DNA from: Octopus sinensis
Lineage: Eukaryota
Reading direction: 5' to 3'
DNA length: 64,000 nucleotides
Assembly (NCBI RefSeq): GCF_006345805.1
Contig: NC_043010.1
Coordinates: 67,208,001-67,272,000, forward strand
Each line of letters starts with the position of its first letter. Within the stretch, counting starts at the first letter, position 1. Shown one piece after another: positions 1-64,000 of this stretch. A program made the translations under genes and the position numbers. Below the pieces are notes generated by a model. The model was not told where the DNA came from. It saw nothing but the letters and a program-made list of their open reading frames with translations, and did no database searches.

Positions 1-224
1 TTGGGCCAAAAATCTAGAACCATTAATATTTTCTTATTATTAAGACTATTAAATATCCATTCATACACACAACAGAAAAAAAATGTAGTCAAATAAATGG
101 GAATGGACAAAAGGAATGTTATATTAAAATTAGGTGAGGTTAGAGATGTTATGCAAAGAATAATTAGACATGTTAAAAACTTGATATAATTAAACACAGA
201 ATAGACAGATAATAATTTAAACAC

Positions 225-503
225 ATTCTGTTGAGTCTGGGGAGAGTCATTTTCTTTTTGTGCCTTATAATTTAACAAACACACTGGTAAAATTTCCACT
301 TATTTCGTCTTTTTATTTTCCTAAAATTTTCGTTGTGTCTTGCAACCTTTTCAATAGTCTTGAGTCATGACTATTGAAAAGGTTGCAAGACACAACGAAA
401 ATTTTAGGAAAATAAAATTAAGAAATAAGTGGAAATTTTACCGGTGAGTGTGTTAAATCATAAGGCACAAAAAGAAAATGACTCTCCCCAGACACAACAG
501 AAT
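225..503. repeat. Long palindrome (about 135-bp arms, 9-nt spacer) of a dispersed repeat
   Basis: The arm ...ttttcgttgtgtcttgcaaccttttcaatagtc (to 359) is mirrored by gactattgaaaaggttgcaagacacaacgaaaa... (from 369). One arm recurs alone at about 44460-44560. Confidence 0.85.
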
Positions 504-739
504 ATGCTTCAACACATGAACTCACATAAACAATCTTGCAAACCAAATCCCAAAATCAAAATAAAAACACAGACAACAATATTTTTTTAAAGAATGGTAT
601 AATTTACAAGAACATTAGATAAAGTAACCCACCCATCATACATTTATAGAAGCATCATTGAAGGTCAAAACCTAAAAGACCAGGGCAGGGAGAGAAGCAA
701 GGAATAAACAGCTCAATGTTGAGAACAGTAGAGAGAAGA

Positions 740-1045
740 GCCATTCGAGTGTGGTTGTTGCCAGTGCCATCTGACTGGCTCCTGTGCTGGTGGCACATAA
801 AAAGCACCATTCAAGCATGTTTGATGGCAGTACCACCTGACTGGCCCTCATGCCGGTGGCACGTAAAAAGCACCCACTACATTCTCGGAGTAGTTGCTAT
901 TAGGTAGGGCATTCAGCTGTAGAAACCTTGCCAGAGAATATTGGAGCCTGGTACAGCCTTCTGGTTCACCAGTCCTCAGTCAAACCGTCCAACCTATGCC
1001 AGCATGGAAAGCGGACGTTAAACGATGATGATGATGACGATGACA
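740..1045 (+). mobile_element. Short retroposon family C (ggaagggcatccagc core, (GAT)n tail)
   Basis: Ends in aacctatgccagcatggaaagcggacgttaaacgatgatgatg. The same body occurs at more than 10 other places in the window. Confidence 0.8.
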
Positions 1046-1425
1046 TACATAAATGTATGTATACACACACACACACACACACACACAGATAGGACACACA
1101 AACTATGGACTCCAAGGAAATTAAACTTGATGATGGTGGTTTGTGTCAGCAGAATGTTATGCAGAGAAGATCGTGAGATATGATAAGTTTATATGTCAAT
1201 GGGAGAAATAGAATTTGATATTTCAGGACAGACCCGAGGGAAAAAAGATAATTTTTAAAAATCAAGATTAAATTTGTTTTTTTTTCTTTTTCTTTCAGAC
1301 AAAATGGTCTGTCCCAAAATGCCAGTTTTCTCTTCGATTCCTTTTCGCATTATATAAAATTACCAAAACTCCTGAACATTAATGTATAGACATAGGCACG
1401 GCTGTGTGGTAAGTAGCTTGTGGTA

Positions 1426-1624
1426 AGGTGGCGAGCTGGCAGAAACGTTAGCACGCCGGGTGAAATGCTTAGCAGTATTTCGTCTGTCGCTACATTCTGA
1501 GTTCAAATTCCGCCAAGGTTGACTTTGCCATTCAACCTTTCGGGGTTGATTAAATAAGTACCAGTTACACAACTGGGGTTGATGTAATCAACTTAATCCG
1601 TTTGTCTGTCCTTGTTTGTCTCCT
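1426..1624 (+). mobile_element. tRNA-derived SINE family A
   Basis: A-box-like tggcagaaacgttag, B-box gagttcaaattcc, core gactttgcc..tcggggttgattaaataagtaccag. Confidence 0.85.
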
Positions 1625-1894
1625 CTGAGTTACATTTGAATCACTTTCATAAACACCTGAGTTACATTTGAACCACATTCATAAACACCTGGATTACATT
1701 TGAATCACTTTCATAAACACCTGAGTTACATTTGAACCCCATTCATAAACACCTGAGTTACATTTGAATCACTTTCATAAACACCTGAGTTACATTTGAA
1801 CCCCATTCATAGACACCTGGGTTACATTTGAATCACTTTCATAGACACCTGGGTTACATTTGAATCACATTCATAAACACCTGAGTTACATTGA
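1625..1894 (+). repeat. 32-bp minisatellite, about 8.5 copies, alternating variants
   Basis: Unit ctgagttacatttgaatcactttcataaacac at 1625, 1657, 1689, etc. It starts where the SINE A tail breaks off. Confidence 0.9.
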
Positions 1895-2523
1895 TACTAA
1901 GCAAGGTCTCTAGAAACACGTGATTAGTAAGAGGTAATATGTAGCTCCAGATTCCTGGTTTTTAAATATAGGTGAGATGTGTGTGATAGGTGATATCTCA
2001 GACTTGATGCTGGTTCCCATAAAGAGTTCAATAAACTGCAGCAGATAGAATTAACCTTCTCGCACCTGGGAACCTATGTCTAACTGTACCTTCCACCTGG
2101 ACTCCTGAGCAAAAAAATAAATAGCGGCATATACAGTCAAAGAGTAACAAATTGCAAGCAAAATAATTGACAGAATCACAAAAACATTCAAGACGATAAC
2201 AATAACAGGCTTATCTCTTAACTCTTATATTTCTTCGCCCAAATCGCTAATTTCCTCATCATGTTTGCCAGTTTGATTGTCCGAATTACTCTCACTGATT
2301 GTGTAAGGTTAAAATCTTTGAAGAACAAACATTATCAATAATTTCTTCAATTGTAAAGAATCCAGGCTTTTCTCATTTACAAGACAAAGTACGGTGTTCA
2401 TTGCAAAATCGTTTTATTTTTTTATTTTTCAATTAAAGACAAAAATAAACAACAGCTCTGGCGGGGGTTATTCACAATGAGTCTCAAATACATTTTGACT
2501 ACAAATACATTTTGACTAAACAT

Positions 2524-2865
2524 ACTGACCAGATTTGGTCTCTCACACTTACCCTACAATATAATTCTGAAAATAAACAATTGCATCACCAAAATCTCAA
2601 AGTTACAAGATAATGCATGACTAGTTCTTATCAATGTGAATAATTAAGTATTACATTTGACAGAAAAATCTAAATGTTACAGAGTTAAACAATACCTGCT
2701 TAGTTAATAAACACCATCTGTATATACTGGGTTCCATTCACAGGAGCCTGTGCTTCTGTAAAAAAACTTGTATTAGATACCTGGTCATGGAATCTCAGAA
2801 CCTAAGAATGCCATTTTCACAGACTTCTGTCATCAAACTAAAAAGTAATTAAAGAAAAATCTGTA
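2524..2865 (+). repeat. Local direct duplication of 6325-6667
   Basis: About 340 bp, near-identical, including the unique flank beyond the MITE end. Confidence 0.9.
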
Positions 2866-2944
2866 ACAGATGAACAACATGATCAGTCATCTAGTTTTAG
2901 TATTTTATTTAATTTTTCTATGCGTGTTGGACGTTACTGTATGT

Positions 2945-3170
2945 GGAGGTACACGGCTTAGTGGTTTGGGTGTTGGACTCGTGATCATAAGATTGTGGTT
3001 TCGATTCCTGAACCAGGCAACGTGTTGTGTTCTTGAGCAACACACTTCATTTCTCATTGCTCCAGTTCACTCAGCTGGCCAAAATGAGTAATCCTGCAAA
3101 GGACTAGCATCCTGTCCAGGTGGGAAATATATACACTATGAAACTGAGAAACTGGGTCTTGTGAGTTGGT
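2945..3170 (+). mobile_element. tRNA-derived SINE family D
   Basis: Head ggcttagtggtt...gtttcgattcc, then gttcttgagcaa..gctccagttcactcagctg. Related copies at 20899-21533, 60470-60695 and 63205-63335. Confidence 0.75.
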
Positions 3171-3257
3171 ATGATACAAGAATATGTAGCATTAGCAGGG
3201 CAGTTGAATTACTTCGCCTCAGCATAGCAGCACATTGGTGCCGCATTCCTCTGGTCT

Positions 3258-3485
3258 TTAACCCTTTCGTTACCAACCCGGCTGAAACCGGCCCTGGCTC
3301 TGAGTACAAATGTCTTATTTTCATAAGTTTTGAATTAAAATCTTCCACCAAACCCTAGTCTCAATTTATGTTCCTAAGACTTGCTGAATGATAACCAAGT
3401 TATTTTACTAAATTCTTTGTTATATTTAAAGTAATTGAAAGAAACACAGAGCATCTCAAAATAAATATGGCAATGAAAAGGTTAA
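3258..3485. mobile_element. piggyBac-type MITE (family MITE-A)
   Basis: TTAA|CCCTTTCGTTAC ... caatgaaaagg|TTAA, about 220 bp. TTAA flanks with CCC/GGG termini are piggyBac hallmarks. Confidence 0.8.
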
Positions 3486-3739
3486 ACGTTAGCGGCAGAG
3501 GAATACACATGACAACTTCTGCCCAGAGTAACAGCTCGTGCTTTTCAAAGGTGTTTTATCCAGTCGATGCCTAAATGTCAGAATGTTAACATCTGGTCCC
3601 CTTTTTGTTGCTGCTTTGCTTTATCCCATTTATTGTAGTTCGTCTAGCTTGACAAGCTGTGGGATTTCTACCACGCCTCACAACCACTTCAAAACTTATT
3701 GGATATTTTAGATTTGCAGCCAAGTACCGGAGCTAACTA

Positions 3740-4143
3740 CTCTTTTACTCTTTTACTTGTTTCAGTCATTTGACTGCGGCCATGTTGGAGCACCGCCTTT
3801 TAGTCGAGCAAATCGACCCCGGGACTTATTCTTTGTAAGCCCAGTACTTATTCTATCGGTCTCTTTTTGCCGAACCGCTAAGTGACGGGGACGTAAGCAC
3901 ACCAGCATCGGTTGTCAAACAATGCTAGGGGGACAAACACAGACACACAAACACATACACACACACATATATATATACATATATACGACAGGCTTCTTTC
4001 AGTTTCCGTCTACCAAATCCACTCACAAGGCATTGGTCAGCCCGGGGCTATAGCAGAAGACACTTGCCCAAGATGCCACGCAGTGGGACTGAACCCGGAA
4101 CCATGTGGTTGGTTAGCAAGCTACTTACCACACAGCCACTCTA
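3740..4143 (-). mobile_element. tRNA-derived SINE family B (CORE-like), young full-length copy
   Basis: Reverse complement: ggctgtgtggtaagtagc..gggttcagtccc..cttgggcaagtgtcttc..., internal (CA)n, tail (aaagagt)n. Near-identical to 41391-41720. Confidence 0.85.
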
Positions 4144-4489
4144 ACTCATGCCTCCTACAAAGCTTATCTCTGTTTTGCCTGCTACTTCATGTGTGAGTAA
4201 GGAATAAATTACGTTTGTGAACCAAAAGCATTACCTTCTGATCTTAATCGTTACCTTTATGTAAAACATGCATTTATACGTTTCAAACCTTCTTACATGC
4301 ACACATCTAAATATATTTCCTAAACTGGTAATGCCCAGCTCTTAATTTACTGCTTGTTACAAATGTAACTTTACCTTATTCCCTGTATACAAGGAACATG
4401 GCACGATATGGTTAACAGGCCTGCCTAAAGACTAAACTAAATACCCAGGGTGGGGTTTGGTAGGCATCTTTTCCTCATCATCCTCATCA

Positions 4490-4685
4490 TCATCATCATC
4501 ATTTAGCGTCCGTTTTCCATGCTAGCATGGGTTGGACGGTTTAACTGGGGTCTGTGAAGCCGGAAGGCTTCATCAGGCCCAGTCAGATTTGGCAGTGTTT
4601 CTACGGCTGGATGCCCTTCCTAACGCCAACCACTCTGTGAGTGTAGTGGGTGCTTTTTACGTGCCACCTGCACAGGTGCCAAAAA
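4490..4685 (-). mobile_element. Short retroposon family C
   Basis: (cat)n-gtttagcgtccgttttccatgctagcatgggttggacgg...ctggatgcccttcct. Confidence 0.8.
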
Positions 4686-5307
4686 TATGTATTGAAAGCT
4701 TATGGCTAGTTAGAAGAAATTTAACAGTATTTATGGCACCAGTATTCAGCCAGTGTGAAGGGGAAAGATTTATATTTATAAAGTTTATAAAATAAAAGCA
4801 AAACATCAAAGTAATTCTAAACATACACAATAACATGAAAATAAATCAACATCAAACAAAACATGTAAAAAAAAAAAAATTAAAATCACAGCCAAGATTA
4901 TAATTTCAAAAGGAAAAAAAATACATATATAAAAAAATTCATCCTTACTTTTTTTGTCCTTGAAGATTGAGTACTCGGTAAAAGAACAATCCAATTTTTA
5001 ATTTTGGGCTAAAATGGTAGAACTTTCCACAAACATCCGTCTTGAGATTGACTTGAAGCTTGATTTCTCATCAAAAGAATTGTCCATTATAAATAATTTT
5101 TCACTGCCTCGTCTAAAATTCTTCAAAATCAATTCTCTTCATTCTCAATTAGAAGGAAAACAAACATCCTACAGCTGAAGTCTTTGAGTAGTTTCTTCTT
5201 TCATTTCTTTTATCATTAGATATTCTCTTCAGAATGTGTGTGTGTAGGCACACACACACACACGCACATATATATGTATATATGTATGATGATGATATAT
5301 ATATATA

Positions 5308-5356
<49 letters not shown>

Positions 5357-5488
5357 CATCAAAATCATATGGAATACAGGGAATGGAGAATAAAATAATT
5401 TATTCAAACATTGCTTGAAGTTCAATTTTTCTCTTATTTTTCTTAATTGCCTTTCATTCTATTTTCCATATTTCAATAAACTTTCTAG

Positions 5489-5503
5489 AATTTCCATCTA
5501 AAA
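5489..5503 (+). other. Candidate 15-nt microexon (host gene unidentified)
   Basis: 65-nt pyrimidine-rich tract with CTTAAT (5442) and TTGC (5447), then ctttctag|AATTTCCATCTAAAA|gtaagt. Confidence 0.35.
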
Positions 5504-6086
5504 GTAAGTAGGCTTAGCAATTATCCCTTATCCTATATACATTATCTTTTGGGTTTTTTTGGTCTTCTTTTATCATATCTTCATTGAATTGTTTAGTGTT
5601 AAATCCTACGTACAATTTCCTTTGGTAACATCTATTATCTTAATCTATGAGCTTGACTGCTATCTTTTTCACCATAGCCCAGTCAGTTTCTTGCTTTTAG
5701 ATATTACAAGACCAGTCTTCGATTTCTTTCTGTTGATGAAATATTGGGAGTGGGGTGAAAGAAAGAAACAAGATTCATCTGTTGTTGGAGTGAGAGTGAG
5801 AGAGAGACAAGGGGGTGGCGGTGGAAGTGAAGAATAGCAAGTGTTTTTTTTCAATGAAAAACTGCTGTCAGATTTTCTCTGTTTCATAGTTCCTGCAAGT
5901 ATTGTCCTTGTATTGAATGAATGTGTAAATATTGTATGTGTGTGTGAGTGTGTAGAGAACACTGATGGTGCAAGTGAACCTGTGAATGTTGGTGTGCTAG
6001 TGAAATCATGTAGTGATGGTGGTGGCGTGCACATGTAGAGATGAATTTGAACATATGCAAACATGCAGATGTGATGAATGTCTTAC

Positions 6087-6098
6087 CTTCAGACACAC
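6087..6098 (-). other. Candidate 12-nt microexon (host gene unidentified)
   Basis: Minus strand: tgttttgttgattgattatag|GTGTGTCTGAAG|gtaaga, with TGCATG 20 nt downstream (6062-6067). Confidence 0.35.
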
Positions 6099-6261
6099 CT
6101 ATAATCAATCAACAAAACATAACAGGATATGCAATATCCGAACCATTTGTTTCTCTTTTGTTACTGTGGGCGGTACCGTTTTTTTTTTTTTAAATTTCCT
6201 TTTTAAAGAACTACAGGAACACAAACTTAGACATTACACTACCCAGCAACAATGATACACA

Positions 6262-6489
6262 TCAACCCTTTAGCATTTAATCCGGCCACGTCCAGCCAAA
6301 ATACTCTCCCCGTTTTATCTTCAAACTGACCAGATTTGGTCTCTCACACTTACCCTACAATATAATTCTAAAAATAAACAATTGCATCACCAAAATCTCA
6401 AAGCTACAAGATAATGCATGACTAGTTCTTATCAATGTGAATAAATAATTATTACATATGACAGAAAAATCTAAGTGTTACAGAGTTAA
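6262..6489. mobile_element. piggyBac-type MITE (family MITE-B)
   Basis: ccctttagcatt ... tgttacagag|ttaa. Related copies at about 23640-24130, 29995-30120 and 34490-34965. Confidence 0.7.
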
Positions 6490-7127
6490 ACAATGCCTGC
6501 TTAGTTAATAAACACCATCTGTATATACTGGGTTCCATTCACAGGAGCCAGTGCTTCTGTAAAAAAAACTTGTATTAGATACCTGGTCATTGAATCTCAG
6601 AACCTAAGAATGCTATTTTCACAGACTTCTGTCATCAAACTAAAAAGTAATTAAAGAAAAATCTGTATAATTATTATCTGTACACAAAATATATATCTGT
6701 TATTAATGGACAGACACTGTCATCATTTATGATGAACAGATGTACTTATTGCTTAATTAATGAACTGTAACCTAAGTGGCTGAGGGCTCCAGACACTTGT
6801 ACCCTTAATGTAATCCTCTGGCAGACTCTACATGACAAAGCTGGGTGCTCAAAATACAGGAAAAACCCTCTGGTGGACTTCTGCATAGATTTTATTGTCT
6901 ACCCAGGCTTCAGTCAAACCAAAGCCAAAGTAGAAGAAAGACTGTAGTCTCCAAGGTGCCGTGCAGCAGGATTGATCTTTGAACCAAATGATGGCAACAC
7001 AAGTTTGCTATCTATGTGGTTATGTGCCCATGAATATGTGTGTGGTTAACACCCCCACGCATACACATATATACAAACACATATACACATTATTCAACTC
7101 CTCAGAGCATCCCAGTTGGTTTGTTCT

Positions 7128-7164
<37 letters not shown>

Positions 7165-8559
7165 ATGATACATCTTCAAAGGACCACAAAAATTAATAAC
7201 AAAACACTTGAAACAATGTCATAGTTTAAAGAAGAAATATGAAATTAAAAATTAAAATTTCATATCAGCTACAAGCCCATAGCCAACATCTTAACTTTCC
7301 TTCATGTCAAACCTTTCTATTATTACATACCATTTCGATAATGAATTCGCTCTGTTTTGTTGTTGATTTTTTTTTTTTTTTTCACATTATCTAAATTTCA
7401 AAGTAACCAGAATGATGACGATGATGATGATGATGATGATGACGACAACAATAATAATAAATAATAATAATAAATAATAATTATAATAATAATAATAATG
7501 ATGATAATGATAATAATAATGATGATGATGCACAATTGGAAAAAGTGCTGTATGTTATGTAATAAAAAAACATAGATTGATTTTGAATTTTTCATTTTCT
7601 ACTTTTGAACCTGAAGAATATGGATGTACAGTTGAAATGGAAATACTGTTCAGTTTAATAAAACAAAGTTCAATCTGTATTTTATTACATAACGTATTGC
7701 GCTCTTCTAATTGCATATTTTTATCTTTGTGAAGAATTTCATCAGTCTTCATAAATTAATGATAATAAAAATAAGAAGAGACGGAAAAAGAAGTGCAGCA
7801 ATAACAAAAACAGCAACAACAACAACAACAACAACAACGACGAGGAGGAGGAGGAAAAAGAAGGAAGATGAGATGTGGCATAGGCCCGATGTAATAAATT
7901 AACGGTGGGAGAGGGGGGGAGGGCAATGTCAAACGAGGGCTCTGTGCAGTTTATACCATTCTACAGGAGTATTAAGTTCAGTTGTACTGATAGAGTATTT
8001 GGGAGATGCAATGAACATCACAACTACCCATTAAAAAAAAAAAAATAATAATAATAATAATAATAATAATGATGATGATGTTGGTACTGCTGGTGATGAT
8101 GATGATGACGATGAGCAAAAAAAGTGGCCTTGGTATTGAGAAGCCATGTTTCTTTTCTAAATAAACCCAATATTTATTCATGGATCTTCCAGGACCAACC
8201 TTTCTGCTGACGGGTTAAAAATATCTGAATCACAAAAATTGAAACAAATAATAATAATAATATTTGCCACATCCGCAATGTTTGCTACGGTTGCTGCGTA
8301 TCTTCATCACAGACATCACCATCACCATCATCACTGTCATTGTCATTATCCTTATTATTACTAGCATTCAAAAGCGATAAGGAAGAAAAGTTGGTGAGGG
8401 GGGAGGCGGGTAGAATATTTGTCGGAGAGGTAGAGCTGTACAGTTCTTTATCAAAGAGCTAAATTTTAGGAATCTGAAGGAAACGGCAAAAAAAAAAAAA
8501 AAAAAAAGAAAGAAAGAAAGAGCCTGTGGTGCTACAATAGAGCAAGTCATTGGGGGGGA

Positions 8560-8979
8560 AAAGGTTAAAACATAACAAAACATAATTATTTCTACTCTAG
8601 GTACAAGGCCTTGAAAATTATGGGGAAAAGGGGGCCTAGTCAATTATATTGACCCCAGTGTGTAACTGGTACTTATTTCATCGACCTCGAAAGGATGAGA
8701 GGCAAAGTCGACCTCAGTGGAATCAAAACAAAACAAATAATAATAATAATAATGATAATGATGATAATAATCCTTCCTACTAAAGGCACAAGGTCTGAAA
8801 TTTGGGGGGAGGGGACTAGTCGATTACATTGACCCCCCCAGTGTTTCACTGGTACTTAATTTATCGACCCTGGAAGGATGAAAGGCAAAGTTGACCCCAG
8901 CAAAATTTGAACTCAGAATGCGAATACCGCAAAACATTTTGTCCAACATATGCTAACAATTCTGCCAGCTCACCACCTT

Positions 8980-9036
<57 letters not shown>

Positions 9037-9250
9037 GGTTCTAATAATGGCACAAGACCAGAAATTCAGGAGGAGAGTGTTAGTGAACTGAATCAACACC
9101 AGTATTTAATTGGTACTTCATTTCATAGACCTTTGAGAGGAAAAATGTCAAAGCTAGTTTTAGTAGTATTTGAACTCAGAATGTAGAAGAACACAACTAA
9201 GTAACTAAGTACTCTGTGGCATCTTGTCTGATGTACCACCATTGCTGCCA
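8560..9250 (-). mobile_element. Stack of three decayed SINE A copies separated by (AAT)n tails
   Basis: Repeated ggcacaag..ctggtactt..gaaggatgaaaggcaaag..gaactcaga blocks. Confidence 0.75.
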
Positions 9251-10079
9251 GAGGCAGAATTGTTAGAGTGACAAAGTATCTCATAGTGCTTTTATGTTCT
9301 GGTCATCAACTTTTGCTTTTTATCCCCTTTTCCGGTCAATAAAATAAAATGCCATTTAAGTACCAGTGCTGATACAATCAACAGTTCACTTCCCCTCACA
9401 AAATTGTTATGCCTTATGACTATGTAAGAATCACTATTGTATTCATTATTATTACTTGCTGTGAAATAGTTTGGATGTATTTTTAACCATGCTGAATAAG
9501 TTTCTCTGTTAAAATCATTGTTTTTGCCTGTTTGATATTGTTTTATGAGTAAAATTTTTAATTCTAATTTGTTATTAAGAGCATCAGGAATCTTATGGCT
9601 AGTGTTTTGTGGTTGCTTTTGCTCCTTGAGGGATAATATTTTACTCCCCACCCAAAAAAATGCTCAGTTAGTATTAGAAAAAAATCTGTATATAAGACAG
9701 CATCAACAATGCCCATCATAAAAATATTGAAAGGGAAAACCCTTTCTCTCGCCAGCTCACAGTTGAACACTTCCAACTCCTTCCTACACTCACTCCACTG
9801 AAAAGTGATTGCAAGTCAACTGGCAAAGGCAGTGGTAATGATAACAACAAAGTAAAGATGAAAAGGAACCTAAAAAACTGGGGAAAAAAATACCCAGAAA
9901 ACACACAAATCATCTTACCTCATATCAAAACACACACACACAAACCAGAAAACACGGAAAATGTGCTCATGAAAAATACAATCATATTGACATCAACCCC
10001 ACCAGCATCACAATCATCAACAGACCCATTGCTTCAACTACCAATACCACCGACACTACCACAACCACCCAGTAGGCTT

Positions 10080-13000
10080 TCATAGGGGTTCCCAAAGGAA
10101 CCCCAACCAGATACGAAAGTTGGACCACCTATGCTCTAACAGCACTGGGAGGGTAAGTAAACCCAGTCTTTTCTTTTCTCTCAACTCTTTCCAGACAATG
10201 TGGTAATTAGAGTACGCTATATAAATGCACATGGTCTGGGGTCATTCTGAAAGCAAGGTCACTTGCTCAATGACCTCAGGTCACTAGCGATAGATGCAAC
10301 AGCTGTCAGTGAGACCAGGATTTCAAACATCTGCACAGTAGCCCCCGTTTTTGATGACTTTGTGATCTTTGCATCTCTTAGTCAACCTGAAACAGGAGGC
10401 AGGGCGGCAGCACTGTTTAGGAAATGCCTGGATCTCAAGGCACAGATGATCTTTCTAGATCCAGATGGTAAGTCAGAGGTTGTGAATGAGCAATAGTGAA
10501 GGTGGTACTTTTAAACTAGTCATAATGTATGCCCCAACTGAGGTAAGGCAGCCAGATTTTTTTATGTTTGGCAGTTTTTCTTGGGACATCTAGCTCTTTA
10601 GTGCTATGGGATGAATGGAATGCTATCTTGGATGCACACTTGGATTGTGTGGGGCTAACTGATAGAAGAGCCTCACAAACCTAAGTCACTTTGAACTGGC
10701 TAACAGATATCAACTGGATTTCCTGAATGCACCAATGTGAACATGGGCAAATAGCATTGGATCATCCAGATCATATCTTGGTAGAGTATTCTGTAGGCCA
10801 GTAGAGGAAACAGCATAGGTTGTCAACAATTTAAAGTTGTCAGCTACACAAACCACAAACTTATGATCTGTATAGTTGAACCACATAGGCTCTATAGGCA
10901 GGGCCCCAGATACTGGAAGCTGAATGCATCGTTCCTGATGCATCAAGTTTTCAGAAACCAATTTAGCAAGTTAGTCCTTTGGAAGTTGACCAGCACAATT
11001 GTCAACAACTGATGGTAGACCCAAAAGAGGCTAGGCATTAGGGTTTAGTAAAGAAATAGTGATAGAGAAGTCTAGTATAGAGGGCAACGTAGTTAGGAAG
11101 CTAGAAGAGGTACTTAGGAAAGGCAACACAAACAATGTGCTGGAAGTAAGATTGGTTCTTGACCAAATCTTCAATGTCAAGAACAAAAGTCATGCTGTCA
11201 GAACTAGGGTACATATTCTAAAACATGAGGAAATGATAGCTGTTCAATGGGCCTGGCTAGTAGAGGTGCAACATGGCAACAAAACTACAATTCGGTCTTT
11301 CATGTGATAGGATGGGCACTTGCTACTCGAATCCAAGCAAATGTGTGCTGTATTTCAGTAGCACTTTGCTGAACTGTACAGGGCACACAGTGGGTCAGAG
11401 ATGAGGGTGGATTTTACCTCCCGCTTCAATGGCCTGCTGTGGCTTTCTGCTGGGGATGCAGAGTTCTGTGAAATGCTGATAACAGCTTAAGATGTATGTG
11501 ATGTGAGGACTAGCTGCACAAGGGAGAAATCTCCGAGGTTGGATGGTTTACTCTCCAAGCTTTATCTTCCTACACCAGATTCATTCAGTGATCTCTTGGC
11601 AGATGTCTACTGCAACTGGCAGCTGACTGAAAGTATTCTCAGTCTTGTGAGCCAAGGTGTGGTAGTGCTGCTGAGAAACGACCCCAAAAATGGGTAACTA
11701 TTACAAGGATTTGACCCGGATGATAACCGAGAGGCTAGCACTTGTCGTGAATAGACTGGTCGGTGATGCACTATCCCAAACAGATCTATCTACGACCACC
11801 TCCACTCCACACAGTACATCATAAAGAGGGTAAGAAACCCAGCATGGGTGGAGGCCTGATCAACATGGATCAATCAAAAGCTTTTAACAGAGTTGACCAT
11901 CAATACTTGGCAGTGGGCTTCAGTCACATTTTCAGAGGTTGAACTACAGCAGTGCACAGTGACATCTGCTCAGTAGTCAAAGCAAATGGCCACATATCAG
12001 AATCATTTAACATCACATTCTGTCAGTCAAGGATGCCCTCTCTTTCCCCTTCTGGATGTGCTGGCTCTCAAGCCATTACTACAGAAGCTGGATGTTTCGA
12101 GGGGCATCTCATGTGAACTAGGATGCAAAAGTTTTGTGTCAGATTATGCAGAGAACATCACTATAATAATGTCAGACATCAAAGTGATCGGTACTACCCT
12201 GAAAGAGTACAAAGTAGTGGCAGGAGCAAAGACTAACCAAAAGTCAGTAGACCTGCAGCTCAACACCTGGAAAGGCAGGCCCATGTCACCCAACAGCATC
12301 ATAGGGCACTGGATGGAAGGACCAGTTAAATTGCTTGGGGCCTGGTTAGATCCAGGCCTCCAGGTAGACAAGAACTGGGGGAGGGTGAAGAGAAGGGTGG
12401 CCAGTCACACCCAGAAATGGGGTGAGAGGAAGCAGTCTCTGAAAGGTTGAGCAGAGGTAACAAATGCATGCACCACCTCCTTCATTTACTACTATCTAAC
12501 GATCGTCCTTTGCCCTGCTTTATTGCTGGTCAAGCTGGAGCACTTACTCTTCAGTTTCTCTAGAAAGAATGGTCCATTTGCTGTCAGCAACCACTAAGTG
12601 TAGGACTGGGGATGCTGTAGCTAATGATGCACAGACATTGGCTGGTCTTTTCCAGAGGACTTTAGTGCTGGGGCCCATGGATAATTACTAAAAATCCCTG
12701 GCCTGGTTTGTGCTACTGGGGATTTTGCCAGTTTGAGGCAAGCTCTACAGGCATGGAAGTGCTGTCTGAGATGCATACAGAGCAATGAAACTGTTCTGCA
12801 TGCACTTCATCCAATCTCAAGAGATAGCCAACTTGTAGAGCTTTATCAAACAGCTGTTGTCATATGGAGGGCAGATCTGATTATTAGCCGAGTCCATCAA
12901 GAGGATAGCCCCATTGCCTTCTTTTGGCCAGAAAGGGCACACAGTTTTTCTGTCTGGTGGCTAAGACAAAAGAGATAGTGTGGCAGACAAGGTCGAAAGG

Positions 13001-13670
13001 ACTGAAGACAGACACTTTCCTCTTTAGTCAAGCCCTCATTGACTTTTTCAAGTTCTTCTTGAAAAGGAAAGTCAGGATGGAGAGGGAAGTGCTGCCCCCT
13101 GCCTCAGTAATTTTTGTTGAAAAGTAAGTGAATGTGGTGAGGATGGCCTGTGTGAACGAGCCTACTCTGAGCATGCAACTGTAGGCTGGAGGGAGTAGAA
13201 AGGAGAAGGGTGCCTGCTTGAGGTGCCCTTGGAGATTGGAGTGTCCAGAATATGTTAGGTACCTAGGTGACCCAGGGTGGAGCTACCCTCCTTTTGAAGA
13301 ATTTTATTAATATGCTTATATTGTTAATAATTTTTGTTGTTGTTGTTTAGACATGCTACCTGTAAATCCTTAGTCTCTTACATTCTATTGACCTTTTGTT
13401 TTTGCATGAAGCCCTTGAGGCCAATAAGGAAGGAATCATCATCATTATTATTATCATTATTATTATTTTTCTTGCTGGCCTTGTGACAAAAACAAAAAAT
13501 TCTTATTATTTCTTTATATTTTTAAACAAGTTCTTAAAATATAATTTTAAAAAATTATTTACGAAAAATAAAATAAAATGAGATGTGATGACCATTATTT
13601 CCTATGCCTTTCCACTTTGCCTTAATAAAATAAAATAAAAACAAAACAAAACAAAACAAAACAAAACAAA
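10080..13670 (+). mobile_element. Decayed Tx1/L1-clade non-LTR retrotransposon (ORF2: APE endonuclease + RT), 5'-truncated
   Basis: Broken frames give INAHGL, AVSETRI, YTNHKL and GPRYWKLNASFL (endonuclease), and KSPRLDGL, MDQSKAFNRVDHQYL, SQGCPLFPLL, DYAENI and KLLGAWL (RT). Ends in an aataaaataaaa(caaaa)n tail. Confidence 0.9.
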
Positions 13671-13699
13671 AAAGAAGCTCATACACCAAAGATAATTAT

Positions 13700-15356
13700 C
13701 TATTTGTAATTAGATACAATACCAGATTGGTACGAAGGAAAGGAGTGCAGAAAAACAGGATTAAGTCATGATCAATATTGAATTCTTATTAAGTTAATTA
13801 TTAATATTATCATCATCATCATCTAAAAAATATCATAATTATTATTATCCTCATCATTATTAAAACCAAAAAAAACAAACATTATTTAATCTAAATACAA
13901 ATATATATATATCTTGAATAATGTTTGTTTATATATATATATATATATACAATATATATATATATACATACACATATATATATACATATATATAGAGAGA
14001 TCAGTTATTAAAAACTAAGAGAATTATTATCAAAAATAAAAAAATTTATTTTTAAAAAAAATCAAAAAAAATCATTACATTATTATTATAATCGTTAAAA
14101 ATAATGTTAAAAAAAAAAATACAAAATGGAGTGCAGAGTGGGCAAGGAGAATAAATCTCCCAACTCTATCTGACTCCAAAAATCTATAGTGGGGGCGAGG
14201 GGACACTAAACTTAACTACGTCATATGTCACATCCGAAGCCCTTCCATCATCCTACTATCTTAACTGATTGATCATGAAGACAAACCAAATTTGCCAGTG
14301 CTGATGGAGTAGCTGTGTGGCTGAATGGTATGTGTGTGTATAACGTAGTAAATAGAATTGTGAAGGGGATATGGAGTGAAGCAGTGTAGCATGACAGTGA
14401 AAAGTAAGGGTGGTGGGTAGGGTCTGCTTGAAACAGGTGTCGAGAAGTTGTTGATAATGGTGGTGATGATGGCGATATTACTGTTACTGTCTTGTTGTTG
14501 TTGTTGTTGCCATCATCAATGCAAGGAAAGGTTACTCTGCACAACTGGCTAATCGTTTATTGTTACTGATATATATATATATATATTCAGGTCAATCCTG
14601 CACCCGCCCACTTAACCCCAAATGAAACTTAACTACGCCATCATCAGCATCACCATCATCATCATCATCATCATCATTGGCGTCGGCGTCATCGTTTAAG
14701 GGAGACAGGAAGGTAGTGTACGGGGGAGGGAAGGGAGGGGTTTAAAATGTAGTCCATGTGTGTGTGTGTTGCTGTCGACGACGACGACAACAACAACAAC
14801 ATTAATTAAATCAGTGTTTACACTATTATAACAACTGGCATCAACATCATTGCAGAGTCAACTGTTGTTGTTGTTACTGTAGTCCTCTGAGGTGGGGGGA
14901 AGGGATGGAAGGGATTGCTTTCTTTCAAATGGCAGGGGGGACGGTGGGGGGGGGAGTATATATTTATTGATAACAATTAAACATAAAAGAATTTAAAGAA
15001 AAAAATTTCAAATTCATGTTTTTTTTTTCTCTTCGATTTTTTTTTTTTTTAGTTAATTTTTTCTTTTTTTTCCATTATTTTTTTTTTTTTTCTAACCTTC
15101 GGAATGTTTCATTAGAGGAAGAAAAAAAAAAGATGAAAAGAAAATACTGGAAACTGATGTTAGTGAGTGTGCACAGATGGTGTGATTGTGACATGTGTGT
15201 GTTTAAGCATTCAGGAATGTATGTGTGTGATTGTGTGTGTGTGTGTTGTGCTGTTATGTATGCGCTTGGGTATGATGTGATGTATGCAGATGTGGTGCAA
15301 TTTTAAATGCAGTGGAACTGGATATGCATCTATGCAAGCATATGTAAGTACACACA

Positions 15357-15395
<39 letters not shown>

Positions 15396-15722
15396 GTATG
15401 TATGTTGGAGTGTATGTATGTATGCATATATGAGAGTGAGTGAGCATGTGTGTGTATGTATGTATGTATGTATGTATGTATGTATGCGTGTGTAATTTGC
15501 CTCAGTTCGGATCACATTCAAAGTTTTATTCACAGTAGCATAGACTAGAACAAATTAATAAGTGTTTGTTGCTGATGTTATTGTCGATGTAGTTGAATGT
15601 GGAATATTTTGCTTTTGTTTTCTATATTTTTTTTTTTTTTAATTTTCATTTTATTTTTATGCTTTGTTTTGTTTCGTTTTTTTTGCTTTTTCTTCAATAT
15701 CTTCATCGCCTCCTCCACAGCT
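13700..15722 (-). other. Probable long 3'UTR of SNAP-25
   Basis: Directly downstream of the stop codon. No recognisable SINE or MITE for about 2 kb, unlike the rest of the window. AATAAA on the minus strand at 15525-15530 and at 14045-14050 (the latter followed by a U-rich stretch). The 3' end is not determinable. Confidence 0.5.
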
Positions 15723-16370
15723 TTACGCATCTTTGAGGAGTTTGGTTGCCCGCTTGTTAGCCTCGTCGATGCGAGTTTCGTTCGACTCGGCCTTCTGCTG
15801 GATTCGATCCACCTGCCTGTTTTGACCCCCAATCTCGTTGCCCATGTCAATGGCCATGTTCCTCAAATTTCCAATCATGCCACTGACCTCTTTGATGTTG
15901 GTCTCCATCTCCTCTTCCCTCGCATCACCGGTGATGCGAGTCACGTATCCAGAGCTCGGTCCACCCATGCCGTTTTGATCACCAACCACCATTCTTGGTC
16001 CGTTCGTGTTGGTAGGGCCGTCATCATCCTTTTTCCAGGTGTTTGCATAATCCCCACTCTTCTCAAACGACTTGCCCTTTTTCCAAGGCAGCACGCATAG
16101 ACCACAGCATTTCTCCATTCCTTCGAGATTTTTCTCAGCGTCTCGCATGTCCTGGTTGATCTGATCAAGACCTTCCTCTATACGATCCAACTGCTCTCCC
16201 TGTTCGTCGAGCATGACAAGGGTTCGAATACCAGCTTCTTTACTCTCTTCACACATCGTCAACATCCTCCGTGTTGACTCCAGCGAATCATCGGTAGTCT
16301 GATGAGATTTCTGCTGGATCTCCTCCAACTCAGTCTTCGGTGGTGGTGCCTCACCATTCATTTCAGCCAT
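15723..16370 (-). CDS. SNAP25: Synaptosomal-associated protein 25 (Qb+Qc SNARE), single coding exon, 215 aa
   Basis: [36 protein letters not shown] (Qb, zero-layer Q57); palmitoylation cluster CCGLC (C88, C89, C92); [41 protein letters not shown] (Qc, Q183). Start context CAAA-ATG; intact to TAA. Confidence 0.98.
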
Positions 16371-16420
16371 TTTGGATGTTTGTTAATCTGCAAATAATAA
16401 AAAAGAAAGAGGTAAGTATA
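16371..16420 (-). other. 3' splice site and 17-nt 5'UTR portion of the SNAP-25 coding exon
   Basis: Minus strand: TACTTAC (branch A at about -26), ctctttcttttttattattt, gcag|attaacaaacatccaaaATG. Exon starts at 16387. Confidence 0.75.
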
Positions 16421-16713
16421 CATACATACATACAGAGAGAGGGAGAGAGAGAGAGAGAGAGGATGAGAGAGCGTGTGTGTGTGTGGTGTGTGTGTGTGTG
16501 TGTGTGTGCGTGCGTGCGCATGTGTGTGTGTGTGTGTGGTCCTTAATGTTAAAAAACATCAGAAACATTAATTGTGACTTCGAAGTTTTGCCAAAAGCAG
16601 CTTTTTTTAATAAACAAGAAAGAAGTATAGAAACAGAGAGCGAGAGAGAGAGAGAGAGATGAGAGAGAGAGTGTGTGTGTGTGTGTGTGAGTGTGTGTGC
16701 GCATGTGCGTGTA

Positions 16714-18179
16714 TTGGGTTGGTAAGAAAGGCGGCGAGCTAGCAGAAACATTAGCACACCGGGCGAAATGCTTAGCGGTATTTCCTCTGCCATTACGTTC
16801 TGAGTTCAAATTCCGCCAAGGTCGACTTTGCCTTTCATCCTTTCGGGGTCGATAAATTAAGTACCAGTAACACACTAGGGTCAATGTAATCAACTTAATC
16901 CCTTTGTCTGCCTTTGTTTGTCCCCTCTATGTTTAGCCCTTCGTGGGCAATAAAGAAATAAGAAAGTAATTTCGGTTTTTTAGTGTGAAATAAAAGTCAG
17001 TTTTTATCTTACAAAAATGAACTTTAATCAATTATATATTTTGCTCAATGATCTTTTGCCATCTTTCTGACGACTTCATGGTTCTGCACTCATAGAACTT
17101 CTGGTCCTTATCAGCCAAAAACTAAAGCAAGGGCAATTTCAGGTCATCATCCCTATTAAAAGTTTTACTATACAAAGAATTTTGCAAACTTCAAAATAAA
17201 TGATAATCTGATGGTGCAAGGTCAGGGCTATGTGGTGGATGTGGCATCACTTCCCAACCAAGCTCCAAAAATTTTTCACAAGTTAGCAAAGACATGTATA
17301 GTCTAGTGTTTTCATGGTGGAACATGATTCCTTTACGATTTGCCAATTCTGGCTGTTTTTCTTTGATTGTTTTCCTCAGTTTCATTAGTTGTTGGCAGTA
17401 AACATCTGAATTGATCATTTGGTTCCTTGGAAGCAGCTCAAAATAGACAACACTTTTGTAATCCCACCAAATTGACAGCATGACCTTTTTTTGATGCAAT
17501 TCAGCTTTCAATGCAGTTTGTGCTGGTTCGTTATGCTTGGACCATGATCGTTTTTGATTGATGTTATTGTAGACAATCCATTCCTCATAACAAGTGATGA
17601 TTCATTTCAAAAATGGTTGATTTCATTGTGTTTGAGATGCATATCGTAAATATTGATTTGTTGTGTTAAATGAATCACTATTAAGCTTCTTAATGAGTTC
17701 AAGGGATTTTAAGTGATTTTCAATTATTGTGTGGGATACATATAACCTCTCTGACAATCAGATTCAATTATGGCTTTGATTTGGTCATCATCAACTTCAG
17801 TAGGTCAACTAGAATGTTGGTCGTCTTTGAGTGAAAAATCTCCAGAATGGGGTTTTTAAAATCATTTCTGACGTGTGTGTTCTGATAAGCAATCAACACC
17901 ATAGGCCTCACACATCTCAATGTGAGCCTCAGCAGCTTTCTTGCCTTTATGGAAATAGAAAAGCAAAATATGGCGAAAATGTCTGTTTTTGCACTCCATG
18001 TTAAAATTGACACTGAACTAACAACTGTAAACAAATTTATGAGCAATTTGCTTCTAAAGTAAGCTAAAAGTAATGGCTATCAAATGCCAAAAGGAAAAAA
18101 AAATCATAACATTGACAAAAGTCATTCAAAAACGTCATAACTGTTTGTGAAAAATGAAATAATTTTCTTGCCAACCCAA
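16714..18179 (-). mobile_element. Mariner DNA transposon, full length, transposase disrupted
   Basis: TIRs TA|TTGGGTTGGTAAGAAAG and ttttcttgccaacccaa. N-terminus MECKNRHFRHILLFYFHKGKKAAEA from 17999. C-terminal KVMLSIWWDYK..FELL..HPPHSPDLAPSDYHLF (17191-17511). Stops and frameshifts lie between. Confidence 0.93.
16731..16959 (+). mobile_element. SINE A inserted into the mariner TIR
   Basis: Splits the TIR; aagaaag is present on both sides (16724-16730 and 16960-16966). Confidence 0.9.
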
Positions 18180-18324
18180 CATACACACATATATCATCAT
18201 CATCATCATTTAACATCCATTTTCCATGCTAGCATGGGTTGGACGGTTCGACCAGGGTCTGGGAAGCCAGGAGGCTGCACCAGGCACATATATGTGTGTG
18301 TGTGTGTGTTTATGTATGTACCTT

Positions 18325-18725
18325 TTTTTATTCATCTTTACTTGTTTCAGTCATTAGACTGTGGCCATGCTGGAGCTGTGCCTGGAAGAATTTTAGTTGA
18401 ATGACTCAAACCCAGTACTTATTTTCCTTTAAAGCCTGGTACTTATTCTATCGGTTTCTTTTGCCGAACTGCTAAGTTACAGGGGACGTAAACACACCAA
18501 CACCAGTTGTGAAGCAGTGGGTGGGGGGATAAGCAAAAAACACATGCACACACACACACACACACATACATATATATGGTGAACTGCTTTCTGTTTCTGT
18601 CAACCAAATCCACTCACAAGGCTTTGATCAACCCAAGGCTGTAGTAGAAGACTCTTGCCCAAGGTGTCCCACAGTGGGACTGAACTTGGAACAGTGTGGT
18701 TGGGAAGCAAGCTTCTTACCACACA
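18325..18725 (-). mobile_element. SINE B
   Basis: Same body as 3740-4143, more diverged. Confidence 0.8.
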
Positions 18726-18729
18726 GTCA

Positions 18730-19060
18730 AAAGATAGAGGAAGAGAACTAAGAAGATGGTCAAGACACAGCAAAGGCAAGGTGGGGGTGAGCCTGTCACT
18801 TAACCGAAGCAGAGAGAACAACAGGTGGGCTAAAATAACATAGAGAGGAACTGAGAGGATTCCATTAGCAGGACTTCATGAGAAGGGTTCAAAGGAGGAT
18901 CAGACACAAAAAGAAATGGGGAGATGATGTTGCATAAGAGATGAGGGTGATAAGAGAAGATACAACAATGGCTTGGACTAGAATTACAACCAACAGGAAG
19001 AGGTGGAAGAAGGACACATATAGAAGTGGACCGCTACATCCTAAGAGAAGGAAAAACACA
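18730..19060 (+). mobile_element. RTE-like LINE 3' fragment
   Basis: Broken frames NNRWAKIT, KKKWGDDVA and WTRITTNRKRWKK resemble the RTE ORF C-terminus. Confidence 0.45.
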
Positions 19061-19396
19061 TATGCGTGGGAAAATGTGTGTGTTGGTGTGTGCGTGTGTG
19101 TGTGTTGGCATGTGTGTGTGTGTATGTGTTGGTGCATTATATATTACACTTATATAATGCACCAGTGGCGAGCTGGCAGAAATGTTAGCATGCCAGGTGC
19201 AATGCTTAGCGGTATTTCGTCTGTCTTTAAGTTCTGAGTTCAAATTCCACCGAGGTTGACTTTGCATTTCATTCTTTCAGGGTCGATGAATTAAGTAGCA
19301 GTTGTGCACTAAGGTCGATCTAATTAACTGGCTCCCTCCCCCAAAATTTCAGGCTTTGTGTCTAGTGTAGAAAAGTATATATTACATATATATGTA

Positions 19397-19431
<35 letters not shown>

Positions 19432-20269
19432 GTACATGTGACTGTGTGTGTACATCATCATCATCATCTTTAATCTCTATTTTCTATTCTGGCATGGGTT
19501 GGACAGTTTCAGAAGATCCAGCAAGCCAAAGAGCTACAGTGAGTTCTACTGTCAGCTTTGGCATGGTTTCTGTGACTTGGAGCCTTTCCAAATGCCAACC
19601 AGATTACAGGGTGAACAGTGGGTGCTTTTTTTGTGCTACCAGCACACATATACATACATACACATACACACACACACATATATATATATACACACACAAA
19701 CACATATTTATACACACTCACATACATATATATCATCATCATCATCATCGTTTAACGTCCGCTTTCCATGCTAGCATGGGTTGGACGATTTGACTGAGGT
19801 CTGGCAAACCAGATGGCTGCACCAGACCCCAATCTGATCCGGCAGAGTTTCTACGGCTGGATGCCAATCACATATATCCCCAAATCTATAGAGTTGTAAA
19901 GTAAACTTGACATGTGTGTATGTATGTGTGTACTTGTGTCTCCTAGTCTTGATATTGCGTGCTGATTGTGAAGAGATATCACCAACAGCGTCGCTTGTTT
20001 GGAGTCTTCCATGAAAACATGTTCAGACTAGTGGTAAACATTACCTAGCTTGAAAGCAGATGAGGGTTATTGACAGGAAAAGCATCAGGCTGTAAAGAAT
20101 TTCTGCCTCAACGAATTCTATGCAGTCATGAAAATATAGTCATTAAAACGATGATGTATGTATGCAATGCATGTAGGTATGTATGTATGTATGTCAGTAT
20201 GTAATTGTATGTAATGTATATGTAATGTGTGGATGTAAGTATGTCTGTCACACACACATACATCATCAT

Positions 20270-20595
20270 CATCATCATGATCATCGTTAAACAACCGCTT
20301 TCCATGCTAGCATGAGTTGGACGATTTTGACTGAGGGCTGGCGAACCAGATGGCTGCACCAGGCTCAGTCTGGCAGAGTTTCTACAGCTGGATGCCCTTC
20401 CTAACACCAACCACTCTGAGAGTGAAGTGGGTGCTTTTTACGTGCCACTGGCACAGGGGCTAGTCAGGCGGTACTGGCAATGACCTCGCTCGAATCTTTT
20501 TACACATGCCACCGGCACAGGTGCCAGTAAGGCGACGTTGGTAACGATCACGCTCAAATGGTGCCCTTTTATGTGCCACCGGCATGGAAGCCAGT
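20270..20595 (-). mobile_element. Retroposon family C with 5' tandem units
   Basis: ctggatgcccttcctaacaccaaccact core followed by degenerate gtgccaccggcaca units. Confidence 0.8.
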
Positions 20596-20898
20596 AAATA
20601 CATCTATTCATATATATGGTGAGCTACCAAAATGCATTCACAAGGCATTGGTCAGCTCATGGCAATAGTAGAAGATAAAACATTTGCCTAAGATGCTGCA
20701 TGGTAGGGCTGAACCCAAAACCATTTGGTTGTAAAGCAAACTTCTTAACCACACAGCCATGCCCTAATTGTAAATGGATGATGGAAGCGAGCAGATATGC
20801 AGTTTCCGAAGAGAGAAGAATGCAAATGGAGTGTGGGCAAAATGTCAGTGAAGCACCATAAATATAAGAAAGAGAAGTAAAGGAGTAAAGAATCTCTT

Positions 20899-21533
20899 TG
20901 GTCCATGAATGACCATGGGGTTGCACTTAGAAAGTTCCCCTCTGAGACACAAGTCCAGGTAAAGTTGTTTATGGAAGGCCAGCAGTCACCCAGGCATACC
21001 GACCCTCCCTTCTCCATGCCATTATATGTACATGGGGTAAAGGGTAAGGCCCCCTTCGGTCATGAATGACTATGGGATTGCACCTAGAAAGTTCCCCTCT
21101 GAGACACAAGTCCAGGCAAGGTTGTTTATGGGAGACCAGCAGTCACCCATGCATACTGGCCCTCCCTTCTCCATGCCATTATATGTACATGGGGTAAAGG
21201 ATAAGGCCCCCTTCAGTCATGAATGACTATGAGATTGCTCCTAAAAAGTTCCCCTCTGAGACACAAGTCCAGGCAAGGTTGTTTATGGGAGACCAGCAGT
21301 CACCCATGCATACTGGCCCTCCCTTCTCCATGCCACCAGTGTTATCCAAGGGAAAGGCAAAGGGGCCGATTCAGCTTGGCACCAGTGATGTCGCAACTCA
21401 TTCCTACAGCTGAGTGAACTGGAGCAATGTGAAATGAAGCGTCTTGCTCAAAAACACAACACATAACCCGGTCCGAGAATTGGACTCACTACCTCATGAT
21501 TGCGAGACCAAGGCTCTAACTACTGAGTCATGC
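20899..21533 (-). mobile_element. SINE D whose 3' part is triplicated in 157-bp tandem units
   Basis: catgaatgac at 20904, 21061 and 21218. tRNA-like head at about 21450-21533. Confidence 0.85.
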
Positions 21534-21699
21534 AAAGTAAACAGAAGTAAATAAATGCTGGCCAGCATGTGTGAGTACTCCAGCATGGGCTTGAGATGTG
21601 GCACAACTGTTTTGATGCTAAACTTTTGGCATCACTGATTTGATAATCTCTCTCTCTCTCTGTTTATTTCTTTATCTCTATGAGAAGGAAAGTGCTTAT

Positions 21700-22075
21700 G
21701 TCGTTTTATCTTTTATTTGTTTCAGTCATTGAATAGCGGCCATGCAGGGGCACTGCCCTCAAGGGCTTAGTTTAATAAAATGATACCACTACTTATTTGT
21801 TAAACCTGGTACTTATTCTATTGATCTTCTTTGTCAGACTGCTAAGTAAAAAGAATTGAAAAAAAACATTGCCGGTTCTGAAGCAGTGGTGGCTGACAAA
21901 CACATACACATATATAATGGGATTCTTTCAGTTTCCATCAATTAAATCCAGTCACAAGGCTTGGATCAGCCCAGGGGTATAGGAGAAGACACTTGCTCAA
22001 AGGGCTGCACAGTGGGACTGAACTCACAAGCAAGTGATTGGGAAGAAAACATCATACCAGATAGCCACACCTAAC
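21700..22075 (-). mobile_element. SINE B, decayed
   Basis: tttcagtcatt..ggtacttattcta..cacaaggctttgg..cagtgggactgaac. Confidence 0.7.
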
Positions 22076-22789
22076 CATGTTCAATTAATAAATTAATTAT
22101 GTCTCTCTCTGTCTCTCTCCATCCATCCAGCCAGCCAGCTATCTATCTACATTTGTGTGTGTGTGGTGTGTGTGTGCGTGCGTGCACACGCATGTGTTTG
22201 CCACCAACATCAAAGAGTACTATCGCCAAAACAGGCTGGAAGTCCAGTGGACTGTTCCAGATCCTCATTGGCCCAACAGAGTTGTAACCGATCATCCCAT
22301 TGTATGTGTGAGAATGGAAGAGCCAAACAGTGTACATGTATTGTTGCAGTGAAAGATAAGAGGAGAAAGAACGAGAGGAAGAATATGTTGCTATTTCGTT
22401 TTTGCACTTGGTTTACGAAACTCTTGATGTGAAACTCGTGTGTTGACACTTATTCTGTTCAAGCTTGGAGGGTCATTATCTCAATAATAAAACACATGCA
22501 CCGATTCTGTTTCACTTCTTTATTTGTCAATTAACTAAATAAATTAATCAATTGGTTGTGTTAATTCTAGAGGGAGAGAACATCCCTTGAAGAAAAATCA
22601 ATTGTTTTTTTTCACAAAGAAGTCAAGTGGACATTGAGCCTGATACTGAAATAGACACGAGACAGAAAGATAATGTTGAGAGCAACTCTAAGTATTGAAA
22701 TGCCAAGTAACAGGTTCAATAGTCCCAAGGGTACTGTGTCATTTATTAAGCAATTTTCTTTCATTTCTTTATTGTTTAACCCTTTCATA

Positions 22790-23228
22790 AAAAGCACCAT
22801 CCGAACGTGGCCGATGCCAGCACTGCCCCGACTGGCTTCTGTGCCGGTGGCACATAAAAAGCACCATCCGAACGTGGCCGATGCCAGCGCTGCCCCGACT
22901 GGCTTCTGTGCCGGTGGCACATAAAAAGCACCATCCGAACGTTGCCAGCGCCGCCTTGGCTGGCTTCCGTGCTGCTGGCACGTTAAAAGCTCCAACCGAT
23001 CGTGGACGATGCCGGACCCCCCCCCCCACCGGCACCTGTGCAGGGGGAACGTAAAAAGCACACACTACACTCGCGGAGTGGTTGGTGTTAGGAAGGGCAT
23101 CCAGCCATAGAAACTCTGCCAGATCAGACTGGAGCCTGGAGCAGCCCCTGGCTTCCCAGACCCCGGTCGAACCGTCCAACCCGTGCTAGCGCGGAAAACG
23201 GACGTTTAAACGATGATGATGATGATGT
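22790..23228 (+). mobile_element. Retroposon family C with about 4 tandem 62-67-bp 5' units
   Basis: aaaagcaccatccgaacgtggccgatgccagc...gtgccggtggcacata repeated; (GAT)n tail. Confidence 0.85.
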
Positions 23229-23444
23229 TACTGTATTTATTTTGAGATGCTCTGTGTTTCTTTCAATTACTTTAAATATAACAAAGAACTTAGTAAAATA
23301 ACTTAGTTATCATTAAGCTGGTGTTAGGAACATAAATTGTAACTAAAATTTGGTGGAAGATTTTAATTCAGAACTTTTGAAAACAAGACATTTGTACGAC
23401 AGAGCCAGAGGTGGTTTCAGCGGAGTTAGTAACAAAAGGGTTAA
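23228..23444. mobile_element. MITE-A, opposite orientation
   Basis: Reverse complement of 3258-3485; ends gtaacaaaaggg|ttaa. Confidence 0.8.
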
Positions 23445-23811
23445 TAAAGAAGTTTGCACTATAGATACCAGGCAGTCTCAAGTAGGTTACTATGAAAACT
23501 GTTAAGAGGTTAAGGAATATCATGTCACACATCTCAGGCATATTTCAGAGGGCCAGTGGTATTATATCATGTATCAAGCAATAGGTTTAGGCTGTCTGGA
23601 AATGTTATGTCATATATCAAACAAATGTCCTGTTAATAGTTTGGCATTTAAACTGGCCATATCTGTCCAAAATATTCTACCTGTTATATCATCAAACTGG
23701 CCAGATCTGGCCTCACACTTATTCTAATAATGAACAATCACATCATCAAAATCTCGAAGCCATGAGGTAATGCATAACAAATTCAAATTAATGTGAATAA
23801 ATAAGCATTAC

Positions 23812-24045
23812 CTATTTCTTTACTACCCACAAGGGGCTAAACATGGAGAGGACAAACAAGGACAGACAGAGGGATTAAGTCGATTATATCGACCCCAGTG
23901 CGTAACTGGTACTTATTTAATCGACCCCGGAAGGATGAAAGGCAAAGTCGACCTCGGTGGAATTTGAACTCAGAACGTAGCGACAGACGAAATGCTGCTA
24001 AGTACTTAGCCCGGCGTGCTAACAGTTCTGCCAGCTCGCCGCCTT
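23812..24045 (-). mobile_element. Young SINE A inserted in MITE-B
   Basis: aataaataagcattac is duplicated on both sides. Confidence 0.85.
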
Positions 24046-25136
24046 CCGAATAAATAAATAAGCATTACCTTTAACTATTTCGTTAAGCATTACCTTTAAC
24101 ATAGTAATCTGAATGTTACAGTATTTAATATCAAACCTCAAACCTTCTAGTCTACAGTCTGTCTCTCACATACACAAAACGTTGCAAAGTTGGGCATTTT
24201 GTTCATGACTTGGGAGGGAGGGATTTTGAATTGTGCAAAGACACTACACAACAACCCCTTTTAATAAATAAATAAATAAATAAATAAATGGATTGTTTTT
24301 TCCAAATGGAGTTGGAACAGGCATTATAGGTTGAGGGAAAAAAATATGATGTATGTTATTAGATGAATAGCCTATCAGATGAGTAAGTTAAAGGGTGATG
24401 TAAAAGGTAGGCTTATGGCCTGTCAATTGAGAAGTCCCCTTCTGTTTTTTGTTTCTTTTTTTTTTTTTGAGGCAGGTCCATTAACCATTCCCAGGGCTGT
24501 GTGACATTTTTGCTGAGTAGGTTAGAACAGTATGAAATGAAGTAAGTTGCTCAAGAACACAATGCATCACCTGGAATTGAAACCACAATCTTACAACCAT
24601 TAAGTCATATGGCTCCTCAAAAGAAAGGGTTTCCTGCCGCAAACCCACACCAGTTTCCAAGCAAGGGAATGTCCCCAGACATGCTTTCCATGTAAGACTG
24701 TAAACAAATATTGCTTGTATGACAATATGACAATGATGTCAAAACAGGGGTAAACACAAACATGCATATATATATATAATATATATATTATATATATTAT
24801 ATATATATATATATATATAAATCGTCGTTATCATCATCATCATCGTTAATGTCTGTCTTCCGTGCGTACATGAGTAGGATGGGTGACAGGAGCTGGCCAG
24901 GTAGAAAACTACCCTCAGCTACTCTGTGTGTTTGTGTGTGTGTCTGTGATGGGATTATACACACACAAACATGCAATGGGCTTCAAGTTTCCATCAATCA
25001 AATCCATTCTCAAGGCTTCGGTTGGCCTGGGGCTAAAGTAGAAGGTGCAACACAATGAGACTGAATCCAAGACCACATAGTTGGGAAGCAAGCACCTTAA
25101 CCACACAGCCACAGCTGTGCCAAAAAAAAAAGATAT

Positions 25137-25178
<42 letters not shown>

Positions 25179-25559
25179 CACACACACATACATACATACA
25201 TACATACATACATAAATTATACATATCAAGGTTTTGTGAATGTGTTTTTGTCTGTTTTTTTTCTCTCTCCCTCCCATATCAGAATCTCTGAAAAAATTTT
25301 TGGACATACCACCTGTTTCACTGAACCATAAGATAAAATAAATAAATTAACACAAAATCGAATTTATTGTTTACGTAGACAAATTCCGTGGTCACAGATG
25401 AATCTCGTGTCCTGGAATCAGTGTCAAGCCAATAAATCCATTTTCAGTTCAAACACTTCTTTTATTGACATGGTGTCAATAAAAGAAGTGTTAAATATTT
25501 GCTAATGACGTTGCGGGTGACAGCTGCGTTGGAACAGAAGAATAGAGCGAAGCCTTATA

Positions 25560-26330
25560 CGACACCTATACACTGCAACACAGGACTATTAACATACCCC
25601 ACACCACCCTACAGTCATGTACTATAGAGTATACTGTTATACCATACACCAGGCTGTCATACAGTACTATAACACATTCCACACGGTCATACAGTGCCAT
25701 GCTACCATACAGTACTGTACCATAAACTGCACTACCATACAGTTCTGTAGCATATACCACACTGTACTATACTATGCACCGTACCTATTTCTTTATTACC
25801 CACAAGGGGACAAACAAGAACGAACATAGGTATTAAGGCGATTACATCGACCCCCAGTGCGTAACTGGTACTTAATTTATCGACCCCGAAAGGATGAAAG
25901 GCAAAATCGACCTTGGCGGAATTTGAACTCAGAACGTGACGACAGACGAAATACTGCTAAGCATTTCGCCCGGCGTGCTAACAGTTCTGCCAGCTCGCCA
26001 CCTGTATACTATGCACCGTACAACCATACAATACTATAGCATATACTATGCTACACTACAATACAAGAGCATATACTGCTGTATTATACAATACTATAGC
26101 ATCTACTATACTACAATACAATTCTACAATATTACAGCATGTACTACTCTGTCATACAGTACTATAGCATACACTACTCTACCATACAATACCAAACAGC
26201 ATACTATACTATGCACCACACTATTATATGGTACTATAACATACTCTACACCGTTGTAAAATACTATACCTTGCACCACAATACTATATGGTACCGTACC
26301 ATGCAGTAAATTATTGTAGTAAACTTCCTC
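25560..26330. repeat. Degenerate 5-mer (tacta/tacca) satellite with local 30-bp period, split by SINE A at 25785-26004
   Basis: 17-bp TSD tatactatgcaccgtac at 25768-25784 and 26005-26021. tacaatactatagcat units recur at a 30-bp period around 26030-26120. Confidence 0.8.
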
Positions 26331-26489
26331 AGAAGTGCTTTCCACTGAAGCTACCAATTCCATTCTCCTCCTCATCACCAGCCCTTCATCACCTACCCAT
26401 CACAAACTAACCAATCACAGTCCAACCAAGAAAACTGACCACACTGGCCAAATTTAGGATGAGGGGCCCATAAGTATGTTTTACAAATA

Positions 26490-26880
26490 TACCATGCCGG
26501 CAGCACATAAAAAGCACCAACCGATCGTGGCCGTTGCCAGCCTCCCCTGGCACCTGAGCCGGTGGCACGTAAAAAGCACCAACCGATCGTGGCCGTTGCC
26601 AGCCTCCCCTGGCACCTGAGCCGGTGGCACGTAAAAAGCACCAACCGATCGTGGCCGTTGCCAGCCTCCCCTGGCACCTGTGCCGGGGCATGTAAAAAGC
26701 ACCCACTACACTCACAGAGTGGTTGGTGTTAGTAAGGGCATCCAGCTGTAGAAACACTGCCAGATCAGACTGGTGCCTGGTGCAGCCTTCTGGTTCGCCA
26801 GTCCTCAGTCAAATCGTCCAACCCATGCCAGCATGAAAAGCGGACATTAAACGATGATGATGATGATGATGATGATGATG
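26490..26880 (+). mobile_element. Retroposon family C with three near-identical 62-bp 5' units
   Basis: ccgatcgtggccgttgccagcctcccctggcacctgagccggtggcacgtaaaaagcaccaa x3. Confidence 0.85.
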
Positions 26881-27148
26881 AATCTGGCAAAATCGTTAGC
26901 TCGTTGGACAAAATGCTTAACGACATATTTTCCGAGCTTAATTTTGCCTTTCATCTCCTTCTGGGGGTCGATAAAATACAGTACTAGTCACATACTGGAA
27001 GCAATGTTATCGACTTGCCCCACTTCCTCTTGTAAAGATTGCTGCCCTTGTAGCAAAATTTTAAACCATCATTAATGGTGGTGCCACAGCTTGGCCACAA
27101 CCACTGGCTAGAACACATAAAGGAATGCCATACGCACACTCACATATA

Positions 27149-27594
27149 CAAGGGGATGCTGAAAATTTCCTGGCTTTAAGAGTATTGCTAAAAGGCCTGG
27201 TTGGAGGCTAACTTTCTAAGTTCTTTTACAGGGATTAGAAAAACTGGAGGACACCAAATTACTGGAAGGAGAATATGTTGAATAAAATCATAATTAACTG
27301 CAAGCTGGCAGAAACGTTAGCACACCAGGTGAAATGCAGAGCGGTATTTCATCTGCTGCAACGTTCTGAGTTCAAATTCCGCCAAGGTCGACTTTGCCTT
27401 TCATCCTTTTGGGGTCGATAAATTAAGTACCAGTTATGCACTGGGGTCGATATAATCGACTTAATCCGTTTGTCTGTCCTTGTTTGTTCCCTCTATGTTC
27501 AGCCCTTTGTGGGCAATAAAGAAATCAAATCATAATTAACTGATCCTCCTTTATTTTCTCTTACCTAAAACCAGGGATTTTTGGTAACCCCTTG
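27149..27594. mobile_element. Mariner-derived MITE containing a SINE A insertion (27301-27526, +)
   Basis: TA|caaggggatgctgaaaatttcctggc ... ccagggatttttggtaaccccttg|TA. SINE TSD aaatcataattaactg at 27285-27300 and 27527-27542. Confidence 0.8.
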
Positions 27595-27845
27595 TATACA
27601 AAAGTACAGGTAACAGACTAAATCTGGCACCCTGTTTCACACCACCTCCTGACTCGTGAGTGTCCCCTTCGGCAAAGTCTGCTCCGTTTGAAGTATTTGT
27701 ACCAGGTCAGTGACCCGAGGAAAACTTCCTCCCTCTCTTCTACCACTCTCAGAGCTTGTAAAGGGATTTTGCTTGTTGCCCTTTCTCCTCTAAGCCATAG
27801 AAAATATTAAAAGTACAAACTTACATAAGCATATATACATATACA

Positions 27846-27878
<33 letters not shown>

Positions 27879-27948
27879 CACCAGGTGGTGCTATTAAGTT
27901 AGACATGGCCTGGGCCAATAATGGCCGAAACCTATCAAAGTATCAAAG

Positions 27949-28010
<62 letters not shown>

Positions 28011-28899
28011 TGTGTGTGTGTGTGAATGGTGACATCTGTTACAAGTACACACACATGTATGCATGGATATATACATATGTATACATACATATATGCATAT
28101 ATACGCATGCATATATTCATATGTATGCATACATACATACACACACACATATATATACATACCTATGCATTCGTATATATGTACTAGTTCCAGCATGGAA
28201 GGCGGATGTTAAATGATGATGATACGATAATGCATACACACACAAAGATACATAAATACACACACACATATATATATAGGTTTGGTAGAACAAGCAGGAT
28301 AAATAGAACTCCATACATGAGTATATATATATATATATATTATATTTAATCGGCAGAACTGACCAGATAACTTGGCTCAGGGGCTTCCATATAAATCATT
28401 TGCCCAAGGTACAGTGAAGTCTGAATAGTCCAAGAATTACATAATCACATTGACATCATATCATCATTGCCACTCTCTATCTTCCCTATACTTAAACCCT
28501 CCCCCAAAGCTTCATGTGGTTGCCTGAGCTGCTAGAAGTAGCAGCCAAATCTTCCTCAGGGATACATCGGATAATGTATAGATAGTAACCAAGTATAGAT
28601 TCTCTTTTTTTCTTTTTTCAGCTATTGGACTATGGCCATGCTGTAGCACCACCTCGAAGGGTTTAGTTGAACATGTGGAACCCAGCACAGCCTGGTATTT
28701 ATTCTATCATTCTCTTTTTGTGAAACTGCTGAGTTACAAGGACATAAACAAACCAGTGCTGGTTGTCAAGAGCTGGGGGAGGGGGCAAACACCCAGACAC
28801 ACACACAAACATATATACGCAGTAGGCTTTCAGTTTCCTCTACCAAATTTATTCACAAAGCTTTGGTTGGCCTATGGCTATGGTTGTATCAGGACGAAC

Positions 28900-29060
28900 A
28901 CCTCACTAGGACAATAACCCCCCCCCATAGGACAATTCCCCGCCGACAATAACAATTCCCTAGGACAATTACACCCCTTGGTTAATTACCTCCTCTCCAA
29001 TATATTAAGAAGTTTTAAGTCATCATCTGTTGTCCTCAGGTGTAATTGTCCATGCGGTGG
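28900..29060. mobile_element. Small foldback/MITE with subterminal ggacaatt repeats
   Basis: Four (a)ggacaa(t) units on the left and inverted ttgtcc/tgtcct units on the right. Confidence 0.45.
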
Positions 29061-29218
29061 GGGTAAATGTCCTAGACTCGCTATGGATGAAGACACCAGC
29101 CCAAGCTTCCACACAGTGGGATTGAACCCAGCAACATGTGGTTGAGAAGTAAACTTCTTGTCACACATCCATCCATACCTGTTTGTAAAAAAAAAAAAAC
29201 CCTTTGATCATGATCAGC

Positions 29219-29698
29219 TTAACCCTTTCATTACTAACCCGGGTGAAACCGCCCCTGGCTCTGTAGTACAAACATCTTGTTTTCAAAGTTTTGAATTAAA
29301 ATCTTCCACCAAACCTTAGTCACAATTTATGCTCCTAACACTAGCTGAATGACAACTAAGTTATTTTACTAAATTTTTTGTTATATTTAAAATTAATTGA
29401 AAGAAACACAGAGCATCTCAAAATAAATACAGTAACGAAAGAGTTAAAATATATAATAGAGAAATAATTCTTAACCCTTTTGATCCCAACCTGGCTGAAA
29501 CTGGTCTGGCTCTGAGTACAAATGTCTTGTTTTCATAAGTTTTGAATTAAAATCTTCGACCAAATCTTAGTCACAATTTATGTTCCTAACACTAACTGAA
29601 TGATAACTAAGTTATTTTACTAAATTCTTTGTTATATTTAAAATTAATTAAAAGAAACACAAAGTATCTCAAAATAAATACGGTAATGAAAGGGTTAA
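29219..29698. mobile_element. Tandem dimer of MITE-A
   Basis: Two TTAA-bounded units separated by the 23-bp spacer aatatataatagagaaataattc (29448-29470). Confidence 0.85.
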
Positions 29699-30129
29699 AC
29701 AAGCATGCATACTAGAGGTTAGAACATGATCATTTGGCCCAGAAACCCAAAACTAAGACATCAGTACAACAATTCAGCTCATATTAGTTAAACCATGACC
29801 AGCCCAAAGGTTCTACACACATGCACACAACCACCACAATTACCAAAAGCCTTAACCATTTGAGCCTGTAACACCAGTTTACTGGTGGATGGTTTATTTT
29901 TTCCTATACCGTAGTACCACTCTACCGGTGGAGTGTATCTGGAAGCTAGATGTATGGTCAAATGAGGTTCAGGAGGTCAGGGCTTAAAGGGTTAATCCTT
30001 TAGCATTCAAACCGGTCATATCCAGTCAAAATATTCTACCTGTTTTATGTTCAAGCCAGCCAGATGCAGCCTCTCACACCCAGCCTACAATGTCCTTCTA
30101 AAAATAAGCAATCTCATTGTGAAAATTTA

Positions 30130-30430
30130 CTGACCCTGAAAGGATGAAAGGCAAAGCTGACCTCTGCGGAATTTGAACTCAGAACTTAGAGACAGGCAGA
30201 TGAAATACCTATTTCTTTACTACCCACAAGGGGCTAAACACAGAGAGGACAAACAAGGACAGACAAACGAATTAAGCTGATTATATCAAGCCCAGTGCGT
30301 AACTGGTACTTATTTAATCGACCCCGAAAGGATGAAAGGCAAAGTCGACCTCAGCGGAATTTGAACTCAGAACGTAGCGGCAGACGAAATACCACTAAGC
30401 ATTTTGCCCAGCATGCTAATGATTCTGTCA
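30130..30430 (-). mobile_element. SINE A copy joined to a head-truncated SINE A
   Basis: Junction cagatgaaatac|ctatttctttactacccacaag at about 30205. Confidence 0.8.
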
Positions 30431-30434
30431 GTTT

Positions 30435-30700
30435 GATGTAATCTTCACATGGAGAATACCAAACATTATTTACATTATTTACAATTGACAGATATTTGTC
30501 CTCATTTTGTTTGTTGTTAACACGACTTTTCGGCTGATATACCCTCCAGCCTTCAACAGGTGTCTTGGGGAAATTTCAAACCTGGGTTCTCATTCCTAAG
30601 GTATTTTTTTGATATCATTATTATTATTATTATTCAGGTCACTGCCTGGAATTGACCTCAGAATCTTGGGGTTAGTAGCCCATGTTCTTAACCACTACTC
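30435..30700 (-). mobile_element. Retroposon family E (tRNA-like head, hammerhead-like tail), degenerate
   Basis: Reverse complement gacac ctgttga a ggctg gagggtatat cagcc gaaa agtc gtgtt. Confidence 0.75.
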
Positions 30701-31602
30701 CTAAGGTAACCTAAAGCAAAACTTACTCAGCCACTTGTTGATCCCTCTAAATCCTTATTTCACCAATATCAAGTATACTTCTATGTAATCAAATTGACCT
30801 GCTGGAAATAGCAGCCAAAGCTTCTTCTCCAAGCACTTTGCTTATCGTTTTAAGGAATGTTACATACTGAGTCCTGTGTATACCTAAAAATACAAGGTGA
30901 GATGTTTCTGGAATGTTTTTGATCATAGAACTGCTCAATCAGAGTTGACCTGGGGTTAAAATTTTAAAGACAGCTCTTCGGATATGAGTTTATAAAGGAG
31001 GGAACCCCTATGTAGTTGAAAACCTTTTGTCTGCCTCTCGTGTGGTCAGGATTGTGTGTGTGTGTATGTGTGTATACATGTGTGTGTGATTGTGTGTATA
31101 CATGTGTGTGTGAATGTGTGTATGCATGTGTGTGTGTATCATGTATATGCATATGTGTGCATGCATGTGTGTGTATGTATGTGTGTGTATGTATGGGTGT
31201 GTGTGTATGGGTGTGCGTGTCTATGTATACTCTTGTTTTGATGTCATGTGATGTCAATGAGCATCATCATCATCATCATACAGGCAAGGTTACTTGTTTC
31301 CAATCTGCCATGAAAAATATGTCTGGTAATAGGGGTGGAGGGATATTACATTTCTGGGAAACAGGTAAAGGTTGGTGACAGGAAAAGCATCTGACCACAG
31401 AGAATCTGCCTCAACTGATTCTGTCTGATCCATGCAAGCAAGGAAAAGTTCATGTCACATGATGACAATATGTTTACATATGGTATGCTGACGTCACCGT
31501 AACTTAGTGGTTCAGCAAAAGAGACCAACAGATTAAGAGCAGGGTCGATTCATTTGACTAAAATGCCTCAAGGTGGTGCTCCACCATGGCCACAGTCTAA
31601 TG

Positions 31603-32199
31603 CAATGTTTCTCAACCATTTTTTCCAGTGCCCCACTTTAAAATAACAAATAACCTGGTGCCTATCAATATAGAAACATGATTTTTAATTCAATTACCTG
31701 GCTGATGGATACCTCAACTCATTTAGGGAGAACCCTGTACCTCATGCATACAGCACAGATCCTTGAGTTGAGGGAGGAGACAATCTCGTTAACTTCAGTC
31801 ATGAATTGCTACGTTTTGTAATTTCAAGTCGGTTTCTCTTGGCTTCCAGGAAATTGTCAACCTCACTGAATCCACATTTGACCAAATAAGATGAAGGAAA
31901 ATGGATCAATAATTCTCTTGGACAATAGATATTGATATAGAGGAACAAACGTCTAACAAATGCCGATACCTCACTTGGTACGCTGATTGGTTGTAGCTCC
32001 GTCGATTCCCATGATTTAAGTATAGATATTGCATGGTGATGTTTCTTTTCCATTTCAGTGTCCAAAGATGGGCTTAGGGTCAACAAGTGTGTGCTTAAGT
32101 CACTTACAAAAATTTTACACAGCCCACATTAACACGCGCCCCACCCCAATTTTCCCACGCCCCACCGGTGGGGCATATGCTCCACATTGGGAAACACTG
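31603..32199 (-). mobile_element. hAT (Buster/Charlie-type) internally deleted DNA transposon
   Basis: TIRs caatgtttctcaac and ttgggaaacactg. Perfect 8-bp TSD GTCTAATG (31595-31602, 32200-32207) with central TA. Remnant LLIHFPSSYLVKCGFSEVDNFLEAKRNRLEIT matches the hAT C-terminal dimerisation region. Confidence 0.9.
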
Positions 32200-32214
32200 G
32201 TCTAATGATTGAAG

Positions 32215-32465
32215 CCATTTGACAAAAACCATTTGATTAAAACTCCTCAAGGAGATGCCCCAGCATGGCCACAGTTTAATGACTGAAACCATTTTGATTA
32301 AAATTCCTCCAAGTGGTGCCCCAGCATGGCCACAGTTTAATGACTGAAACCATTTGACTAAAATTCCTCAATGTGGTGCCCCAGCATGGCCACAGTTTAA
32401 TGAGTGAAACCATTTAACTAAAATTCCTCAACGTGGTGCCCCTGCATGGCCACAGTCTGACTGAA
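32215..32465 (+). repeat. About 60-bp tandem repeat x4 derived from the SINE B tail
   Basis: accatttgactaaaattcctcaa..gtggtgccccagcatggccacagtttaatgactgaa repeated. Confidence 0.85.
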
Positions 32466-32694
32466 ACAAGTAAAAGTCATAAATGATGAAGAGGAGAGGA
32501 GGGAGGTTGAAGAGAGAAGAAACTGAGTGCAGTGTTTGATTGATACTTTATCAAAACCCCAAAGAGATGAAAGGCAAAGTTGACCTTGGCAGGGTTTGAA
32601 CTCAAAAGAAGAAACTGGGACAAATACTGCAAAGTGTCCTATTTTCTGATGCTTGAGGGATTCAGCCAGTTTCCTGTCTTTTTAAATAAATATG

Positions 32695-33028
32695 TTACAG
32701 TGGTTGTGTGATAAGAAGTTTGCTTCCCAACCACATGGTTCCGGGTTCAGTCCCACTGCATGGCACCTTGAGTAAGTGTCTTCTACTATAGCCTCAGGAA
32801 GATTAAAGCCTTGTGAGTGGATTTGGTAGACAGAGATTGAAGGAAATCCATTGTGTGTGTGTGTGTGGTGCTTGAATGGCTACGTGATAAGTAGCTTACT
32901 TCCCAACTACATGGTTCCAGGTTCAGTCCCACTGCGTGGCACCTTGGGCAAGTGTCTTCTACTATAGCCTCGGGCCGACCAAAACCTTGTGAGTGGATTT
33001 CGTAGACAGAAACTGAAAGAAGCCCATC

Positions 33029-33060
<32 letters not shown>

Positions 33061-33270
33061 ACATGTTTGTGTGTCTGTGTTTGTTCTCCCAGCATCGCTT
33101 GACAACCGATGCTGGTGTGTTTACGTCCCAGTAACTTAGCGGTTCGGCAAAAGAGACCAACAGAATAAATACTAGGCTTACAAAGAATAAGTCCTGGGGT
33201 CAATTTGCTCGACTAAAGGCGGTGCTCCAGCCTGGTCACAGTCAAATGACTGAAACAAGTAAAAGAGTAT
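32695..33270 (+). mobile_element. SINE B (head-only copy followed by a full copy)
   Basis: ccacatggttcc(g/a)ggttcagtcccactgc appears at about 32730 and 32910. Confidence 0.8.
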
Positions 33271-33914
33271 ACATGTGGAGAGAGACACAGAGAGAGGGGA
33301 GGAGGAGGAGAGAATGAGAGTGACATCAAAACGTTTCACGTCAAATGGGTCAATGCCAATTCAGCAAGACCAAATTGTCCCATTCTTGTGTAGCAGAGTT
33401 CTACGTCCCAGTTATGAAAGTGGGACATTAATCATCATCATCATCATCAACAACAACATCACTTAATATCCGTTTTCCATGCTGATATGGGTTGGACAGG
33501 TCATCATCATCATCATCATCATTGTTCGACCGTGGTCGAGACAATGGAATTTACTATGCTACACCAGACTTCACGGTCCATTATAGCATTAGATGGACAG
33601 GTCAACAGGAGGAGCTGGCAAGTCAGAAAACCGCACCAAGTTCTAGTGTCAGCTTTGGCATGGTTTCTGCAGCTGGACGCCCTTCCTAAGCCAATCACTC
33701 TACAGAGCTTACTGGGGGCTTTGCATGTAGTACCAGCACAGGTGCTTTTTACATGGTACTGGTACAGGTGCTCTTTATGTGACACCAGCACTGGTGCTTT
33801 TTCAATGAAAACTACAAATATATCACATGGAGTACAAGGGAGGGTCAGCAACAGTTTATAAGCGCAAGTATTTTCAGGCCCCGAGGAAGAAACCGTGAAT
33901 TTGAGATTGAGAAC

Positions 33915-34305
33915 CTCTTTTACTCTTTTACTTGTTTCAGTCATTTGACTGTGGCCATGCTGGAGCACCGCCTTTAGTCGAGCAAATCGACCACAGGACT
34001 TATTCTTTGTAAGCCTAGTACTTATTCTATCGGTCTCTTTTGCCAAACCGCTAAGTTACGGGGACGTAAACACACCAGCATCAGTTGTCAAGCTATGTTG
34101 GGGGGACAAACACAGACACACAAACATATACACACATATACATATATATATACGACGGGCTTCTTTCAGTTTCCATCTGTCAAATCCACTCACAAGGCTT
34201 TGGTCGGCCCGAGGCTATAGTACTTGCCCAAGGTGCCACGCAGTGGGACTGAACCTCAAACCATGTGGTTGGTAAGCAAGCTACTTACCACACAGCCACT
34301 CCTAT
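33915..34305 (-). mobile_element. SINE B, full length
   Basis: Same body as 3740-4143. Confidence 0.85.
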
Positions 34306-34489
34306 GCCTATTAGTTGGCAGTCCTTCATTATTGGTACACGTCATTCACCTGCTCAATCTTCCTTCATAATACAGATAAAGAGGTGAGGCTGAATGGCAT
34401 CGTCTCCTCACACCGACATTCAGCAGACCAAAATCGAAGGAGAGCCCATTATTTAATACAACCTTCCATTTTCAAGACAATGGGGGTTA

Positions 34490-34965
34490 CCCTTTAGCAT
34501 TCAAACCAGCCATATCCGGCCAAATTATTTGACTTGTTTTATGTTCAAACTGGCCATATCTGGTCTCTCACACCTACCCCACTATGTCATTCTAAAAAAT
34601 GAATGCTCACATCATCAAAATCTCAACGCTACAAGATAGTGCATGATTAATTCAAAACGAACTCGTCTGGCCCCCGTGTCGGTGGCATGTAAAAAGCACC
34701 ATCCGATCGTGGCCGTTTGCCAGCCTCATCTGGCACCTGTGCAGGTGGCACATAAAAAGCACCCACTACACTCTCGGAGTGGTTGGCGTTAGGAAGGGCA
34801 TCCAGCTGTAGAAACACTGCCAGGTCAGACTGGGCCTGGCGCAGCCTTCTGGCTTCCCAAACCCCAGTTGAACCGTCCAACCCATGCTAGCATGGAAAGC
34901 GGACGTTAAACGATGATGATGATGATACATTTGATAGAAAAATCTGAATGCTACAGAGTTAAGAG
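34490..34965. mobile_element. MITE-B split by a family C retroposon (34660-34925, +)
   Basis: cctttagcattcaaaccagcc... resumes after the (gat)n tail as acatttgatagaaaaatctgaatgctacagag|ttaa. Confidence 0.75.
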
Positions 34966-35402
34966 AGGTGTGGCTGCTATTTCTAGCAAGTAAACCATGA
35001 GTAGGTGGTTGTTGTTATGTTATCAGTGTATGGTTACGTTGCAAGGTCCTTAAACACAGCGTGACCTATTGTTGGTTAATGCTGTTTTTGGTCTCACATC
35101 GTTCGTGCTTAAAGAGATTGTTATGTTGTAGATGTCTTTCTTTGATAAGTAGTGTTTGTAGTGAGTGTATCTGCTTTTGAAAGAAATTAGGTTATTGTGC
35201 CTCCACTGGAAGATGTTTTCAAGGTCTCTCTATACACGGAGGCAGTGAGTATCTAGCATGAGCTGTCTGTGGTGGTGTGGGGGGGGGACCTGGTGAATGA
35301 AGGATGGGTGTTATCTACGAAGGCCTGCGAGTGAGAGGAAAGATAAAGCAAGGACAAGATGGCTTTTATGTATGGAAAGACATCTTGATACCGTTTTTCT
35401 AA

Positions 35403-35913
35403 TTTGACTGCACTGTACCCACCCACAACACCAAATATGGTCACACAACAACCACTCCCTTCCCACCGTTTTTACAACCTGTGACACAGCATCACAGTTG
35501 GCTGGTGCTCAGTGGAGGGAGGGGGGTTAGCAGGGACACGGTTAGGTTTTATTTTACGTACGGAAGGACAAAAGGAACATAAACACACACTCCTCAATCT
35601 CTCTTACAAACTCATACAACCTTTCTCTCTCTCTCTCTCTTTCACACACACACATTGCCTTCTTGTATAAGAGACGCATTAGCAAATCATCTCCGATACC
35701 TTCCAGAACAATGATGTCATTGTGGTAGAATTCAAGAATTGATAAACCTTGAACATTCCTATATTCTTTAATTCTTCCCCACCTGAACTGTGATGGTTAC
35801 TGTTACTGTGTCACAGGTAACGAAGCAGGTGAGTGGGCGGGTGGGGGAACGAAGAAGGGAGTGGCTGTTTTATGGCCATATTTGGTGCTGTGGGTGGGTA
35901 TTCTGCGGTCAAA
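35403..35913. repeat. Region bounded by about 100-bp imperfect inverted repeats
   Basis: tttgactgcactgtacccacccacaacaccaaatatgg..cctgtgacacagcatcacagtt versus aactgtgatg..ctgtgtcacagg..ccatatttggtgctgtgggtgggtattctgcggtcaaa. Confidence 0.7.
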
Positions 35914-36346
35914 CGAGGTAGCTGCATTGAGGCTTGTGAGGCTGCAATACGGTGATGTGCAGTTGCACTAGTGTTGCATGGTTACACTAGACTTGACACG
36001 GTCACACGACAGGGGATGATGTGAAAGTTATATGGGGCAGGGGTAATAATCTGAAGTCGCAAAATGATGCTGTGTGTGTGTATGCATATGGGTGCAGCTA
36101 AGTTGGCTGGTGTGTATAAATGTGGACAGATAAAGATGAATTTCATTGTTGGTTGGCTAAAACCCAAAAATCTATTCCATTAGCCAATGATATCAATTTT
36201 TTTATCTTTTCACACACAGTCATCTAATATCATCATACACACATATATACTTATTTGTTCAACATCACACATACATACTCATACAAATATTATAACACAC
36301 AATCATATATCATCATATGCATACATATTCATACATAAACACACAC

Positions 36347-36404
<58 letters not shown>

Positions 36405-36556
36405 GTGAAGGGAAGAAATGGAGCCGAACGAAGATTCTACAAAATTCCTTTTTATTATTTTCTACACATGTTTCAAAGGCTGCAAATTCCCAAATTCGGA
36501 TTGAATAAGGAGACCATTCTGCATCCGTAACAAGATAATTCATTTATCCATTTCAT

Positions 36557-36595
<39 letters not shown>

Positions 36596-36880
36596 CCTCT
36601 TGACACAAAGCTATCAGATATCACATTTCAGACTTGATCACTTCCACAGAAATGATAAGCTATTTCCCTTCTAATCAGTATTTTTTCTGTTTTTAACAAT
36701 TCCCTCTTTTATCTATATAGAACCAAGCAATACAAACAATCTACCTTCAGTCCAGAATTGCACCCACCATGGATTTCTAACCATAGTTTTACATTTGCAC
36801 CTCTTTCTCACATATGTACATCCCATCCTTTCTCACTCATACACTCACACACATTTTAACACATACACACAGTCTTCATG

Positions 36881-36958
36881 TATAAGAGATGAATTATCAA
36901 ACCATCTGTGACACATTCCAAGTATCAGAGATGGTTTGACAATATTGTATCTCTTATA
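36881..36958 (-). ncRNA. Candidate pri-miRNA-like hairpin (or tiny TA-flanked MITE)
   Basis: On the minus strand: 10-bp basal stem, small internal loop, 21-bp upper stem (18 Watson-Crick, 2 G-U, 1 mismatch) and 7-nt loop. No expression evidence. Confidence 0.3.
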
Positions 36959-37246
36959 AAAATGAAAAAAAAGCCCAAAAAGTTACATTGAATAACATTA
37001 ATTTTTTTCATTCCAGCAAAATTAAAAATAAAAACACTGTATATACATATATATATATATTAACAAAACTGTGCAACGAATGGGAATGTGAAACTCTGAG
37101 TAACAGCTTTTGTTATATTTCTGCTGCTTTTAAATAAAGCATATTACTCTACCTCCGGTATTTGAGTACTCTTTTCTCCACCTTGTTTCACATTTATGTA
37201 CTTACTCCGGTAGACAGACATATATATATATATATATATCTATATA

Positions 37247-37281
<35 letters not shown>

Positions 37282-37765
37282 ATGAGAGCTACTCATAGTT
37301 TCTTGCAATGAAGACATGTGGTTAGGCAGGTTTTTACAATGAGCTTTGTGTCTCCAAGCAATCTTCAGAGATTGAAGATTGCTTGGAGACACAAGGCACG
37401 TTATAAAAACCTGCCTAACCACATGTCTTCATAGCATGGAAGTATTAGCTGCTCCCATCTTTATTCTGTGCAGTACATTAAATGACGTTTATTTCTCACT
37501 GGATGGAGTACTTTTTTTGTTGATCCTACCTTAATGGAACAGTAAACTATGCATATATACATATACATATATATTTATCACTGATGAAGGCCTGCTTATA
37601 GGGTTACCCTGGGTTTCTGGCCATAAAGCGATACCCAATAAACTGGCCTTCACCAGATAAAAATATAGACTGCTCTACTACTCAGAGTGTGCTTCTTTAT
37701 GTTTTGCTAAAAAAAAAATGACATATATATAGATATATATATTTATACACACACACACACGCGTG

Positions 37766-37801
<36 letters not shown>

Positions 37802-38004
37802 CTTTCATATAATAATAATAATTATTATTATTATTATTATTTCAATTTTTTTGCTACAGGGGCAGCTTAGGGAAGGTAGGGGGATGGGTTAATTACATCA
37901 ACCCCAGTGTTCAACTGGTACTTATTTTTATCAACCCCGAAAGGATGAAAGGCAAAGTCAACCTCGGTGCAATTTGAACTCAGAACACAGCGACAGGCGA
38001 AAAC

Positions 38005-38061
<57 letters not shown>

Positions 38062-38080
38062 TAATCCTTTCTACTATTAT

Positions 38081-38303
38081 GCCCACGGGCTTATGGCGTA
38101 GTGGTTAAGAGCGCGGGCTACTAACCCCAAGATTTCGAGTTTGATTCCAGGCAGTGACCTGAATAATAACATCGAAAAATACCTGATGAAGGCTGGAGGG
38201 TATATCAGCCGAAACATTGCGTTAACAGCGAACAAGACGAGGACAAATATCTGTCGAATGTAAATAATGTAAATAATTCCTCGTCTCTTAAATATAGAAC
38301 TGT
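38081..38303 (+). mobile_element. Retroposon family E with internal deletion
   Basis: A-box tggcgtagtgg, B-box gagtttgattcc, then ctgatgaaggctggagggtatatcagccgaaac. tattat flanks both sides. Confidence 0.8.
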
Positions 38304-39066
38304 ATTATTAAGCACAAGTCCTGAAATTTGTGGTGGTGGTGGTGGTGGTGGGGTACTAGTCAATTGTATCAACACCAGTGTTTCACTGGTACTTGATTTA
38401 TCAACCCCAAAAGGAAGAATGGCAAAGTTGACCTCAGCGGAATTTGAACTCAGAACATGTAGACAGATGAAATGCCGCTAAGCATTTTGCCTGGTGAGCT
38501 AACGATTCTGCCAGCTTGCCACCATAATAATAATAATAATAACAATAATAATTCTTTCACATTTTGGCAGAAGACTAGGGTAGGGAGGGAGGTTTATTGA
38601 TTACACAGACCTGGTACTTGACTTGTACTCTATTTCATCAACCCTGAAATGGTGAAAGGCAACAATCAGCCTTAGCAGTATTGGAACTCAGAATGTATCA
38701 AACCAGAAGATAAGCCACTGAGCATTTTCGCCAACGTGCTACTGATTTGGTCCACTCACCACCTCAATAATAACAATAATAATCCTTTCTACTACAGGCA
38801 GATGCCGGAAATCAATTACATTGACCCCAGTATACAACTGGTACTTATTTTATCGATCCTGAAAAGATGACAGACAAAGTTGACCTCAGAATGTAAAGAC
38901 ATACAAAATGCCGCTAACGATTCTGCCAGCTCACTGCCTTAAATAACAATGACAATAATAATAATTAATAATAGTGGTGAATGGCAGAATTGGTAGAGCA
39001 TTATACCAGATAACTTGTGGTATTTAATTGTGCCCCTTTATGTTCAGAGTTCAAATATGGTTGTGG

Positions 39067-39895
39067 TTAACCCTTTTGTTACCAACCTGGCTGTATTATT
39101 AGGCACAAGGCCTGAAATTTGTGGTGGAGTGGGGTACAAGTCAATTGTATCGACAGCAGTGTTTCACTGGTACTTGATTTATCAACCGCAAAAGGATGAA
39201 TGGCAAAGTTGACCTCGACGGAATTTGAACTCAGAACATGCAGACAGCTCTGGCTCTGTGTACAAATGTCTTGTTTTCAGAAGTTTTGAATTAAAATCTT
39301 CCACCAAACCTTAGTCACAATTTATGTTCTAACACTCGAATGATAACTAAGTTATTCACTAAAGTTATATTTAAAATTAATGAGAGAAACAGAGAACATC
39401 TCAAAATAAATACAGTAATGAAAGGGTTAAAATATATATGAAACAATCTTAACCCTTGTGATACCAACCGCTGAAAATCTGGCTCTGAATACAAATGTCT
39501 TGTTTTCATAAGTTTTTAAAATTAAACTTATAATTATGTTCCTAACACTAGTGAATGATAACTAAGTTATTTACTTATTCTTTATATTAAAATTAATGAA
39601 AGAAACAGAGAACATCTCAAAATAAATACCGTAATGAAAGGGTAAAATATATAATAGAGAAACAATTCTTAACCCTTTTGATACCAACCTGGCTGAAACC
39701 ACCTCTGGCTCTGAGTACAAATGTCTTCTTTTCATAAGTTTTGAATAAAAATCTTTCACCAGACTTTAGTCACAATTTATGTTCCTAACACTAGCTGAAT
39801 TAGCTAAGTTAGTTTACTAAATTCTTTGTTATATTTAAAATTAATTGAAAGAAATACAGAACATCTCAAAATTAATACAGTAATGAAAGAGTTAA
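39067..39895. mobile_element. Tandem trimer of MITE-A; first unit interrupted by a locally templated insert
   Basis: Three ttaa-ccctt starts (39067, about 39448, 39669). Spacer aatatataatagagaaacaattc at 39646-39668. Confidence 0.8.
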
Positions 39896-41239
39896 ACTTA
39901 ACTACTCAGGTTGATTTGACTACACAATTCCCAAAAAATCTTTGGTCTTGTACTTATGTTAATAATAATAATAATAATAATAATGATAATAATCCTTTCT
40001 ACTATAGGCACAAGGCCTGGATTTTTGTGGGGAGGGGGCAATCGAGCACATCAATCCCAGTAATTGTACTTAATTTATTGACCCAAGATACCTTCATCAG
40101 GTATCTTAGGGAAATTTTGAACCTGGGTTCTCATTCCTAAGGCATTTTTCAATGTTGTTATTATTATTCAGGTCACTGCCTGGAATTAAACTCGGAATCT
40201 TGGGGTTTGTAGCCTGCGCTCTTAACCACTTCACTATATGCCCATGGGCATAATAGTAGAAAGAGTTATTATTATTCCACCAATATCAGTGGAATTTGAA
40301 CTCAGAACGTAGCAACAGGCAAAATATCACTGAGTATTTCACCTGGCATGCTACCAATTCTGCCAGCTTGCCACCCTAATAATAATAATAATAATAATAA
40401 TCCTTTCTACTATAGGCACAAGGCCTGAAATTTAAGGGAGGGGTGTAGTTGATTACATTGACCCTAGTGTGAAACTGGTCAGAAGACCAGTAATTCCGAA
40501 GGAGGGGCTAAGTCAATTAAATTGACCATAGTGTTCAATGGGTACTTATAAACCCCAAAAGGATGAAAGACAAAGTTGACCTCCACGGAATTTGAACTCA
40601 GAACATAAAGATGAATGAAATGTCGCTAAACATTTAGCCTGATGTGCTAACGATTCCGCCAGCTCGCCACTAATTGTTTCTAATTTAGACACACAACTTG
40701 AAGATTTTTCTGAGGAATGGGTAGGATTAATCCCTACCATTGACTCTCCTCGACTCCTAAATACCTGACTAATGCAATTTTTATTGACACCTTAAAGGGG
40801 TGAACAGCACTGACTTCAATGGTATTTGAACTCAGAACCTAAAGGTCGGTGACTAAATGTCACATGACATTTGGATTCATGTTCTATTGCTTCCGCTAAT
40901 TTGCCTCTTTAATGATAATAATTATTATCATTAAATGAGCTAGCCGGACAAAATATTTAGCAGCATTCTTCCAGCTTCAGTTTTGCCTTTCATCAATAAG
41001 TACCTGTTGAATACTGGGGTTGATGTAATTAGCATACCAGCCTCTCCTAAAATTGCTGGCTTTGCACCAAAATTTGAAACCATTATTATTATTATTATTA
41101 TCATTATTATTATTAGTCAAGACGAAGAGCGTGATTCGATTGTAAGATATTTTATTAGTTGAACGATATTTCAACAGTACGTCTGTCTTTGTTAAGTTCA
41201 AAATAAGATGTGATAAGAATTCAAAATTACAGAAATTTA

Positions 41240-41777
41240 AATGTAAAATGTGTCTAAATTATTATTATCATTATTATATTATTATTATTATTATTATATT
41301 ATTATTATTATTATTATTATTATATTATTATTATTATATTATTATTATTATTATTATATAATTTTTATTATTATTATATTATTTTTATTATTTGACTGCG
41401 GCCATGCTGGAGCACCACCTTTAGTCGAGCAAATCGACCCCGGGACTTATTCTTTGTAAGCCCAGTACTTATTCTATCAGTCTCTTTTGCCGAACCGCTA
41501 AGTGACGGGGACGTAAACACACCAGCATCGGTTGTCAAGCAATGCTAGGGGGACAAACACAGACACACACACACATACATATATATATATACATATATAC
41601 AACAGGCTTCTTTCAGTTTCCGTCTACCAAATCCACTCACAAGGCATTGGTCGGCCCGGGGCTATAGCAGAAGACACTTGCCAAAGATGCCACGCAAGCT
41701 ACTTACCACACAGCCACTCCTGCGCCTATTATTATATATTATTATTATTACTATCATTATTATTATTATTATTACTA

Positions 41778-41816
<39 letters not shown>

Positions 41817-41857
41817 TATTATTATTATTATATTATTTTTATTATTATTATATTATT

Positions 41858-41888
<31 letters not shown>

Positions 41889-41960
41889 TATTATTATCAT
41901 TATTATTATTATATTATTATTATTATTATTATAATTATTATTATTATTATTTGGGTAAAT
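41240..41960. repeat. (ATT)n-type microsatellite arrays flanking a young SINE B (41391-41720, -)
   Basis: Direct reading. The I/Y/L-rich ORFs here are artefacts. Confidence 0.9.
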
Positions 41961-42042
41961 GGGGCTAGTTAATAATATCTACTCCAGTGTCCAGCTGGTT
42001 CTTAATTTATTGACCCTGAAAGGATGAAAGATGAAATTGACC

Positions 42043-42084
<42 letters not shown>

Positions 42085-43025
42085 GGCAGCAGGCTGGAAA
42101 GAACCATTAGCATGCCAGACAAAATACTTAAGGGTATTTTGTCCATGTTCACATTCCGAGTTCAAATGCCATCAAGGTCGACTTGCCTTTCATGCTTTTG
42201 GGATCCGTAAAATAAGTACCAGTTGAGTGTTGGGGTCGATATAACCGACTATACCCCACCACCAAATTTTCAGGACCTGTGCTTATAGTAGAAAGAATTA
42301 TTATTACTATTATTATCATTATTATCATCATGAAGGACCACAAGGTGGTAGAATTGTTAGCACATCAGACGAAATGCTTAGTAGTATTTTGTCTGTCTTC
42401 ATGCTCTGAGTTCAAATTCCAACTGGGTCAAATTTGCCTTTCAACTTTTCGGGGTCAATAAATCAAGTACCAGTTAAGTACAGGGGTCAATGTAATCGAC
42501 TTAACCCCTCTCTCAAATTTCAGGCCTTGTGCCTATAGTAGAAAGATTTACTATAATTACTATTATTATCATTAAGGACCATGAGCTGGCAGACTCATTA
42601 GCATGCTGGGCAAAACGCTTAGCGATATTTCATCTGCCACTACGTTCTGAGTTCAAATTACCCTGGGGTCACCATTACCTTTCACCTTTTCGGGGTCGAT
42701 TAAATAAGTACCAGTTATCCACAGGGGTCGATGTAATTGGCTTAATCCTTTCCCCAAATTGGAGACCTTGTATTTCCAGTAGAAAGTATCATTAATTATC
42801 ATTATTGTGAAGATGACGAATTGGCAGAATCGTTAGCACGCCAAGCAAAATGCACAGTGGCATTTCATCCGTTTATATATACGTTCTGAGTTCAAATTCC
42901 ACCAAGGTCGACTTTGCCTTTCGTCTTTTCGAGGTTGATAAATTAAGTACCAGTTACGCACTGGGGATCAATGTAGTCAACTAGCCCCCCTCCCCTCACA
43001 ATTTCAGGCATTTTGCCTATAATAG
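42085..43025 (+). mobile_element. Four head-to-tail SINE A copies (short-tail subfamily)
   Basis: Heads at about 42085, 42335, 42575 and 42815, each ending ..tagtagaaag(a/g)attatt. Confidence 0.85.
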
Positions 43026-43029
43026 AAAG

Positions 43030-43310
43030 GAATATTATTATTATTATGATTATTGTTATTATTATGATTATTGTTATTATTATTATATTATTATTATTAT
43101 TGTTATTATTATTATGATTATTGTTATTATCATTATTGTTGTTATTATCATTATTATCATTATTATTATCATTATTATTATTATTATCATTATTATTGTC
43201 ATTATTATTATTATTGTCATTATCATTATTATTATCATTATTATTGTTATGATTATTATTATTATGATTATTGTTAATTTTATTGTTATTATTATTATTT
43301 TTATTATTTT
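43030..43310. repeat. (ATT/ATC/GTT)n microsatellite
   Basis: Direct reading. Confidence 0.9.
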
Positions 43311-44041
43311 GGACTAATCCCTGCGTTAGTTTTTCTGCTGGGAAGACATACTTAAGTGAATTAATGCCAGTATATCACGGGTTTCATATTTCTTGACACT
43401 TGGAAGATAAAAAGAAAAGTCGTCTCTAATAAGAATTGAACTTGGAACAATGAGGTACATCAGGCATGTACAATGACTTTCTAATGGTTGCTTCAAAGCA
43501 ACCATTGATTGCTACTACGCAGTTGCTTGACCTGTTAGAGCTAGCAGTCAAATCTCCCACTCAGCAGTGGATAACTCAGACCTTGATATACTATGTCTAA
43601 CCAAAAAAAAAAAAATAATAAAATAAAAAGGATAGATAGGATGGTCACCACTGGAACAGTTTTCATCATGGTTTTGATCTGTCACAACTGACCAGGGCAA
43701 TGAGGTAGGCTCTATACAGTTATTAAACCTGCAAGAAATAGCAACCAAATCTCCCTCAAATCACTATAGTAGTCCTAGATGCATTGTGTGGAAAAACAAA
43801 AGGAGAAGTTGATTGGCTTCGGATGTGATGGCTTTTGTCATCCGTAAGCCAACATCAAGGCTGACCACCACCAACAACAACAACAGCCATTGTCTTTGTG
43901 TTAATAAACTGATTTGTTTGTCCAGGCACAAAACCATTTCATCAGAATTGGAATAATGTCTATGAAATCCACCAACCAGAATAAGGCTGGTGTTCAATAA
44001 CAAAATACAACAAAAATAATATTTGACAAATTTTATTTATT

Positions 44042-44414
44042 TACTAGCAGTATCGCCCGGCGTTGCTCGGGTTTGTAAGGGAAATAACTATAAAGCATTT
44101 TTAGAGAGTTATAGCCAAAAAATAGCAAAAAATGGAAAAAAAATGATGGTAAATTTTTTTTTTAGTTAAAAAGGTTGAGTCGCATCCCCTAGACAGTCTG
44201 TGGTTTGTGTTTCTGATTCTCGACCCCATGTCGAATTTATCGATTTTTTTCAGAACTGGGGGAACTTTTCAAAATTTTCGCTGCATTAGTTTTGAATTAT
44301 GACATTGGGCTATGTGTGTGTCAAGTTTCATCAGAATCGGTTGAAAGCCGTGGTCAGGGTGAGGGTACAACCTGACAGACACACAGACAAACTGTCGTTT
44401 ATATATAGAGAGAT
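44042..44414 (+). mobile_element. Helentron-associated non-autonomous element (HINE/DINE-1-like)
   Basis: 5' actagc..gcccggcgttgctcggg stem-loop; 3' caagtttcatcagaatcgg..acagacacacagacaaac..tttatatatagagagat; T-rich target. Confidence 0.7.
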
Positions 44415-45383
44415 TTCGTTTTGGGTTTTGGTTTGCAAGATTCTTTATACGTGTTCGTGTGTTGAAGCATATTCTGTTGTGTCTGGGGAGAGTCATTTTC
44501 TTTTTGTGCCTTATATTCTAATACACTCACTGGTAAAATTTCCTCTTATTTTTATTTTTATTTTCCTATTTATTTATTTAGTCATTTATTATTTTATTAG
44601 ACCACCCAATTTAATTGCACAGGTGTATTTCTGAAGGAAAAAAACAAAAAGGTAAACAAAAAAAGGGGGGTGGGATTATGATGACTGTGGAACTTGGTAG
44701 GGCTCCTGGCCTTGCTAACTCCTGTCGAACCGTCCAGCCCATGCCAGCAGGGAAAAACGGACGTTAAATGATAATGATGATGAAGAAATTATAATACATT
44801 TTTAAGGTCATTAGAAATAGAAGTGAAAATGATCTCAACTAGAAAATGGGTCCCACCCCCCAGGACTACTATGGACATATTTATCCACAACTAGTAAAAT
44901 TAAGGTGGTTTTCAATCTCTTTTTTTTTTATTGAGCTTGTGAAACAATGATAAAGAGAGAATTAAATGGATGCAAGATGTGTTTTGTCTGCTCAGATTGG
45001 CAGAATTGTCAGCACATCGGAAAAATGGTTTGCAGTATTTATTTCGGTTCTTTACATCCTGAGTTCAAATCTTGGTGTAGTCAAATTTGCCTTCCATCCT
45101 TCTCAAGGAGGACGGGGTCCTTAAAATAAAGGAACTGTTAAGAACAAGGGTTAATGTAAATAATTAAACTTCCTCCTCCTCTTAAAAACTGTTGCATTTG
45201 TGCCTAAAATAATTTTAAAAAACCTTTATAAGGGGCTGGGAGTAGGGCAGAAGCTTTTACTAACATTTTGAAGGAGCAAAGATTGGAAGTCATTAGTCTG
45301 AGAAGAGAAACCCCTGGTTTGAAGGAAGAAAGCAAAGCAGATGACACTTTTCAAGGCCCACGTGATTAAAAGGATAGAAGGAA

Positions 45384-45917
45384 GGACATTGTCCTCATGT
45401 AGAAAGAGGCCTGTTCCTAGGATATTGTCCTCATGTAGAAAGAGGGCTGCTCCGAGGATATTGTCCTCATGTAGAAAGAGGGCTACTCCGAGGATATTGT
45501 CCTCATGTGGAAAGAGGGCTGCTCCTAGGATATTGTCCTCATGTAGAAAGAGGGCTGATCCTAGGATATTGTCTCCATGCAGAAAGAGGGCTGCTCCTAG
45601 GATATTGTCCTCATGTAGAAAGAGGGCTGATCCTAGGATATTGTCTCCATGCAGAAAGAGGGCTGCTCCTAGGATATTGCCCTCATGTAGAAAGAGGGCT
45701 GCTCCTAGGATATTGTCCTCATGTTGAAAGAGGGCTGCTCCTAGGATATTGTCCTCATGTTGAAAGAGAGCTGCTCCTAGGATATTGTCCTCGTGTAGAA
45801 AGAGGGCTGCTCCGAGGATATTGTCCTCATGTTGAAAGAGGGTTGCTCCCAGGATATTGTCCTCATGTAGAAAGAGGGTTGCTCCTAGGATATTGTCCTC
45901 ATGTTGAAAGAGGGCTG
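45384..45917 (+). repeat. 36-bp minisatellite, 15 units
   Basis: ggatattgtcctcatgtagaaagagggctgctccta at 45384+36n. Units 5-8 form a duplicated 72-bp dimer. Confidence 0.95.
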
Positions 45918-46119
45918 GTTCAAAGGCTTAAGTGGCTTCTGTTAAAATCACTCATGGGTTGATGGTGAGGGTTAGGCCAAGTGACAGGTCCTTAATTACA
46001 CTTGGACAAATTATTAAATACTTGTCTGCGAGCACACACACAAATTATTAATTGTTGAACAAAAAGATTATCAGACTGGACTGGAAAAGGTATAACACTG
46101 CAAACCCATGACATAAAGC

Positions 46120-46670
46120 TTACAATGACGACGATTACGATGGTGGTGATGATGATGACGGAGAGGAGAAGCAGTAGGAGGGTGATGATGATAATGATAA
46201 TGAAGGCTGGTGGTAGCAAGAATGGCAATGATGGTATTGGTGGTGGTTGACAATTACGATGGTGATGATGATGGTGGTGATGAGGCGGAAGAGGATGATG
46301 ATGGTAGTGGTGGTGATAATGTCAAGACACTGATGATAAAAAGGTGGTGATGATGATTATGATGATGTTGACAGTAGTGATGATGATAATTGAGATGATA
46401 TGGTAATAATCATGAAGATGGTGGTTGTGGAGGTGGCAATGAGAAACAGTGGTAACAGCAGTCATCATGATGATGATGGTGATGATGCGGTGGTAATGGT
46501 AAGATAATGATGGTAGCAGTGATGAGATAGTGCTGATGATGATGACGATGATGTTTTTTATGTTGACGATGATGTTGAGTATGACGGCGTTGACGATGAT
46601 GTTGAGTATGACGGCGTTGACGATGATGTTGAATATGACGGCGTTGACGATGATGATGATGACGGTCAAT
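46120..46670. repeat. Degenerate (GAT/GGT)n tract with a 27-bp unit x3
   Basis: gttgacgatgatgttgagtatgacggc repeated at about 46563-46650. Confidence 0.85.
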
Positions 46671-46974
46671 TTCAAAATGCGGATGGTGAATATATTCGGT
46701 TAGACATGATAAAGAAAAGATTGCATATTGAGCTATTGTAGTATGCTTTAGTGTACGGATAAATTAGATATTCAATTAGGACTGTAGGGCATTATAGATT
46801 TTTAATTAGTCCAAGAGATAATAATTATTGGGGAGTGATATAGATATTTAATTACCACCAATTTATAACGAATGGCAGTACGTTGTTACTGAACAGTCAG
46901 GGAAAGATGTAGAGACATTAAATTCAATAAAGAGGTGGATGAGGAGTATGGGGAGTTGTTAGAGAATACAAATA

Positions 46975-47014
<40 letters not shown>

Positions 47015-48519
47015 TATATATATATAGATATATATATTAAAAATAGGATAAAATCTTTATAAGAATTTATGAAGTAGTTAGTGTGAATATATATATATAT
47101 ATATATATATAAATTAGAAATACCAATTATATACGTTTTTATAATTTTTTTTTGCAATTTACTTAATCATTGGTATGTTATTATTTTAATTTTAATATTT
47201 CTATCATCCTTAAATCCTTAAAAATGTTTCAGCCCGAAGGCCACGGCCATGCTGGGGCACATATGTAATTTTCTAGATGGTGTAATTTAATTGTCCATTT
47301 TGAATTGATAAAAGGTGGGTTTTTTCTCATTCATATATATATATATTATATTGTGTGAAATTTGATTTAGTATTTCTAAATTGAATTTTTCCCTGTAAGT
47401 TAGGATTAATATTCCCTCAAATAATTATATATTTATATATATATATACTGTTGCTATTATGTTAAACTGTCGTATGTCCAAATTGGCCAAATGCGTTCTT
47501 TGTGTATGTGTATTTTTTCTTTTTTATTTGATATTTGATTTTGCTTGCAATACCCGGTTCTTTTTGGTTAAACCATCGACCCCCCCCCCCCAGCTGCCTC
47601 AGATACGAATTGTCAAAATGTAACTCAAAGGTTTCGCATTTTGCCAAAAGTGTAGTAAGCCCCACATAAGACAGCTTTGCAAAAAATATTTCTGACTGAA
47701 AATATCATTACACGCACGGAGTTACGATTTTACGCACCCAACAAAGTATTTATTTTTTTCTACTCAGAGGCACACAGTCCGAAATTTTGGGGAAGGGGCC
47801 AGTCGATTAGATCGACCCAGTACGCAACTGGTACTTGATTTATCGGCCCTAAAACGATGGTTAAACTGCAACTGTTGCTAATGTAAAAAGAAATGGAATT
47901 GTGAAACTATTTTATCGTTTTCTTAAAAAGCAACGATACATATATCATATAAGAATATATACAAGTATAAGAATATACATATATATATAATATATATATA
48001 TATAATATATATATATATATGTATGTATGTATTCTTATGCATGTATACATACAAATATACGTGTATGTGTGGGTTGCTATACACCCACTCGCACTTCATG
48101 AATATGTATGTTATACACAAATAACGATGTAGACGTCTGATCTACATCTGAGAAATAACTGTATAACTATATACACAATTATACATATATATTTATACAT
48201 ACATACATACACCCACCCACTCACTCGAAATGCAATACAATTACGCGCCCACAGGTGGGTGTGTATATACGAAGTATTAGTATATGTGTATATGTGTGTG
48301 TATGCAGAGAGAGAGAGGAGTTTGTATGTGTGAATGTATGTATATACATCGTACATAATGTGGAATATATATATATATATATATAACATGTAGTGGCAGA
48401 TTCAAATTTTATCGATGCAAAACAGATTATCATGTGTGTGTGTGTGTGTGTGTGTGTAAGTATGATACAGATTCGCATCATACTGATGTGTATGTGTGTT
48501 TTTGTGCTTGGAGGATGTG

Positions 48520-48810
48520 TTAATATCTAAAACCACGTTACACCGCTATACTACTACTACCACTACTACTGCCGCCGCTGCTGCTGCTGCTAGGTAGGTG
48601 CGAATAACACCTTCCGTGTGTTTCAGTTATATATGATTACTTTAAAGGTTTCCGGCTTTCTGGTGCGCAATAATGCAAATCGATGTTAATAGATTGCAAC
48701 GATTCTTCTTCACTTTCTACCACGAGATGCCGGGGCTGTCAAACTACTCACACACGTAACCATTGACGAAACCACACACATTCTGATACATAGGTGCGTG
48801 TGTATACGTG
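48520..48810 (-). promoter_or_regulatory. CpG-containing unique segment, candidate promoter or 5'UTR exon
   Basis: Many CpGs, no TE, TGACG half-site, (CTG)/(CTA) runs typical of UTRs; only weak donor candidates. Confidence 0.3.
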
Positions 48811-49348
48811 TCGATAAGACTTCGGTTTTTTTTTTTTTTGCCTAAAAAAACCCATCTATATTTTAACCCTTTTATTAGTATATTTCTCTGTTGAAATATT
48901 TTGGTTTTGCTTCAGTTAATTTTAATGATAACGAAGAATTTAGCTAATTGAGTTTGTCATTATGAAGCAGGTGGAATTTTGATGGAAGATCTTAATTAAA
49001 ATCACTTCGACCCTTTTGTTATCGTATTTACGTTCAATTAATTTCGAAAATAATGAATAATTTTAGAAATTAACTTTGTCGATATAAAGCTTCTGTTTGG
49101 GACATAAATTAACACGAAATTTTAACGGAAGATTTTAATGTAGATCACTTCAAAACAAGAAGATTAATTTACAGAACCAAGGGTGGCTTACACGGGTTGG
49201 TATCAAGAAGGGCCCTTTTGAATAAAATGATATACCAAGGATTCAAACCTTTGGCAGGGTTGAATTTTTTTTTATTCCACCCTTTTTGACATACATTAAA
49301 CCAACTGTTAATGAAACAAAATTTATCCGAATTAGTAAAATGTTCTAA

Positions 49349-49688
49349 CAGGCCAGCTATACTTGTCAATGAGTCTATGGGATCGCTCGATCTACTAGAG
49401 ATAGCAGCTACATTCTCAGGCCAGCTGTACTTGTCAATGAGTCTATGGATCGCTCGATCTACTAGAGATAGCAGCTACATTCTCAGGCCAGCTGTACTTG
49501 TCAATGAGTCTATGGGATCGCTCGATCTACTAGAGATAGCAGCTACATTCTCAGGCCAGCTGTACTTGTCAATGACTCAATGGGATCGCTCGATCTACTA
49601 GAGATAGCAGCTACATTCTCAGGCCAGCTGTACTTGTCAATGAGTCTATGGGATCGCTCGATCTACTAGAGATAGCAGCTACATTCTC
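49349..49688 (+). repeat. 68-bp tandem repeat x5, near-identical
   Basis: caggccagctgtacttgtcaatgagtctatgggatcgctcgatctactagagatagcagctacattct at 49349, 49417, 49484, 49552 and 49620. Confidence 0.95.
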
Positions 49689-49899
49689 AAATCACACACT
49701 ACCACCTTCAATAAGAAAATGATTCCTCATACAGTCTCACACAAAATCTGAAACAGAACATGGGATGATCAAGTAGGAATACTTTTTGAGTACACGTCTA
49801 TTCGAACAGAGAGAAATGAGCAAAAGTAAAGAAAACGTAAAGTTATCACATTTAGCTCACAGCTTCATTGGTATGTGCGTGTATATAATATATATATAT

Positions 49900-49952
<53 letters not shown>

Positions 49953-50545
49953 GACTGTGTTTATATGTTCTTATACATATGTTGCAGTCTAATAAGAAGT
50001 CCCGGTGGGTGTCAACACAGATTAGATCTTACACACGTCTCTTTTTAACCACCTCAACAAGATTAGAGAGAGCTACCCTCGCTGGGGGTCAACATTGTTT
50101 TTCATCCCTTTAGGGATCGATGAAATAAAGTACAAGTACTGGAGTCGATGACACCGATTCTACCTGTCCCCTAAAAAAATTACTGGCCAAGAGGCAATTA
50201 TTGTCATTATTTCCTTTTACCTTAAAGGTGTTCATTTGTTGCTTTAGCCTCCGATCAGCCCTAACTAAGCTGATTATGTTCAAAGGCCTTACATACGAGT
50301 AAATACCGTCGTTTTTAGAGACGGAAGGGTGTGGATTTTTTTTAAAGGGAAATTTGATTGCTGTTTCTAGTAAGATGAACAACTACATAGGGGATCACAC
50401 ACTTGCAGTATCCTCGTTTGTTTTCCCACCTTGGGATATCATTCACTATGTGTCAAAAAACAGCTTTCACTGTCATATATTAAAATGTGGCGGAACTGCA
50501 GCGATACTATGACAGACTACAGAATTGATATTACACACACTACAT

Positions 50546-50584
<39 letters not shown>

Positions 50585-51129
50585 GCACACACTTTTTTTA
50601 CGTCTGTAAGCACAAGATGCAGATAACGGGTTTATAGTATTAGGGGCGTATATCATAAATGTATTCGTGTTCGCATCTTTTATCTTAGATTTATACATTT
50701 ATATATAAATGAACATAAAGGACAATGCGTTTTCTTTTCCTAATTCCGCCTTTCGATCTAAATAGATACATATTTAGCTGTACACAGATAGAAAGACGAG
50801 TAAAAATGATGTCAAACTTAATTAGGGAACAAATCTGAAGGCAGAATTTGTCCCAGACACCGTGTTCTTAATTGGATTGCACTTCGAATTAAAAGAATGT
50901 CAGTGATTCGTATGTATTTTGTGTGTTAATGGAAATAAAGATGTTGAAATTATATACATAGAATATTGTTTACCCTTCGGATTCTGCTTAATATCGTTGT
51001 TGTGGTATTTTTTTCCGGGTTATCCTTTGCGAAAACAGCTTTGGTTAACAGTGATGGACAAGACAAGATTTGTGTCTCATGGATAACAGCAAAACTGAAC
51101 TGTTGCAATAAGTGATAGTGTGGTGGGGA

Positions 51130-52420
51130 GGGAGGAAAGGGGAAGCGGAAGAGAGAGAGAGAGAAAGATAGAGAGGTGGAGGAAAGATTGTATTAATAGA
51201 GAGTTCTAATAGAGAGTAGGAGGAAATAGAAACGGTAATAAATCAAGGGGAGAGAGAGAGTGACAGGAGGAAAGAAGCTGAGAAGAGAAAGAGAGAGAGG
51301 AAAGAGTAAGAGAGAAAGCAAAAGCAAGAGAGAGAGGGAAAGAGAGAAGAAAGAGTAAGAGAGAAAGCAAAAGCAAGAGACAGAGGGAAAGAGAGGGGAA
51401 AGAGTAAGAGAGAAAGCAAAAGCAAGAGACAGAGGGGGAAAGAGAGGGGAAAGAGTAAGAGAGAAAGCAAAAGCAAGAGAGAGAGGGGAAGGAAGAGAGT
51501 GGGGAAAAGATAAAGAGGGGGTCGGAGTAATAGAGAGATACGTAGACGGAGGTGGAAGTGATTGATAAGGAAGTAATAGTAGTAGAGAAAGAAAGTTTAA
51601 TCAATTAGAGATAGAGAAAGAAAAGGGAAGAGAAAGAGAGAGAGCGAATAAGTGATTTGAGATGGTAGGAGTAAAATCTATGAGGAGAAGTAAGAGTGAA
51701 TATATGAAAAAAAAAATATGGGCGGGGCTAAAGCGTGGAGGGGAGATAATGGAGAGGAGGATGACAGGATTAGCGTGTGTGTGTATGTGTGTGCGTAATT
51801 ATTTAGAGAGGGGGAGTGTTGGTGAGGTAGAAAGAAGGATAAAACGAGGGAGAAAAACATTATTAAGGGAGAGAGAATGAGGGGAAGTGTTAGTGAAATA
51901 AAAAGAAGGATATGAGAGGAAGAGATGTTAGTGAGATAGTAAGAAGGAAAAGAGAGGGGGAGATATTAGTGAGACAGATAAAACAATAAGAGAAGGGGAG
52001 ATATTGTTGTGATATAGAGAGTGAGAGAGGGGGAGATGTTAGTGAGATATAGAGAAGAACAGAAAGGGAGATAATAGTGAGATAGAGAGAAGGATAAGAG
52101 AGAGAGAGAGAGAGAGAGACAAAGGGAGTAGAAGAGTGTTTAGGGAGAAAGAGGAAATAGAGGAGGAGGAGAAAGCTGAGATAAGAAAAAGAGATAGAGA
52201 GAGAGAGAGAGAGACAGAAATAAAGGGAGAAAGAGAGAGAGAGAGAGAGAGGTCGTAAAATTAAATTTATTGGTAAAAGAGAAAAAAAGAAAAGAAAATT
52301 AAAGGAGAAAGAAGAAAACAAAAAGCAGAAAGAAGAAGGAAAAGGGGTGGGGGAAGAAATGAGGGGAAGACAGAAAAACTGAAAGAGAAAAAGTGAGATG
52401 AATAAGGATGAATGAAATGG
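51130..52420. repeat. 1.3-kb polypurine (GA-rich) tract with internal tandem units
   Basis: Nearly all purine on the plus strand; gaaagagtaagagagaaagcaaaagcaagaga x4 at about 51300-51480. Confidence 0.9.
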
Positions 52421-52483
52421 GAACGGCAACGAAATTTGATAAATGTAAATAAGTAAATAAATTAATGATAATATAATAATATG

Positions 52484-52519
<36 letters not shown>

Positions 52520-52587
52520 TTAATAATCGATAAATAAATTTGAAAAAAGAAAAAAAAAAAAAAGCTCGGGGGCGAAACGAAATATTA

Positions 52588-52630
52588 CGCGAGACTTGGT
52601 ATGAACTCTCGCGATGAAATCTCGCGAGAT
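52588..52630. promoter_or_regulatory. Cluster of three CGCGAGA/TCTCGCG motifs including the perfect palindrome ATCTCGCGAGAT
   Basis: CGCGAGA at 52588-52594, TCTCGCGA at 52607-52614, TCTCGCGAGA at 52620-52629. This motif is a known promoter element (BANP site in vertebrates). Confidence 0.55.
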
Positions 52631-52749
52631 ATCATTATCATTATTTATTCTCAATATATTGCTTCTCTACTTTCATTATTGCGGCAACAACATCGGCTGT
52701 TGCTGTTGTTGTTGCTAATTCTACTGATGATGATGATGATGATGATGAT

Positions 52750-54360
52750 TTTTGTTTAGCCCCGGGGTCAATCCTTCTTTCCTTTTTCTTTTAATGTCAT
52801 AATTCCATTCACAATTAGAAAGCTTTAGAGTAGACCAATGATAAGGGGGGGGGGGGCCTTCCGACCATGAACCTCCTGTCTTATATTATAATATGTCCTT
52901 CCCGTTCTCAAGACGGTAGAGTTTGGTGGGGGATGGAGTTGAGATTTGACTTCTATTTTTGGTAGATGGTGCAACCACGAAGAGGTTCCCTCGTCACGAT
53001 AATGAATAATGTTCGCATAATTGATGATGATGATGATGATGGTTGGGTGATGGTGATGGTGGTGATAATTTTGTGTAGTCCCAGGTCAACAACCCTTTCT
53101 CTAAAAATTCCATTCAAATCTTAAAAGCTTTTGAGCAGGCCTGTGATCAGAGGCGTTCCGGCCATGACCATCCCGTCCTCTGTGTATGTGTGTGTGTGTG
53201 TCCTCCCCTTCCTCAAGACAGTTTGATGAGGGAGTGGGGGAAGGGTGAGATTTAGCTTCTATTTCTAGCATACCGAACGACCACCAAAAGGTCCCCTCAT
53301 AACGATGGTATTCATGTACTTGTTGATGCTAAACTGGTTTTCTTAGGCTTCTATTTTAATTTCCATTCAAATCCAGGGTGCTTTATAGGAATGTTCTCAA
53401 ATCGATCGGTATCGATCCCAGAAGGGGGGAAAGCAAAGCTGACCTCGGCGGCATTTGAACTTAAAACCTAAATCTCCGTAACTAAAACGCCGATAGAGTC
53501 CATTTCTTTTTTTCATTTTTATTTTTATTATCATAATTTTATTAATTTATTTGTTAAGTAAGGTAACAGGTCATCTCCGTTAGTCGGAGAGGTCAGGAAA
53601 GTAAAGGGCGAAATAAAATAAATTAAAGCAAAATGAATTATGAAAAGAATTAATTTTCATGATAGATTTAGGGATATAAAAGTTTTGACGGTTCATGGAT
53701 ATAAGAGATTAAGGATAATTTTATCCTATTTTATTTTATTTCATCCTCCTCTTTTACCTTCCTAACCTTTTCAAATAACGGCGTTATCCTGTTGTCTTAC
53801 CATGTTGCCTGAGATACACCAGCAAAAGATTTATTTATAATTTAAATAGAAGCCTGGCTTCGACCATGTCTTCGAATATCTTTAATTACGTCGTCCCGTT
53901 ATCATTCCTACGCAATTAAACAATTAGTGTTCTTGTTTAACACCGGGTCACCCTTGATCGAGCAGACCAAACGAAAGATTTTTCCCCCTTTTTATTTATA
54001 TATTTATATATATTTCTTTTTCCAGGCATAGTGTATCGAAGATTGTATTATCTTTCTGAAGACGATGGGCCTAAGTAAATAGAAAGCTATCTGGCTGCTA
54101 TTTCTAGCGAATTCAATGACTACATAGATACACGCTTCTTGTCACATACCGATGGTGATAACGTTCGTTTAGCCTTCGGTCATCTCAAGCGATCCATGTT
54201 GCGACTTTCCCACTGAGACCATCCCATTTTCTTTTTCTTTTTTCAGACTATGTATCCCTGTAAAAGCTACACTGTCCAAACCTCTTTCCTGTTTATGAAG
54301 GACAGGTGTGTGTGGTGATGGTGTATGATTTGAGAGAAATTTGGTTGCTATTTCTCGGTG
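52750..54360 (+). mobile_element. Four old diverged copies of a dispersed repeat (gccatgaccatccc..atttggctgctatttctagca family)
   Basis: Copies at about 52750, 53075, 53930 and 54165. The inverse motif tgctagaa(a/g)tagcagccaaat occurs at about 28530, 30800 and 43735. Confidence 0.6.
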
Positions 54361-54369
54361 CGTAAAATA

Positions 54370-55212
54370 ATTCTGTCTAATGCTAGTACAAGGCCTGAAA
54401 TATTGATGGATGGGGCTAGTCGATTACGTGTATGTTATCGACCCCGAAAGAATGAAAGACAAAGTCGACCTCAAAGGAATTTGATCTCAGAACGTAATAA
54501 ATCAGAATAAATACCTATTTCTTTATTACCCACAAGGGGCTGAACATAGAGGGGACAAACATGGACAGACATAAGTATTAAGTCGATTATATCGACTCCA
54601 GTGCTTAACTGGTACTTAATTTATCGACCCCGATAGGATGAAAGGCAAAGTCGATCTCGGCGGAATTTGAACTCACAACGTAACGGCAGACGAAATACCG
54701 CTAAGCATTTCGCCCGACGTGCTAACGATTCTGCTAGCTCGCCGCCTTAAATCAATAAATACCGCTAGGCATTTTGTCCGGCGCGCGAACGATTCTTGTT
54801 TCTTTGTTGCCCACAAGGGGCTAAACATAGAGGGGACAAACAAGGACAGACAAAGGTATTAAGTTGATTACATCAACCCCAGTGCGTAACTGGTACTTAA
54901 TTTATCGACCCCCAAAAGGATGAAAGGCAAAGTCGACCTCGGCGGAATTTGAACTCAGAAAGTAACGGCAGACGAAATACCTATTTCTTTACTACCCACA
55001 AGGGGCTAAACACAGAGTGGACAAACAAGGACAGACAAACGGATTAAGTCGATTACATCGACCCTAGTGCATAACTGGTACTTATTTAATCGACCCCGAA
55101 AGGATGAAAGGCAAAGTCGACTCGGCGGAAATTGAACTCAGAACGTAACGGCAGACGAAATACTGCTAAGCATTTCACCCGGCATGCTAACGTTTCTGCC
55201 AGCTCGCCGCCC
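54370..55212 (-). mobile_element. Nested stack of SINE A copies
   Basis: Copy 54514-54746 is inserted at aaatac|cgctaag of an older copy, with taaatc(ag)aataaatac on both sides. Further copies at 54795-54980 and 54981-55212. Confidence 0.85.
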
Positions 55213-55689
55213 TTAGGTACGCAAAATAATAGTCGTATCTTAGATTAAAACATTGCTCCTACGTAGTTTCAGAATAAGCACCTCCCAACCCATTGATGTT
55301 TCTTATTTTTGTATATTTGTCGAAAATTTCTTCGGATTTTATATTTTAAACATCAGAGAATACTATTCTGCGGAAACATTTTCCAAAAATTTCCAATTTT
55401 TTCCCATTTTTTTTTTCCACTTCTCCATCTCAGTTTCGCAATATGCAACCGGTTGCAACCTTTTCGCTTTTGATTTGATTTCTTTTTTAATGATTTCTAA
55501 TTATTTTTTTTTCCTGTATTATGTTTTAAACATAGATCACCACCATCATCATCATCATCATCACTTAACGTCCATTGTCCACGCTGGCATGGGTTGGACT
55601 GCCCCAGCATGGCCACAGTCTAATGACTGAAACAAGTTAACAGTTTACCACACATTTCACATACAACAACATACCACACAAACTAGAAA

Positions 55690-56330
55690 AATCATCTCTA
55701 AAACTTTTGCCTTTCAGCTTCACTAGGGTTGCTACTCTTGTTAGATCTACTGGAGAGAGGTATTTCTTGTTATTCACTTGTAGTCTTTTACCATCAAGAA
55801 ATCTGAAGAGAACAGCATTGTTGCCATCAGTATCAGCAAGGCTTTCGACTAACCATGTCTGGCAAGCAAATCTGGTGAAACTTCCCAGCTTTGGTCTCCA
55901 TCCACCTCTTGTTCAGTCAGTAGCTTATTGTCAGCTCACACCATCTTGACATATCCTGATTAAGCTCTTACTTGCTTACTACTTAAGCCCTTCATTCTCT
56001 ATGGAACATAAGTTGGTCCTGGACTTCTCTCCGGTTGAATCCCTGCTTTTTTGTTTCTCTCCAGTTGAATCCCTGTCTCTTCTTCTCTGCCTCAGCCTCC
56101 TGCCTCCATCTACTTTTAAGGTGTTCTCTCATTCACCTCACTTATGGGTTCATATGTTTCCCCGAGGGAAGGTCTTTCTCTTCCAGGTCTTGTTGGCTTT
56201 GAGTTGTCACCTATGCTTCTGTAACTTTGCTTCTTTAAGTAGGGATGTTGGCCCTATGCAAACCCATATTTACCTCCAGGAAGATAGGTAGACCATATTA
56301 GTCTAGCCTCTGTCCTTTGACCTGTCCAGT
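55690..56330 (+). mobile_element. CR1/Jockey-type LINE RT remnant, heavily deleted
   Basis: Broken frames VAISISKAFD and HVWQANLVKLPSFGLHP match the ALDISKAFDRVWH..LLSKLPSFG RT motif. Confidence 0.6.
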
Positions 56331-56999
56331 ATAGCTGGCTATATCAGAAGCCTGTGCACTGCTAGCATAGCTCTCAGGGTCATTGAGGCACACTAGTCAC
56401 TATTCCACAACCAGGACACATATCAAAAAGAAACAGTTGTGTGGCTGTGAGTACCTAAGTCCCTGTTTTAGCCCTTTTGATACCAACCCACCAGAGACTG
56501 CCCCTGGTTTATCGATAGCAACTTCCAATTTTAAAGTGATCCAAATTAAAACCTTTCATATTTTAAATGTCAGCCTCATAATGGTTTCAAATTCTGGCAC
56601 AAGGCCAGCAATTTCAGGGGAGAGGGTAAATCAATTACATCAACCTCCGGTAATAACTGGTACTTATTTTATCAACCCCAAAAAGATGAAAAGTAAAATT
56701 GACCTTGGCAGAATTTGAAGACAGAATGTAAAGACAGACAAAATATCATTAAATGTTTTTCCCAGCATACTAATAATAATTTTGTAAAGAAACATATACT
56801 AATAATAATTTTGATTGATTCTTTTCTACTCTAGGCACAAGGCCTGAAATTTTGGGGAAAAGGGTCAGTCAATTAGATCTTAATTTATCTATCCTGAAAG
56901 GATGAAAGGCAAAGTCGATTCCAGCAGCAATTGAATTCAGAACGTAGAGACAGAAGAAATACTGCTAAGTAGAAAGTAGAAAGGAATATGTAAAAAGCT

Positions 57000-57790
57000 T
57001 CGAGTTGATGAGGGAGGGAGAGATGGGGGGAGAAAGAAAGAAAGAAAGCAAGCGAGAGGAGACAGAGAGACAAAGAAAGAAAGAAAGGGGAGAAAGAAGT
57101 AGACAGACAGAGGCAAAGGAAGAAAGAAAGAAAGAAAGGAGAGAGAGGCAGACAGACAGAGGCAAAGAAAAAAAGAAAAGAAAGAAAGAAAGGGGAGAGG
57201 GGAGAGAGAGGCAAAGAAAGAAAGAAAGGAAGGAAGAAAGAAAGCGAGAGAGAGAGAGACTGGAAAGAGAAATAGAAAGAGAGAGGGAGAGAGAGACAGA
57301 AAGAGAGATAAGGGGAGAGAGTTAGGGAAGAGGGGAGAGAGAAAGAGAGAAGGAGTCAGATTGGGAGACAGAGATGGAGTTGTGGAGGTGTGGCAGTCTG
57401 GGATGGTTGACAAAACATTAATCAAAGGTTGTATACTGAAGTGTGACAAGTGCATGAATAATGAATAATGAATAATGAAGCAAGACACCAATTTCATCAT
57501 GGGACTCAAACAGGACAGGCTTTAGTCGTTCATAATGCGATAAAAATGCTTTCTTACACTTGTGGCACAAGGCCAGACACAGTTTAAGACTGTAGGCATC
57601 ATCATCATCTTCGTTGTCGTCGTCGTCATCATCATCGTCATCATCATCATCGTCGTTGTCATCATCATCATCATTATGGTCATCATCATTGTCATCGTCG
57701 TTGTCATCGTCATCATCATCATCATCATCATTATGGTCATCAACATTGTCTTTGACATTGTCATCATCATCATCATCGCCATTATTTTTA
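57000..57790. repeat. GA-rich tract (57000-57370) and (CAT)n tract (57595-57790)
   Basis: Direct reading. Confidence 0.85.
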
Positions 57791-58029
57791 CAGCCATATT
57801 TCCATGGTTACAAGGGTCAGACAGAATTTATTGGGGTCAGTTTTCAACAGCAAGATGCCCCTCTTTATTGCTGGCCCTCACCTGCTTCCAAGTAAGGCAA
57901 TATCTCCTCATGACCAGGCATGTTTTCCATGGAAAATTAGGAGCAAATGATACCATATACACACACATGTGTGTGTGTGTGTGTATATCTGTATGTACGT
58001 ATATATGTATGTATACATACATATATGTA

Positions 58030-58315
58030 TCATCATCATCATCATCATCATCATCGTTTAACGTCCGCTTTCCATGCTAGCATGGGTTGGACGGTTCAAC
58101 TGGGGTCTGGCAAGCCCGAAGGCTGCACCAGGCCAGTCAGATCTGGCAGTGTTTCTACAGCTGGATGCCCTTCCTAATGCCAACCACTCCGAGAGTGTAG
58201 TGGGTGATTTTATGTGCCACCGACACAGGTGCCAGACGAAGCTGGCAGACGGCCACGCTCGGATGGTGTTTTTTATGTGCCACCGACACAGGTGCCAGAC
58301 GAGGCTGGCAGACGT
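58030..58315 (-). mobile_element. Retroposon family C
   Basis: (cat)n-cgtttaacgtccgctttccatgctagcatggg..., with two 5' tandem units. Confidence 0.85.
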
Positions 58316-58491
58316 ATATATATAATATATATATATATATATAAATTAGAAAAAAAAAATCACCTTTTATCAATTCAACAATGAAAAAATTAAATTATAC
58401 CATTTAGAAAAAATTACATCTTATAGAAAAATTAAATATAAGATAAAAACATGTATCAATGATTAAGTAATGGGCAAAAAATGAATAAAAC

Positions 58492-58522
<31 letters not shown>

Positions 58523-58639
58523 TTTGTGAAATTTGATTTAGTATTTCTAAATTGAATTTTTCCCTGTAAGTTTGGAATAATATTCCTTCATATTATTATT
58601 ATTATAATATTATTATATTATCATTATACATTTTTTGTG

Positions 58640-58950
58640 TGACTTAAAGGTTTGGTTGCTGTTTAGTTACGTGTTTTGGAGTTGGTTATTGATTTAATTA
58701 TTGAATTTATTTACAGATACTGTTGTACATAGGGTAAATGTGTTTGAATGTTGTGTGTTTAATTTTTTGGTATGTTTGTTCCCAAACAAAACTTATTTTA
58801 GTGCTGTTCACACCACCAGATTGAATGGTACTGCCCAGGTGTCGAAACCATAATGATATCTATGTGGCAGCTGATGATGGACATATGTTGGATTGCTGGT
58901 ATGGCTGTTTTTGTATATGTGGAATAGTATTATAACACATCCTTTTGATA
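58640..58950 (-). mobile_element. Possible Penelope-like RT remnant
   Basis: Minus-strand fragments FHIYKNSHTSNPT and SIISCH weakly resemble the PLE F.IYRKPT.T..TIH..SCHP motif. Confidence 0.3.
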
Positions 58951-59045
58951 TATGTGTAAACATATATATATATATGTATTCATATTACATACATATAAGT
59001 AGAAATGACCACTAAGTGGACATCCTATATGCTAGATGTAGACCC

Positions 59046-59144
59046 CATATGGTCTGACCACTAAGAAAAGATTGCTCTTAAGAAAATTTAGCAAATGCCA
59101 GAATTTTCTTGAGAACAATCTTTTCTTAGTGGTCAGACCATATG
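59046..59144. repeat. 99-bp near-perfect palindrome (43-bp arms, 41/43 matches, 13-nt spacer)
   Basis: catatggtctgaccactaagaaaagattgctcttaagaaaatt versus aattttcttgagaacaatcttttcttagtggtcagaccatatg. Confidence 0.95.
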
Positions 59145-60202
59145 AACTCAGAACGTAGCCGCAGACGAAATACCGCTAAGCATTTTGCCCAGCGTGCTAA
59201 CGTTTCTGCCAGCTTGCCGCCCTTAGAACTGGTGTTGATGTAACCGACTGACCCCTTCCATCAAAAATTTGAAGCCTTGTGTTTATATCAGAAAGGATTA
59301 TCTTCTCTGGTTCTTTACCAGCTCATTTCAAATCCAGCCAAGGTCAACTTTACCTTTCATCCCTTCAGGGTTGGTAAAATAAAGTACCAATCAAGTATTT
59401 GGGTTGATATAATCAACTTGTCCCCCTCCCCTCAAAATATTGCTGGCCTTGAAACCCTGCAGCAGTGTCCTGTTTGTAATGATTAAATTTATTTCATTTC
59501 TTTTCCTTTCCCATACTTTGTACGCAATTAGATATTGTTTTATTAATTTTATTTGACGTAAACGAAGACGAAGACAATAAAGTGACAGAACCACTTGACT
59601 GTTTGAGCAAATGATTAACAGAACTTGTTCTAATTCACTGTGTTCTGTGTTCAAATCCTGCCAAGGTCATTTTCTTCTTTTCCTCTTTGCAACGTTGACA
59701 AAGTAGTACCAATCCAAAACTTTGGATCAGTGGAATCAGTAGAGCAATGAGTGTGTGGTAAAGTGCCTTGTTGTGCTTATTCTAGTTCTTTGTATTCTGA
59801 TTGCAATACTTGCAAACGACACTAGAGCTGGTTGTATTGACCCGAGCAGATAAACAACGGTAAAGTGGTGAGAGGAGAGACCAGCATGTACGGGCAGCTA
59901 CCAGCCAACCTTAGGAAATCTTGTCTGGGCCTGCACATACATGTGTAGATGCGTGGTCAATAATGACCTTCGGAGACTGTGCGTAGATGAATAAGAGATA
60001 AATATTCCCCATGAGAGAACATTGGTCAAACTGTGCAGATAGGAGGAATTGAGACTGGCACTGCAGGTAGACACAGGTGTTGATGTGTGGTAAGGAGTTT
60101 GCTTCCAAACCACACGGTTCTGGGTTCAGTTCCACTGTGTGGCATCTTGGGCAAGTGTCTTCTACTATAACCTTGGGCCAACCAGAAACTGAAAAAATCT
60201 TG

Positions 60203-60245
<43 letters not shown>

Positions 60246-60469
60246 TAATCCATACAAGAAAGCACAAAACACAACAACGCGAGGACGTGGAACAAATATA
60301 GTATTATTGGATGCTCATTTTAAAACTTTGCTTCAGATAACACAAAATATACACATAGGACACAAAAATGTGGACATCAGTTAGAAAAAGATGATTTAAT
60401 TTCATCACCATAATCATAATTATCACAGTGAATAAACTAAATATAATGATATGCACCCTTTTAAAGCTT

Positions 60470-60695
60470 AATCAGGCTCATGGGCCTGATTCCCGGTTTC
60501 TATGTCGTATGTGTTCCCCAGCTGGATGGGACACCAGTCCATTGCATTACTCATTTTTGCCAGATGAGTGGACTGGATCAACATGAAATAAAGTGTTTTG
60601 CTCAAGAACACAACGCATTGCCCGGTCTAGGAATCGAAACCACAATCTTACGATCATGATGCTGACACCCTAACCACTAAGCCACGTGCCTCCAC
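60470..60695 (-). mobile_element. SINE D
   Basis: gctcaagaacacaacgc..ggaatcgaaacc..taaccactaagcca. Confidence 0.8.
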
Positions 60696-60735
60696 ACGCA
60701 CACACACACACACACATATATATATAATATATATA

Positions 60736-60807
<72 letters not shown>

Positions 60808-60933
60808 CTATGTATGTATGTATATGTAATATAAATGAAAAATGCATTAAATATTAATGCATTTATCATTTATTGAGTAACTGAACACCATGCATCCCAA
60901 CTTTTGTTAACAGTAAGTTTATATATATATATA

Positions 60934-60969
<36 letters not shown>

Positions 60970-61158
60970 AAGTTTTGAATGGTACAACAATGCGCTATAA
61001 TACAACAATTGGCTATATACCTGTTGTAATTTTATGGATGATTAATTACAACAGGTATAGAGCCCATTGTTTGTATTATAGTGCATTGTTGTACCATTCA
61101 AAACTTTTTATTCTTTATAAACAATACACAATGCTTCAAGCGAACTACAATACTCTCC

Positions 61159-61190
<32 letters not shown>

Positions 61191-61199
61191 TATATACAC

Positions 61200-61444
61200 C
61201 AGGGTAAGCACATAAATGCGAATGAAGGTGGAAAAAAAAATAGTACTCGAATACCAGAGGTAGAGTAATATGCTTTATTATTAAAGCTGCAAAAACATCA
61301 CAAAAATATCGCAATAAACTGCTACTCAGAGTTTTCCGTTCCAATTTGTTGGACAGTTTAGATTGAACCCATTCTCAAGCTAAACTGTCCAAAGAACAGG
61401 AACGTGAAACTCTGGGTAGCAGTTTATTGTGATATTTTTGTGAT
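61200..61444. repeat. Dispersed repeat ending in a 65-bp-arm hairpin (61297-61444)
   Basis: Arms 61297-61361 and 61380-61444. The same element occurs unfolded and inverted at about 37065-37210. Confidence 0.85.
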
Positions 61445-61851
61445 TTGTGTTTGGGTATGTATGTATATGTGTGTGTGTATATATATATATACACACACAT
61501 ACATATATACATGTATACATCTATCTATGTATCTATCTATCTATATCTATATTCATATATATATATGTGTGTGTGTGTATGTGTGTGTGTGTGTGTGTAT
61601 ATATATATTTATATATAGATAAGGACAGCAAGCTAGCAGATCCATTAGCATGCCAGGCGAAATGCTTAGTGGTATTTCGTTTGCCGTTACATTCAAGGTT
61701 CAAATTCCGCCGAGGTTGACTTGCCTTTCATCCTTTCGGGGTCGATAAATTAAGTACCAGTTATGCACTGGGGTCGATGTAATCGACTAGCCCCGCCTCC
61801 CCCACCCCCTAAAATTTTCAAAGCTTTGTACCTAGTGTAGAAATAAATATT

Positions 61852-61938
<87 letters not shown>

Positions 61939-62469
61939 ACAGACAGATAGACAGATAGATATGTGGGTCTTTGTGTCTGTTTTTGTTCACCACCACCACG
62001 ACCACCACTATCACTTAACAAATGGAGTCAGTGTGTTTATATCCCTGTAACTTAGCAGTCGATTCACTTGACTAAACCTTCCTCAAGGTTGTGCTCCAGG
62101 ATGGCCACAGTCTAATGACTGAATCAAATAAAAGATAAAAGAGAAATAAATTAATACCTCATTTAATTAATTGACTTTTTTTTTTATCGAGCTCTGGAAA
62201 ATGGGAAGTGAAGTTAATTACAATTGTACATTAAACTGGCTTTTTTTTTGTTACTTTTTTTTTATATCACCAACATGCTAAGACCCGACAAATAATGTGA
62301 GTTCATGGTTGTTTCCTGCACCAGCTTCACATAGCAGCCCCAGCCCATCCAAAGTCCCTTGGATTGCAGAATGACCTGCTGTGCTTACCTTGGATCATAG
62401 GGTGACCTGCTGTGCTTGAGGAGACCTATTGAGTCAAGTACATCAACATCAAAATAAATATCAAATAGA

Positions 62470-62740
62470 AATTGTAGTTGTGATACCTGTGCTGGTGGCA
62501 CGTAAAAAGCACCATCCGATTGTGGCCGCTGCCAGCCTCCCCTGGCACCTGTGCCGGTAGCATGTAAAAAGCATCCACTACACTCACGGAGTGGTTGGCA
62601 TTAGGAAGGGCATCCAGCTGTAGAAACACAGCCAGATCAAACTGGAGCCTGGTGCAGCCTCCTGGCTTCCCAGACCCCGGTCGAACCGTCCAACCTGTGC
62701 TAGCACAGAAAACAGGTGTTAAACGATGATGATGATTATG
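62470..62740 (+). mobile_element. Retroposon family C
   Basis: Core ggaagggcatccagctgtag; tail gttaaacgatgatgatg. Confidence 0.85.
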
Positions 62741-63360
62741 ACTCGCCATAACAAGCAAAAACCTTTTACCTTGGCAGGATTTTAAACCAGAATCCATACT
62801 AAGAGGAAGTATATGGGGAAGGGAGGTGGGTGGGTGGCATGATGCCAGGTGTTGAAAGGGTAAAAGTGTGGTGGAGGGACAAGCACAGGTGTTTTGCTAT
62901 GGAGGAGGTACACGGCTGAAGGAGATAAGAAGAAGGTAGTGTTGGGGTACAAGAGCAAACTCTCAAGGAACAAGAAGGTGAGCATAAGAGAGGACACAGA
63001 CGATGGACCATGGGAGGGGATGGGAGAGTGGATGCTTACATAAGAGTGTGAGGGGAGAGTAAACAGGTGGAGGTAGAGGTTAATGCTGTGAGTGATGAAT
63101 AAAGGTGTGGGTGCTGATGATGGGAAACTCCTGTATGTGGAGGGATAAGGTGGGAGATAAAGGGAGTGGTTCAGAAAGGAAAGGAGGGGAATGATGATGT
63201 GTGAAGGAGCATGGCTTAGTGGTTAGGATATTCAGCCTATGATCGTAAGGTCGTGAGTTCAATTCCCGGTGACGCATTGTGTCCTTGAGCAAGGCACTTT
63301 ATTTCATGTTGCTCCAGTCCACTCAGCTGGCAAAAACAAGAGAAAAGAAAGAATAGTTTT

Positions 63361-63625
63361 ATTATTATTCAGGTCACTGCCTGGAAATGAACTCGGAATC
63401 TTGGGGTTAGTAGCCCGCACTCTTAACCACTACGCATAACAACAACAACAACAATGAAAAATAACTTAGGAATGAGAACCTAGGTTCGAAATTCCCCAAG
63501 ACACCTGATGAAGGCTGGAGGGTATATCAGCTGAAACGTTGTGTTAACAATAAACAAGATGAGGACAAATATCCGTCAAATGTAAATAATGTACATAATT
63601 CTTCATCTCTTAAATATAGAACTGT
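63361..63625 (+). mobile_element. Retroposon family E with inverted 5' head
   Basis: The tRNA-like head 63361-63435 reads on the minus strand; the body 63436-63625 reads on the plus strand. Confidence 0.8.
63500..63545 (+). ncRNA. Minimal type I hammerhead-like motif (Penelope-type)
   Basis: GACAC-CUGAUGA-A-GGCUG(gaggguauau)CAGCU-GAAA-CG-UU-GUGUU. Stem I GACAC/GUGUU, stem II 5 bp, self-complementary ACGU at stem III. Confidence 0.5.
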
Positions 63626-63629
63626 AACA

Positions 63630-64000
63630 TTTAATGACCCTTTATTCAAGGTTTTGCGTCCCTATCTGAAAACCCTTCTCTGTATCTTCAACACATTCTG
63701 TTCTTAGTCCTAAGCCATCAGTACACAAGAGTCCCCATATACAGTCAGTCTTAATATCCCCTTTTATGGGCTGGAGGAATATAACAAATAAGATGGGGCC
63801 GAGAACTGATCCCTAACGGACCCTACCTGCATGCTAAATTCATTACTAAACTCATTGCTGACTCTCACCTTGCTGGCTGCATCTTAGTACATGGTTCATA
63901 TGGCCCCATGGTATGTAATGTGGTAGTCCTTATCAGCCACCAAATTAAAGAACATGGAATCCTGACAAAGGCCTTTTACAGGTCGATTAATGTTAGGTGC
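63630..64000 (-). mobile_element. RTE-clade LINE RT fragment, runs off the window edge
   Basis: IDL*KAFVRIPCSLIWW, DAASKVRVSNEFS and GSVLGPILFVIFLQ..CIWGLLCTDGL are decayed versions of the DLEKAFDRVP, QGSVLSPLLF and LLYADDL motifs. Confidence 0.85.

Follow-up and report, generated by a model that had tools for sequence, protein, structure and literature searches.

The SNAP-25 gene of Octopus sinensis carries its entire coding sequence in one uninterrupted exon, although SNAP-25, one of the three core SNAREs of neurotransmitter release, is encoded by several coding exons in a bivalve and in vertebrates. It is highly probable that this functional gene, which is probably the only neuronal SNAP-25 gene of the animal, lost its coding introns in one RNA-mediated step before octopods and decapodiforms separated, and that isoforms arising by exon choice have thereby become impossible.

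A Complete SNAP-25 in a Single Coding Exon

The window, i.e., the whole 64-kb stretch of DNA analyzed (O. sinensis assembly GCA_006345805.1, chromosome record CM016872.1), contains on its minus strand at 15723..16370 an open reading frame of 648 nt that runs from ATG to TAA, comprises 215 codons plus the stop codon in a single exon and exhibits neither internal stops nor frameshifts. Its GC content amounts to 50.5%, compared with 38% for the window. Residues 95-151 of the predicted protein of 215 amino acids match Pfam family PF00835 (SNAP-25) with 63.3 bits at a cutoff of 25 (E=2.2e-17), and residues 9-212 align with the mammalian SNAP-25 chains of solved SNARE/NSF complexes (E=7.9e-70). The separate N- and C-motif chains of 1SFC, 1KIL and 1L4A are also matched, as are two squid SNAP-25 fragments of PDB 1L4A. 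Both SNARE motifs are present, with the zero-layer glutamine contexts DEQGEQL and QNRQ preserved, and a CCGLC sequence in the linker aligns with the mammalian cysteine cluster, a putative palmitoylation site. Vertebrate SNAP25 is an orthologous protein that is matched over its full length and shares both motifs and the cysteine cluster with octopus SNAP-25. A hydrophobic stretch indicative of a transmembrane segment was not seen in the 215 residues.

By its sequence, the open reading frame is assigned to the SNAP-25 family, i.e., the Qbc t-SNAREs of synaptic vesicle fusion. The best homologue among the best 120 of 2,044 protein matches was found with E=1.4e-133, and because of this value, together with an exon-1 match (E=1.6e-21, see below) that ends exactly on GT, a chance match is excluded. 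The description of the locus by the sequence-only reading as a complete 215-residue SNAP-25 frame in one exon, without disablements, is thus confirmed by the intact frame, the Pfam domain and the full-length match.

Exon-Intron Structure and Splice Sites

The structure of the gene was derived from a spliced transcript of a related octopod (contig L014; 1,039 nt, assembled from run SRR3401912, 86% nucleotide identity to the window). Nucleotides 1-66 of this transcript match positions 51033..50967 of the window on the same strand as the gene (92.5% identity, E=1.6e-21), and nucleotides 59-1039 match positions 16388..15376. The gene resides on the minus strand, spans at least 15376..51033 and consists of two exons. 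Exon 1 is short and non-coding (5'UTR, 50974..51033; a minimum extent, as the contig may be 5'-incomplete) and is followed by a 34.6-kb GT-AG intron within the 5'UTR (16388..50973, 34,586 nt). Exon 2 combines a 17-nt leader, the entire 648-nt coding sequence and the 3'UTR, the latter extending at least over 15376..15722 on the minus strand, where the transcript is collinear with the window down to 15376.

At the 3' end of exon 1 the window reads CCGAAGG/gtaaac with the donor gt at 50973-50972, and the acceptor ag is located at 16389-16388 (tttgcag), exon 2 beginning at 16387. The arrangement tttttattatttgcag/ATTAACAAACATCCAAA-ATG places the acceptor exactly 17 nt ahead of the start codon in each of three octopod genomes, and the transcript is spliced precisely at this position, just as had been proposed from the sequence of the window. 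The polypyrimidine tract and AG acceptor, ctctttcttttttattatttgcag (16388..16412, minus strand), are kept in Octopus bimaculoides and in genomic contigs of another octopod. The leader ATTAACAAACATCCAAA (16371..16387, minus strand) is identical in the three octopod genomes and differs by one mismatch in the transcript; A occupies position -3 and G position +4 around the ATG.

Intron 1 harbors SINE-like repeats, a mariner fragment and a minisatellite. The SINE-like repeat of about 200 nt has 31 matches in the window, 20 of them in intron 1 (e.g., 16729-16926); neither a tRNA nor a known RNA family was recognized in it by ARAGORN and Rfam, and Rfam and tRNA scans of the whole window likewise remained without a match. 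The mariner-type transposase fragment (17191-17511, minus strand, PF01359, E=5.5e-23) lies inside the intron less than 1 kb upstream of the acceptor. The minisatellite at 45383-45917 is built from 14.9 copies of a 36-nt unit with 91% matches and gives rise to spurious open reading frames of 128-151 amino acids. Two further tandem repeats, 51287-51499 and 51879-52109, precede exon 1 by 250-1,100 nt, where the promoter is presumed to lie; they are pyrimidine-rich on the gene strand and have units of 49/100 nt and 35-38 nt, respectively.

Distribution Among Cephalopods

The uninterrupted coding sequence recurs in all cephalopod genes for which a genomic locus was inspected. In O. bimaculoides (XP_014778478.1), the 648 coding bases are contiguous, and genomic contigs of another octopod, originating from three runs, align collinearly with the window through the acceptor and into the 3' flank and contain a contiguous coding sequence as well. 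The annotated protein of Argonauta hians falls into the same 90% cluster as octopus SNAP-25. Two SNAP-25 genes are present in the cuttlefish Sepia pharaonis, arranged in tandem about 40 kb apart on scaffold CAHIKZ030004991.1 (at ~765 kb, L006, and ~805 kb, L009), both with contiguous coding sequences. Squid SNAP-25 from Doryteuthis pealeii (AAM18191, the protein in 1L4A) resides in the same protein clusters as the other coleoid copies and, being about 90% identical to the octopus protein, belongs to the same coleoid gene family.

As the intronless coding sequence is common to octopods and cuttlefish, it predates the octopod-decapod split. Judged from the sequences compared, the intron loss is old and shared by these two groups, and the uninterrupted SNAP-25 coding sequence is probably a feature of all coleoids. 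The structure described from the octopus sequence is therefore real and old and, by virtue of its coleoid-wide occurrence, less singular than implied. The same data bear on the idea that cDNA contamination or a mis-join in the assembly mimics an intronless gene. Two independent chromosome-level octopus assemblies, the cuttlefish assembly and the short genomic contigs that three runs yielded for another octopod all exhibit the same structure with collinear non-coding flanks. The artefact reading is left with a negligible probability and is effectively refuted by the independent assemblies.

Decapodiforms differ from octopus, for which one gene was found, by the possession of two tandem paralogues, A and B, that were seen directly in Sepia and differ mainly in the N-terminus and the linker. 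The proportion of synonymous differences (pS) between the Sepia paralogues is 0.42, far below the 0.85-0.90 (saturated) calculated for either of them versus octopus, and therefore a duplication within decapodiforms, or gene conversion, is indicated. A transcript of Sepia paralogue A, which starts with a sequencing adapter, follows the genome without interruption for about 520 nt of 5'UTR, and paralogue A therefore lacks a 5'UTR intron in this region.

Some database entries from this group required separate inspection. A Sepia gene model of 449 amino acids (CAE1318054.1) was considered as a possible multi-exon gene and ruled out, as it represents a single-exon frame with a frameshift near the 3' end and low-complexity read-through. 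Proteins P0003 and P0134 (267 and 274 amino acids), which read through the stop codon (KLLKN-W-GKKK), were considered as cases of stop-codon editing; this was rejected because the gene caller had read TGA as Trp, contig L013 containing a plain TGA. Contig L007 is chimeric, with bacterial 16S rRNA joined to paralogue B of Sepia SNAP-25.

Multi-Exon SNAP-25 Genes in Other Animals

A single-exon coding sequence is not a general property of molluscan SNAP-25. Transcripts of the clam Ruditapes philippinarum aligned to the genome (GCA_026571515.2) yielded coding exons of 90, 42, 49, 118 and 138 nt, i.e., at least five, with more to be placed past the scaffold end, as opposed to the contiguous coding sequences of Sepia and the octopods. 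The coding introns are of the GT-AG type and measure 11.0, 8.8, 3.6 and 3.8 kb, such that at least four introns interrupt the first 146 codons. Like octopus, the clam has an intron in the 5'UTR; its acceptor is found at -165, and the upstream exon is more than 9.8 kb away. Bivalve and gastropod SNAP-25 proteins share 69-76% identity with that of octopus, and up to eight SNAP-25 isoforms are annotated by NCBI in other bivalves and gastropods. For Pomacea, the look-up yielded transcripts but not a genomic locus.

The clam locus (L018) furthermore contains, at 25864-25944, 27974-28060 and 37259-37390, additional tandem copies of two coding exons, which have diverged to 38-49% identity with the exons used. 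This arrangement suggests that the duplicated exons serve as mutually exclusive alternatives, in regions of the protein other than that specified by vertebrate exon 5. The coding sequence in the clam is thus split and provided with tandem alternative exons, whereas that of octopus is a single exon.

The clam exons of 42, 49 and 118 nt presumably equal exons 3-5 of vertebrate SNAP25 in size, and on this premise the respective introns would be ancestral to bilaterians. In vertebrate SNAP25, too, the first exon is non-coding and an intron follows it, an organization shared with octopus SNAP-25. In Drosophila, Snap24 is a SNAP-25 paralogue said to lack coding introns, beside which the multi-exon Snap25 persists. 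The situation in coleoids is different, since the intronless form is apparently the main or only SNAP-25 and has been duplicated in decapodiforms. In vertebrates, the coding sequence is distributed over several exons and isoforms arise by the choice between exons 5a and 5b (PMC2581893), a choice for which the octopus coding sequence, being without introns, offers no equivalent.

A side observation concerns a non-coleoid lophotrochozoan (GCA_013332715.1, JAAUYG010090905.1), in which a SNAP-25 of 214 amino acids with 75% identity to the octopus protein is encoded by one uninterrupted frame (L026, 1595-2239). A candidate acceptor precedes the ATG by about 120 nt, and a run of nine A starts 13 nt past the stop codon. 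This gene may represent an independent loss of coding introns.

Selection and Copy Number

Octopus SNAP-25 is under strong purifying selection. Among four octopods, represented by the window, O. bimaculoides (L005), a genomic contig (L002) and the transcript L014, dN/dS ranges from 0.009 to 0.039 at dS values of 0.20-0.41. In a TBLASTN search of the 64-kb window with eight molluscan and cephalopod proteins and E values up to 10, only the one open reading frame was recovered and no further SNAP-25 exons. Among the best 120 of 2,044 protein matches, the annotated SNAP-25 proteins of O. bimaculoides, O. sinensis and Argonauta group together in a single cluster, and further cephalopod SNAP-25 clusters at 289 bits or above are absent.

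These data speak against the view that a separate multi-exon SNAP-25 does the neuronal work and that the copy described here is an accessory or decaying retrocopy. Such a view could appeal to the extent of the copy search, which spans the 64-kb window and the best 120 of 2,044 protein matches. It is opposed not only by the dN/dS values and by the single protein cluster but also by the spliced transcript, by the conservation of the 3'UTR and the splice site and by orthologues of the same structure across coleoids. In addition, the classical squid SNAP-25 cDNA and the protein of the crystal structure are of the type encoded by the intronless gene. A silent or secondary copy is accordingly very improbable; the locus is the functional neuronal SNAP-25 gene of octopus, and it is probably the only one.

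The 3'UTR and Its A-Rich Tract

The 3'UTR contains an AATAAA signal at 15530..15525 within a nearly invariant block, gtgaataaaactttgaatgtgatccgaactgaggcaaatt, in which three of 40 positions vary in an alignment of four octopods. Closer to the stop codon, a tract at ~15605..15695 (minus strand), corresponding to about +28 to +118 after the stop, consists of 65-78% A, with a run of 14 A at 15627..15640, compared with a background of 30% A on the whole minus strand of the window. Equivalent tracts are present in O. bimaculoides, two other octopods and both Sepia paralogues. In all coleoid copies, the tract is 65-80% A over about 100 nt and starts about 5-30 nt past the stop codon; in Sepia paralogue A, a run of 15-18 A begins only 3 nt after the stop. 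Such a tract is absent from the 3'UTRs of Ruditapes and Pomacea and from that of the P0006 transcript (12-45% A).

The sequence-only reading had stated that a poly(A) scar is missing right after the stop codon. This is correct for the first 27 nt, which are not A-rich, and it is true only in the narrowest sense because the region from +28 to +118 is 65-78% A, a property recurring in every coleoid copy. As far as base composition can tell, the tract is possibly the relic of a poly(A) tail; located inside the present 3'UTR, it could instead be a functional element of the latter.

Downstream of the gene, a 4.1-kb block (9848-13994) is 92.9% identical to O. bimaculoides, compared with 84-91% for blocks within the intron. 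It includes an open reading frame (11986..12450) without a Pfam match and may represent a longer 3'UTR, conserved non-coding DNA or an old insertion shared by the two species.

Origin of the Intronless Coding Sequence

An RNA intermediate is indicated because all coding introns are gone at once, and an essential neuronal gene has thus probably been rebuilt via RNA. The ancestral coding introns, which are still present in the clam, would all have been removed in a single step by way of a reverse-transcribed mRNA. This step would have preceded the octopod/decapodiform split, and it would have been followed by maintained strong purifying selection and by tandem duplication in the cuttlefish lineage. 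From the window alone, either an old retrocopy or wholesale intron loss had been proposed as the source of a functional gene. The functional state, the age and an RNA-mediated loss are in line with our data, and the probability is divided between two routes.

The slightly favored route, with close to an even chance of being correct, is that a processed mRNA was retroposed and the multi-exon parent subsequently lost, i.e., retrogene replacement. The coding sequence is uninterrupted where the Ruditapes relative has at least four introns, and the octopus gene combines a spliced transcript with purifying selection. The A-rich tract just past the stop codon in every coleoid copy, a feature not shared by the 3'UTRs of the multi-exon relatives, and the transcript of Sepia paralogue A, unspliced over about 520 nt of 5'UTR, also argue for this route. 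Target-site duplications are not expected to outlast the time since the octopod-decapod split. Under retrogene replacement, the distal 5' exon and the intron of the octopus gene would have been recruited afterwards.

Alternatively, in the coleoid stem, the original locus may have been converted through recombination with a 5'-incomplete SNAP-25 cDNA, with retention of promoter, exon 1 and 5'UTR intron. This intron loss in situ, for which we see a considerable probability that falls short of even, is compatible with the overall interpretation and competes only with retroposition. The survival of the 5'-most intron alone is the 3'-biased pattern expected from it, though not exclusive to it, and a large 5'UTR intron (>9.8 kb) also exists in Ruditapes, as does a non-coding first exon in vertebrate SNAP25. 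On the other hand, the intron is located at -17 in octopus versus -165 in the clam, the UTRs of the two cannot be aligned, and cuttlefish paralogue A is devoid of a 5'UTR intron within about 520 nt. The earlier proposal that the 5'UTR intron of octopus was "retained" is unproven on these grounds. Moreover, recombination at the original locus does not predict an A-rich tract past the stop codon, and octopus exon 1 and its upstream region exhibit no homology with the upstream regions of Sepia apart from low-complexity matches. With regard to synteny, six-frame open reading frames were compared between the window, the two Sepia loci, the clam locus and L026; SNAP-25 is all that they have in common, and other genuine genes are not visible in the 64-kb window.

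Neither retroposition nor recombination of a cDNA would constitute a new kind of mechanism, as RNA-mediated intron loss and retrogene replacement are already known. The respective gene models are already part of the public annotation. Retrogene replacement and "orphan" retrogenes have been described for amphioxus SYCP1 (PMC5803294) and in human (PMC3548309). As is proposed for octopus, a single-exon coding sequence there fulfils an essential function that formerly belonged to a multi-exon ancestor, and it is under purifying selection, and octopus SNAP-25 may resemble these genes also in having recruited a 5' exon and a promoter. It differs from them in that the A-rich tract is suggestive only, and a new location with target-site duplications and the loss of the parent are putative. 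Our literature searches found no paper remarking on the structure of the intronless cephalopod SNAP-25 and nothing relevant on Snap24 as a retrogene, and the case appears to be unremarked in the searchable literature.

Isoform Diversity and RNA Editing

Because the coding sequence is without introns, isoforms generated by exon choice are impossible in octopus; octopus and cuttlefish, and probably all coleoids, are unable to diversify SNAP-25 in this way. In mice, loss of one SNAP-25 isoform causes developmental and neuronal defects (PMC2581893). Two sources of protein diversity are then left to octopus, namely RNA editing, as documented in squid, and gene duplication. The finding is of moderate importance for cephalopod neurobiology and, being confined to one gene, provides a clean case in which the exchange of splicing for RNA editing or duplicated genes in cephalopods can be tested.

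Editing of SNAP-25 is already published for squid, where the transcript of this same coleoid gene family carries seven A-to-I recoding sites (Alon et al., 2015, eLife, PMC4384741, supplementary file 1J). It is referred to as "heavily edited," with cumulative recoding values of 4.4 (giant fiber lobe), 3.4, 1.9, 3.6 and 3.8 in five neural tissues (PMC4384741). The suggestion that diversity originates from editing rather than from splicing is supported for squid by the recoding there and may hold for octopus, and it has to be widened insofar as decapodiforms also possess two tandem paralogues. Variants within the protein clusters, inspected for traces of editing, comprise only single substitutions (e.g., I187V and T197S) that are indistinguishable from polymorphism.

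A more far-reaching scenario would combine these elements: at the base of the coleoids, an alternatively spliced multi-exon SNAP-25 would have been replaced outright by a processed copy, and the lost isoforms would have been compensated by A-to-I recoding and by the tandem duplication in decapodiforms. We regard this full sequence of replacement and compensation as rather unlikely; if true, it would provide a concrete and datable example from the cephalopod nervous system in which diversification moved from splicing to editing.
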